A stretch of DNA of 64,000 nucleotides. Source: Marsupella aquatica. Lineage: Eukaryota; Plantae; Marchantiophyta. Each line of letters opens with the position of its first letter. The first letter of the stretch is position 1. The translations under genes were made by a program, and so were the position numbers. Positions 1 to 64,000 of this stretch are shown one piece after another. The stretch covers positions 5,427,708 through 5,491,707 of the forward strand of contig OZ316891.1 in assembly GCA_973895155.1 (NCBI GenBank). The letters are read 5' to 3'. The notes beneath the pieces were generated by a model, which worked only from the letters and a program-made list of their open reading frames with translations, was not told the origin of the DNA and did not search any database.

Positions 1-875
1 CCCTTCACCTTTGAAATAAAACCCCCTCTAAACCCCCTTAAGTGTATTCTTGCTAATTTGTCATTCATACTTTGGCATGAAGGGTTTGATGTGTGGGGTG
101 AGTTTAGGAACAAACTTATCTTCATGTAACCCTGGAATTGAAAAGTAACCCTTTTAGTCACAAATGAAGCCATTTAATGAGTTATGCCCTTTGCCTATAA
201 ATGAATGAAATTACCCCTCCTTCCGACTGCATTGTTATGTTTTATACACAAACTATGGTTTTACATCCAATGGTAGTGCATTTTTTGGACTTTGGGTTGG
301 CCTCATGTGTACTTTGTCTGTGCCCATGTAAATACCTTTGTGAAATTTAGTAAAGGGGCCAATGGAGTAAAGGAACAATAAAGAGGAGGGGCCGATAGGA
401 GGCAATCATCCCCCTGTTTTTACTAGACAGTGAAATGCCATATAGTTCTCTTGTGGTCAAGGAAAGTTGGTGCCCTGGAAAAACAAAGCATTACTTTAGA
501 TGTGTTTAATAAGGATGGTACAATATATCATAATTCCTAGGCTTTAATATCAGCTGGGCACTTACACACCAAACAATGATAATACCCCTTTTGAAATATG
601 TCTATTGATGACATTTTCTATGTGAGGGTCTATTTCTAGGAGGTCTCTAATACGACTAGTGGCATTTAGGGGTCCTAAAAGTACCAAAACAAGAAGGTCA
701 AGATAGCCCATACCAATAGTAGCCACGTCTCCTCCTCACAAAAGTCATAAAAGGTGTAAGTTTTAAAAGACAAGCCAGTTTAGTTCCACCATTGGGTAGG
801 ATAGTGCACTCTATTTGCCCTAATCTTAGGTTTATTGGAAAGCTGGCTATCAACGAGCTCTTCATTTCTATTATA

Positions 876-1565
876 TATACTAGTGGTCCTCAAGGGCAAC
901 ACAACAATTGGATGATAATTGGGAAGGTATATAGGGTTTAGAAAATACCCCGGAAAACTAAAGGAGGGGCTCTAAAGTGGGGGTTTGGCGACATGTTGAG
1001 CACAAAATACAAAGGAAGGGTAAGGTTGGGAAAACGGGGATATTTAGGGAAGGGGACATGGTCTCAGAAAATTGAGTTTGTATTTGGAATCAGGGGGTAC
1101 TGCTTACTCTACTCAGTGAATTTGGGTTCCACTTGAGAAGTTCAAAAAATGGCATTTCTGGAAGGGTACTAGGCTTTTGGAACACTTGTTTCAAAATTGG
1201 ATAATTATCTAAGAAAGGTGCACTCTATTACAGCTAATGTTAGGCTCAATAGAAAGCTATTAACAACCTCTTCACTTCTCACATAGTAGATGTCAATAAT
1301 AAATCCATTTTGTGCACATTCAGCGGGATTCAGTTTGGGGAGTTTTTGAGCAAAAAGTACACAAAATGACTTTCTTATTGAGCAAAAAATAAATAATGCA
1401 AGTTGATGGCATGACAAATATGGTACACTTAAGAAAGAATTGATAATGCAAGAAATAAGATGCGTTGACTTGCATGAGGGCATTGTGTTTCTATACTAGT
1501 GGTCCTCAAGGGCAACACAACAATTGGATGATAATTGGGAAGGTATAGGGTTTAGAAAATACCCC
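876..1565. repeat. ~75-bp direct repeat pair (876-951 and 1492-1565)
   Basis: TATACTAGTGGTCCTCAAGGGCAACACAACAATTGGATGATAATTGGGAAGGTAT(AT)AGGGTTTAGAAAATACCCC occurs twice, differing by a 2-bp indel. Confidence 0.9.
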
Positions 1566-4157
1566 AAAAAACACCTGTCTAGTAAAGGTATAAGGGGTAC
1601 TCTAACCTCAAGGTAAGGTATCAAACTAGTATATAGGGTCAAAGAGATGTGGACTACTGATCAAGGTAATAAGGCAAGCATGATGCGCTATACAAATTTA
1701 GGTAACTCATAGACAGTGTACTAACATATCCCATCTTGACACTAAAGAGGAGCCTAGTCCTGAATACCAATCTCGTGTTGTGTTCAAGCCAAAACTATGT
1801 TGTCTTCAAGGTAACCTTGTGTCTTCTCTATACAAATACTTGTATGAAACAGTTGTTTGGGGGTAGGTTAAACATTTACCTCACTTAAATATGCCATCAT
1901 CCATAAAAGCAATCTACATTTTCTTTCAATATCCTTGTGAAAGGTATGGATAATAGTTTTACTACTATTATAGTTATGTACATTTATCTTTTATCAAATT
2001 ATATATATGTGCAAGGTATTTAAGCCAAGTACTTAATTTTCAAAGTTGTCACTTGAGCTATCTGGTAACGTGAATACCATCCATTTTAATCTGTAAAAAT
2101 TAGTATGCATGGGTGCAGATGGATGTGTGATGACATGCGTAGGTAGTATGATAGGATGCCCCGCCGAGTCAAGGAATCTTTTGCCCTCATTCTCTCATTC
2201 TTGAATTGGCGCTCATTTTGCTGATCGTTTGTTCACGATGCACCTTATTGTTTGTTCGTGCTTTGACTGACAGTGTAATCTTAGCACTCGCATCTTGTTC
2301 TATTGTTGCTACTTGCATCAATGTCGCTCGCACCGGGTGTGCATTCCTTCGTGCTCTGATTGTCAGGAGTACTCGCCCGTGGATCTTGAGTGTGCCTGTC
2401 TTTATGCTCCGACTGTCAACCGGTTTTACTCGATCTTGAGTGACTGTGCATGTCTTTATGCTTTGATAGTCAGTGCTAATCGTCTGTGGCCATATTAGTC
2501 AGGCTTTTTGGTGTGTGCCCTCATGTACTTGGACCTGTGCGCTCTCACATGTTCGGCTCTGCACAAATGTTATGCTATGCGCGCCGGTGGCAGTCCCCCA
2601 CAACTAGTGATTGACATTCGTGGTACGTGGTATGCTCATTCGTGCTTCCAAATTTTGTGGTTTTCTTGTGAGCGTCCCAAGTTTTTGTAGTGGCACTTGC
2701 TTGTCTTTGCTTGTTCCTCTTGCTAAAAGCTAGCAATGTTTGGCAGTCGCTCGCTTGATGTCTAAGCTTGTTCCTCCCATAATTTTGAAGAAGCGGGATT
2801 CAGCGGCCCTTCACCATTCTGTGTATTCCAGCTTTTCAGGTAGGTTTGGCCAGTCTTTGCTCTAGTTTGGATTAATTTTATCAGTTATTGCTTGAATATC
2901 TTTACATAGTCTCCACGTTATGGTTGCGGCTGCATATAGGTTGTCTTCTTGTCCATTTGTTCATACTAAGTAGTCTGGATCAGAAGGTTGATTGAAACTG
3001 TGTTGAAGCTTCTCTCACTTGGCTCTCTCGTGTCTCATTGTCATGCTCTCTATCTGTCGTCAGTGTGACAATTGACACTCAGTGAGGCAAAGTACATTTG
3101 AAGGCCACGATCAATCAAAACTCTTCTTGGTCTATCTCGGCTCGGGCTTTTCACTTGGCACCAAGGTATTTAATTACATTTTTCTTACCCCCTTTGTCAA
3201 ATCGTTGCTCTGTGGCTGAACAGTCCTTTCCACTACCATCTCCTTCATTGTCTCCACTCTTCCCGTTGAGTATTCTATGTCTTCCTTGCTTTCGCTTGGT
3301 GATCTCCTTCCAGCTCAGTTCTGTGCCATTGGAATGTCCTCCGTGATGCCTCTCACCATCCCTCTCCCAATCTGGAGAATTATCACGCTCACTGATCCTT
3401 TTAAATTTTGATAAATGATTTTGACTCTTATCCGCAGTCTTTTGAATTGGCCCCTCTTCTTCCTCGTCACCTTGCCCTAAAACCCCGCCTCAATCCTGTG
3501 TGCACTCCTTCCTTCATCTCCATTCGCATCCCTACCATCTTCCATGGCGTTTGACTCTCTTTCACCCAAAGCATAAACAGTACACTTCACAAGATGACGT
3601 AGCTAAATTTTAAGGTTAATGAAGGATTGACCTGTTCTGTGAAAATCTGGCAGTGTACTGGATTTGACATCGACCACCAATCATGCTGCATTTTCAAAGA
3701 GTTCAATTATTTTGAAAGAAAGGAGCAACCAGCAGCTGACAAGCAACAAACTTACTAGTACACAGTCATAACAAACCAAATTAAGGTGAGTGATCTTTGC
3801 TTGGCTTAGTCATTGGTTGGAATTTCCAAGAGTGCAAGAGTGATTGGAGAGATAGATGTGAAAGATCCAATTGAATACAATTCTATGAACATATTACAGT
3901 CACATGGAAGAATCTAAATATGTGTATCAATGTCTAATAGTAATTGATAGAAGAATAGGAATTGGAGTCGGCCACAAGTGAACATGCTTAAATGAACGAT
4001 TGAAACCCTAAATTCCACTGCAAAAACCAGTCACAGGTCATTTTTCTCTGAAGCTCAACTCAATAAGAACCCTAAAATCCATTTCAGGGGTCACCAAGAC
4101 GTGGAGAATATCTTCATGATTCTTTAATACATAAAACACCCGTAACCCTATCTGATC

Positions 4158-4623
4158 CACGGACCAATGTTTCGTGACTCCCTACTTCAAGAAACATGAT
4201 TCATAGTCTGTGATCTACATACCCTTGGATCCACGGAGCACAGTTCCGTGAGTGCCTAATCCTGTCAAGCACTGGATGAACGGAACACTGTTCCGTGACT
4301 CCCTGATTCAGGAAACATGGTTCATAGTCTGTGATCTACATACCCTTGGATCCACGGAACACAGTTCCATGAGTGCCTAATCCCATCAAGCACTGGATGA
4401 ACGGAACACTGTTCCGTGACTCCCTGATTCAGGAAACATGGTTCATAGTGTCTGATCTAGACATACACTTGGATCCACGGAACACAGTTTCGTGAGTGCC
4501 TAATCCCATCAGGCACTGGATGAAGGGAACACTATTCCGTATACTTCCCCTAGATATTGTCTAAAATTAATCCAAGAACTCTAAACTAAATAACTAACAT
4601 GTACCACGGAACACCGTTCCGTG
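4158..4623. repeat. Tandem array (~121-bp period) carrying palindrome CACGGAAC-N3-GTTCCGTG
   Basis: Palindrome copies start at about 4158, 4232, 4279, 4353, 4400, 4476, 4523 and 4605 (4605 is perfect). Outlying copies at 5306-5330, ~6849 (degenerate) and 11000-11018. Confidence 0.92.
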
Positions 4624-4753
4624 AATCATCTAAATATATGGAAAACGACATTGCTACTAGGAATGCTCATCAGTAATGTCTGTCAATTGAAACAAATAAG
4701 CTTTTCTCTATAGATCTCCTGAGATAACTTGTTTGTATTGTGATAATTAACAG

Positions 4754-5306
4754 ACGTCAAGGAGCAATGGACAGATGCTCAATACAAAACATTGAATCTT
4801 TCTTACCGGTCTTTGTGAGAATACTTTCCGAACAGGAATTGGTGAAGTCAGCAACTCAGCTATCTGGGAATCTTATTCCCGGACTTCCGGATGACATTGT
4901 TGTAAACATAATATGGCCAATAATAAAAATGTCATTTGACCATGGGGCTCAGTCGGGGAATCTAACACACCCAATCATCCTTAGTTTTTTCTCCTTACGA
5001 GGACTCTCAAGAAAGTGGAATCATCTAGTCAATAATACATACTTGATGGGAATGATTAAAATCACAGAAAGTGATTTAAAAGGCATACACCCATTAGTAA
5101 TTCCAGAAGAACATCTTTCTCAGACAATATCATGTCTCTACTCAAAGTATCCTACATTTCGGTTTTTTGGAACTATGTCCTCTAAGCACATTAACCAATT
5201 CGCAAAAAGTTTTGATCGGTTACATCCAAGACTAAAATGGGACTTTCTAATAGATTGTTGGAATTTAGGATACATTGAAAGTGCACCATGGGATCAGATG
5301 AATTGA
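4754..5306 (+). CDS. F-box-like protein (single exon after a splice acceptor)
   Basis: ORF 4740-5306 contains LIPGLPDDIVVNIIWP...FSLRGLSRKWNHLV, a typical plant F-box signature. Acceptor AATTAACAG lies just upstream of the ATG. Confidence 0.65.
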
Positions 5307-8300
5307 TTCACGGAACACTATTCCGTGAATGGTTCATGAGCTACAGACCTTCTATGCAAACTAGAGAAGATTAGACTTGCAGCATAGGCACAATATCACT
5401 AGAGCTGCTTGATTGGTTTCCTCTCAGAAACAATTTGTAATCGTTACATATTTTGTGAATAAAAAGTTTTGGCCAGAATCTATTTCTCTATCTATGGTTG
5501 CGTCATCGATCTAAGAATTTAATTCTTGAGACACATCATATTGATTTCTACAGATGGAGGACAAAGATGATGGGAAAGGAAAGAGGAAGGTGGAAGAGAG
5601 TACATCAAATCCTCGAGGAAAAATACAGAAGGTGTCTGAATCGGCTGAAGACACACTATTAAGAAAATACAGAGGTCCCAAGATAAAGAAAGTTGTTTGC
5701 GATGAAGCTTTGGTAGTCCATCTAGTGAAATTTGACAGTGTTGATAGCTGGGGAATCGTGCTCTATAATGAAAACATTTACATAGCAATGGACTGTGGCA
5801 CTCTGAGAGTGATATCAGATCATCGGGTCAATGGTTGCTTCTTCAAGAAGAACCTAGGCATGGAAGACTTCCAAGAAGCATTGTGCTTCTTGATGGAAGA
5901 TGTGAATTCCAAAACTATGGTTGGGCTTTGTATGCGAATGAATGACTACACAAAATTTGATCAGAGTCAAATTGATGATCTAGTCAAACTGTCTCCAAGG
6001 TACAGACCTTCACCAGGACAGGAGATGATGCCTTTGACTCCCGAAGATACAACCGGTGAAGACATTGCAGCCTACATAGTTGAAGTGCTTGAGAGCACTG
6101 GATCACCATTTGTGAATTTGTTTTCCATTGGGAGGAAAGGGGAGATAGGACCAGGAAACTTGCCAGAAGAGTTGACTGCAGAACGTGCAACTAAATTGTT
6201 CAATTCCCTTTTGACAGAGTACAAAGATCTCACTCTTTTTGACGGTGAATCAATTACTGTTAATACACTACGATGTAAGATAGGGCCAGACGATTACAAG
6301 TGTAGAGTCTTTGATAGAAAATACTGTGAGTTGTTAAAAGGGTCACTCATGGGTCACTCATCAATTTCTCTGGAAAAGAAGACTGTCTACCTTGTCCCCA
6401 TCCAATGGGATTCTGAATCCGCCAAGGCAAACAATATGTACAATGGAACACCGTTCAAATCAAGACCATCCCGAAGTGTTCTTGATTCCTGTTACTTTTG
6501 GATTGTTGGTGGACAACATACCATCGAAGCTTACAAGATGCTGATGTTAGATCCCAAATTTGATCCAAAGAGGAAGGATCTACTTCAAACTGTCAACGCC
6601 TATCTTTTTTGGACTCCATTCAATATGTCAGGAAAAACACGGATAATGGGGTTGTCTCAAGCTCTGAACAACATGAATCGGACATCGATGCCAGAAAGCC
6701 AGTTCCTTCTCATGGCAAAGCAAGTCCGCTCAATTTGGATTTTTGCTGGTCGACCGGATCCAGCTTTGTCAAAGTCAGCCAAGTCAACGTATAAGGTAAG
6801 CACAATGTAATTCATAGATTTTTGGGTGCCTTATGCAAGTAGTTTTTATATGAAACAGTGTTCCCTAGCTGGTCCATGTCTTCTCAAAAGTAAATTCACC
6901 TTTTTGTGAACTGTGTTTGCAGGCATTTCTGAAACCTGCAAGGATCGCTTACCCGACAGCTGTTATAGTGAATGGCCAGATGCGATTTGTAGAAATGTCA
7001 CCTTTCCTATTTGAAATGTCAGACGAGACATTTCAAAAGTGGATGGAAGTGCAGCGGATGTCGGAGGAAGGAGAACTCATTCACTATAATCGACTTCGAC
7101 AGGCAGATGCAAAACCTTATCAGGAGCGCACAACTTGGCATCTGAAGAGAAGGTTTTTTACACACCTTCAAGGGCTTGAAGACCGGGATTTGTCCAAAAT
7201 AGCCACTTATCTGATTGAGGGAAGGAACATCTCTCTCTATCCTAAGAAGAGAAATGATAAGTCATACGATCCAGTGGCGGAAAAGGAGTGGAGATCATTT
7301 GAGCAATTAATACTGTCGAGGCAAGAAGTACAAGAGGGTTTTTCAGGTGATATGCCTGAAGCAATTTACAGAGAAAACTAGGGTGAACAATTTCAAGAAG
7401 TTGAACAAGGTGCAGCTCAAGCGTAAGTTCAAAGAGGTGAAGGAGTTCTTCCATCTTGATTCTGAGAGGATTGCTTTGCTGCGCGAGGCTATGGGAGAGA
7501 AAGTTCTGAAGATGGGAATTAATCAAAATTGCAAGTGGACTCACTTGATTGAAAAACTTCCTGCGCCTTTTGAGAACCTTGTTGAGTCTATTCAAATGAT
7601 GTTTGACCAGGCTGGAAACTTGAGAGTTGTCAAGACAAATGACCTCTTCCGTCTTAGATCAATAAGTGGATTTGGGAGCATAACGTTTTTTAGAAAATTG
7701 GCCGAGGGTTACAAAAACAAAGCCAACTTTTTCTTCTTTGACCTGACAATGTCCCCAGCGTTTGGTCCATACAACCGAGAGTTTTATGACGGATTTTTCA
7801 AAGCAACAGCGGTCGTCGGTTGTCCAAAACACAAGATTGTGTTGATCATGAATCCAATGGAGGTAACGGACATGACTTCGGCAATGTGTCGCATCCCGGG
7901 GTACATCACAGTGCAGGCTCAATACATGCGGAAGAAAACAGGAGGAGATCGGGATGGAACACAACTTTTGGAAAATGATGGCAAAGTAGTCCAGTATGTC
8001 TCGTATAACTTTTTCAATCAGGCATTTGATGCTTCAAAAGATCAACCAGACAGGCAGGAGCCCATTCAGGCTTGCCTAAACGACAACATCAGGAATTTTG
8101 AAGAAGCGGTAACGGAAGAGAGTCTTGTCAAAGAGAAGAGCACTGAATTTTATCAGTACCTAGTGAAACTTCTCATGAAGCATCAAGATAGAGCAATCTG
8201 TTTTGGTGAAGGCCGCAGGTTAACTCAATGTCTTATGGTAAGAATGATCTTTCCTCAAGTTTAGTTTGCAGTAAAAGTTTCCCTATTGCTTTAGACTGAA

Positions 8301-8640
8301 GATGGTTTGAGACTAATTTCACATTGCCAATTTCAGGAGTTCGAAGTCAATGTCAGAAGCTATTGCTCAATAGAAAGTCATGAAGCAACCACAAATTACT
8401 TCAACGTACACTTTGTTTCCAAGATTTGAGGAAGTGCCTCAAAAATGTCCTGACAGAGAATCTTTTGAAAACCTCCTAAAGAGAAAGGTCGAGAAAAAGA
8501 GAAGCATTTATCATGTCCGAGATGATTTGACTGACACATTAAAAGAAAACTATCGACTCAATGATGATGAGATCTATCGAGTCATTCGAGAGTATGGACT
8601 TCAGGAACAAAGTGATCCTATTGCAGACTCCTTACCTTAT

Positions 8641-10648
8641 AACACGATTTCGGACCGACCGAGAAGTGTGTCAGAGTTCTCGTTTAGCCCGATCCCATTT
8701 TTTTCTAAGGCAATTCAATGACCGATAAAACTGGCAAAAACTCTTCGAAATGCCACTTTCCTCCATTGCATCGCCGCGGGAATGCAGGGGGCGATACGTG
8801 CATCGGGTTTTACATTCCGTCAATGAAAAAGTCCGAACTGCGAGTAACTTGGTCCGAACCGCGTAATCCAGGAACGACCACGCACTAACCCAGGTAAAGG
8901 GGAAACTTAACCATGGTTAAGGGGAAATTAACCATGGTTTAGAGCGTCTCCTATATAATTAAAGAGGAGCGGGCTGCCCATAAAACGTTTGCTTTTGCTA
9001 GAGCAAATATCTCCTGACTGAGAGCGAATACCAAACTCCCATCGAGTCTTACATTCCTCCCAAGCGATTCGACTCTTTCTACCGAAAACCCGATAAATTT
9101 ATCGGAACAGCCATTCCTGTTCAAGTTCTCCATGTAAGACTAACTAGTCATTTAGTGTAAAATGTCCAGATCCGAGCGGACTGCGATAAATTTATCGTAT
9201 TCTGCATTCCTCTGTTGCAATCATTTGATCCAGTGTTTAGAGAGGTGTTGCCTTCATTCCGATAAATTTATCGGAGTCTTCATTCCTTTCATGGAAAGAG
9301 GAGTAATTGAGAATCCGATAAATTTATCGGAGTTGTCATTTTTGTGAAAGATTGAATTTAGGGCTTAGGTGTCTGAGGAAGTCATATTTTCAATTCGAAT
9401 GCGGAGTGCGATAAACTTATCGCATCCTCCTATGCGAAAAACTTATTGGCGGTGGCCCTTTTATAGTGTCTGTTGAGGGGTTGGCCCACGTGTCCACTTT
9501 TGATTGTTTGTCACCCTAAACGACAAAATAGCAAAAAAGGTAATATTTCTTGGATTTCCAATTTCATTCTCACATGTGCATCGTGGCAAAATTATATAGT
9601 TTTGAAATTGAAGCGATAAATTTATCTGATGTTGGTATTGCAAAAGTGGTTCCTTCATATGGAAGTTGCAATTTGAAATTGAAGCGATAAATTTATCTGA
9701 TGTTGGTATTGCAAAAGTGGTTTCTTCATATGGAAGTTGCAATTTGAAATTGAAGCGATAAATGTATCTAATGTTGGTATTGCAAAAGTGGTTCCTTCAT
9801 ATGGAAGTTGCAATTTTGAAATTGAAGCGATAAATTTATCTGATGTTGGTATTGCAAAAGTGGTTTCTTCATATGGAAGTTGCAATTTGAAATTGAAGCG
9901 ATAAATGTATCTAATGTTGGTATTGCAAAAGTGGTTCCTTCATATGGAAGTTGCAATTTTGAAATTGAAGTGATAAATTTATCTGATGTTGGTATTGCGA
10001 AGAGTTTTCTTCATATGGATAGGAATTTTGAAATTTAACCGATGAACCGAAGGATCTTAGTATTGTCGATTAGTATTTTTGTCGCCCGTAGTTTTCGCGA
10101 TAATTTTATCGGACTGCGCATTGCTGTTGAAAGAATGGCATGTTGACTATGGTCACTTGCGGAGGTAACTGGTCAATTGCGGAGGTAACTGCAAGGTAAG
10201 TTTGACAAACCGTGCAGTAATTCTTATCGATTGTGATGTAAAATATTTTTGGTAAATATCCAAAAACTGAGAAAACTGAGATTGGGTCGGAGCTTTCATG
10301 GCTCAAATCCGGAGTCCGATACAGTTATCGCACTTGGCTCGAAACGTGGATATGGATTTATAGATAAGACCTTTCATATATCTTCGGAGAGCGTGAATAT
10401 GAGGTTGAGAAGAAAGTTTTTCGGATCTAATTGTTCCTTGATAATATGAATGTTTGTTAGCATGAATTTCATTGGTTTTGATCATTATTAAATTTGTTGT
10501 TTCAATCCGAACTCCGATACGAATTACATTATTTCCCCAAAAATGTGTTTTTGATGAAAAAAACTGCCGATTTCGCGAGATTCAGCGGAAAATGAAAATA
10601 CACTTCTCGTTTAGAGGAAATAGTTCTCGTTCGGTCCGAAATCATGTT
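8641..10648. mobile_element. Non-autonomous TIR DNA transposon, ~2.0 kb, 25-bp TIRs, 4-bp TTAT target-site duplication
   Basis: Left TIR AACACGATTTCGGACCGACCGAGAA (8641-8665) and right TIR TTCTCGTTCGGTCCGAAATCATGTT (10624-10648), 2 mismatches. TTAT at 8637-8640 and 10649-10652. Removing the element restores the frame ...DSLPY-ELPTIIPKGPLR. Confidence 0.85.
9090..10030. repeat. Palindrome CCGATAAATTTATCGG copies plus a ~6 x 71-72-bp tandem minisatellite
   Basis: Perfect 16-bp palindromes at 9090, 9259 and 9315; variants at 9183, 9408, 10097 and 10316. Tandem units begin near 9601, 9672, 9743, 9815, 9886 and 9958, each containing GCGATAAATTTATCTG-like sequence. Confidence 0.93.
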
Positions 10649-11659
10649 TTATGAGCTTCCTACAATTATCCCAAAAGGACCTTTAAGAGGTAACATTGAG
10701 ACAACTAAGGACTAAATAGTTGTTGAGTAATGAACTAGGATAATTGCAGAAAACCATTCTCTGAATTTCAGTTTATCTAGTTTATTCAGTTTAAGATGGG
10801 TGCTGAAAGATTGTTCCATCTTAGATTTTTCATTCAAATGTGTTGGGTTTAGTCTGTTAATGTTAGTGTAGTATGGAGCGTTTTAGATTTCTCAGGATCT
10901 GCAATGAAATCCAAGCACTTGTCAGATTGGTTATTGATTATTCAAATTGATATCAAATACAGTTATTGAGTATATTTGAGTAAATCTCTTGGCATCTATG
11001 GTGGAACACTGTTCCGTGAACTGTACATATATCATGTATAGAAATTTGTTCATTTCCATCTCCATTAACTTGTCTAGTATATTAAAGTTTTCCTTTGATT
11101 GCACTAGGTGACCATCGGGTCGAGATCATTGGGGAATATCATAAGAGGTCTAAGAGAGGTATAACTGAAGAGGATCAATTGAGAGTGAGTGGAAAATTTT
11201 CTGCTGATAAGGAAATCGAGAAGAGGTCCAACCTGAGTGAGGATGAGCCCAAGAGGAAAGAGTGGCGTTCTAAAGTTTTCGGAGAAAAAAAAGGAGAGAT
11301 CACATTTGAATGCCAAGATGATACCCCCTCTAAAGACAATTCAGACAGTCGAGAAACTATTCCTGAGAGTGAAGGTGAAGATGTAGGTTCTTTGGAGGAA
11401 ATGGCAAGTGAAATAGGGGATGACAGTGAGAATGAAGATGTTCCACAATTGGGCCAAGAATTGCAAGGTGAAGGTTTTCAGGGACCGTGGGATGAGGATA
11501 GCAACAAAGATGATGATGAAGAACAAATGAGCTATCCGATTGAGGGAAATTCAAAAAAATGTATCCATATTCCTATTCAAAGTCTTGGGGTGGGACCTCG
11601 ACCGTATTGTAGATATTGCAAAAGAGAGGCGATAAGGAATACACATGACGCACAAAAAA

Positions 11660-12150
11660 GGGAGCAAGAAGTTCAAAAGGCCGAAGAGAAACAAAAGGCC
11701 AAAGTTGAAGAGGAAGCAAGGAAGCTCAAGGAGGAGATGGTTCATAAGGAAAAACAACACAAGGAGAGGGAGGAGAGGTATAAGGAAGAGAAAGAGAGGG
11801 AGGAGAGGGAAGCGACGGATAAGGAGGAGAAAGAGGAGAAGGATAGGAAAGAGAGGGAGGAGAGGGAGCAAAAAGATAAACACGAGAAGGAGGAGAAGGA
11901 TAGGGAAGAGAGCGAGGAGAGGGAGCGGAAAGATAAGCCAGAGGAGGAGGAGAAGTACAGGAAAGAGACGGATAGGAAAGAGACGGATAGGAAAGAGACG
12001 GAGGAGAACGATACGGTTGATGCGGAGAGGACAAAGAAGTATAAGGTTGACAAAGAGACCGACAGAAGAAAAAGGGGTCAAGAAAAGGAGGAGAGCAAAA
12101 AGCAGAGAAACATTAACGAGAAGGACAACGAGCTAAGAGACAAGAAGAAA
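11660..12150 (+). repeat. Purine-rich low-complexity coding repeat (E/K/R/D-rich linker)
   Basis: GAGGAGAAGGATAGG and AAAGAGACGGATAGG repeats translate as KEEKEEKDRKERE...KETDRKETDR. Confidence 0.85.
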
Positions 12151-12696
12151 GGCATTCAACTCACCAAAATTGTGGATGAGAATCCCAAAATTGATTCTGC
12201 AACAGACGAGCAATATGCAGACACTTTGCGAGAACTTCGACCCCCATTTGGTGGACGGAAGTTGAGAAAAGGAAAATTATCTCCTGGCACAGAGTCTGAG
12301 TCTGACATGAAAAGGCTTTCCTTCAATTGCAAGTCACAAGATATGAAAGATGATTCATTCCTTGCAGCAGGTTTGATGAGCGGGGTCGTACCATGCAGCG
12401 AATCGCCAAACATTCATGATAGACGGAACAGTGTTTTGTCAATTGACCATCCAATGTTCATACAACCAAATGGATAGGATCCGCCAGAAGAGTCAACATC
12501 TCAAAGAGGAAAAGAGAGACTTTCACAATCTGACCTGATGGAGATAAACTCAACATCGGAAACATCCGGATCAAACATTTCAAAGGTACAACACATGCAA
12601 TTTTATGTAAGCTTCTACAATATTAGATACATGTTCACATGGGGTGTAGCTCTTGGGTACATAATCAATTTCTGAAAGAAAATTGTATCCTTGCAG

Positions 12697-13398
12697 ATAA
12701 TTTCTCTTCAAATTGATAAAACTAACGAGATTGCAGTAGACACATGCCTCAGTCGAAGCCTGGATCAGAATGAGGTTTTGACAACAATCGAAGATTTCCA
12801 TATTACTCGTAAAGTAATGAGATGTCTCTGCCCACGAGAATGGTTGAAGTCTGATGTTATTAACTCTTATATGATTTTATTGAAGGAGAGAGAAACATTG
12901 ATGTTGTGCAAATCATTTAGATGTCACTTTTTCAATACCTGGTTCTATACAAAACTTGCTGGGGTAGGTTATTCTTACAACTCCAAAATCTCCCGATGGT
13001 CAACCAAATTGGGATACAGTATATTTGACTGTGACAAATTACTTGTTCCAATTCATTGTGGGTTTCATTGGACTCTCGCTGTAATTGACCTCAAGAGTAA
13101 AACTTTAACCTATCTTGATTCCTACCCTAATGAAGACCCCAAAGTGCTCCTAAACTTATCACGATACATTGCAGATGAGGCTGATGCCCAACAATTAGAA
13201 CCAGTCAATGCTTGCAATTGGATACATTTGTATCCAAAAGATATTCCCAAACAGAATGATTCTCACAATTGTGGGATGTTTTTGATAATGTTCGCAGATT
13301 GTGAAAGTTTAGGAAAACCATTTAGGTTGAACTGGAGTGATAGACCCGAAAATAGACGAAAAGTGGTTCTCCAACTGTTGGAGAAAAAGATTATGTAG
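12697..13398 (+). CDS. Ulp1/SENP-type SUMO protease (peptidase C48) domain exon
   Basis: WLKSDVINSYM, FFNTWFYTKL, LLVPIHCGFHWTLAVID, YLDS and PKQNDSHNCGMF give an intact His-Asp-Cys triad plus oxyanion Gln. Phase-0 acceptor TTGCAG at 12696. Confidence 0.92.
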   Translation: MISLQIDKTNEIAVDTCLSRSLDQNEVLTTIEDFHITRKVMRCLCPREWLKSDVINSYMILLKERETLMLCKSFRCHFFNTWFYTKLAGVGYSYNSKISRWSTKLGYSIFDCDKLLVPIHCGFHWTLAVIDLKSKTLTYLDSYPNEDPKVLLNLSRYIADEADAQQLEPVNACNWIHLYPKDIPKQNDSHNCGMFLIMFADCESLGKPFRLNWSDRPENRRKVVLQLLEKKIM

Positions 13399-13614
13399 TT
13401 TCATTCTTAGTATAGAAAGAATGAAAGATATAATTGAGATTATCTAGCTGGACAATTGTTTAAACATACTCCTTGTATATTCAAAAAATATAAATATATA
13501 ACTCAAAAAGCCTTGTTTTAAATTCTTATCAATTGTTAAGTATTATTTTGATTTCAGTTTATCAAATTGCATATATCAGTGTTTATTGATTTATTTTTTA
13601 TTTGCAATCAACAG

Positions 13615-14319
13615 GTGGTGAATTTGTCAAAGGCGAAGAGATTGCTTGTTATTGACATGGATGGCTTTCTTCTTTACTATTCAAAATCATTTCATACTGT
13701 GAACAGCTCGAAGGGATTCAACATTGGAAATAAAACAATACTCCTCAGGCCATACTTGCATGAGTTTATGAAATTTTGTTTCAAGTTTTTTGACGTGGGA
13801 GTTTGGTCGTGCTTGCCAGTAAGGGACCTTGTGCAACACTTGGGTCTCTTGCTCAACAAAGAAGAAAGAGTTTCTCTCAAATTTTTCTTTGGCAAAGAGA
13901 AATTGCAGTTGATTGGTCGAGATCAAGACACTAATGACCTTTATGCCAAAATCATAAACTATGTATTTATCCGAATGCCACACAAGATAAGGGAAAACAT
14001 TACTCTTTTGGAGGATTCACTCCTTAAGACCATATGCAATCCCTTTTTCTCATCTTTATACCCACCTACATATATGGGCAATGAAGAAGACACTTTCTTG
14101 AAAGATAGACTTATTCCTTTCCTTTCAAAACTCTACAAGTCGAATTCTTCCTCATATGAATATATAGAGAGTAACTACCCAGAATGGTCGCAAGAATCAG
14201 TGGCTTTAGACTGGCAAAAAAATAGGGACGTGTGGAAATGTAGATGGATTAAAGAGAAAGGTGACATAGAACATATGAAAAGGTTTAGCGAATATGAATT
14301 CAAGTTTGGTGGAATCTAA
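13615..14319 (+). CDS. FCP1/NIF-like HAD phosphatase domain exon
   Basis: KRLLVIDMDGFLL, LLRPYLHEFMKFCFKFFDVGVWS and ITLLEDS motifs. Phase-0 acceptor CAACAG at 13614; no suitable start codon of its own before the domain. Confidence 0.8.
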   Translation: MVNLSKAKRLLVIDMDGFLLYYSKSFHTVNSSKGFNIGNKTILLRPYLHEFMKFCFKFFDVGVWSCLPVRDLVQHLGLLLNKEERVSLKFFFGKEKLQLIGRDQDTNDLYAKIINYVFIRMPHKIRENITLLEDSLLKTICNPFFSSLYPPTYMGNEEDTFLKDRLIPFLSKLYKSNSSSYEYIESNYPEWSQESVALDWQKNRDVWKCRWIKEKGDIEHMKRFSEYEFKFGGI

Positions 14320-15959
14320 TATTTAGTTAGATTCTATGGCTCAGCATGCTAGTTTAATAGATGTAGACTTTGAGAGATGAGAACTAAGGGTAGTATAAAT
14401 AATATTTTAGTCTCATATTATTTTGAGTGAATAATTATACAAGATTATTCTTACTTACATTATAATAATTGGTTGTTTTTTTATTCAGTTTTATGATGAA
14501 TAAAAATATATTGATTTTCTTCATAGGTTTTATCATTATTGTGTTCCACATTTCAAGTTTGAATGTCTCTCCTTTGGTTTCGGAGTCCCAAAAGTGAGAG
14601 TTCAATTTACTATTGAACTTAATTGGTAACTTTTGTGATAATTAGAAACTTTAGGCAACTTATTGCTAATGTCATGTATTTTTTGTAATATATTAATAAT
14701 ATTAATTAATTAATAAATATCAACAATTTACATTTGGGAATTTCTGGAAATGAAAAGTCACACTATTACTCAAATAGGTGTTGTGTGGATAAAAGTCTAG
14801 AAATGAGTAAAATATATGATCTAGAACCTAATGTGTAAATCTTAATCTAGGTTTGGCTTAAAGGTATTGAATTAGATGCAGTTGAGCTACTACTTCTAAG
14901 ATAAATAAATAAAATCACTAACCTGCTCCGCAATATATCTCTACCCACCCTTGTACAAGCTAAATGGGTACCTAGGATGCCAGCATTGTAACTCTTAGCA
15001 CCACAGTGCTCACCAGTGCCCTTACTAAACCTTGCATTCAACCATGCGGACCTAAACAAGGCACTCGGACAGAGGAGAGTCAGTGACCGTACCAATCACT
15101 GTCTAAATGACAATGAACCCAAAAATGGATTGTGGGAGGTCTATACTCAGTTTGAGAGGCAAAAAGCCCACACATTACCCAGCACACGAGTGGACACCAG
15201 ATCGGGCACAGGTGGATCAGGCACACACCCAGCACACAAGTAGACATCGGATAGGGTGTCAGCCAATCACTCACGAGTGATAGGTGAGTTGCGAGCGCAC
15301 ACTGCTGAAAGCTTGGAAGTTTAAAATTGGTAGGTGAGTTGCGAGTGGTCGTGAGTGGTCACACCATCACAGATGACTCATGAGCACATGCAACGAGGAG
15401 GATCTCCATCATTGGCGCGCATTGATGCTTCCGTATCCTCTCTGATCCTTGCCTCCTTAGACTCCTTGCTCGTAGGGGGTATAGGAAGGCAGGCCTTGCG
15501 CTTGAGGCCTCATTTCCTTGCCTCCCTCTTGCCTCCTCTCTTTCCTCCTCTTTGGGCTCCTCTCTCGTCTCCTCACTCCTTGCCTCCCTCTTGCCTCGCT
15601 CTTGGGCTTTTGTTTCCGCCTCGCTCTAAGGCTTTTATTTCCACCTTGCTCCCTTCCCTTTTGGGTCGCTCCGTCGATCATTGTTTGCCTGTTAGTGCCC
15701 TCTTGCAGCCTGTGGCATTATCCATTGCTGCCACGTGTCATCTTAAATCTCACTCGCCCCTTACAATGTCTACTTCCTCCAGTTCTGAAGCTTCCACCAC
15801 CTCCGCCAGTTCTAAAGAGTCATTGAACTTCAATTATAACTCTCTGTATGAATATGACCCTGAAGACCCGGATGTCCAAAAATTGGTTAACAATGTGTTG
15901 GAGGCGTCAAAGAAAGCCCAGTTAACTTTTCCACGTAAGGCACCACCTGCTTCAACTTC

Positions 15960-16635
15960 TTGCCTCGCCCTAAGGGCGAGGCAACTTTACTTTAATTTGG
16001 ATTTCAAACTTCTTATTAGGAAAATTTCTATATTCCTTTGCAGTCGCCTCGCCCCAAGGTCGAGGCGACGTCTACTTTATTCTAGATTTTTTGTTGCTCC
16101 AAAGGCGTATTAGACCTTGTATCTTACTTTAATAAAGGATCTTTAGCTATATTCTATTTTTTGCCTCGCTCTTGGGGCGAGGCGATGTCATCTGCATTCC
16201 TAAAATGTAGTTTGCATTCCTAGAAGTTGCCTCACCCTTGGGGCGAGGCGATGTTATCTGCATTCCTAAATGTTGTCTGCATTCCCAGAAGTTGCCTCTC
16301 CCTTGGGGCGAGGTGATGTCCTCTACATTCCTAAATGTTGTCTGCTTTCCCAGAAGTTGCCTCGCCCTTGGGGCGAGGCGATGTCCTCTGCATGCATTCC
16401 TAAATGTTGTCTACTTTCCCAGAAGTTGCCTCGCCCTTGGGGCGAGGCGATGTTGTCTGCATTCCTAAATGTTGTTTGCTTTCCCAGAAGTTGCCTCGCC
16501 CTTGGGGCGAGGCGATGTCTTCTGCATTCCTAAATAATGTTTGATTGCTTGGATGAGGTGGCAGGGCTAATTGCACTAGGAGCAAAGAAGCTTTTGCAAT
16601 CTTCTATTTGTCGCCTCGCCCCAAGGGCGAGGCAC
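15960..16635. repeat. Intronic tandem array (~65-bp period) carrying palindrome TTGCCTCGCCC-N3-GGGCGAGGCAA
   Basis: Copies at about 15960 (perfect), 16043, 16161, 16227, 16292, 16357, 16426, 16491 and 16610, all inside intron 15935-16706. Confidence 0.93.
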
Positions 16636-18299
16636 CTTGAAAGTTTTCCACATGTCAATGTTAAAAATATGATGTTGACCATTTTGTTTTCAATGTTTCT
16701 TACCAGGAAAAAATCTTGAGAAGCCGGAGTTAAATATTATGGACGAGGAAATTAAGGACTTGTTTTCCCTGACCATGATACTCCAGGATTTAGATGGGCA
16801 CTAGAAGTTGGGGTGTCGGCGGAAGGCAGTCTCTTGATTTGTTTCAAGGGCCTCACAAGTCAATTGAATGACCGCAAGACAATTGTTACTCTAGGTCCAG
16901 TCGTCCTTGTGAACACAGACAACAACCACAATCCAACGATTATTGTTGAGTCCAATGAGAAATCTCAGTGGATGAGACTTCTGGTGCCAATAAAACTCTA
17001 CTCGACTTTACTGAATGTTGAGTGGATGGCTCGATTGGAGATAAGCGTAGCTGATATGGGATTCTTCCCAGATGGAGTAACAATTGATCAGATGTTTGAG
17101 AAGACGCGTTCTCAAATAAGTGGAGTTGACCTAGTGTTTGGATTTCTCTACGTAAAGAAGCACATGCATAACAATGCGGACAATGTGGACCCTTCGTCTA
17201 CTTGGATAGTTCAAAGGATGATTGAGAAGGCACATTTTTCATACGAGCAAGCAATCGACAAGAGTTTCATTTTTTGTCTAGAGTTTCAAGAGGCCGCGTG
17301 CCGGATGTGGATTTCAGAGATGAAGAAAAAAGAAGCAAAGCATAAGGCAAAGGAGAGAAAGAAGACAGTGGAAAGAAGCGCGCAATCAAAGACAGAGAAG
17401 AAATGAAAGCTTCGAGAGCCGGTTGTTCAACAAGAGAAACAATCTGGGAGTTCACGCCGTAAGAAGATGGCTAAAAAAATGAAGATGATGAGGGCCCCCA
17501 AAAAAAGCAGACAAAGAAGGCAAAGGTTGCGAAATCAAAACCAATGTCATCGTCGACTTCAAACTTTGTCTTGCATCCAGAGGATGATATGTGTCCGACA
17601 GAAGGACCCAAAGAAGATGATGTGCTCAAAGGCCAAGAGGTTTTGCGTAATATTGAGCAGTATTATACTTGTGGCATCCGCGAAGTTTTTGATATTCCTA
17701 TAAAAAGTATTATTCCGCCATCGGCCGTTTTTGTATATCGAATGTTCAATCTTTCGCATGCAATGGAGATATCAAAGTCTATGATGAAAAACCCTGGACA
17801 AGAACCACAAGTTGCTGATTTGATTCCGTATCGCGAGAGCACTAAACAGTTGCTTCATTATGACAACACACCTCAGGATAGGAAAGAGTTTTTGATTGGT
17901 GTGAAAAAGCATGAGATCCAATTCCTTGCCATCAGTGGCCAGCATTCTGCAAGAGCTGCCCAATGGATCCAAGGGTGGGCCAAGACTGACGCCAAGCTGA
18001 CAGATCTTGCCAACAAACTAAAGTATAGGAAAGCAAGGATCCTATCTGACCTCACTCCAAAGACAATTTTGCTTGAGCATTCAAGTTTATCGAATGCTGT
18101 CAATGATACTATGCAATTTAAGTCTTGTTTTTTAGAGACTATTGTTCATGCACGAAGGCAGTTTGAGGAGTGCGGGAAACCGTCGCGTCCAGGGATTGGG
18201 ACCAATCAAAATACAGATAGGAAAAACTATCAGGTACATGTTGGAGCAACGCAAACTATTCTTGATCCGCTTTGTTTAAAGATTGTCAGTGGTAGAGGT

Positions 18300-18484
18300 T
18301 TGCCTTGCCCCAAGGGCGAGGCTGCCTTGTCTTGTTTTCCTTGGTTAGAAGATTAAAGCAAATTTTTGCCTCGCCCTGAGGGCGAGGCAACCTAGACTAG
18401 TCTCTCTAAGAATAATTCCCTAGTTCCGTTTCAGTCAATTGCGGTTAGATGTAGAGGTTCACCACGCCCTTGGGGCAAGGCGGC
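18300..18484. repeat. Three further GCCTCGCCC-N3-GGGCGAGGC palindromes in intron 18234-18545
   Basis: Copies at 18300, 18366 (perfect 11-bp arms) and ~18460 (degenerate). Confidence 0.85.
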
Positions 18485-21172
18485 TTAGCCTGTTTCAAAC
18501 ATAGGTTGTACCCTGAAACTAATGTCAAGTCCATTGGATATGCAGGATTGGTTTGCCCTGGCAAAGGTTACAATGGGGAAGTCAAGCCTAAAGAGCATTT
18601 ATTGGTTACTTTTTGCCAAAGATGAGCTCTTTGAATTATGGCAGAACGTGTGTGCAAAATGGTTGAGTGGGAAGCTCCAAGACGGGGCTGGTGGGTATGG
18701 AGGGCCAAGACCCCCAAAATTGATCATTCCCGGTACCTTTCGATGCTTTGAAGGAGAGATTAGTAGCAAACAGTTAATTGAGATCTTGAAGGACGTTGAA
18801 GAGGAGTCAGCATGCCTTGCTGAAGAAGGATATCACCAACAAATCAGAGCTTGTCGCAATGGGAGACTTGGCCCTTACAATCAAGATAATGTCCAAATTG
18901 AGAACAGTCATTATTGGCTATTTTGTGGAAAAGTATCGTGAGAAGTTTCCTGTTGGCACATCTTGGGAGTCTCTGGTGATATTGTTGCCTTCCTTGAAAT
19001 CTGAGCTTGAGATGACAAAATTGAGGAGAGCAGCGGGTGAGGTTTACCTCAACAATTCATTGAAGAAGAATGTGGTCAAGGAGAGTTTCCCACAAAGTCT
19101 GATGGTCAGACTAGATGGGTTGTATTGTAAAGAATTTGGTGGGATTGGTCGTTCTCGCACGGAGCCTTTCTTGACATTTTTTAGTGATAATTTGATGAAG
19201 ACGACTGTCCCGGAGCTGCTACAAGAGCCTTCACCTTTGTGTCCTCTTGCCATTGTTGACTTCAGTAGGCTCCGACAACATGTTTGAACCGATGCTATAA
19301 TTATTGCATTACTGCAATACATTGTGGATCTTCCAAGAAATCCAACAATTGTTGTTGTCATGACTGTGCATTCGCTGCAAACATTTTGAGTGCCCTTAGG
19401 AAATTGCAACATGAAAAGGGAATGGACATCCACGTTGACTATGGGAGCTATCGACGGAGTGATACACCAGTTCCAGAGGGCTTACTTTTCAATTGTGGTA
19501 TGGAGGAGATAATCTTTGCAAGAATCACCACTAAGGAGAAATTTGATTGGAAGCAAGTGTTCAGGCCTGGATTTAATTGCCAATTTTCTTACAATTCGGC
19601 GATCGACCCTGATTTCCAAGTGGAAGACAAGACGGAGAAGCAAGATAAGAATAAGAGTAAGACAAGTAAGGAGACAGAGACTGAGTCAACTTCGGCATTT
19701 CACATTGGAGATTTCTTACGAAAGGCTCCCATGTTTGAGATGGTGGGAAGTAGAGGTGGCTTTGTGAATATTCACGCTAAGCCAAAATGTATGCTGCAGA
19801 GTATTATTGAATTTTTTTTGGCTGAAGGGGAGACTATACTTGACTTTTTCTCGGGAGGACAGGTTATGAAGGTGTCATTGTTGTGTTTCAGAGAATGCTT
19901 TGCGTATTCAGACACTGAGGATGAATATGATTTCACTAGGCATATGGAAGGGTTCTCTGCGAGAAAGTTCCTTCCATAATGAGTGACTGGATGGGCGGTT
20001 CCAAATTTGGTAGAGCCCGCGATGGGGTTTCCGAGCATGTTGGCGCCAAAGAAGGCGTAGACCAGGGCGAAGATGAGATTGAGGAAGGAGAAATGGGTCA
20101 CGACACAGACGATAGGGTCACCCAAAATTTGGATGAATGTGGAACACAAGTGGTAGGTATTCCTTACTTTGGTGTGGGGTTGGCCGATGTTGTGGGTCGA
20201 CCTGAGAGCGACCCACCAAGAAATCCCTTTGCCGGTGTAGAGAATTGGATGCACCAGTCGGACCCAGATCTTACATCGTCCACATCGGATGCACATTGGA
20301 AGGCAACCGCAGATGATTTAGGCAATATTGACGCAGTAGAATTGGGAGAAATGTTAGACATTGCGCTTGCAAAGGAGGATGATCATCAAGTACCTGAGAC
20401 CGCTGCAAATGAAGAAGAGAAGGCAGGTGCTTCAAATCCTCCCCTGTCTCCTCTATATTGCTCATCAGAGACTAAATTGGTTTTTACAAGTGCTTCTACA
20501 AGAAGCCCCGTAGTATTATCATTTTCACAAAATTCTGGATCCGAGATCGGCAAGACTGGATATATGAAAACAGTCCGTCCTGCAACTCATTTTATATGGA
20601 GAAATGGACCAAAGGTTGGAATGATAGAATCACTAGACGATGCTCCAAAGATAATGGCAAAATCAGATTACAAAAAACTGAACTTGAGGCTGAGCCCAAT
20701 TTTTGCACCCCCATCCTTTGAAGAGCAACTTCCCAGTGGTATCAATTCCGAGATACATAGTGTTCTAGGTGATCAAACAATAGATGAATTTGGGCATTTT
20801 AGCATTGGAAATTATTAGCCCTTTCTTTGGTTCTTGGTATTTTAATGACAATCTAAGCTTTATCTTTGTAATAATATACTTTTTTACAGACCAAAGTTTC
20901 TTCGTAGAATCTCCTTCCTCAAAGGATTTCGTTGGCATTCCCTCGGAAAGCGTTGCTGTGGAGGAAGGGTTTGACCCAGGTATACTTTGGATCTAAAAAA
21001 TGGCAAGTGAATGTAATTAATGTTTTTCTAAGAGGGTCGCCCCAGGGTCGTTCCTCTCTACTTCAAATGCTATAACAAAGTTTGTTTGATTTCAAATTTT
21101 GAGAGTTTTCCTCCGTAGTAATTGTTTAAACTTTGAGTCGCATTGACTAAGGGCTTATTTTAATGTTTCCAG

Positions 21173-22212
21173 AATTCACTCCAATACTACACTCTCCGAT
21201 CCAGCAAAAGCTCTTGGTTCTTGACCTTAACAAGATTTGTTGGGATTGCATTAAGACCAGAAGCTCAGGACCATGGCGAAATCAGACAAGTTTATGTGGT
21301 GTGCACTGGGGGAGACGTGGAGGGTTTAATTTCATGTATGTGGAGCGCCCATACCTCCACAAATTTCTATATGCAGCTTTCATGGTTTTTGACGTCGCAA
21401 TTTGGACTTGTGCAAGGAGGCCAAAACCAATGGACTTAATGGAGTTGATTTTCACTGAGGAGGAGCGTCAGAAGTTCAAGTTTGTCTTTACTCAAGAAGA
21501 TACCTTTGATAGTTGCGTCCAAAGGCCAGATATAACAGATGGGAAGGCCAATTTACTTCTGAAGAATTTGCAAACCATTTGGGACCGTTTTCCAGAAAAA
21601 TATGATGCTTCTAATACAGTTCTTATTGATGATTCTCCATTGAAGGCATTTTTGAATTATGATGTGAATGGATTGTTTCCAAATCCATTTACTCACACAA
21701 CTTCAAATGACACTTTTTTGCCCGAGATATTATGGCCGTATCTTTGCAAATTGAGAAAGGCTTACTGCGTTCAACATTATATCATTGTCAACAATCCAAA
21801 GTGGTCTGTTTTCAATTTATTAACAAGCAAGGAGGATCATGTTGCCATCTATGCTCGTTTGGAACAGAAGTGGGGAGATTGTCGTTGTATCCATAAGGAG
21901 TTTGGAACCATCTTGGATGTGACTCCTGAAGAGATTCCTTGGGATGGAAAGAACGAGGTGCAGCATTACCCACCACTGGAGACGTGGACCACAGATGAGA
22001 TCGAAGAAACTGCAAACGCAATACTTGGAGACAACTATTCTGGTCTTCATAGACAAAATAGAAGACATTTTATTTGGAAAGTTCTCAAAACTAGGGATCT
22101 CACCAATAAGTTTAAGAACCACCATGCGAGAGATACTTGCAACCGTGACATCCGCTATGATAAATCAGGAAGCAGACTTTCTTGTTCAAATGAGTTTTGT
22201 CTTGATCATTAG
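21173..22212 (+). CDS. FCP1/NIF-like HAD phosphatase domain (terminal exon of gene B)
   Basis: KLLVLDLNK, VERPYLHKFLYAAFMVFDVAIWT, LLKNLQTIW and NTVLIDDSPLKA motifs; phase-1 acceptor TTTCCAG at 21172. Confidence 0.85.
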
Positions 22213-23016
22213 GAGATAGGGTTGCTCTAGTGCCTACCCTGAATTGTACATTCATATTATGTCAAAGGATATATTTTGAACATGTAGGATAAAGTAAATA
22301 ATTAGGATATGCTTAGTGTGAGGCTCTCTCACTGGACTGGACAATTTAATAATTATATAGTGGGTCAATCTCATTTTGACCTTTGATTTATGACCATATA
22401 TATTTTTTAATTTATAGATGGTCTGAGTGGTATTGGTCTCTGATTTTTGGACTAAATCAAATTTACTCTAATTTTTAAATTAATTAGAATATATGATTTA
22501 AGTTATTATTAAACATTTGGGTGAAAAAAACAAAATTTTGGGCGTTCAAAAGTGTATATTTGGGCTGAAAAAAATTAGCTTTTGGGAATGCTTTAATAGA
22601 AATTTGGCCTGAAAAAAAATAACTTTAGGGTTCATCTTATGGACTTTTAAAAGTACAGTTTTAATGAATATAGTGATCGAAGTGAGAGATGCAATCCTAG
22701 CCATTCATATGTGGGAACTGGTCACACTTTACATGAACTTTGGGCACAATCCAGCAAAGGCATTTATTACCAACCTAGTCATCTGTCACTGGGTCCCTTG
22801 TGGGTCAACTTTTTTGCTGATGTGTGCAAGCTTTTTTGCCAAAAACTTCTTCTCTTGAGGGGGTGTAAACACTTGGAGCAAATTGTGGATTCTTTTCAGG
22901 GAATTGCATCCATTCATTCTAGACCTGACACAATGCATTATTACTTCTAGCCATGACCCATTTGTGCTTAGGCATTTTAATTTTTGTGTAAGGAAATGAC
23001 CATCAGCTTTCCTTTG

Positions 23017-23502
23017 GATGGAGACTGAGACACTCAACGGCCCCACCTTTAGTGTAAAGCCCCCCTTATATACCGAGATGGAGAGACACTCAACGGCCCC
23101 ACCGTAGTGTAAAGCCCCCCTTATATACCGGGAGTAGTGGTTTAATAACTTGCATACGTCGTCCAATAAAGCCAATGCCCAGTGTGAAGTCCGTAGGGAT
23201 TCGCACACCAAGTTCTCCCTTGCCTCTGATGGCAATCGCCTCCATCTTGGGGTTGTAGAGCTCGAAGGTCTGTGTATGTTTGTTGAGATCCGCCTTTCTA
23301 TCTGGGGGCTCAAAGCTAGGTCTGCGTTTGTGGAGATATTCTTTGCATTATTTTATGTCGAGCATCCTTCCGATTCGCACTCCAAGTTCTCCCTTGCCTC
23401 TGATCGCAATCGCCTCCATCTTGGGGTTGTAGAGCTCGAAGGTCTGTACGTTTGTTTAGATCCGCCTTTCTATCTAGGGTCTCAAAGCTAGGTCTGCGTT
23501 TG
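23017..23502. repeat. Local tandem duplications (~55-bp pair at 23017-23130; ~130-bp pair at 23198-23330 and 23372-23502)
   Basis: GAGACACTCAACGGCCCCACC...TAGTGTAAAGCCCCCCTTATATACCG twice; GATTCGCAC...CAAAGCTAGGTCTGCGTTTG twice. Confidence 0.85.
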
Positions 23503-24260
23503 ATATACGCATTAGCTTATCTCGAGCATTTTTCCGATCCTCGAAACACGTCGATCCTGGCATTCAACAGTGCCAGGTATATACTGTAGAATCCCGCCGC
23601 CGCCTGTTCTTCTATGTTTCTGATTTGGCAATATAGCCTTTCGGCCACAACAGTTCTACTGTAAGTTTTTTCTGTAAGAGTAGCAGTGTCTGTTGACTTT
23701 GTTTACTCTATTTTTCGTTTCTGAGCTTTTCGGCCGCAATAGTTCGACTGTTTTGCCTGTAAGACCAGTGTATGTCTATTTTATTTACTTCAATTTTCCA
23801 TTTCTGAGTTTTTCGGCCACAACTCTTCTATTGCTTTAATTGTCTGTAATAGCAGTGTCTGTTGTTTACTCCACTTTTCCGTTTCTGATTGAAACTAACT
23901 TGACCTTCGCCGGCCATCCACGTTGTTGGACTTGTTCCCTCCCCGAAAGACAAATACGATTAAAATTTGTGTAGTCTTGCATGCATGCTGGATTTCTCAT
24001 TCTGCCGGGCCCTTCACTCTCCATTCTTCCCTGACTTTTCCTTTGGTTTCAATTGAAATGGTTTATTTCTTTGTTTAATTTGGACTGTACTTTTTCCCTT
24101 TGTTTTCAATTCGATTGTGTTTGTTCCTTATCTTTACGTTGCTGTTCTTCTGTGCTATACTTCTATGTCGTTCATTCGTTCATGTATTCATCCTTGTCCT
24201 TAATTTGCTTGTTGAATCGTTTTGTTAATTTATGTCCACTTGGTCGTGTGTTACATGCAG

Positions 24261-24608
24261 GACAGACAGCAGGAAATCAGAAAGATCATGGAACCGACTT
24301 CGAATCGGAAGGAAGTTACTCCACGAAATACAGTAAGGAGAGCCATGGACTTGGTTTCAACGATTGAGGAACCCATTAATCCTACTGAAATGGACCGGTT
24401 TTTGGCAATGGAGGAACTCATTCCCGGCGTCCCTAACTCCATCACAGTCACACATATTGTGCCGAATCTGCCATTAAGGGACCTCCACACGCTCGCCTCA
24501 GTCAGTCGCAGCTGGAGGCGGTTGATAAACAGTCCATTGATCTGGAATGACAAAGTCCGCGCTCTCAGACAATGTCTAGCTCTACTCTCAATATGTTTTC
24601 GAGAGTGA
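24261..24608 (+). CDS. Short F-box-like protein exon
   Basis: ELIPGVPNSITVTHIVPNLPLRDLHTLASVSRSWRRLINS, preceded by acceptor ACATGCAG. Confidence 0.7.
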   Translation, partial: DRQQEIRKIMEPTSNRKEVTPRNTVRRAMDLVSTIEEPINPTEMDRFLAMEELIPGVPNSITVTHIVPNLPLRDLHTLASVSRSWRRLINSPLIWNDKVRALRQCLALLSICFRE

Positions 24609-24864
24609 GATTATTTGAGTTTAATTTGGGCTGGATGACGATTAGGAGCAGTGTGCAGGAGTTTACATAAGTTTGGGATTGATGATAATGGGTATTAGTG
24701 TACAGAACATCGATAAACTAGGACATGCCACTACAACAGCTCTGTTAATAAAAATTGGCCCTTCCTAAGGCCCCCTCTGCCTTCGTTGAAATTGACATTT
24801 TTGGATACTCGTTTTGAATGTCTGTGTGAGCGAATGAAAGAGAAAATAATGAAATCGCCACATG

Positions 24865-25105
24865 AGGCAGGGGATTGTTTCAAGCCATAGAGGGATCTCG
24901 CGAGCGATATGCCTAAGAGGCAAACATATAGATTTGGATCCCAAACTTCTAAACCAAGGGGTAGATCCATGTCAAATTCTTGAGATAGGGACCCATATAG
25001 AAATGCAGCAATGACGTCTGTACATCTAATTGATGGAGATCAAAGTTGTAGTGAAGTGCACGAGCGAATAAGAAATGCAAAGATTGAAGTCGCACTGTAT
25101 GCAAA
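24865..25105 (-). mobile_element. Ty1/Copia reverse transcriptase (RVT_2) relic
   Basis: Minus strand reads, with frameshifts, TVRLQSLHFLFARALHYNFDLHQLDVQT / AFLYGSLSQEFDMDLPLG...VCLL...SLYGLKQSP. Confidence 0.85.
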
Positions 25106-25626
25106 AATGCATTGTGTCTTTGGTTGTGTGCGGGTCCCCTTACAATACTAGTTGAATGTCGTGTTTAGCTGTCCCTGTTTGGAGGTCTGGCCTGTGTCTT
25201 GGGCGGCTCCCCCTACAATAGTTGAACGTCGTGTTTAGCCGTCTCTCTTTGGAGGCCTGGCCTCTATCTTGGTTTCACTGACCACTGCTTTCTGTTTAGA
25301 TTGACTGCTGGACTCATTCCATTCATCTCTTATATCATGAAGAGAGATCTAGAGTTAAAGTACACTCTGAATGGATTTGACCACTCTTTACTCTTTCAAA
25401 CTTGTCTCCATTTAATCACAAAATATGGAGAGGGGGATGTCAGTAAGGCCACCCCTGACAATGTTCTTAACATAGAAATTAAATTTTGCAATGAGGCGGA
25501 GGTAGTTTAAATTTTGCAATGAGGACAGGCGCGATGTAGTTACGAGGTGTCTGCGCGCTGGAAGATGATGGTCACAACGTACTGACAAGTAATTGTGGGC
25601 TCCTACTTACAGGTCTATTTACGTCT

Positions 25627-28600
25627 TTATGGCTCCCGGGAGTGATTTTGAAGTGTCATCAGTCGGGAATACACACCGCCCTTTTTGAGAAGAGTTGCGT
25701 GCGAACCTTGCTCAACGACACTGCCGTCCTGCACTACTGCAATCGAGTCTGCTCCCTGGATAGTGGAGAGGCGATGGGCTACCATGATCGTCGTTCTGCC
25801 CTTCCTCATCAACTTGTCAATTGCATCCTGCACAACCTTCTCGGATTCTGCGTCCAAGGCGGATGTCGCTTCATCGAACAGGAAGATCGTAGGGTCCTTG
25901 AGCACAGCACGGGCTATGGCCACGCGTTGCTTTTGTCCACCAGAGAGTTGCACCCCCCGTTCTCCAACTTGGGTTTTGTATCCTTCGGGAAGCGAACTGA
26001 TGAATTTGTGAGCGTTAGCTGCCTTTGCCGCCTCTATAACTTCTGCCTCACTGGCTCCGTTCTTTCCATAGAGGATGTTCTCATATATGGTGGTCGCAAA
26101 GAGAGCTGGCTCTTGCTGCACCAAAGCAATGTGCCGCCGCAGAAACTGCAAATTGTAGGTCTTGATATTCTTCCCATCGATGCGAATCTCGCCGGACAAC
26201 GGATCATAGAACCTCTCGATCAAGGCTATGATGGAGCTTTTCCCGCATCCACTAGCTCCGACGAGGGCAAGGCTGCGGCCGAACTTGACCTTCAAGTTCA
26301 AATCTCGCAAGACGATGAGGTCCGGCCTTGTTGGATACGCGAATGTGACTCGCTTCAGCTCGATGTCTCCATCGATCCTTGTTTCTGTCGTCTTCTCTTT
26401 AGGACTATCCGGGTCAATTTTTGTCTCTCGATTGATGATATGGAATAGCGATGCGACGACCTGTGTTCCTCTGACAAGGTCGGGCGTGAGTGAGAAGGCC
26501 TCTGCAGCCGTAAAACTGCAAAAGACCACGATCAGAAAAACCTTCAAGATAGTCGGAAATGTGGCTTGTCCAGAAGCCACCAGTTTGCCAGCGTACCACA
26601 GCCCCAATCCAACTGACGAGTACAACAAGAACTGAGAAATCCCGTATCCGAATCCCACGACATGTCCTTTCCGAAAGCTCTTCTCGTGCATTCCTTCTAG
26701 TTCATTTGTGAAGAGAGCTTGGACCTTGTCCTCAGCACTGAATGCTGCCACGGTGCGGATATTACCCACCGCCTCTCCCGCCAATTGAGTTGCTCGATCG
26801 TATGCCTTCGCTTGCTCTTTGGCAAACTTGCTGAGTAATACTTGCTGCATCAATTAAATTTGCCACCAGAGTCAAGAACGGCCCACGTCCCCGGAACATG
26901 TTTAAACATTGAGACAAATTATGCATCATAAGACATGTTCCTGAACGGGAGAGAGATTATTACAGGAAAGTGAAAGCGGTAAGGGATGTACTCACCTCGA
27001 ATACAGCTGCACACGTGATCGCTGGAAATGCGACTAACATAATAAAGGCCAGTTTCCACTGTATTACGAAAGAGATCGCAAATGAAAGAACTGTAAGCGA
27101 GATCGTCGACACGATAACATTCGTTCGATCTACTAGGGCAGTTCTCACAGTCGTTGCGTCCGAAGCTAAACGAGCTGCCAGCTGACTGCTGTTGTTAGCA
27201 TCTTCTTCAAACCACCCAAGCTCGTTTCGCAAAATTTCTGTTCAGTAGCGCATGACATATTATCAGCAGTGTACAACAACGGAGCGCAGCATTCCTAAGT
27301 GTCTCGTTGTCATCATACGAAGTTACCACTCAGTGCTTAAATTGTAGCTTAATTTAACAGAACTTTGGATCTACTCAGTCTTCATGATTTAGTTCCAAAA
27401 AATAAGTACTATAATTAGTCTAATGTCGATGGACAGAATAGAGGACAACAAGTCAAGAGCTGGGGTTCGTCCTTACTCTCAAACAGCTTTCTACGAACGC
27501 GGTTGACCAGTTTTTCTCCCAGCACTCCCACCGAGTAATGTTGAAGATTGTAAATGACAATACAACAGACACCAAGCCCGACGAAGAACAAACTCAATTT
27601 TGAAATGTCCTTCCTCATGTGACTTTGGTCTGGATTGTAATAGTCCGCCACCACACTGGCGAGAATCAAGGCAATCATAGGGCTTATCCAGCCAGCTCCT
27701 ATTGATCCTATCATGGCTGCCAAGACATATACCCAGTCGTCCCCTGTCATTGCGATAAGGCGTTTCATCCCTCCCTTCGCAGCATTCACTACTTTTTCCT
27801 GTTGCTTTTGCTCGTGTGCTGATTCTGGCGTTCGGCTCGATCTATGGTGGCAGGTGGAACATTAATTAGGACGAGACAGCAACCCAATCACGAGCCATTA
27901 TATCGTAGTTGATATAAATACTTGACCACTCTGGTAAAGGACCCATAAAGCTGAACTCAAAACTCGACCGAAAACATATATATACCCTTCATCACAACGT
28001 GATTGATGCTTCGCTTCGTCTACTTTCTGTATGAGTTTGCACAAATGTGGATTGGGTATAAATGATTAGTGAAAGTTTTATTGGGATATTTTAGATCACA
28101 GATACAGACTGTTGCAGGACTTAGAGGGAAAGTACCGAAATTTAGGTTTCTGTTTCAAGTACCGGATGAAGTGGCATTACCCTGGATTCGAAGAATAAGA
28201 GAATGAAAAGTCGGAACTACTGCAATCTCCATGGCCACTGGTGGAATTGATGGTCCGTTCTTGAAGCGCTACCAGGGCAAAATAAGCCCCATCTTTTCTC
28301 GATAGAAGGTCTTGGTGAGTGCCGCTCTCCACAATACTCCCCTGTTCTACCACAGCAATTCTGCCCGCATTACGTATTGTAGAAAGGCGATGCGCCACCA
28401 GAATCGTAGTCCTTCCCACCATGATGCGGTCCAGGGCTTCTTGCACCTCCTGTTCTGAGCTTGCATCCAATGCACTGGTGGCCTCGTCAAGAAGCAGAAC
28501 CCTCGGATCTCTTACTATTGCGCGAGCAATTGCTATGCGCTGCCTCTGCCCCCCTGAAAGCTGGACACCCCTCTCCCCAACCTGTATCACATGCGATAGA

Positions 28601-31600
28601 GTGATCTTCAATTTTCATCAGAGTGAGCTCTTTGATAACGTCTTCACCATTTTTGCGCTTGAGTCCCTGAATTTCACTACTAACAGGCTCCTGGATCTCG
28701 AGACGGATCCAGAAGTACTTACGTACAGCTTACTGTACTGTACTGTTGAGCCTAAGGGTTCAAACGTCAGTACTACGGGGAGCACTGCTTTATTGCTTTA
28801 AACCAAACATGGTCTAGTTCCTTGCACTTTACTCTGGAATTGTAAACGTAACCTCACCGTCCGCAAAATGAATGTGAGACCTAGCTAGGCTGTAGATACG
28901 TTAAGAGAATAGTTAGAGTCTAGCATTGAGCAGAAACAGAGGCTGTTGCAACTGATTGAGTTCCACCCCATCAACTTCAGCAGATGAGGCAAGTGGGAGG
29001 AGGGACCAAGGGGCACCTGCCTGAGTTTGATATCCATGTGGAAGCGCGCTGATGAAAGTATGGGCATTTGCCACCTTGGCCGCCTCTTCAATATCTTTCT
29101 CGCTAGCATTGTCGTTACCGTATGCAATATTTGCAGCAATTGTCGTGGCAAACAATGCTGGCTCCTGGTTGACTAGGCCTATCTGCCGCCGCAACCACTT
29201 CAATTCTATCTTTCTCAGGTCCAGACCATCCAGTAAGACCTCTCCTGCAGTTTGAAGATAATTACTTATTAGGAGTGAGTGCATCATTCTACAGGCCATC
29301 AGGTCGAGAGGAACGCGGGACCATATATAGACTGTACAAAGAATGACATAAATCCAATGCCACTCAACAGATCAGCTTGTCTAGACAGTACATTGATCAG
29401 TCTTTCTGCATAGTCTGCTACCTGCAGTGGGATCATAGAAGCGTTCGATGAGTGAAACGACGGTACTCTTCCCAGAACCACTGCGGCCAACAATAGCCAC
29501 ACTCTCTCCTGACGATATAACCATGCAGAACTTCTGGAAGATAGGGAGGTCAGGCCTCGAGGGATACGAAAAATCAACGTTGCGAAGCTCAATATGACCC
29601 TCTACGTTGGTGGGCGTCATCGCACTTTGAATTGGCTTATTGATTGAAGGCTCGCGATTGATTACTTGAAACAACTTGTAAGCGGCAGCCTGTGCTTTTT
29701 GAAATGGAGTGATATTGGACATGGCTAGTGCTAGCGACCTGTGTTGCGTTTCAGACAAGCTTGTCAGCAAACAAATGAATATTGATTCACGTACTGCAGA
29801 TCAATTGTGCGCAATTGATAAGCGAGAGTCCCTTAATTCCACTACATTGCTTTTCTTATTATAATGTCACCCACTCATTAACTCCCGCTTTACCTCCGAA
29901 GCAGTCATTCAACTTCTAATCTCAAAAGATGACAAAGGAAAACTAGCTTCACAATAATAAATCATGAATCGATAAACAAGATTGTATCTATATAAATGAC
30001 CATAAAACCTCTGCAAAGTAAAATTACATATCAGGGTTGATGCCAATCGATCAATAAAGTAGACTTACGTGCTCCCGACGACGACGTTGAAAATTGTGGC
30101 AATGACATCGCCCCCATTGGCTACACCCTTGCGGACGAGGATCCCGCCGAAAAAGAGGCACAAAGCATAGCAGCTGAACAGAACATACACGGTAATACCC
30201 AATCCCATACCCTTGACAAAAGCACCTCTCACACTGAGCTTGAGCGTCTTCTGTAACGCGTCCGAATAAGACTTGGCAAATTTCTCCTCAGCCACAAAAG
30301 AGTGGACAGTACGAACCTGAGAAAACGCCTGCATCCAGGAGCAAAAGCCTATATTGTGACATTCAGAAATGTGAATAAAGACAATTCAGTGGACGGAGCA
30401 CAGCTTTAAAACAAGAATATAGAACAATATCATTTACACGCCCCTCACCATGGTCCATAGCTCTTGCTTCAATTTTGATACCAAAAAATCTTAGGAAGGC
30501 ATAATTATAAGCAGACGACGTTGTCTCATCTGATGCCCAAAGCTGTGTAAACTCCGAGACATATCTATAGTTCGAAATTATATATATATAATAATTATAT
30601 CTATATAAAGTGGTAGAAAGATGAGTTTCCTAAAGAAATTGAAAAGTCTTAAGAACTAACAACCGAGGGTTAGCCCAGACGAATATGATGTAAAAGCAAA
30701 GAATAAACAACTGAATTTTCATGGTGAAAAGAACGATTCCTTCAATTAATAAGATTTACATAGATGTATTTTTGTGTGTGAGAAAACAAAAGCAGTCCAC
30801 CCAAAATATTACTGGGTTCTGTGCATTTCAAGATCTTTAGAACTGGAACAGCCACCTAACGCTAAGATCAAGCTCAGTTGGGCCATCTTAACTCTTTAGT
30901 CCGGCTGCCCTAACAAACAGCAAAACGAAAAAGACTAATTGTCAATAGCTAAAGATCTCTTGGTAAGTAATCAATATTCGTTTTCCAAAACATTAATTGT
31001 TTTAGGAAAACGGATTAATTTGTGCTATAAATAGATTTGAAGAGACCACGATTTTGGGCACGCTTTTTGTTCCTTTACTAGGTTTGGTGGTTTTTTAACT
31101 TTTCCCATGGAAAAGAAAGGAATTGTAATCCTACATTTATTTAGGTCTTATAGTTATTGTCAAATTTTGATAGTCCATCCACTGTCTAGCTTATGACAAC
31201 AAACTGCGTGACGTTTTAGTAATATAATCTTGTCAACTTTGGTTGCGGTCGTCCCTATTTTTCATGACATCTGCTTATTATTTTGGTTAGTTGCCCTAAA
31301 GTTCTCGACATTGGCGTTTTATGTCCTAAGACTCAAGTGCATCCACTAAGATCCCACTCCACTCAGATCCCAATCTAATGAAGTCTCCAAAGTTTTGACT
31401 TGCTGTTGTGCTATTTGAAGTTAAAGACAAAGATGCTGATGACTTTAGACCTTCAGGTGATATCTCGACCAGCGATGACCAGAAATTGTCATCGCTTATT
31501 CCTGATGGTCACCAGCATTCAGATGTATTGCTGTTGTGGCGTACATATATCAAAGATGCTGCCATGCAAAGTATATTTGTCTGAGCTAGCAAGACCTCGT

Positions 31601-33554
31601 CTCTTGTGAGAATCATTGTGGGATCAGAAAAAAATATTACTTGGGTCAGCGAACACATTTCACTGAGTTAGCAATGTGGTTGTGTCTTGTAAGAGTCTGT
31701 GGGACCAGAGAAACCCATAGAGCATGGGATCTAGACAGGCTGCCGTCCTTTTGTAAGCTAGATACGCTCAAACATTCGTTTAGCTATTGTATACGTGTAA
31801 CGCAGCCACTTCATGAGAGACATAAGAGCCTTCTACACTGCGCTGAATCCAGAAAGACCCAGACCACTACTTCCGATTCCATTCAGTTGCTGAGCAGCGA
31901 TATCCTGAAGGAAACCAGAGAATAATATATGGCTACATACATCTTCCGCAATCTCTCGATTCACCAAAATGCATGACATTGAGACCCTTAATTTAATCGA
32001 GAACAAGACCTCATCTGCTTGAACAGATCGAGATTACATTACCTCGTACGCGATGCTTCCTGCTTCGGAGTAGGCAGATTGTGCTTTCGTCGTGTAACGA
32101 CTGAGGTAATAGGCGTATAGACCTCCTGATAACGCGATGCACGGTATGACGGCTAGGGTCACGACGGCAATTCGCCACATTGAGTAGAAAGAGAGGATGA
32201 AACTCGCGAAGAAGGTCACTGTATGGTGGAGGAAGTGGCCCGTCTGCGCAGATCGACACAGAACGAAAGAAGCAAAAGTGTTGATTCCGTGTTCAATTGT
32301 TGCCCGAGTAATTTGACCTGTAATTAATAACTTGTCATCAAGGTATCGAGAATGGCAGTACAGCCGTCGCTTTATACCTTTTCACTTATGGCATCCTGCA
32401 CTGCGAGGGAGTCAGTGGCGACGCAGTTTACAATGTCTCCGGTGTTGGTCTCAGTATCAAAATACGCCACGTCTTGCCGAAGCAGCGCTTGAAGGTACTT
32501 CGTCCTCAGTCTTGTTGCCTGCCTGTGTCCGCTTTGCATCCAAAATGCAATCTCTGGGCGGCGGTGGATCGACAAGCAGAACATTAGAACAACACTTTCC
32601 TGAGGAGCTTCAATCAACCCAAGCACCAAAGCACACTGACAACAGAACTGGATTCTCCGATTCGGATCAAAAAGAAAACGCGTAGGGGGCAATAATATAC
32701 CTAGCCATGATGAAACAAGACATACGGTGCTCATATATATGAAATATAAAGCATACTGCATCACACAAACGCAATACAACAAGATTCTTAGCGTGTGACG
32801 AAATTGACGTCAGTATGTCCGTAGTAGATCGCCTTATGCATGCACCTCGCGAAAAGTTTGCAATGAACTGACCGACTCGATGTTTAAGCACCATGCACAG
32901 CAGAGCGGCAGCATTTTCAAAATGTTGAGCTTTTGTCACTTATATATGAGTTTCTAATCATGAATAGCTGACTGTCAAGTACGTATTCTAATCAGAGCTA
33001 GTTGCTATGTAGTCCAGTCCGTCAATTGCTGAAGTGAATTTGTACTTAGTGAACCCCAAAGGCTAGCAACGCTAGTAGAATACTTCAGCTAAAAGGTGAA
33101 CGGAGTTTCAACTACATGTCAAATACACGAAAGCCAGATCATGGCCAGCAGCAAGGGTTACACGATAGCTACGACTCGGGTTAGTGACTGCTTAGCTGCA
33201 CTAGTGTACCTTATCCGTAGTTCGCTGTATATTGTGTGAGCTCCCAATTCCGTTGAGAAGTCTTCCGAAAAACACAAGTATGAGAGGAAGAGCTATGCCG
33301 TGACCAATAGCGCCAGCGGATCCAACAAACATCAATCCACAGTCGAATCTGTCAGCGAATGAATATAGCTTTACAAGAGACACCTTCTGTTCCGTTGGCT
33401 TTGCGGATTTCCCAACATTTTTCTCCTGATTGTTACCTTCAACCTTTGCCTTTGCCCATCTCCACCACTTGTCTTTCTTCTTCTTCTCCTCAAGCTCACC
33501 TTCATCGTACTTCCTTGCACTAGAGCGATCCTCAATATAGTCTCGGAGGTTCAT
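25627..33554 (-). CDS. ABCB: Full-length ABCB (MDR/P-glycoprotein) transporter, ~11 exons
   Basis: TMD-NBD-TMD-NBD layout. Approximate exons: 33554-33210, 32755-32701, 32554-32377, 32243-32041, 30329-30069, 29738-29421, 29246-29017, 28581-28180, 27842-27476, 27237-26996, 26844-25627. [11 protein letters not shown]-terminus; Walker [10 protein letters not shown] and GASGCGKSS; LSGGQ signature twice; [18 protein letters not shown]. Confidence 0.95.
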
Positions 33555-36197
33555 TGTGAGCAACCACTGGAGCTCGTTGCAGACGTCAAAAACACCAAAC
33601 AGACAGGCTAGGATGCCGATACATGACACCTAGAGCAGGTTCCTAAAGATTATAACTCCACTTCGCTTAGGTGCCATGAGGGTAAGTTCCTCATGAAGCG
33701 CTGTGAATGATCAAATGCCGCAACCTCTTCCGACACATCAACCAATTAGACCAAGAGGCACATTCTTTCGTTGTTGTCCAGTGCAGATGTAACAAGACAA
33801 CGATTGATTCGCGAAAACTGCAGCTGCTATGCAGGGGAACTCGAACAGACGCGAACGGAGCCTTGCCAAAGGTCAGACCAAGGGGAACATTCCCTGGCCA
33901 TCATGCATCACAAGTAAAATCCACGGCATTCCTCTAACTTTAGAGCACAACGAGGAAACCTCAATTCAAAACTCAACGCTCCTTGGTTATCCCAGAATTG
34001 CTGCCGCCTGATTCAGATTGTACGTACGTCTAGTCAAATCAACTGAATGAGTGATACCAGAGTGATACCAGGGGTCGAGATGAGGTTCTAAAATTGAACT
34101 TCCTCGAGCTGTATTTGCCCAAGTGCGCTGGGGGTTTAGTGACTGATGATATTTCCAAGGGTCACATAGCTTTTCGCCTGGGCTGGCACGAGGATTTGAC
34201 TGGGGCCTATTATACTCAGAACTGACTGCAACACCCTATTTCCACTCCAACGAGACAATGATGACCTGATCCAGAACATATGCCTCGCATATCCAACGGC
34301 ACATTCGAAAGCACAATTTATGTCTTCCCTCTTATATATTAATTGAACTACCGCAATTCCTAGGTAACAACGTCAAAATAATGCCGGCTCATTCAAGGCA
34401 AATAAGAGCTGAACACTGTGTCCTTCCCATGACGTTTCTGAGTCGCTGTACCTGGTCTTAAAAACGGTGATAGGAATACGTTTTGGGGGGGAGTTCTCTG
34501 CTAAAAGTATTTGAGACATACTTGTCATATAATTTTGTATTATTTAATTCATGTCAGTATAGTTCACTGGCCCCAATGCACAACCATGCCTGATATAAAG
34601 TAACAGTTGTGAAGGCAAGCTAGGGTCTAAAGCTAAGGTCTATTTTAGAGGCGAGGAAGTGTCCTCTGGGCAAGAAAATAACTTTGGAAAGGAAGTGTCT
34701 TGGAGGGAGGCAACAAAGTGTACTCAAGGGTGTTGTTGATGCTGGGTTGATGCAAAACATAATAGTGCCCAAGGACAACCTAGTCAAAATTGTTGCACTT
34801 TGGGTACTCAGGCCATCGCACCTATAGTGTCGTGTTGTTGGCCCTTCATCACGAGCGAGAGCAAGGAAGGGATGTTCGTGAGGGTGGGGTGGACATCAGC
34901 AAAGGGAGGAATCGTGGAGGGAGGCAGAGTCATGCAAGGGAGGGACAGGCGGTCAAGGCGTGCCTGGGCATGCCCAGCATTGCATGGAGTCGGGCAAAAG
35001 GTCTTAATTAGGGAGGGATGGCTGGGGATCCTTGCGGGGATCCTTGAATGCATGGATGGGACCAAGGGCAGGCTTGCAAGGTAGGTTTTAGGCAAAAAGG
35101 GGGGCCACATATGGGACCAAAAATTAATGGCCGCATACCATATTGTCCACCATATTGTCACAATTCTTTGCATATTCTGACCACATAGCTTTGGTCTCTG
35201 GCTTGATTTACTCCATAGCTATATCAGTTTGTTGCTCAGTACTACCTTAATTATTTTGTCATTGAATTGTTGGGGACTTTCAGGATTTTTGGCCCTTTGA
35301 TCTTCTCTTTATTACAGTAAGTCTCCTGCCCTTGAGGTCATGTCTGTCCCTCCAGGGTAGGCATGGCATTTTTGCTCATTGCACTTGATACATTAAATAT
35401 TTTTTTATTGAAACATGTTTGTAAGTATTGTAGGTTCTACTAACCTTTGCCTCTTTGCCCCTGCGATTGAATGTATTCTCCACGCAGGGATCTGGCCTAG
35501 CCATCCCAGCGAAAAACGTTGGGCCTGCACCTGGGGAGGGGAGGGGATGCACCGAATAATGCTCCCAATGCTTTCCCCTATGAAGGCTAGTAGAGCGGGT
35601 AGTAGAGACAACAAAAAAATCGATAGATGGAAAATAACGGACAAAACGATTAATATTGTCTTCACAAGCTAGGGTCTAATCTCAGTCGTACGTTATCGAT
35701 CGAGTTGATCGTGTTCCCCATCGTGTCTTACGTGGAGCGTAGAGGTGGTGAGGACCTGAGACAATTGCTGTCTGTGAGAACTTTTCCACAACGCCAAACA
35801 GTCCAAGAGGACACCGACAAAACCTCTTTGACAGTTTGTGGCTCAGGTTGCGTGCCCAACGATTGCCTTCGTCCACTATTTTTGGACATCGTTGTTTTTC
35901 TCGCACGAAGTGCGTCTGGTAATTCTCCTTACTCGATCTGAATGTGGACTTTTTCTGGCTCAGGGAGCTTGTCCTGTGCATGATTCAATTTCCTTCATCG
36001 TCTTGACTGTGATCCATTTCTGGCTAACGTTGCGTGTGGAGTGTCTGACACGAAACCCAACCTCATTCATTTTCTGGCAGAACTTTGTTCCGTACGTACT
36101 ATTTGATTTGACTCTGATGTCATTATTTGTATACAAACTTTGTCATCTCGATGCCCATTGCTTTGTGCACATCAAAATATGACATATACGATGTACT

Positions 36198-36356
36198 AAC
36201 ACCCCTGCCAGTGATAATCCTAGTTTTTTCCTTTCAATCAATGAATGCAGCCACATTTTGATGTGTGATTACCAGTACGAACACCCCTGCCAGTGATAAT
36301 CCTAGTTTTTTCCTTTCAATCAATGAATGCAGCCACATTTTGATGTGTGATTACCA
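36198..36356. repeat. 77-bp tandem duplication
   Basis: AACACCCCTGCCAGTGATAATCC...TGTGATTACCA at 36198-36274 and 36280-36356. Confidence 0.9.
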
Positions 36357-38515
36357 ACAGGGCATTGCTTTGATTGTCACCATTTAATAATCATCGCTCT
36401 CATGGTCTACAGGTCAATCAAGTTAGTTCAGTATTATTATATATTATATAGAGTACCAATTCGCTTGATTGCTGCATGTTTGTGTTATCTTTCTTAAGCA
36501 CAATTAAGTGCCTAAGCAGGTCTTCGTCTGTCCATGGAGCCTTTGGATCACATCAGAGGTAGTCTGAATTTGTATCATTTCGGGGAAGTGGGCACTATGA
36601 GGGTCCGATGATGCTAAACAAAGAAGGCAACCGGCTTGAAAGCCTAATTCCGAGTCACTTCGGCATTGCTCCGGGATTAGAGTTCCTAGTTTCGGGCGTT
36701 CTGTAGGACCCCGTTTGAAGGGTTTTGAATCTCGTGCTCACATGTGTCTCTGGCGATTCAAGAATCCCCTTTCATTGCTTACAATACCTAAATCGGCATT
36801 CCTGACACCAATCTCAGAAAGTCGTCCAAAGCTTTTCATTCTCAACCAATGAAAATTGTGGATAGGAGGTGCTGGATCAAGGTGCTGCTGGAAAGCTCGG
36901 TGATGATACCGATTGAGCAAGACCAAGCATAGTTCCAGTAGCTCGCGACACTAAACTCTAAACCCCTGATGAAAGTGACAACAACCAGACGAACGTGTTG
37001 AGAAGTAGATGACTCAGCCAGCTGGACCAAGACAAGGAAAGAACGAGAAAACACGATTATTTTTTTCCCTTGCTCCTGCTAATCATGTGTGTACTTTGTA
37101 GCAAATGTTCGCTCTGGTTGATTTTCGACATTCAAGCGTGGTAGCGTAGTTCGAAGTGTGTGCCAGAGTTTGGTCCACCGGTACATTGAGCTCACCTGGC
37201 ACGGAACCGCGAAATACTGCGGAAAGGGAAGGTCTGTGAGGTCGATTTACCTGCAAAGTAAACGAGAAACTGGAACCACAGAACGCAGGAGAATTACCAA
37301 TTGGTGGCCCGGGCGAGAAGCATGTATCTGAAAGGGATGGTTAGCAAGGAGATACAGATCGTTAACGCGTCGGGCACATCCTATTCTCAGCGCGCATGTT
37401 CACGAACGTACAGCCTCGCACGGATTCTTCAGCAATGTAATGACCAGTCTCTGTTTGTGTATAGAAAGTCTCTGAGGACTCTTTGGTAGCTAGCATCTTC
37501 ATTGACATACTACCGATCGACGAGTCCAGTCAGACGGGGACAGTTGTTCGCCTGGACTAGATCTCCGACACCCATGCTGTACACTTAAATATCGACCAGC
37601 AGGCCACGGTTGACTTCTCAATTAATCAGAAACGCGCTCTCAGATTTCAGAAAACCTCGACCATGCGGTACCTCAGTCAGCCAGCAAGTATACATCCCAC
37701 CCATTGACCCATGCATTTAAGCTCGTAATTTACAATATATTGCTGGAGAGGAGACATACAAGTTCAATTTTCGATTTAGTAATTTCATATCAAATTCTGT
37801 GGTGGGCAGTAGACATCTGCAGACCCTTGTCTCTTATCGGCGATACCATGTGCGTCTGATGTATATTTGTCCTACAGTGAACACCACTCATCAACGGCTC
37901 TACGCCCTCCGCTGTATGCAGGTGGTGCCAGTGAATCTAAAAGTTACTTGAATTGAACGGCATCTCGGCCGGATACATGTATCTGCATTTTATTGATCGA
38001 TCGATCCAGCAACTCGATTCAAGCTTTGAGGCACCGTGAACACTGGGCATGCAAGATTGTTTTCGAGGGATTGAGATTTTCCAAACGCACTTTGCATATA
38101 TTGCATATATAGGTCCAAGATGCGGTGAAGGGTCAACGGTTGAAATGTTGGAGAACACAGGCTAGGGCACCGTAAAAGGTGATCGGTTGGACATCTTGAA
38201 CGATAAACGATGCTCAGATCGACATGCAGTGCTTGAGTTTGTCATGTAGGTGCGCCCTTGCGTCATAGCCTCTCTTCCATCCATAGACAACATAGAAAGG
38301 ACGCGCGGGACATTTCTTTCCAGTCCAATTGCAGAATTGGCTTTAATCGTCGAAGGTCGAGCATCATATCTCGAGAGAACACTCAACGACGAACAACTTC
38401 CTTGAGGTTCGGGGTGCCGCTCAAGACTGGTCTAATACTTCCAGCTACAGAGCTGGTCTAAGAGGCAGTCAGAGCTCGAACCGGACCTCAGCCAGAGCAA
38501 AGACACGTTCGCAGG

Positions 38516-40340
38516 ATGTCTAATTTGGCTCACAGAAAGTTGCTCGGATTCATTCTGCTTCTCACTCACATAATAGCTGGAGCGTTCACTCAACAGGTGC
38601 CCCCTACGTTAAGCAGGCCATTCGATGCGCTCTATCATAAGACGTGGAACCCTGACAAAATTCACCGTTCCAGCGATGGGAGCATTGGACTGACATTGGA
38701 TCTAAAGGAAGATGGTATGTGTACAATTTCTTAGTCTGGAGCTAGACGTACATTCAAATTGAATTGCCTCAGTGGCATTCTTGCTGTGCAATATTCAACA
38801 TAGAAAATTTTAATGATTCAATTTTCTATCTGTGACTTTAATTTCCAGCAGCATGGACCTATTTTCTAATAACGTGGAATCCACTAATCGGGCACTGCAA
38901 TTACTTGTCTAGACTCAGGCCTGTGGTATGTAAAGGGTATGTATATTGAACCAACTGACGATGATCTGCATCAGTCACTTTACATACAATGAATTACTCT
39001 CCAACCTAGTTGATGAAGTTCGGAGAAAATTTCAGTTTTACGTAGGTCTGAATTATTCATGGCGCGGAACTAGGAGGACTGTATTAGTCGCGAAATGGAT
39101 CTGCTCTACACGAGTGTCGCGTATGGTCGGCAAGATCTTATAATTTGATCGCTTCCGATTCCGGTTTTCTCTTCAGGTTCGGGGTATTCCTCACGAAACC
39201 TACACTTGTTTGGATATATTAGCACTGCGATCAAGCTCGTCGCGGGGGACTCGTCTGGAGTTGTCACTGCATATTATGTAAGTCGCTAGACTGAGTTCGT
39301 GTCTTTAATCACGTTGCCCAGCAAATTATGTATTACATTACCTTTCTCCTCCTTTGCTGCACGACCAACAGTCCCATATAGATATTGCTGTATATATAGC
39401 ACGACGATGACTTGGAAAGTTGTTGTCTTTACTTCAATGCAATGCAACAGATGTCCTCGAATATAACCAAGACTGACCACGACGAGCTAGATTTCGAATT
39501 TCTGGGAAACAAGAGCGGAGAACCTTACGTTCTTCAGACTAACGTCTTTGCTAACGGAGTAGGCCGTAGAGAACAGCGAATTTATCTGTGGTTCGACCCA
39601 ACCGCAGGGTACCACAACTATTCTGTGCTCTGGAACAAGGAGATTATCATGTAAGTGAACTGTCGGACTTCACTACTGTAGTCAAATTCTTGCAGCTAGT
39701 TTCTTCAAAATTATGGGGATAGCTTAGAAGAACACCGAAATGACACCTCGTTGGCAGCAAAAGCTCCTTCCAACTTTTTGCAGCTAATTTCTTTGACTGA
39801 CCCGGGGAGTGACCCAAATTGCTAGAGTGATCATTAGAACGAATGGGTCACCATATTTGAAACACGAATATCTATGTTCTAACCATAAATCGAGGTGCTG
39901 ACTCTTAAATTTTGCTGAACTTGTGGATCAGTTTTTCTGTCGACGAAGTACCCATCCGGGTGTTCCAAAACAATGAAAATCTTGGCGTGGGCTACCCTCG
40001 GAGTCGGCCTATGGGAATATATTCCACTATCTGGAACGGACAAACGTGGGCCACTCGTGGGGGCCGTGACAAAATAGATTGGACTCAAGCTCCTTTCGTT
40101 GCATCTTTCGGAAACTTCATAATAGATTCTTGCTGGTATTCACCCTCTTCCGGCAATTCTACGGTTCATATTGGCTCTTGTGCAACATTTAACAAATGGT
40201 GGGCTCAGCCGAAGTTCCAAAGTTTGGATAGAAACCTTCGAACCCAAATGAAATGGGTGAAGGAGTACTACATGATCTATGACTACTGCACCGATAGTAA
40301 GAGATATCCTGTGGCTCCTCCAGAGTGCGCCACAAACTAG
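38516..40340 (+). CDS. XTH: Xyloglucan endotransglucosylase/hydrolase (GH16), 4 exons
   Basis: Exons 38516-38714, 39177-39277, 39451-39650, 39932-40340; signal-peptide-like N-terminus; catalytic DELDFEFLG; WATRGG; YDYCTD. Confidence 0.95.
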
Positions 40341-43300
40341 AATGAATTTAAGTACTCTAACTAGCTCAATTTCAGTAGGTAGTAGTATTAATTATACCAG
40401 AGATTAGGCAGAATGACATGCCCACATGATATTAGATGAAATAAGCCAGAGAAATTTACTCGAACGAAACTAAACAATACATCTACTGGGCAGAACCTGG
40501 CTTAGTTTCGAGATGGAGGCTTCCAGCTTCAGAAGTTGCTGAAAAAAACTAAACGGGACCGATTTTTACAGGGTGGTGGAGCGCTTACATAATCCACGTC
40601 GTTAATTGGTCGGCGGTTCGTTCCAGAATATAATTGTACCTAGTGTTATTGAACTTTTCGACCGTATGAAATGTGAAATAAGAATTCTCGAAACGCTGGA
40701 TCTAGCAGTTTGTTATCCCGACCTATGGATTATCTGACCGTATAAGATTCGAAACTCCCTGATCAAGAAGGGGTTGCAAGTCAATCCCTGAGAAGTGAGC
40801 AGGGATCTCATCCTAACTTCATTTAGTCGTCCCTACTTAACTGGTCAAAAGAATATTGCTTATAAATGCAACCTTCTCTGACAACGTTAAGAAATGACAT
40901 AAATTGAATAAATTATAGAGTGCGATATTTGAACTTGTTCGGTTCAAAGACCAACGTCGTTAGGAGAATGCGTCGTGCGTCAAATCATACAAAGATGGCG
41001 CTTTGTGAAATCCCTCTTCTTCTAGTCAGCCTGCTGTACATTATTAGTATCGTGGCATAGTAGCTGTGGAACTCATATATATTCATTCATCTTCTCATTG
41101 AAACGTACCCTGAAATCGCTGCTGCAAGAACGCATCATTCTTTCGATTCAGACTACACAACAATTGATAAAGTACTGCGACGTGACTGGTAAGACCTGGC
41201 TAAGTCAATCTTGACCTCCGGTACGTATTGAGCACTGAAAAAGCGTTTCCAATGAATGTTCAATGTACAACTAACGCTCGTTTTGAATAAATCGAATAAA
41301 TAGCGCAATTGCACATCAACCTTCTGTCTAATCGAAAATGCCACGCTTGTGCTGGGGATGAGGAAAGATCCATTCCCAATGTGACATGTATTCATGTCTG
41401 CTTGTTCGCCCTGCTCATAAAGTCTAGTAGTAAGAGCCTGGAGCTAGCTTGTTTAGAATGTGAAATAATGCCCAAAATCTTGAAGACCTACGTGTCACCT
41501 TGGAGATTCAGCTTATTGCAGCTTGGAGAATCAGTGAAAACATTCTTATGACAGAGGACAGTTGATAGCTTTATCCACCATCCTTTCAATCACAAGTCAG
41601 CATATGTTTGAGTGCCGACATTCGCAGGCCATCAGGGAACACAATTTATTCCTACTTTTCAAGAGAAATGTGGAGTTTACACAAGCGAGGAGAGCTGGTG
41701 ATGATAATCAAGAATTTGGTGACATGGCGATTATTAGGGCACACCAAACTGTAGGTAATAGGGCTCGGAAAACCACCAAATTGGGTTCAGTGACAGTATC
41801 AGATCGAGAAGCAAGAGATCCGATTCCTTTCAAGTCATGCATTCTGACCTAGCTCGAGGGAGAGGTTTTATCAACTTTGCATTTCTACAGTTGACAGAAC
41901 GATGAAAACAGAGTATCTAGCTGGACACATTACATTCAGTGTCGTAGTTGAACACCGAATGGATACAGCCTTAAAGCGATTAAGTTTATATTTGATCCCC
42001 TCTCACGATAACTACATCAAAACAAAGCTAGGTGGAACCGGTTTGCAACACAATGCAAGCCTGGATCTTACTGTGTTACTGTGAATTGTTGTGTGAGGAC
42101 GTGTCACGCAACAAGGATCTTACGGCCTTCCAAGAGTGCAACAAGGCAATCTATCATCCCAGTCGATACTCCAGGTACCATTTCCTCGTGTGGGTGTGGG
42201 AACATGCACGTTTCATCCGAGCTACAGGAGCCTTCACCTATGCTTTCGTTGAGTCCTCTGAGGCCAAAGTTTTCGGGACGCTCTCACCTTCGCCAATCTA
42301 CCGAACATTTTCAATTCCATCACTTCTTCGAAGGGTTGGGGCATCTCCTTGCGATCACTCTCGCCATGACTACATCTGATATGACCGTCTCTCAGAGTGT
42401 CTTTGACAATTGATACTGACACTAATAACAGCCAAATTAGGATTCTGAGACAACGAAATTCCTTTTGGAGAGAAAGAAGTGTACATTGCGTACAATATAC
42501 CACTAGGTATACGATTAACGCATGGTACTTTTTGTTTGTTTGTTTATGAGGTGGACTGGTACCGTCTCTGTACTTTCGGAACCTCTAGCTGGTTACTTGG
42601 TTAGGCAAGGAGGTTGATGTACAGTTGAAACTGAGGAGTCATCATAGGCAATGAATGAGAGTTAGTTACGAAGTGCCCCCGGGGAAGTGCCAGCTAAAAG
42701 CACTGTCCTAATAAGACGGGGTCAAGAGCAGTAACACGCTCCCTACGAGGACCCGGTGATCCGTCTGATCAGTATGCGTTCCCCGTCAGCATCTTGTACG
42801 AGTTCAACCTCGCCAGCCAGAATGCCCCCCTGGCATGGCACGGAATGCAACTGACCGTCTACGGCCAATAGTAGGACTGACGACGTCAATCACGGTGTGC
42901 CCAGCTGGAACGCGGTCCCGACGGTCTGCAGCTTCGTCTTCCACAGCTCGATCCGTTGGGACTCCTGTACCCACCATGTAAAAAACCATCCGACAAGCAA
43001 TTCACAGAGTTTTCAGGACATCTATCTGGAAATTGGCAAATTGGCAAAATTTATTCTGGATGTTCATTGACTCTATCACAAGTAAGTTTCCCCCCTGCCA
43101 AATTATTTGATAAAAAACATGTGAGTTGCACAGATAATATATACTATCATCACTTAGTCATCTGTACAAAAGCTTAATTGCTAGATTCAATTGCACCACA
43201 GTCAAGAGAAGAAACAAGCTGAGACCCTCATGGATCCAAATCTGAAGGTAGGTTCCTCCAAAACCTATCTGTACCCACCAGCATCCCTGATACCTACCTT

Positions 43301-46300
43301 CTGAGGTAATCGTTCTTTTGAGCTATCTCCAATGACAACCCCTGAGATTTTATAAAGAGGCGCAAATTTTTTCATATCAAGGGTCCAATCGATTCGAGAT
43401 TTGCATGACTTGTATTCGAACTCACTCAATCAACGCATTGAACGATGCACTTTCCACAGAGTTGTGACCTGGAATGTAAGGGCAATTAGAAGACCCCAGA
43501 CAGAGTTGTGAATTACTATACTAAGTAATTATAAGTCCAGTTTATTCAATGAAGAACAAACTATGTCCAACTGTAGTTTGAAGAAAGTTCCTGATCGATG
43601 TGTGACGGGCTATAGAACAGACAGTCCAGTTACTATGACCACAGGGTACTCGCAAGTAACTGCTAAGCGCTGCAGTGTAGTTCATAGGGTTTGGCCGTGG
43701 TTCCGTAGTAGTGTGGACCTGCTCAATTAACTAGCAGAATGGAACGGACGGAGATTCTAAGAGTCGGACAGGTCACGATCAACCGAGCTTTTATGTGCAG
43801 GCCAACGGAGTCGCCTACACACGTGAGCTACCGTGCTCTCAAATTTCAGTGCCTGGCTTGGGCTACCATTGCCGTGGTCTCGGCATGTAATCAGAAACCA
43901 TAGGAAGTACTTATCGAGAGCGTAGAATTGGATTCTGTCACGAAGTTGAAACATCACTTGCCGTATTGATTTCACGTATTGATGTCACAAATTAATAAAT
44001 TTTTCGTAGTCTGGGAGGAAGTCATTGTGCCGCTTTGCTACTTGCTCAATCAATGGCTTACATTAATTACCATAAACAACCTCGTCTTGACAGCTACGTT
44101 GCAGTGAATTCATACGGTTATCACGGGAGGGCATTGAGAGTTTCTGTACGTGAGGGGCTGCGGAACCTATTGGAAACCGAATCGGCGCACCCATCCTTTG
44201 AAGCTATTTTGCCAAGTAACAGGAATTTTACACTTCTCAATGATCAATCTATTGGTCTTCTCTTGAAGAAGAAGATATCTTGGTCGTCCAGAATGGTCTC
44301 TGCAAGATCGATGAGCCTCCGCAAGCCCTTACGTATGTCGTTGGTTAAGTTTTTCGTTGTTCTGGGTTATTATCTGATCATCGCAGTCACCCAATGGCAT
44401 AACACAGCGGTGATGTGTTGAGTACTCCAATGCATGCAAGGACGTACATCACAGTGAAAATAGTGGAAGTACTGCAATCCCAGCAAAAGCTTAATCAGGA
44501 CCACCTCGATCGTCACGGTCGACATTGGAATTCTCTCTGTCGAATTCGACACAAAACACGGCTAGCTACGACGGACTCACATGTGTACTCTGCAAGAGTG
44601 TGAATTTGTACCGGATCTACATTAGCTCGATCGCCTTTTGTACTATAAGTTACTAACAGTAGAGGTCCGAGCATTCAATTCTGCATTCTACACTACTACA
44701 TCCTGTGGTGTGCAGTATGATCTCTGTGTTGGAGGTGCACAGCGATTCTCAATGAGCCAATGAGGGGTGTCCTGGTAGATTTGTTAGGTCTACTCTACCC
44801 ACCCTGAGAGAGAGGTAGTTTTACACGAGGTATTTGCTCGATCACCCCCAAAATGAAACTTGTTACTTGATGGACCCTCTATCACCAGTCCAGATCTGAG
44901 ATCGAGGTCCATCAATGGTCTAGATTGGGGAAAAATATTTAGGGGGTTGATTAAGCAAACTTTTTCCAGAAGGGGGTCTACTAAGCATATCTCTCGGGAT
45001 AGTGGGCAATCCAATTAAGTCACTCTGTAGATGGGAGCATCGTGTTGTTAAGTAATGACTGCATCTCCACTGATTGCACAATATAATTATGGGAGAAAAA
45101 TACATGCTTGTCTCCTTACAACAATTTTGATGTTAGTAGCAGTGCATGTCACGGGTAGAGATGACCTGACCACAATTTTTTTAGGGTTGGGACATACATT
45201 GTTACTAGGGTTTTTCAGTACTGGGCCATGCAGCTAGAGTGGGGTTCCACACCACTTTGGTCTGCTAGGACTTTTAAGGCATGTTCCATCAGCCCTCAAA
45301 GAGACTGTAGCCCAATATCAGCTCCAAGAATCTTGGGCAAGATATGAACCCATCTGTTACGTACTGTAGGGCAACCCTCAAGTCTCTGCCAGAGGTATTG
45401 TGTGATGAAAGTGTACATGAATTTTTGCTAGACAGTGAGGAGAGACTTAAATATTGATATAGTAGCAAGTGGTTCTTAAATAATGCCTAAGCTATTGATT
45501 GTTGCTTCAGACTTCTGTATTTCTAGTGTATTCCTACACTACATATGGCCCCTCGTATGGGTAGCAAGTTTGCTAGCCAAAACGGGAGTTACTAAAACAA
45601 TTACACTGACAAAAGTTATGAAATGAGATTCTGGCTAGCTAGGGAATAAGGTGGCTAAAGGGGTGTATATTTAGGGTTTTGTTCCTCCTATGAAGAAAAA
45701 GTAAGGTCATGCATGCTGAGTATTTTTTCCTCGTTGCAAGATATTTTCCTCTTTGCTCACACATTACAACTACCCCAGGTTTCTAATTAACCATGGATGG
45801 GCAACAGAGCCTTAGTTCACTCTGTCACGCTAGCTAGCCTTCTATAACATGGGAAGGATTATTCATTAAAATTGTCACTTGGACCATACTTATCACTATA
45901 CCTGGCAGTTGTATGTGCAATGAGGACATACTTAATTAGTTGCCTAAGGGTGACTATACTAAGCTAGAATGCCATACATCGATCTAACTAAGGGTGACTA
46001 CAACCTTAATTAAACCATTATTACTACCCTTTTCAAAAGCTTATCTGAGTGTTCACTTGATATCAATCTATATTTAATTCAAGACGATGACGTACATGTT
46101 CACTTTTCATTAAATACAAGCAATCCCTGTACCACATGGGGCACCTTAGCTTTTGAATTATGAGTACTCTTAAAGCCCTCCACTCTTTTTAGTTAAAGCC
46201 AGGTTTAAATTTGTTCTCTCAAGAGTTTCTATTTGCATGGTACAATGTTCTTGCAGGTAGATGGAGTTCAGCAATGTTCAGAGAACTGCTCTCACTGGAC

Positions 46301-46959
46301 AAGCACTCTACTGCTTTCACAATTACAAACTATTTTTTCAGGAACAACTTATTAATGTTGGACACCAAAATTTCTAGAGGCCCTTATATGAGTCAGAGCA
46401 TTGTCTTAAGAAAAGTATGCATCTTCCAATTGCCTGCCCTTGGGCTTTATGTTTGACTAGCTCAATGCCAGTGCATGCATTGCACAGTATTGTCAATAAT
46501 AAGTGATTTTGAGCCAAAGTGTTGTCAACCTTCCAATTAACCTAAGTGATCTAGCCAGGCAGTTGGACGCTAGGGACAGAGTTCACGTGCCGAGTTAGCC
46601 TAGCAATTGAATTTCATATAGTGTGCAAGCTGCGGGGAGTGTGAAGGTTGTGGCTGGGCATGGAAAATGTGCACAGTGGCACCATTATTTACATCTCATT
46701 GATGGCTACCTACAAAATTGTCAAAATAATCCAAAGCCAGGAAAGCTTCCCACCAGAATGACATTTTGTAAATAGATCTTTAGCAAGAGAGTGGGATTCA
46801 TTGTTCATATGATGCTCCCATGGAAAAACTGTACCATTTATAGATTTGAACATATCTTGCATAGGCCCAAATGCAAAGCCACCCCTAGCACATGGGCTAG
46901 CCTGCCTTATGAATAGGGAGAACTTCACTTCTAAACCTGCCACCACTAACCCCAAATAA

Positions 46960-47660
46960 AGGGGAAGTTTCCAAGACTTCCCCTCTTTTTCCACATTGTA
47001 CTCATTCTTTCTCTCTATCATAGAGTTTGCTCCATTTCACCAAAAAGGTAGTTTTAAGGGTAGCTACTAGGGGTAACCTTTTTAATAGGCAGGTGTGGTT
47101 TAAACCACCACTCTCTACCAGGTTGGGGGAAGACAAAAAAGTGCACTTTATTACTTATTCACTCATTTCAGTAGTAACTTGGATTCATTCACCATTTTTA
47201 TTATCTTTTTCCTAGAATTGTGGAGCAAAGTCTAACCTAGAGGAGAGGAATGTGAAGAGGCAGAAATCTTGGACATATCTCCTTTGATATGGCCAGTGGT
47301 GGTTTAAGCCCTAAATTCAATAGCCATGACAAAAACCTGGTTTCACCCTAATTAATATTCTTTCCTGAATTTGTGGAGCAATATGGAACGGGAGAGAAGA
47401 AGAATGAGAGGAAAGTGAAAAAGGGAGAAGTCCTGAACACTTTCCCCTTTTATAAAGCTAGTGGCGGTTTAAATAGAAGTAGCTTCTAAATGGGCAGGTG
47501 TGGTTTAAACCGCCACTAGCCTCCACTAAAACGTGGTTACATAGATTTCACCAATTTATGTACTTTTTCCCAAAACTGTGGAGCAAAGTGTCATGGCCAA
47601 GGAGAGGAATATGAAAAAGTAGAAGTTTGGGACACTCTTGCTTTTATATGGCCAGTGGAG
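46960..47660. repeat. Degenerate ~150-200-bp repeat family with GTGGTTTAAACC(A/G)C palindromes (probable TE relic)
   Basis: TGTGGAGCAA...GAGAGGAAT...GGACA...ATATGGCCAGTGG units near 47218, 47371 and 47577; palindromes near 47094 and 47500; an inverted related copy near 60190-60285. Confidence 0.55.
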
Positions 47661-47723
47661 AACCTAAACACTCCTTTGTTTTAAAGGGAAAATTTGTGAA
47701 ACCTCAGATAAAGGGAAGAGTCA

Positions 47724-47850
47724 GCCACAATAGTTGAACCCAAGACCTTTCAGTCTCTATTCAAGTGAACTAGCCACAATAGTTGAACCCGCCACAATAG
47801 TTGAACCCAAGACCTTTGAGTCTCTATTCAAGTGAGCTACCAATCATGCC
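47724..47850 (-). mobile_element. tRNA-derived SINE-head-like fragment, locally duplicated
   Basis: Minus strand GGCATGATTGGTAGCTCAC...AGGTCTTGGGTTCAACTATTGTGGC shows A-box-like and B-box-like (GGTTCAA) motifs; GCCACAATAGTTGAACCC is repeated three times. Confidence 0.4.
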
Positions 47851-49252
47851 TATCTGGGCTGGACACTCCTCCTTTTATATGGCCAGTGTACCTCCTTTTA
47901 TATGGCCAATGTACTTTTATATGGCCAGAGTTTACAGAAAAGTTGAACCTGGTTAGTTTAGAAGAGTGGAGACCATTTGTTCCTTATGCCAGAGTTTGCT
48001 GATAAGTTGAACCTGGTTAGTTTAGAAGAGTGGCAAGAACAAAAGCCGGTAATAACAGATTGTACATTATTTGAATTTCAACTTGAACTCCTTGGCGCTA
48101 ATAAGAAAACAGACTCTCTGGTCCTCTCTCTTTTGCACATGTCGATCGACAATAGAACTGAGAGCACGCCAAGGTCTATGAATGCACCCAAGGTCTATGA
48201 ATGTACCTCCGAATAAAATCAATCCAGAGAAACTAATAAGTACGTCCGGCATGGATCCAACAATATTCCAATCGCCGTGAACTGGAGCGGTGGTAAGTGT
48301 GGTAACAGTATCGCGTACCCCACAAGAGACAGTACGTAAATACGTGATCTCGTGAGTGGTTCTCCACCATCGCCATCGCTTGCCTTCAATTCCAGTTTCC
48401 ACAGTTCAAGCGAGTCAGTGTGGCCTACTTGCCTGTCGTATGATTGTGGTTGTTGTTATCATGACTCTCGCGATGGAGACTATGCGTAATTCTCCGCTCG
48501 TCGATGCTCATCAGCTCGGACTACTGCTACTTTTGTCCGTCTACAAATTTTCTTGTGGGCTCCTGACTCGTGAGCTACTACGATGTCAATTCAATGTCAA
48601 GCCTTTGATCCGTCTGTTGCCGAATTAGTGAGCTCCTGGTCATTCAATAGGTGCTACACTCCCACCACCTTCCTTCTTGGCACGCGTTCTCCGCAGAGTA
48701 TTTATTAGGGCGGACCTCGAGTTCAGTGGAGTGGAGTGGAGTGGAGTGGCTGCAATCAGTGTTCCTGGCAGCATTGGGCTCGATTGGCATTGCTCGTGCT
48801 CCGCCTAGCTTCCCTCTGATTGAGGGCATGAGGGCGGACTTGAGTTGGGCTGTCGACGCAATAGCTGCTGGGTGGGTTTGAGGAGGCTGCATGCATTGTT
48901 CGCTCCTCTCTGCTCGATCTCTTTGTCTTTCATGAGAACGAATGCGTTGATTCAGAAGCTCTTGAATGTGTGGAATTGAGGGATTAAGAGGCTAGGTAGC
49001 ACTCTCTCTGCATGCCTTGCCTTAGAGCGGTCGCTGTTTGTCGATCGGTGGACACAGGAGGACGTCTATACGGTCATTGTCGAAAGCAGTGGCCCATTTC
49101 TTCGTCTTTCTTAGTACTGAAGGGGAAGTCTTTATTGAGTGGAAGCGCATCGCAGCTGTTGACATCGATTGACAAATCGACTTAATTTGAAGGCCGGAGG
49201 GTTTGGTACAGTCCGTCAATTCGTGAGGTGGGGGTGTGATCGAGCCGTAGCC

Positions 49253-51485
49253 ATGTCTTTCTCGGCCCTCACATGCGCAATGAGTTGCAATAATAACGAG
49301 GTGGGAGGTCGACAACAGGGCATGTGGCGGAGAACTTTGGGGCTCTACGCGCTTCTGATCGTCGTGTCCACCTGCCTCAACGCTGTCCACAGTTTCAAGC
49401 CTCCCAACGGACCGAGTCGTGGAACTTTCAGCCAGTACTTCGACGTCACATGGGCGCCTGACCATGTTCAGACGTCTAATGGTGATACTCAAGTTCAACT
49501 CACGCTCGACCAAGCGAATAGTGAGTTCAGTTCGAACCATTCGCAATTGTCGTACCTTCGAATTTGTTTCAGGACGATGGAAGGGTTTCGCCATAGTATG
49601 GGTTCCATGTTTGGCTTCTTGCTGAACAACAGACAGTCCACTTGATTTCCCGAGAACATTTATTCATTCCCTCTCAAAATGGATGAAAGCAAAAACCTAC
49701 CTCAAGATGATTGTGTGGCACTAAGACTCGCATCTCGGACTGTAGAGCTCCCGACTTTTATCTCGTCGGTCACCTCATGTTTTGCTTTCAGATATTATTT
49801 AAGTGATTTGGTGACCCTGTTGGCGCTCGAATATTAGGTGGGGGAAGTTTTGATGGCCCCTGCAGCAACGTCTTCTTTCTTTTCCGGATTCTTCTAGATT
49901 GAAATGCGTAGGTGTTTGCAATGGCAGGGATTCCACGTCCCCCAATGCCATTTCGAAGGTCTAATTTGCGTTTGTTTTCCATGTTCAGCATCGTCCTTCG
50001 CATCTAAAGGCAAGTACCTCTTTGGTTACCTCAGCACGGGCATCAAACTCGTTCCGAGTGACTCTGCTGGGACTGTAAGTGCGTATTACGTAAGTCTGCC
50101 AAACGACTTCCTTGGTTTGTCAGTTTTTTGACGCAATCCATCGATGAGGATCTCACAAATTGAATCCTCTCTTCGATTGATCATCGTGATCATCTCTTTG
50201 CTAGCGTGAACATTATGATCTCTTCGACGAGTGTGTCGTAAACACCGTAGAAAGCATAACTCACAGTACTACACGGACGTTCTACGTTGAGTAATGGTGA
50301 TGTTGAAGTCAGTCTGCATGTCCAGGGAATCAATTCTTGTTTGCTCATCGCTTCCTTGAGAGACAGTGGCAATGACGAAATTTCACCCGGATTGTGCCTC
50401 AGCTAGCGTCAGACACTGGTAACAAGCGAGATGAGCTCGACTTCGAGTTTCTGGGGAATTCCAGTGGCGAGCCCTACATATTACAGACCAACATTTTCGC
50501 TAATGGGATCGGGCGGCGGGAGCAGCGTATTTATCTCTGGTTTGACCCCTCGGCAGATTTCCATAAATATTCTGTGCTCTGGAACCAACAGCAGATTGTG
50601 TAAGTTCGCTTGACTTCAATTCCAGAGAACTTCAATTTCTAAGGATTTGTCTTATAATCTATCATCCATTTCTAGCTAATTGACCTCAGCGCTGGCCTCA
50701 CAAATTCCCTTAGATTATTCTCATCGGAGGCGTCCCAGAGAAACGAATCTTTCCTCCCTGCAACATGTGCATCCCAACCAAGAAGGGTTCATCATTACAC
50801 CAGCATGGCATCTTGATGCAGAGTGTACATAGAAAACAGTTGTATAGTTCTAGCTGTCTGTTTTATCCCTTAGAAATTGACGCTCTACGTAAGGAATAAG
50901 ACATCGAGTTGCTACTCTGGAGAAGCAAGGTGACATATCAGATTGGCATTGTTGTAGATCAGTGTATGTATGGTCCTCAGTAGGTCATGACTAAGGTAAA
51001 TTGGCTTTCTTAAAGAGATTTCATTGCGCAGCCTTTTGAGATGAGCAGTGAGTGAAATTTGTTCCTAACGCCCAATATAATCTCATGGCAGGTTTTATGT
51101 GGACGATTATCCCATCCGAATCTTCCAGAACAAGGAGGCTGAGGGCATTGCCTTTCCAAAAGCTCAGCCCATGGGCATTTTCGCTAGTCTTTGGAACGGG
51201 GACAGTTGGGCAACGCAAGGAGGTGCTGTGAAGCTGAATTGGACATATGCCCCGTTTGTAGCATCCTTCGGAAACTTTGACATTCAAGCTTGTGAGGACA
51301 CCTCAGGCTCCAATTGCGCTAAAGATGATGGCTGGTGGTCAGCAGCTGAATACCAGAGCTTGGGCCAGGCCGATGTCAGCAAACTTAAGTGGGTACAGCG
51401 GAACTACATGGTATATGACTACTGCACCGATACGCTCAGATATGCCCAGCCTCCTCCAGACTGTATCCGACTCTCAGGAACGTAA
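49253..51485 (+). CDS. XTH: Xyloglucan endotransglucosylase/hydrolase (GH16), 4 exons
   Basis: Exons 49253-49520, 49989-50089, 50403-50599, 51092-51485; DELDFEFLG; WATQGG; YDYCTD. Start codon uncertain (49253, 49280 or 49322). Confidence 0.94.
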
Positions 51486-51676
51486 AGAATCCTTCATACC
51501 GCTTAATTAGCTGATCTGCACTCATCAATTCTCAGTTTCTGAGCAATCGATGACCTGGCATCTCTTCTATATATTCTCAGGTGCTATTTGGCTAAACCCC
51601 TGAATGCACCTACTTAAACGTTAGCCCCAAAAAATGAGCCATCACTTTAAGTATGCAGTTAAAGTTTACCAGCAGA

Positions 51677-52345
51677 TCAGATCGACATGGTGTTGAAATC
51701 TTCTAGCTGCTTCAAATGGCATAATAAGCTGTTACAGTGCAAGCTTGAAATCAAGTGAGATTGATCACTGCGTGAGGCTGGGCCTATCACGCGACTTATA
51801 CCTGAGGTATCTTTATTAGTAAGTGGAACGGCCATCGTGGAAAAGCAATAAATTATGGAGCGACCATTGTCGCTGTAAATGGTACTTATCTCCTTTGAAC
51901 TCATGGGAACTGTTGCCAATTTTGCTGGCAATTGGGTTGTCTCCTTGTTTTCTAGATTAATCCATAATGCATCGATTGACACTATTGTACTCGTGACGTA
52001 ATTTTTCAATGTTTTATCTGGATTTTTCTTATGTCTAGAAGTTGTGGATCCAAGTTCTTTGGCATCTGTTGCTTGAGATTCGAAATCTTCGCTTCTAATC
52101 CAACTGTCTGCATGTAGTTCTACCAGTCTTTGCTGCATGTTCTGTATTGCCTTCGAATGTATTGTTTTAGTAGTAGAACTTGGCAACAGATGGAGCTCTA
52201 CCCGATTCCACTGATTCATAAGCTGTTTAACTATCCCCTCACTACACCACAATTGTGATGTAGCTGTGACGTAATTATCACCCAATGAAGCTTTAGCAAT
52301 CATGAATGGACCAGTGTGAGATCTTGTTGTAACGGAGAGGTCCAT
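51677..52345 (-). CDS. Intronless 222-aa ORF of unknown function
   Basis: Long uninterrupted ORF next to an organellar insert; no family recognised. Confidence 0.3.
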   Translation of the reverse strand: MDLSVTTRSHTGPFMIAKASLGDNYVTATSQLWCSEGIVKQLMNQWNRVELHLLPSSTTKTIHSKAIQNMQQRLVELHADSWIRSEDFESQATDAKELGSTTSRHKKNPDKTLKNYVTSTIVSIDALWINLENKETTQLPAKLATVPMSSKEISTIYSDNGRSIIYCFSTMAVPLTNKDTSGISRVIGPASRSDQSHLISSLHCNSLLCHLKQLEDFNTMSI

Positions 52346-52486
52346 CAGTCATATCAGTGTCACTATCAAAATTCACTGCACGTGCTAAGCCTCCCAAGGC
52401 TATCCGCTCACCAGCACCACAATTGTGATAAATTTTTGACGTAATATTCACCCGATAGAAGCTCTGCATTGATGTATCAGTCTGAG

Positions 52487-52597
52487 AGACCAGGTCGTGA
52501 GGCGTTCCCCGGAGATGTCCTTCCCAGGAGATGTCTTCTATTTACATTCTCGTTTATTAGAAAGATCCGCTAAAATGTCAGACCAGACTGGTGTGGG
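52487..52597 (+). pseudogene. atp1: Mitochondrial atp1 fragment (NUMT)
   Basis: Translates [11 protein letters not shown], then a short duplication, then [23 protein letters not shown], matching the conserved ATP synthase alpha-subunit segment of mitochondrial type. Confidence 0.85.
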
Positions 52598-54718
52598 TTT
52601 TTAAAGGTAATATCTCAGCACGAATTTTGGCAAATCACTTGATTCGATTCTGTGTATTGATTATTTTGGACCAATAATAAAGTATTTGGTGGAATTGTAA
52701 TATCAGATGTTTTGCTCTACCCTGAACCCGACCCTGAATACAATATAAAGTAGTACTCGAGATCCAATCATTCATCTGTCAATGTCACTACTAAATCCAT
52801 TGCACTATGTAACTAAGCTTCCCATGAACAGGAATGGCCTGTGGTGTTTTGCATCGAGATCTGTGGATAGCGCTATACATACAGAAACCTTAGCACCTCC
52901 GAGAGAGGACGTCATACTGGCAGCAAAAAACATTGTCTGGGAATTTAGTCAGTCAGATTACATTCCAGGCTTTCTCAACCCCAGACGACGTGAAAATCTC
53001 TGTGAGCGTTGAAAATCTTTCCTACCACACTTACTACGTACGTTAATTCGTATATCATCCGTTCAGGATTGGAGATCTTAGTGAAAGTTGAATCTTGGTC
53101 TTAAAGTCAGGACAAATATCAAACATTGATTCGTCCAACATCCTGCCTACACTCAAGCTCTTTGTAATCATTCACCTGTGTTTCAGAACCTTTTTCGAAA
53201 CCTGGAGTCTGTGCCAATCATGGCACCTATCAGTACTTCGGCGTTTTTCTCTCTGTTTTCCCTATCGATCACCCAGTTCTTGTTGAAAACTTTCATTCGT
53301 GAAACAATATTTTCGCAGGCACATAAATTATGCTCACACTATGAATGTGGCAAGTAAATAGTGTGGCTCACACTATATTGGATCAGGAGCACTTTTTGGA
53401 GGCCCACAGAATTAGTGTGGGCCACACTAAATCAGATAAAGTGGAGACACGAACTTACATTGGGAGCCCCACATTCGGGACACAAGAGCTTTTTCAACAC
53501 TGACATTCGACACAACCATCGGCGACTCCCGCGGAGACTACCACGACACCTGGGAAACGCCGGTCGTTTTTTCATGATTCGAGTTAATTGGAACTAGAGA
53601 GGGTCGTTTTCGAGTTCCTCGTTGTCTTGAGACGCGGCAACAAATTAAATCACCTTCTAAGCTAAGCAGGTTACTGTTGTCCAATCAGAATCACCAGTGA
53701 TTGAACTAGAACTTCATGTTAGCTCCATACGGGAGAAAAGAAATGATGCCGTTTTGCAATCCAAGCGGGAATCCAAGCGTCGCCATCTTGCATCCTCTGA
53801 TCAATTGTGACCTTCACCTTTTCTATGGAATCCGCCATGCCAGTGAAGGAGTATTCAAAGCTACTGTAGGTGGGCATTTCCGTGTCCAGCTGGGTCCACG
53901 CTCTCGGATTCATCGAGCGCATGGCATGACCGTAGAACTGATCGACGGTTGTGTCCTCCTAGCTACGTCACATTCAGTAAAGCCCACCACGCCAACATTG
54001 TCTTTACAGTATCGCAGCGCTGCATCCCGTGGAGTCTGGCAAGGTTCGTACGAAATAGCTGGTACGATGCACGAGTAGATGAGACTCTGAAAGCAACTAC
54101 ACCGTGACCGAGCAGAAAGGATGACTACTGTAGGCCACTACAGGCATACCTCAGACAAGCAAGCTACAGGAACAAGATGAGAACCAGAGAGGCGATTGAA
54201 GGTCTGGTAGCATTTTGGCCAACTCGCGATGTACATTATTAATCTTCTTCTTTGACAAAGTGATATGGAGGCCGTAGGGACGTCATCCTACCTATGCTGT
54301 ACGTGTATTTCGCATGCAATTGATCCGTGATGCAGACGTACTTTGTTGTCCCGGCGGGAGCTATCGCTGCATTGGGCAACCTTCCAGTGAGTGGAATATG
54401 CATGCATTGGATCAATTTGGGCACAACCGAGTACTCAAAGGGGTGAGTGACAACCTGGAGCTCCCTTTGCAGAACTGAGCACAATCTACGTCCTCTTTCG
54501 TCCCTAGTCTGGCCCTAGAGCTATTCGTTTTGGTTCAGTACCGAATTACCGATATATTACTTCATGCAGTCACGCGACTACAATGAAGGATTGAATTGAC
54601 TGATTAGTACACAGAAAGAAAACGAATTGATTTCTGAAGTACAGAAAAGAGTGAATAATTGATTTCAAAAGTGCACAGAATCTCAGTATTAAGGGAGCAA
54701 TCCATGACTCATACATTT

Positions 54719-54746
54719 CATGAAATGAAATGAAATGAAATGAAAT
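54719..54746. repeat. (TGAAA)n microsatellite
   Basis: TGAAA x5. Confidence 0.9.
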
Positions 54747-54989
54747 AGAACATAAAGGGGATCATGTAGAATATGTGTTACAGCTTAATTCAAGACAATC
54801 ACAACTGGCGCCAAATAACATTATTATTACACTAGGCGTAAATGCTACTCGCCAACTATTATTTTTAATCATTTTTCAAGTTAGTCCATGTGAATCCTCG
54901 GAAGGCTGGGTGAAAGGTGGTTTTTGTACGTTAACATTAGCACACAAGCGTACCTTATAGTTGCCAGAATGCTTGATGGTCTGTAGCAA

Positions 54990-57900
54990 ATGGAATCCCC
55001 AATAATGGTCACTTCGACCAAACCCTGTTTGAACTTCATCAGCAATGCAGATACCGCCAGCCTTCCGCACATGCTCGTAAGCAGCAGGAAGGTATCCTGG
55101 AGCTAGCTCAACTGCTCCTCCAACACCCTATCACGAAGCTCTGCCAAATGTTAACCGTGATAACGAAACCTGCTTGGATTCCAAAAAGTAACATGTCATA
55201 GCAAACTGAATCGCAAGGCAATACCATGAATCTTGACCCCTCAGCTCAAAGAATGAGAAATGGCAATGATTACCTATTATTTCAGCGAAAAAGCCTGCAA
55301 CACTTCCAGGAGTAGAGGATTTGATCAGGCCTTTGATGTCCTCTGCATATTGCGTGCCGTCAGCACCAAAGTGGCTCTATAAGGATCTGGATTCAAAGCA
55401 TGATGTACTCCAAATCCCTGCATATCTGACACACACCTATACAGTACATCCAATAGTTGAGTGCTATAGAGATCTGACCTGCCTTGGTATTAGTAGGAAT
55501 GTACATCTTGGATCTACAGACATGCCGATCAGGGATTTTGCAATTAAAGGAGTATAGAAATACTTGTGACGTACCTGTGCAACATTATACTTCGAAGTGT
55601 TGTGAGTAGAATGACCCGGCCATTGTTGCAGGGCTCCTGCCATGGTAGGCAAGAGCAATAATGTCATAATTGCCAATGTACAGCCTCGCCATCAGCATTG
55701 CCATGTCTTCAGAGCCAAAATTAACAAAGTAGATCACCTGCAGTGGCCATACCAGTACCGATATCTCTTGTCAAGATTTCTCAGGGTATCTTTTACTACT
55801 TATCATCGGAGACCATAGTTCGAAACCATAACCTGTCTTGCTCGTGGATAAACTCAGAAGGAATGAGAGTAATCATAATTAACCTGCTGCCTTCAAAACA
55901 ACCGTGCAGACTTTGGCAGACCGGCGTGAGTAATAGGACAGACAAACATTGAATCTGGATGGTATTGAGAGAAAATTTGAAGACATGCATTAAAATGTGG
56001 TTTTTCATAACATACTGTACCCTCTTTTGTGCCGTGCCTGTTTAGTTTTGTAGACAGAGTTCTAAATGATCTGATGCAGAGATTATTCTAAACCCGATGT
56101 AAGCTTTCACTAGTAGCCACCTGAGAACAAACCGACAACATCAAGAACGCTTGGATCGGAGAGAGGACGGTACCTTTAAGTATCCCGGCATTTTCTCTGC
56201 AAGGGCCTCGGCAAAATCTCCAATGGCATGATGTAGGTAACTGGTGGTGGTATGCGGTAACAATTTTGTTTGGCGTACAATAGCGTCCACTACGTGTGGA
56301 TGACAGTGTCCGACTGACACCGTGACAATGCCAGCTAATGTGTCGAGGTAACGACGGCCATTTCATCAAAGAGATATTTCATTCGCCCCTTCAAAGTATT
56401 CACCTGAACGACAAGCAAAAAAGCTTCAGGTTCTACCGTATTGGTCCCGAAAGATCAAGAATCGAAGTTCTCCTGATAAGCTAACGGGATCTAGCAAGGG
56501 AGGTGCAATGAAGATTTCCACATTTCGCCGTCAAAACTGCATGCACATGGACGGGACAGAACTGGAAGCTGGTAACAAGAAAAGGAAGCAAATATGAGCT
56601 TGGTGCAGGAAATCTCGGGAAAACAACAATGGGTACAAGATCTTGGAGTAATAAAAGAGATTTCCCTTGAACATCTTAAAACACACTGCGAGAAGTTGAG
56701 GTTTGCAGAACGAAAACAGGAGAATATATTGGAAGGGCAATTTCCGTACAGGGTTCTTGTCATAGTGAAGGCCAGCTGGGTTGAGAAACAGCTGGTAATT
56801 AGGTAGCACTTCCTAAGTAGCCGGTCCCACATAAGGCTGCTGAGGAGTGAATCAACGGGAGGCATACCAAGACGGGAAGAGTTCACATTTGAAGGTGACG
56901 TTTAAACACACTGTGTAACCTTAAGCCCTGCTAAATAGACATAACCTTATCCCGAACTCCCCCTGTCTCCAGAATACGGAGTATTTCCCTTGAAGAACTA
57001 AAGTAACCCACACGAGGATATACGGCCCCATTAGGTTTCTCTGATCCACCCACGAACAATAGCTGTGGAAATTCCCCGAAGTCTAGTGGGCACTTTTCAT
57101 TGCCTTTCCAAATCCCAAGAATGAACCTTGGCCCCTTTCTAGTTCCTCCCTGATTTAGCCGAGTGGTACGAGAGCCTTGGCCACCTCAGAATTCCCAACC
57201 GCATTAGGGGGCATTCTACATGTACCCAGGCTCGAAAGTCGCCGAGTAGGAACAACACAAGCGCTCCAAATGAAGAATGACGAAGAGGAGAAAGAGATGC
57301 AGCTGCAGCAGTTCCCCATCGTCTGGCAATCCTGGACGACAAGGCTGCCATGCTCCTATCTGGTACTTCTCAGCTTCCCCTTTCCTTCTATACCACACCA
57401 CTCCAAACAGTTTTTCCAGAGAGCTCTCGCAGGCAGGAGATAGGGCACATAACTCAATTTAGTCAGACAACAAGAGGCTGTGTCTCCAAACAGCCCTCAG
57501 GCAGGAAAGCGAGGGAAACGAGAAACCGAGAGAACTGATCAATGTGACGAAATGCTGCCAAAGAGGGCAGAAAAAGAAAGATAACACGCCAAGGTATTCC
57601 ATAGAATAAAACATACAGAAAGACAACGTATTCAGTCACATAGTCACAACCGTACCGCAAAGAATTAGATCCGAACATGCTAACCTAAATAATAGGAACC
57701 AGCCAATAATATTTATGCATCGAATACGAATGTATTCATACAAGAGTATTCAACTGTTCTCTTTCCAATAATTAGAAATAAGAAAGCTACCACGGAAAGA
57801 AATATAGAGGTCTTGGTGTTGCTTCCTGCCTAAAATGTCTGCAGAATGACAATTGAGATGGTAGGCCTCTCAAGTATCCAATACGGAGAATGAAAAATTG

Positions 57901-58521
57901 AGATGGGATTACTCTCAAATATCTAACGTCGAACAATGAGATGGTATGCCTCTCCAGAATTTGGCAAAAGACGATAATCACAGGTACAAACATAATGAAA
58001 ATCATTATGACAATCACTTGTCCTCACTATGAGCAAACACAAATCTAGACGTCAGTAAATTAATAGAATACAACTTCCTTTTACATTAAATCTGACGGAC
58101 AGAAATTGTAGTGCCAGGACAGCGCTGTTGTGTCGAGGAAGTCTCCAAATAGTTTGGAGATTATCTAGAACTGAGTTTATGAGCTAAGCTGAGACAACGC
58201 GTGCTCCAAAACAAAAAAAGACAACGACATTTTGGAAAGAGAACATTACAACAATGTCAGAGGTACGAACTCCTTACAGGCTTCTTGTAGTAGTAAAACA
58301 GAGCTGAGGAAGTCCTTAGGTTTCGCCAAAACTTCCTCTGCAGACGGGCCAATGTATGGGTGTGGGGTGTCATCAAAGGGAGGGATCTGGGGAAGAGCAG
58401 AGTCCGAACTTTGAGTAGCTGCCTCAGCCACTAGACTCGAAGCGTCCGATTCAACCCAACACCGCTCCACATGGCAGAGTGGCAGAGTAGAGACACCGAT
58501 GCAGCAGCTGCGGAGCTCCAT
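54990..58521 (-). pseudogene. AGT2: Alanine:glyoxylate aminotransferase 2 (class III aminotransferase) pseudogene, 3'-truncated, with duplicated 5' end
   Basis: Exon relics LPQIPPFDDTPHPYIGPSAEEVLAK (~58400-58320), LFLNPAGLHYDKNP (~56790), [13 protein letters not shown]...[11 protein letters not shown] (~56340-56180), VIYFVN (~55735), [38 protein letters not shown] (~55128-55015). Frameshifts are present and the PLP-lysine exon was not seen. Confidence 0.85.
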
Positions 58522-61500
58522 CGCCTTCCTGTCCTTCGCGGCTGATTATCTATCATATATAGAGAAATCCCCCCTCAAGGCTTTAGCTCTGGACCAAAAT
58601 GCACCCATGCTTTCTGAACAGAATGCGTGTGAGAGGCGAGTGTCAGTAACTCAATTTGGCACGAAAAGACGAGCAGTATCGAGATATAGAGAGAATGTGG
58701 TATGAGCCAGAGAAGGGATGGTCAAAGAGAACAAATGAGAAATATGGAGAGAAACAAAGAATGACCCAAAGTCACACCTCTCTGACTCGAGAAACAGAGG
58801 CAGGAAAGATTTAGTCAGACGAGTCGAAATTCCATCAGCAATTCGGACAAAGAGAAGAAAAGTTTTAACGTCGAAAGTCTGGAACAGCAGAAAGAGGGTG
58901 AGAGAGGAAAATTGCAGAGAGAAGATCAATTGTGGGGGTTTGGCCTAAAAATGATTTGGGCCATTTCCATAGTTCCTCACCCAAATGCACGGTGTATGAA
59001 CCAGATGTAGACATTATTGCTGAAGCCATTATTGTCAAGGGTAATGGGATGATTTTAGCTATTTCCAGGTTCGCTTAACCAGTGAAGCTTTTAGTTGTTG
59101 CTTTCAGATTTGGAATTCTATCTTACAAACTGAGCTCTCAGCTCCTAAGGCCCTCCCATTACTCGACCAACAACCTACGTTGATCTTGCTCAAACAATAA
59201 ATGTTGCTTGCTAGGTCACGGGAGTTCCTCACCAGGCAGCATATGTAATGCATCTTAATTGGCCTAGCTTGATATGTATTGAACCACTCTTTGAGCGAAG
59301 TTACTCGAACAACTATGCTGAAAGTGCAGGATCATTACCTGCCATGCAAAAGACAGATCAAAGTACAGTACTCAGTCTTAGTAACGATGTACCATCGGTC
59401 ATTTCAAAATTTCAAAAAAACAAGGGGAGTGGCAGGAACACAGAGGCACTGCCCATCGATTCACCTGGAATTAGGTTCCCAGAATTTCATCATTGACAGC
59501 GAGAGAGAGGACAGTAGAGAACCAATGAATCACACTAAACGTTCACAGCAGAACAAGTTGTCAACTCTGCAAACTTGAAAGTTATTGCAATGTCAAAGCT
59601 TCCACGCACCGTTGCATGACTGGGTTGTTCAGCAAACAATCAGACCTGCGCAAGACACAGAGCGACAGTGACTGAAATTCCAATCAGTCATCAAGATCAC
59701 TTAGACTTAGCTACCAAGGGGTTACAGCAGACTCTGGTTTCCAAAATGAAGCAAACAGTATCACTCTCATGTACTGTTCGCTCCAAAGTACATCAATCCC
59801 CAAATAAGTGGCAACCAAGAAAAAGCAGATCGCTGTTCTTCAATGCAGAATTCAACGTCACATGCCAGATGCAAATGCAAATTGCAAATCTACAGTCCAT
59901 ACAGCTTGCATTAATTAATATACTCATATAAAGTCCATCTAGGCTTCTTTTCAACAATAACAGTTGGTCTGGAAACTGAGCACACGTTCATCCACTCAAT
60001 TGGGTCCCAGAAAGTCCTCTGCTTTTGCAGGGCTGGGGTTATATAAAGACCACCTTAGACTACTCAAGTGTTTACCATTCTACCTGACACTCAGGTATTT
60101 ACAACAACAATATACAATAGTAGTATCGTTTGTATATATTTATGCAACATGGTTTACAAACGGAAAGGGAAGGAAATTTTATTGTTAAAATGCTACTGGC
60201 CATATATGAGGAAGGAGTGTCCCAGACTTCTTCCATTTTCCACATTCCACTCTCACCCTCGACCCTGCCCTTTTTCCTCCAGAGCCTGAATGCCCGTTCT
60301 TTGAATGACAAAAAGAGTGGATGATAATCATTTGAACATACATCCTACCCATGAGTCTTTCCATCCACAGGGTCATAGAGTTAAGGTTTAGAGACTTCAC
60401 TTTAGAAGCCTAGACCCCAACTCTAGCTTGAGGTTTGCACTTTATAAGTAAAATTCCAGGAGAAAATTACTATCCAGGGTTAGTCATGGCTTGTCGTGGT
60501 TTTAAGGTAGGCGTCCTTGCACCCATGTCACAGGATTTGAGCATACTTATGCCAAGGAATGGCAGCACAGCATTGAAGATAAAAACATTGGTGGAGTTGG
60601 TATTTATTCAGGAGACAATGTTGTCAGTATTTGGTGCTCTCTCTCTCATGAAATGAGTGAAGTGCAAATCACTTAAATTACAGTAAATGTTTTTTCTTGC
60701 TTGCTGCATTTGTTATCCACCACAAGAAGACAAGAAGCAATCCCAAGGAGCCTCCTGTACTCAGCTGCCCACATTTGTTACACTTGGAATCCAATATTTT
60801 TCAAAGGCATACTAGTATGAATGTATCTAGCTTTTGGGTGATGTGAATATCACAACTTCTAGGGCCAACAAGTTTCGAACTCTGCAAGTGTAGTGTCCCA
60901 CTCAGCCCTACTACCACCCTGGGGAAGCTATTGACCTCACCCAATCACTCCTGGTATTTATCATCAAAACAGGATATCATATATATGGGCAGCGGGCAGC
61001 ACGTATGGGGTAATTAATGTGCAAGGCTCTTAATTAGCCTCTAGTTTGCTTTTTGTTCATAATCATTGCTTTAGGCCAAAGAATCATGAGTCAAGTAGGA
61101 ATGTAATTGTTGTTTCTATGCAATGGGAATCTGTCCTACAAGTGATGAGGTTAGGCCCATATAAAAGATGGATCCTCATTTGAGGACTGTCTGAAGTAAT
61201 TGTTAGAAATCTTAGTGAGAGTGTGAGTAACCGAGGTGGAGGGTAGGCCTGAACAAACACTAGGTTAAAGTTACATTTACAAGAATATTATACTAGCAAA
61301 GTCCCTCCCAAACTCAAACGCGTTCGTTTAAAGTCAGCTCCAACACAACCTGTCTCCCTTCTCACCTCTTGTGAGGAGTCAAGCTTAACTTTATCAGACT
61401 TGAATCTAACCGTGAAACCTGCATTAACCACTCTGCGAATGGTACATTTAATTCAGATAATGAGTACCTTTTGTTCAACAAATGCTGACCTTTCTGGGTG

Positions 61501-61852
61501 ACACAGTATGTCCATGGAAGTCCTGAAGTCAACTAATGTTCTGGGCCGGGCACAAACTTCTAACCTTGTTGAGGCCCCCAACACATGTGCTATTCTACAC
61601 TTTTTCTTCTGTAAGTGTGTATAAGTCTTGTGAAGCTTAGTGAACCATATAAAAGACCCAAAAGAACAAAAGGCATCATAGTGGGAGCCGGAATGGGAGA
61701 GAGGATACCAAAGGCAAGAAACCCAATATGGGAGAAAACAAGGGGGAAAACCTGCAAAGACCAAAGAGCCAAAGAGCCCCCAAACAACAGCCAAAGAACA
61801 AGCACTAGTGCCCTACTAAGAAACAAACTGAAATGTCTAGTAGAGCTCCTAA

Positions 61853-63086
61853 GAGCATTCCCACCCGTCCTGTAAAGTGACGGGCCTGCCACCCAAATCC
61901 AGTGCCATCCTTAAATTACCCGGATTTTCTACCCCACCGGACCCCGCCATCAACACCGGTATTTTTTAGGCCAGCCAGAATTGGACCCCAGCGCGCCAAT
62001 TTTGGGCTCAACAAGCGGGCGCCATCCCGGCCGGTTCAGCCTCGGTATTCAAAATCGACGGTCACTATTTGCACTTGTGGAGTAAATCGACGCACATTGT
62101 TCATTCATATACTCTTCCTTTCCTCTGTTCATTCTTCGTGTGGTTAGTGTACAATGTTCTGTTCTGTGTGTTTGTGACTTTCCCTGCCGTCGAGTCTAAG
62201 TGTTTCCTTTGAGTGCTCTGCAGAATGGCTGAGATTAGCAAATCTCAAGGCCAAAACTTTGCGTCTGCAGAGTTGAAGCAGCTCTGCTGCTCTTGGATGC
62301 ACATATCTCAAGATCCAATTGTCGGGGCTGGACAGAGAAACCTGACTTTTTGGGATCGTGTAGCAGCACAATACAATGAGCATCGACCTTGAGGCATGCA
62401 AGAGAGAGGCTCCAGATCCTTGGAGAGCAAATGGGGTGAAGTAAAGCACGATGTCGCTAAATTCTTTGGTGCATTTACCAATGTTGTGGACCTTCGTTTG
62501 TCAGGATCAAACCAGGAGGACACCTTGCAGAAAGCCAAGGAACTTTACGTAAAGAAGCATCCGAAGGGAAAAGAATTCGCTTTCATTGAGTGTTGGTACC
62601 TGCTCAAAGAGTGCCCTCGATTTTCAAATACAGTCGACGATATGGCATCCAAGGGGAAGGGGAAGCAGAAGGGGAAGAAGGCAGGATAGAGGGAGAATGC
62701 GCTGCCAAGCCCTCATACTCCTGAAGAAGTCAACAAACAGCCAAGCAATGTGGACCGAGGGTGAGTACACAAAAGATGGAAGCAATAGTGTCAATCACCG
62801 ACCACTTGGCAATGAGGCTGCCAAGAAACTAAAAGCCGAGGAGTGTGCCTTCAGAATTGCAGCGTATGCACAACGTGACATGGCCGCCAGCAACGCAAAG
62901 AGATTGAAAATTATGGAGGAACAAAACTTCCAGAACTTGTTTAGCTTAAGAGCAGCAGATGTTGACGAGGAATGCCAAGAATTTTTTAAGATGCAGAGAG
63001 CACCTCGGGGGTCTCACTCCGTGAAAATCTCATATCACGTGCGACGAAGTATAGGGTCCGTTAATTGGGTTTCTCGGAAGACTTAA
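61853..63086 (+). mobile_element. PIF/Harbinger DNA transposon left end with decayed Myb/SANT (NAM-associated) ORF
   Basis: TAA followed by TIR-like GAGCATTCCCACCCG at 61853. The ORF from 62225 reads GQNFASAELKQLCCSWMHISQDPIVGAGQRNLTFWDRV...SLESKW...FIECWYLLKECPRF, with internal stops. The right TIR and transposase were not seen. Confidence 0.8.
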
Positions 63087-64000
63087 GAAGATTTGTGTAA
63101 GAACAATAGGGCCAACTTTATATGTTGGACAACTTGTAAGAATAATAGGGATATTAATATTTTTGACTTTGTAGATGGAAGGCATACAAAGAAGTTAGGG
63201 GGTCTTTGTGTCGGACTATATAAAGTACACGTGTCACTATGTCATTGGTACACGTGGCACACATAACATTCCCAATATATTTTCCTAATTTTTCTAATAT
63301 GTTAACATGGCAAGAATTTGAGAATGATCTGGTTTTATGTGGACTCACGTTTAGGGTTTGACCGGGATTAAGTTTGAAATTTTTCTGTTTAACATGTCGT
63401 TTACCTCAATTGGCCCTTGTCAGTCTCCTCCTGTGTCGTTTCCCTCCACTATCCCTTTGGCCCCACCCGCTCTTTGCCTCAATAGAGTCTCTTTTGTTTG
63501 TACCTTGCAGCAAATGGTCTAAACAGGGTCTAAACTAGTTGTGCTCCTGCTTGGAGTGAAGGTCGGATCGAGCGAGAGTGTGCATTGAAATGATCAAAGT
63601 TTAAGGTCGACAAAGGTGCAAGCACTGTTGCAGGGCGTGCCATGTCTGACATACGACTTCACAAGGTACTGACATAGACTTATCTTTTCTTTCTAGGCAT
63701 TTTTTATTGATATGTGACACTTTACTTCACAAATTATAGGGGCAATACAATTTGGATTTTAGACTCTTAGAAGAAAGAAAGAGGGAGGAAAAAAAATTCA
63801 ACTTAATAAGTATGGGGGTCTAGGCATGAAAACGTCGCAGGTGATGGGGGGGTCCTCCATATAGTGAGACCCCCGAGGAGAGCACGAGAGCTAGAGAAGT
63901 TCAAGAGAAGACTTGTCATGGAGGAAGATGATGTTTCGATTTCCAATAGACGACCTGATTGTCCCCCACACGAGCCAGCACCTACATGCAATTTTGTCAA

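Follow-up and report, generated by a model that had tools for sequence, protein, structure and literature searches.

The described systems closest to the locus analysed here are carried by transposons. The Ectocarpus DNA transposon Sola1-1_Ec32 is described as encoding a protein of >1,000 aa with a ParB-like domain and an N4/N6 DNA methyltransferase, for which binding to, and modification of, its own element has been proposed; the main text of that paper does not mention palindromes (PMC12477816). The Plavaka PAG3/PAG2 cassette of red algae has a ParB-like accessory gene beside tandem arrays of inverted repeats, with self-binding hypothesised, and is reported to transfer between transposon families (bioRxiv 10.1101/2025.02.11.637652). 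In the VANDAL/VANC system of Arabidopsis the target motifs are family-specific, 8-9 nt long and non-palindromic; they lie in introns and upstream, have been amplified by tandem repeats and are functional, and binding and demethylation by VANC are proven (PMC5735166).

The two genes considered here, A and B, can be compared with each of these as published. As in Sola1-1_Ec32, ParB-like and methyltransferase-like domains stand in one protein (in the gene B family), a likeness judged from the described features (PMC12477816). Unlike that element, the present ones come from a land plant, carry additional PH-like, NIF and Ulp1 domains, have an altered motif IV and have no transposase in view. Whilst the Plavaka account has ParB fused to a 2OG oxygenase, with the methylase on a separate SET-domain gene, the fusion here is between ParB-like and methyltransferase-like domains, and the gene B arrays lie inside introns, unlike those of Plavaka. 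What is shared with VANC is a family-specific, intronic or upstream, tandem-amplified motif and the same proposed logic. With bacterial ParB/parS, Noc, KorB and BisD (PMC12409273; PDB 7bnk, 6sdk, 8qa8) the genes share the ParB/Srx fold and palindromic sites of similar size; unlike those systems, they have GQHS in place of GxxR and SNxxN in place of ENxxR, lack a ParA partner and are spliced eukaryotic genes. The earlier note had proposed a new system. Algal transposons already have ParB-like genes by inverted-repeat arrays and fusions of ParB with a methyltransferase; here too a ParB-like and a modifying-enzyme domain occur on a repeated element (B), with adjacent inverted-repeat arrays. Since the same idea has been put forward for Plavaka PAG3 and Sola1-1_Ec32, the locus is better regarded as a land-plant variant.

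Two broken genes in repeated DNA

Within the window, by which we mean the whole 64-kb stretch of DNA analysed, genes A and B lie side by side in repeated DNA. The genes and elements are as follows (strand given where one applies).

4767..5306, plus strand: small ORF whose start weakly resembles an F-box (no better than E 0.14 in Pfam), with palindrome A on both sides
5554..6795, plus strand: gene A exon carrying the ParB/Srx-like domain at 6211-6786, recognised by family HMM and tblastn
6923..8237, plus strand: gene A exon with one frameshift; its helical region is homologous to that of gene B and is followed by what may be a decayed methyltransferase-like domain
8337..10689, plus strand: gene A exon in two parts (8337-8640 and 10653-10689), with a frameshift, interrupted by element C
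8641..10648: element C, a nested, non-coding 2,008-bp TIR element with AAC..GTT ends and a TTAT target duplication
11108..12585, plus strand: gene A exon, charged and of low complexity; one in-frame stop
12697..13398, plus strand: Ulp1/C48 SUMO-protease exon with motifs H, D, Q and C all present and a phase-0 acceptor (Pfam E 1.4e-31)
13615..14319, plus strand: gene A NIF/FCP1-like phosphatase exon (DMDGF) with a phase-0 acceptor (Pfam E 8e-11)
14706..14782: repeated element end (..GGTGTT) whose right flanks vary in other copies (in X1 and X3, loose ends follow 14782)
14783..22677: element B, a high-copy element of about 7.9 kb, its limits marked by steps in depth and by loose ends at 14783 and 22677
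15766..15934, plus strand: putative gene B exon 1
16707..18233, plus strand: gene B exon 2, with a PH-like domain, a lysine-rich linker and the ParB/Srx-like domain; two frameshifts and one stop
18546..20818, plus strand: gene B exon 3, with a helical region (candidate HTH), a beta-class methyltransferase fold whose motif IV is altered, an acidic linker and a conserved small C-terminal domain; three frameshifts and one internal stop
20890..22212, plus strand: mini exon (20890-20979) and NIF-like exon (21173-22212), putatively of gene B (Pfam E 6e-16)

The first point to note is that neither gene is intact: A is a broken copy of about 1,320 codons and B one of about 1,690, so that the giant genes of the earlier note are not upheld; the four introns it named all have GT..AG ends. 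The breaks and the repeat context led us to reject intact giant host genes. Recent tandem duplication was likewise rejected, as A and B are only distantly related (23% identity over 156 aa) and differ in depth, and so was a viral insertion, given the lack of hallmark genes and the spliceosomal-type introns. Profiles found no PH-like domain in gene A, searches of gene A against PHROGs and NCBIfam gave no usable match, the small C-terminal domain of gene B had no usable match in the Atlas, and an Rfam search of window positions 1-26000 returned nothing. The small ORF at 4767..5306 matches an F-box ORF at 24216 with E 3e-4.

The mobile context claimed for both genes is supported, as a mobile or repeated one, for gene B, as the depth of element B rises roughly 10-fold or more at sharp ends in four sequencing runs; gene A has a low copy number, and a carrier for it is presumed. 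Other copies of element B are without most of the gene B breaks, five of the seven being absent from the main X1 contigs. No transposase was found in the 100 small ORFs or 16 main ORFs of the window, whose edge limits this search, and end searches found neither TIR nor LTR for element B. For its class, Helitron-like ends on the minus strand are the best fit, though a tentative one. Helitrons (HLE1) have a 5' TC after A, a 3' CTRR before T and a 3' hairpin; on the minus strand of element B an A and then TC stand at 22677, and CTAG occurs next to the left end among the listed loose ends of other copies. This copy itself lacks CTAG there, has no clear 3' hairpin and has no RepHel. A TAGTG at 22671-22675, near the right end, raised CACTA/EnSpm as a candidate, for which CACTA..TAGTG TIRs and a 3-bp TSD are expected; it was rejected, because the left end is at 14783 and not at the CACTA at 14761, and there is neither a TIR nor a matching TSD.

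The repeated end at 14706..14782 is possibly the right end of the carrier of gene A; no left end matching it was found in the window. Element C, inserted in gene A, is high copy by depth, and a joint in X2 and X4 skips 8634-10650. Judged by its ends alone (AAC..GTT termini, TIR and 4-bp TSD), it fits a non-autonomous Sola1 element, and AAC..GTT ends with a 4-bp TSD are common to it and Sola1-1_Ec32 as published.

Gene A ends in the Ulp1 and NIF exons and gene B, putatively, in a NIF exon. All are recognised by Pfam, which supports attached Ulp1 and NIF modules. The gene A NIF exon may be an alternative last exon. In its gene B counterpart, 31% identical to it, DLN replaces DxD.

The ParB-like and methyltransferase-like domains

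The motifs IVGGQHT (6502-6522, gene A) and AISGQHS (17928-17948, gene B), on which the reading of two diverged ParB/Srx-like genes had been based, are both present. For gene B the fold rests on a model of P0001, a protein 76% identical to it, which gave Z 9.2 and rmsd 2.2 over 94 residues aligned to 7bnk; the top 7 of 48,161 chains in its fold search all belong to the ParB/Srx superfamily. The gene A domain is recognised by the family HMM (iE 2.5e-15) and by tblastn with P0092 (E 2e-11). A sequence search of the ParB alignment against the PDB returned low-complexity matches only, and Pfam gave weak DndB matches in 2 of 59 members and nothing else. Atlas rows for this domain, taken as leads only, were DUF3723 (0.93, 31% of members) and ParB_N (0.92, 35%).

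The family comprises 76 representatives. An intron position is shared by 33 of 68 motif-bearing proteins and by a 1.8-kb metagenome locus (L001), the one locus found with the methyltransferase alignment, which found none in viral contigs; the ParB alignment detected no related locus in viral or metagenome contigs. The 1.8 kb of L001 show no array of palindromes in the corresponding intron. In a quick tree, for which 61 of 102 sequences were kept, gene A sits on a long branch (3.7) and its placement is unsure.

The GxxR column, which reads GQHS, has Arg in none of 59 rows (Ser 55, Thr 3, Leu 1). At the place that we take from the range aligned to 7bnk to correspond to ENxxR, Asn is kept in 57/59, the fourth position is Asn in 39/59 and Arg falls outside the four commonest residues. 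Helices are predicted after the ParB domain, split between two models and of low pLDDT, and Pfam HTH_ParB has no match in the family; by their position and resemblance they are a candidate HTH. In gene A the helical region of the exon at 6923..8237 matches the helical HMM with iE 0.001.

The amino-methyltransferase block that had been proposed for both genes stands for the gene B family and is no more than possible for gene A, where profiles do not rise above shuffles. The family model gave Z 18.1 and rmsd 3.4 over 215 residues aligned to CcrM, and the family matches M.RsrI with E 1.4e-7. Fold, motif order (the beta-class order, IV before I) and motif I are those of CcrM, M.RsrI, M.PvuII and rotifer N4CMT; unlike these enzymes, the family lacks PPY in motif IV and is fused to a ParB-like domain. 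The SAM-binding motif I, DFFSGG, is invariant in 9/9 rows and decayed in gene A. Canonical motif IV is (D/N/S)PP(Y/F/W). Its Asp is kept in 8/8 homologs, and PPY is replaced by FSR, FGR, FTR, FAR, LAR or LIA in all eight, in gene B and in L001. For gene A, the HMM found no methyltransferase, hhalign scored 14.85 against a shuffle mean of 14.1, the motif-I window ranked 2 of 6082, and phmmer with the putative domain gave nothing relevant. The analogy with bacterial ParB thus stands in its fold, and is weakened in its CTP-clamp and methyl-writing parts because the motifs that define these activities are replaced family-wide.

Three palindromes at three elements

Matches to palindrome B, GCCTCGCCC-N3-GGGCGAGGC, were counted with up to three mismatches over the 64 kb, and palindrome A is CACGGAAC-N3-GTTCCGTG. 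A third palindrome, C (CGATAA-N2-TTATCG), which the earlier note does not have, occurs in element C.

4158..4623: palindrome A array, seven copies with <=3 mismatches and an eighth with 4; a 121-bp tandem repeat holds most of them
5309..5327: single palindrome A, directly after the stop of the small ORF
9091..10330: palindrome C, ten copies, part of them in a 71-bp tandem repeat
11000..11018: single palindrome A with three mismatches, in intron 10690-11107
15962..16633: palindrome B, nine copies in intron 1, six of them in a 65-bp tandem repeat
18302..18481: palindrome B, three copies in intron 2

The claim of a different palindrome at each gene, restricted to its own locus, is confirmed within the window: palindrome A is absent from the B locus and palindrome B from the A locus. 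All 12 matches to palindrome B are intronic, nine in intron 15935-16706 and three in intron 18234-18545, just where they had been reported (chance mean 0.01; 0/100 shuffles reached 12). All nine matches to palindrome A are at gene A (chance mean 0.09; 0/100 shuffles reached 9): seven upstream, one between genes (5309) and only one intronic (11000). The upstream sites and a single site in intron 10690-11107 thus survive from the earlier account. The site in intron 6796-6922 matches only in a 5+5 core and, since the core is matched equally well in an exon (6445) and at three unrelated places in the window, is not beyond chance. Palindrome C has ten matches against a chance mean of 0.05. Within the window, none of the three palindromes occurs in coding DNA or outside its own locus.

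Divergence in arms and flanks respectively is 0.095 and 0.586 for B, 0.233 and 0.632 for A, and 0.042 and 0.624 for C. As the arms were selected by match, the informative part of these figures is the unrelated flanks only. The 11-bp arms of palindrome B are perfect in only 2/12 copies; at a mismatched arm base in gene B intron 2, the perfect palindrome accounts for 482/482, 4249/4652 and 3167/3583 of the contig depth in X1, X2 and X4. Parts of the palindrome B arrays are missing from some other copies, as seen at joints 18239-18324 and 16181-16604.

A putative reader of its own element

The best reading of these results, to which we give a probability of about 55%, is that genes A and B derive from transposon accessory proteins that bind the palindrome of their own element. 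In its favour we count the large excess of palindromes over chance in non-coding DNA, the two folds, the copy number and sharp ends of element B, the absence of most breaks from its other copies, the shared intron position, and the precedents of PAG3, Sola1-1_Ec32 and VANC. We counted against it that half of the palindrome B copies (6/12) and most palindrome A copies lie inside tandem repeats, that parts of the B arrays are missing from some copies, that L001 shows no array and element C no gene, that neither a transposase nor an HTH_ParB match was found, and that profiles miss the methyltransferase and PH-like domains in gene A; the two protein-palindrome pairs of the window are too few to show co-variation.

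The rival that survives best, though unlikely, is that the palindromes are cis sites for another protein acting in trans, such as the transposase or Rep of an autonomous partner, with the ParB-methyltransferase gene as cargo that does not read them. Element C, an array without any gene, means that a palindrome need not adjoin a ParB gene, and this, the lack of a transposase in the window and the L001 gene with no array in view all suit such a protein. Against it, the B palindromes lie deep in introns, at least 1.2 kb from the left end and at least 4 kb from the right, and are not subterminal, and a pairing of gene and array is also described on Plavaka elements (bioRxiv 10.1101/2025.02.11.637652).

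A second rival has the protein as a DNA amino-methyltransferase that is active through a rebuilt site and is guided by its ParB/HTH part to write 4mC or 6mA on the palindromes or close by; this seems to us quite improbable. Enzymes that make 4mC are known in plants and rotifers, the whole beta-class fold is retained, and motif I and the motif IV Asp are kept as noted above; the replacement of PPY in all eight homologs, in gene B and in L001, and the decay of motif I in gene A argue the other way. Similarly improbable is that slippage and tandem duplication produced the palindromes as neutral sequence, carried along with the element and read by nothing: many copies do sit in 65-, 71- or 121-bp tandem arrays whose length varies among copies, but single copies also stand in unrelated flanks, three neighbouring elements have three different palindromes of 14-21 bp, and VANC target motifs are reported to be tandem-amplified yet functional (PMC5735166).

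Under the self-binding reading, an intact ParB-methyltransferase-like protein would likely sit as a dimer on the palindrome in the non-coding DNA of its own element and so mark the copies of its family. The candidate DNA-reading helix-turn-helix is the set of helices that follows the ParB domain and is interrupted by the conserved intron. The reader of each family may have diverged together with its palindrome, the latter amplified by local tandem duplication. Standard CTP clamp action of the ParB domain is improbable, and the methyltransferase domain is probably non-catalytic or a repurposed DNA/SAM-binding module. The deSUMOylase and CTD-phosphatase-like exons could then act as effectors at the element, easing host silencing or helping spread, and non-coding relatives such as element C would retain the family palindrome and be served in trans.

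As a more tentative, possible extension, early land-plant transposons may share a modular address system built on repurposed bacterial ParB. Each family would have a palindrome of its own, read independently of CTP by a ParB-HTH protein that also carries a pseudo-methyltransferase, and the choice of last exon would decide whether a SUMO protease or a Pol II CTD-phosphatase-like effector is delivered. The three neighbouring elements would in such a system have three different addresses.

Of the transposon accessory proteins, VANC alone is proven to recognise its own element; for the algal ParB-like genes this is a proposal. The present locus, with two diverged putative readers and three palindromes, is ready for a test of cognate against non-cognate binding, which the high-copy B family, whose other copies mostly lack the breaks, would serve. 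Should the family-wide replacement of the CTP and methyl-transfer motifs mean that the protein has a new chemistry, or serves only as a structure, the published idea of self-methylation would be refined. If binding proves specific, the ParB-like accessory class would reach land plants, and would constitute a natural family of sequence-specific chromatin-targeting proteins.

Three units of different depth

Contigs from five public sequencing runs (X1-X5) were compared with this region and their depth summed, which gives sharp steps and is not a copy number. In X1, depth was 37-79 over gene A, one of the two broken ParB-like genes (bins 3500-8147 and 10804-14787), 1,514-1,715 over 8812-10803, and 431-1,302 over 14788-22755, where element B with gene B lies. 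X2 and X4 gave the same pattern with larger steps, and in X5 depth was 16-117 over B and below 10 over most of A. Loose contig ends place the ends of element B at 14783 and about 22677. Together, the depth steps and loose ends therefore define three units: gene A, which is low-copy; element C, an insert of 2,008 bp within that gene and of high copy number; and the adjoining 7.9-kb element B, likewise high-copy.

Around element B, one element seems to be stacked directly against the next: other repeated ends adjoin it on both sides (14706-14782 and 22680 onward), and each of these ends has different flanks where it recurs. A second, diverged B-like family, matching B only in patches (16761-22075), occurs in X1 contigs at a depth of about 309, and a diverged second copy of the charged and Ulp1 region of gene A (12173-13286) in X1, X2 and X4.

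Gene B is broken by five frameshifts and two internal stops, and gene A by two frameshifts, one stop and insert C; summed exons come to about 1,320 and 1,690 codons for the two genes. Among the matches listed, the main X1 contigs lack five of the seven breaks in B, and the share of X2 depth without them is lower, from 53/21,598 to 72,959/76,394 by site; the remaining two breaks are not covered by those matches.

Element C (8641-10648) is high-copy and non-coding, and contains a 71-bp tandem repeat and a palindrome of its own, the third one here. It has imperfect 35-nt TIRs, AAC..GTT termini and a TTAT duplication, and is skipped in one contig each of X2 and X4. These ends and the 4-bp duplication resemble those of Sola1-1_Ec32 (AACCG..CGGTT, 4-bp TSD, in the Ectocarpus paper, PMC12477816), and element C is therefore Sola1-like. 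Its CpG o/e is 1.2; for A and B the value is about 0.5. A search across element B found no TIR, LTR or transposase. The minus strand begins with A and then TC, and other copies have CTAG beside the left end, both fitting HLE1 Helitron ends as defined in PMC11417382; the Helitron-type hairpin is missing, so element B is no more than a candidate Helitron.

Neighbouring features, the host genes identified by eye:
24216-24608: F-box ORF (Pfam E 1.3e-7), weakly similar to an ORF upstream of gene A
24734-25164, minus strand: reverse transcriptase relic (RVT_2, E 7e-4 and 5e-3)
25627-33629, minus strand: ABCB-type transporter gene
39909-40340: xyloglucan endotransglucosylase-like (XTH) gene
49163-51485: second XTH-like gene

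Palindrome arrays

Both ParB-like motifs, the four introns and the two palindromes, one proper to each gene, were found where the earlier note had placed them. At up to three mismatches, 12 sites in the 64 kb fit palindrome B (chance mean 0.01), nine in intron 1 of gene B and three in intron 2. Palindrome A has nine in the 64-kb window (chance mean 0.09):
4158-4623: seven sites
5309: one site
10690-11107 (intron): one site

Its supposed presence in a further intron (6796-6922) came down to a short core match, and four further places in the window match equally well. For a third palindrome, CGATAA-N2-TTATCG, 10 sites were counted (chance mean 0.05), every one within 9091-10330. One mismatched arm in intron 2 of gene B is perfect in most of the depth of X1, X2 and X4, and the palindrome B arrays are partly missing from some X2 and X5 contigs. 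Elsewhere, inverted repeats TAGTGTG/CACACTA form a small cluster at 53358-53430, and an 83-bp direct repeat of 95% identity (876-958 and 1492-1572) lies amid GGGGTA/TACCCC motifs, which also turn up in sequence flanking other copies of B.

Folds, active sites and end exons

Both genes had been read as joining ParB and amino-methyltransferase folds. For the gene B family both folds were recovered; for gene A the ParB part held, and the methyltransferase profile comparison scored no better than shuffles. At an E cut-off of 0.001, 76 representatives were collected for the ParB-like region of gene B. The named homologs come only from the leafy liverwort Calypogeia fissa, which suggests a host of bryophyte grade. 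The AlphaFold model of P0001, a close homolog (76% identical to gene B over this region; pLDDT 80), matched ParB with Z 9.2 (rmsd 2.2, 94 residues). With it, Foldseek ranked Noc and ParB top, none at E <0.001; the first seven chains in an unbiased fold search were all of the ParB/Srx superfamily (best Z 7.7), and ParB-like rows were matched in a viral structure library. The exon-3 homolog P0093 (model pLDDT 75) matched CcrM with Z 18.1, and the family's exon-3 profile matched M.RsrI (E 1.4e-7). The N-terminal domain is weakly PH-like (Z up to 5.1). A small C-terminal domain (20384-20815), conserved across B-family homologs, had no family or Atlas match.

In gene A, the family profile matched the ParB domain at iE 2.5e-15; its match to the helical region was weak (iE 0.001). 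The motif-I window ranked 2/6082, at the expected place. Identity between A and B is 23% across 156 aa, and a quick tree with 61 rows gives A a very long branch; the two are therefore distant relatives within the family, and a tandem duplication was rejected on these grounds. An intron after the ParB domain leaves a trace in 33/68 motif-bearing proteins, and L001, a related 1.8-kb metagenome locus, has one at the same position (98-207).

The ParB CTP pocket comprises GxxR and ENxxR, according to PMC12409273. Here the GxxR arginine occurs in 0/59 rows (Ser 55, Thr 3, Leu 1), the second motif is SNxxN, and the nearly invariant residues are instead His113, Asn163 and Arg141. In the methyltransferase, PPY does not follow the motif-IV Asp in any sequence compared (8/8 homologs, gene B, and L001, which has DFAR). 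With these residues replaced, the family lies outside CTP clamps and canonical amino-methyltransferases; it shares the ParB fold and probably also recognises sites as ParB does.

Gene A ends in an Ulp1 exon (E 1.4e-31) and a NIF exon (E 8e-11); as each has a phase-0 acceptor, they may be alternative last exons. The end exon of gene B is likewise of the NIF type (E 6e-16). The NIF motifs of the two genes, DMDGF and DLN, differ from the canonical DxDx(T/V).

Proposed self-recognition and its alternatives

We favour, at a probability of about 55%, the reading that the element's protein recognises its own palindrome and carries modules of the Ulp1 or NIF type to the copies of its element. The protein, presumably a dimer, would read the palindrome through helices C-terminal to the ParB domain, which by resemblance we take to be an HTH, and the modules so delivered may counter silencing of the element. 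The model for such action is the VANC system, as described in PMC5735166. The Bostrychia preprint (10.1101/2025.02.11.637652) likewise proposes self-binding for the ParB-like PAG3, which adjoins tandem arrays of inverted repeats.

Two observations count against self-reading: the matching intron of L001 contains no palindrome array, and the array in element C is accompanied by no gene. The palindromes may instead be sites of another trans-acting protein, which we consider unlikely although the strongest of the alternatives. Less probable again is a methyltransferase that is active through a remodelled site, which would pair the invariant DFFSGG (9/9 rows) with a motif IV devoid of PPY. Least probable, by a little, are neutral repeats: many palindrome copies lie within 65-, 71- and 121-bp tandem repeats, but the palindromes are also found again between flanks that are unrelated.

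In published work, Sola1-1_Ec32 carries a 1,104-aa ParB and N4/N6 methyltransferase protein, of a possible novel class (PMC12477816), and ParB-HTH methyltransferase fusions occur in chlorophytes and chytrids (PMC4738411). The searched literature, open papers and the main texts of preprints, yielded no account of this architecture in a land plant. The feature is real and well defined; its land-plant version is new, the kind itself being known and its self-binding a proposal. The value of the locus is that it places a cognate/non-cognate test side by side, in a family that has lost both canonical active sites throughout.
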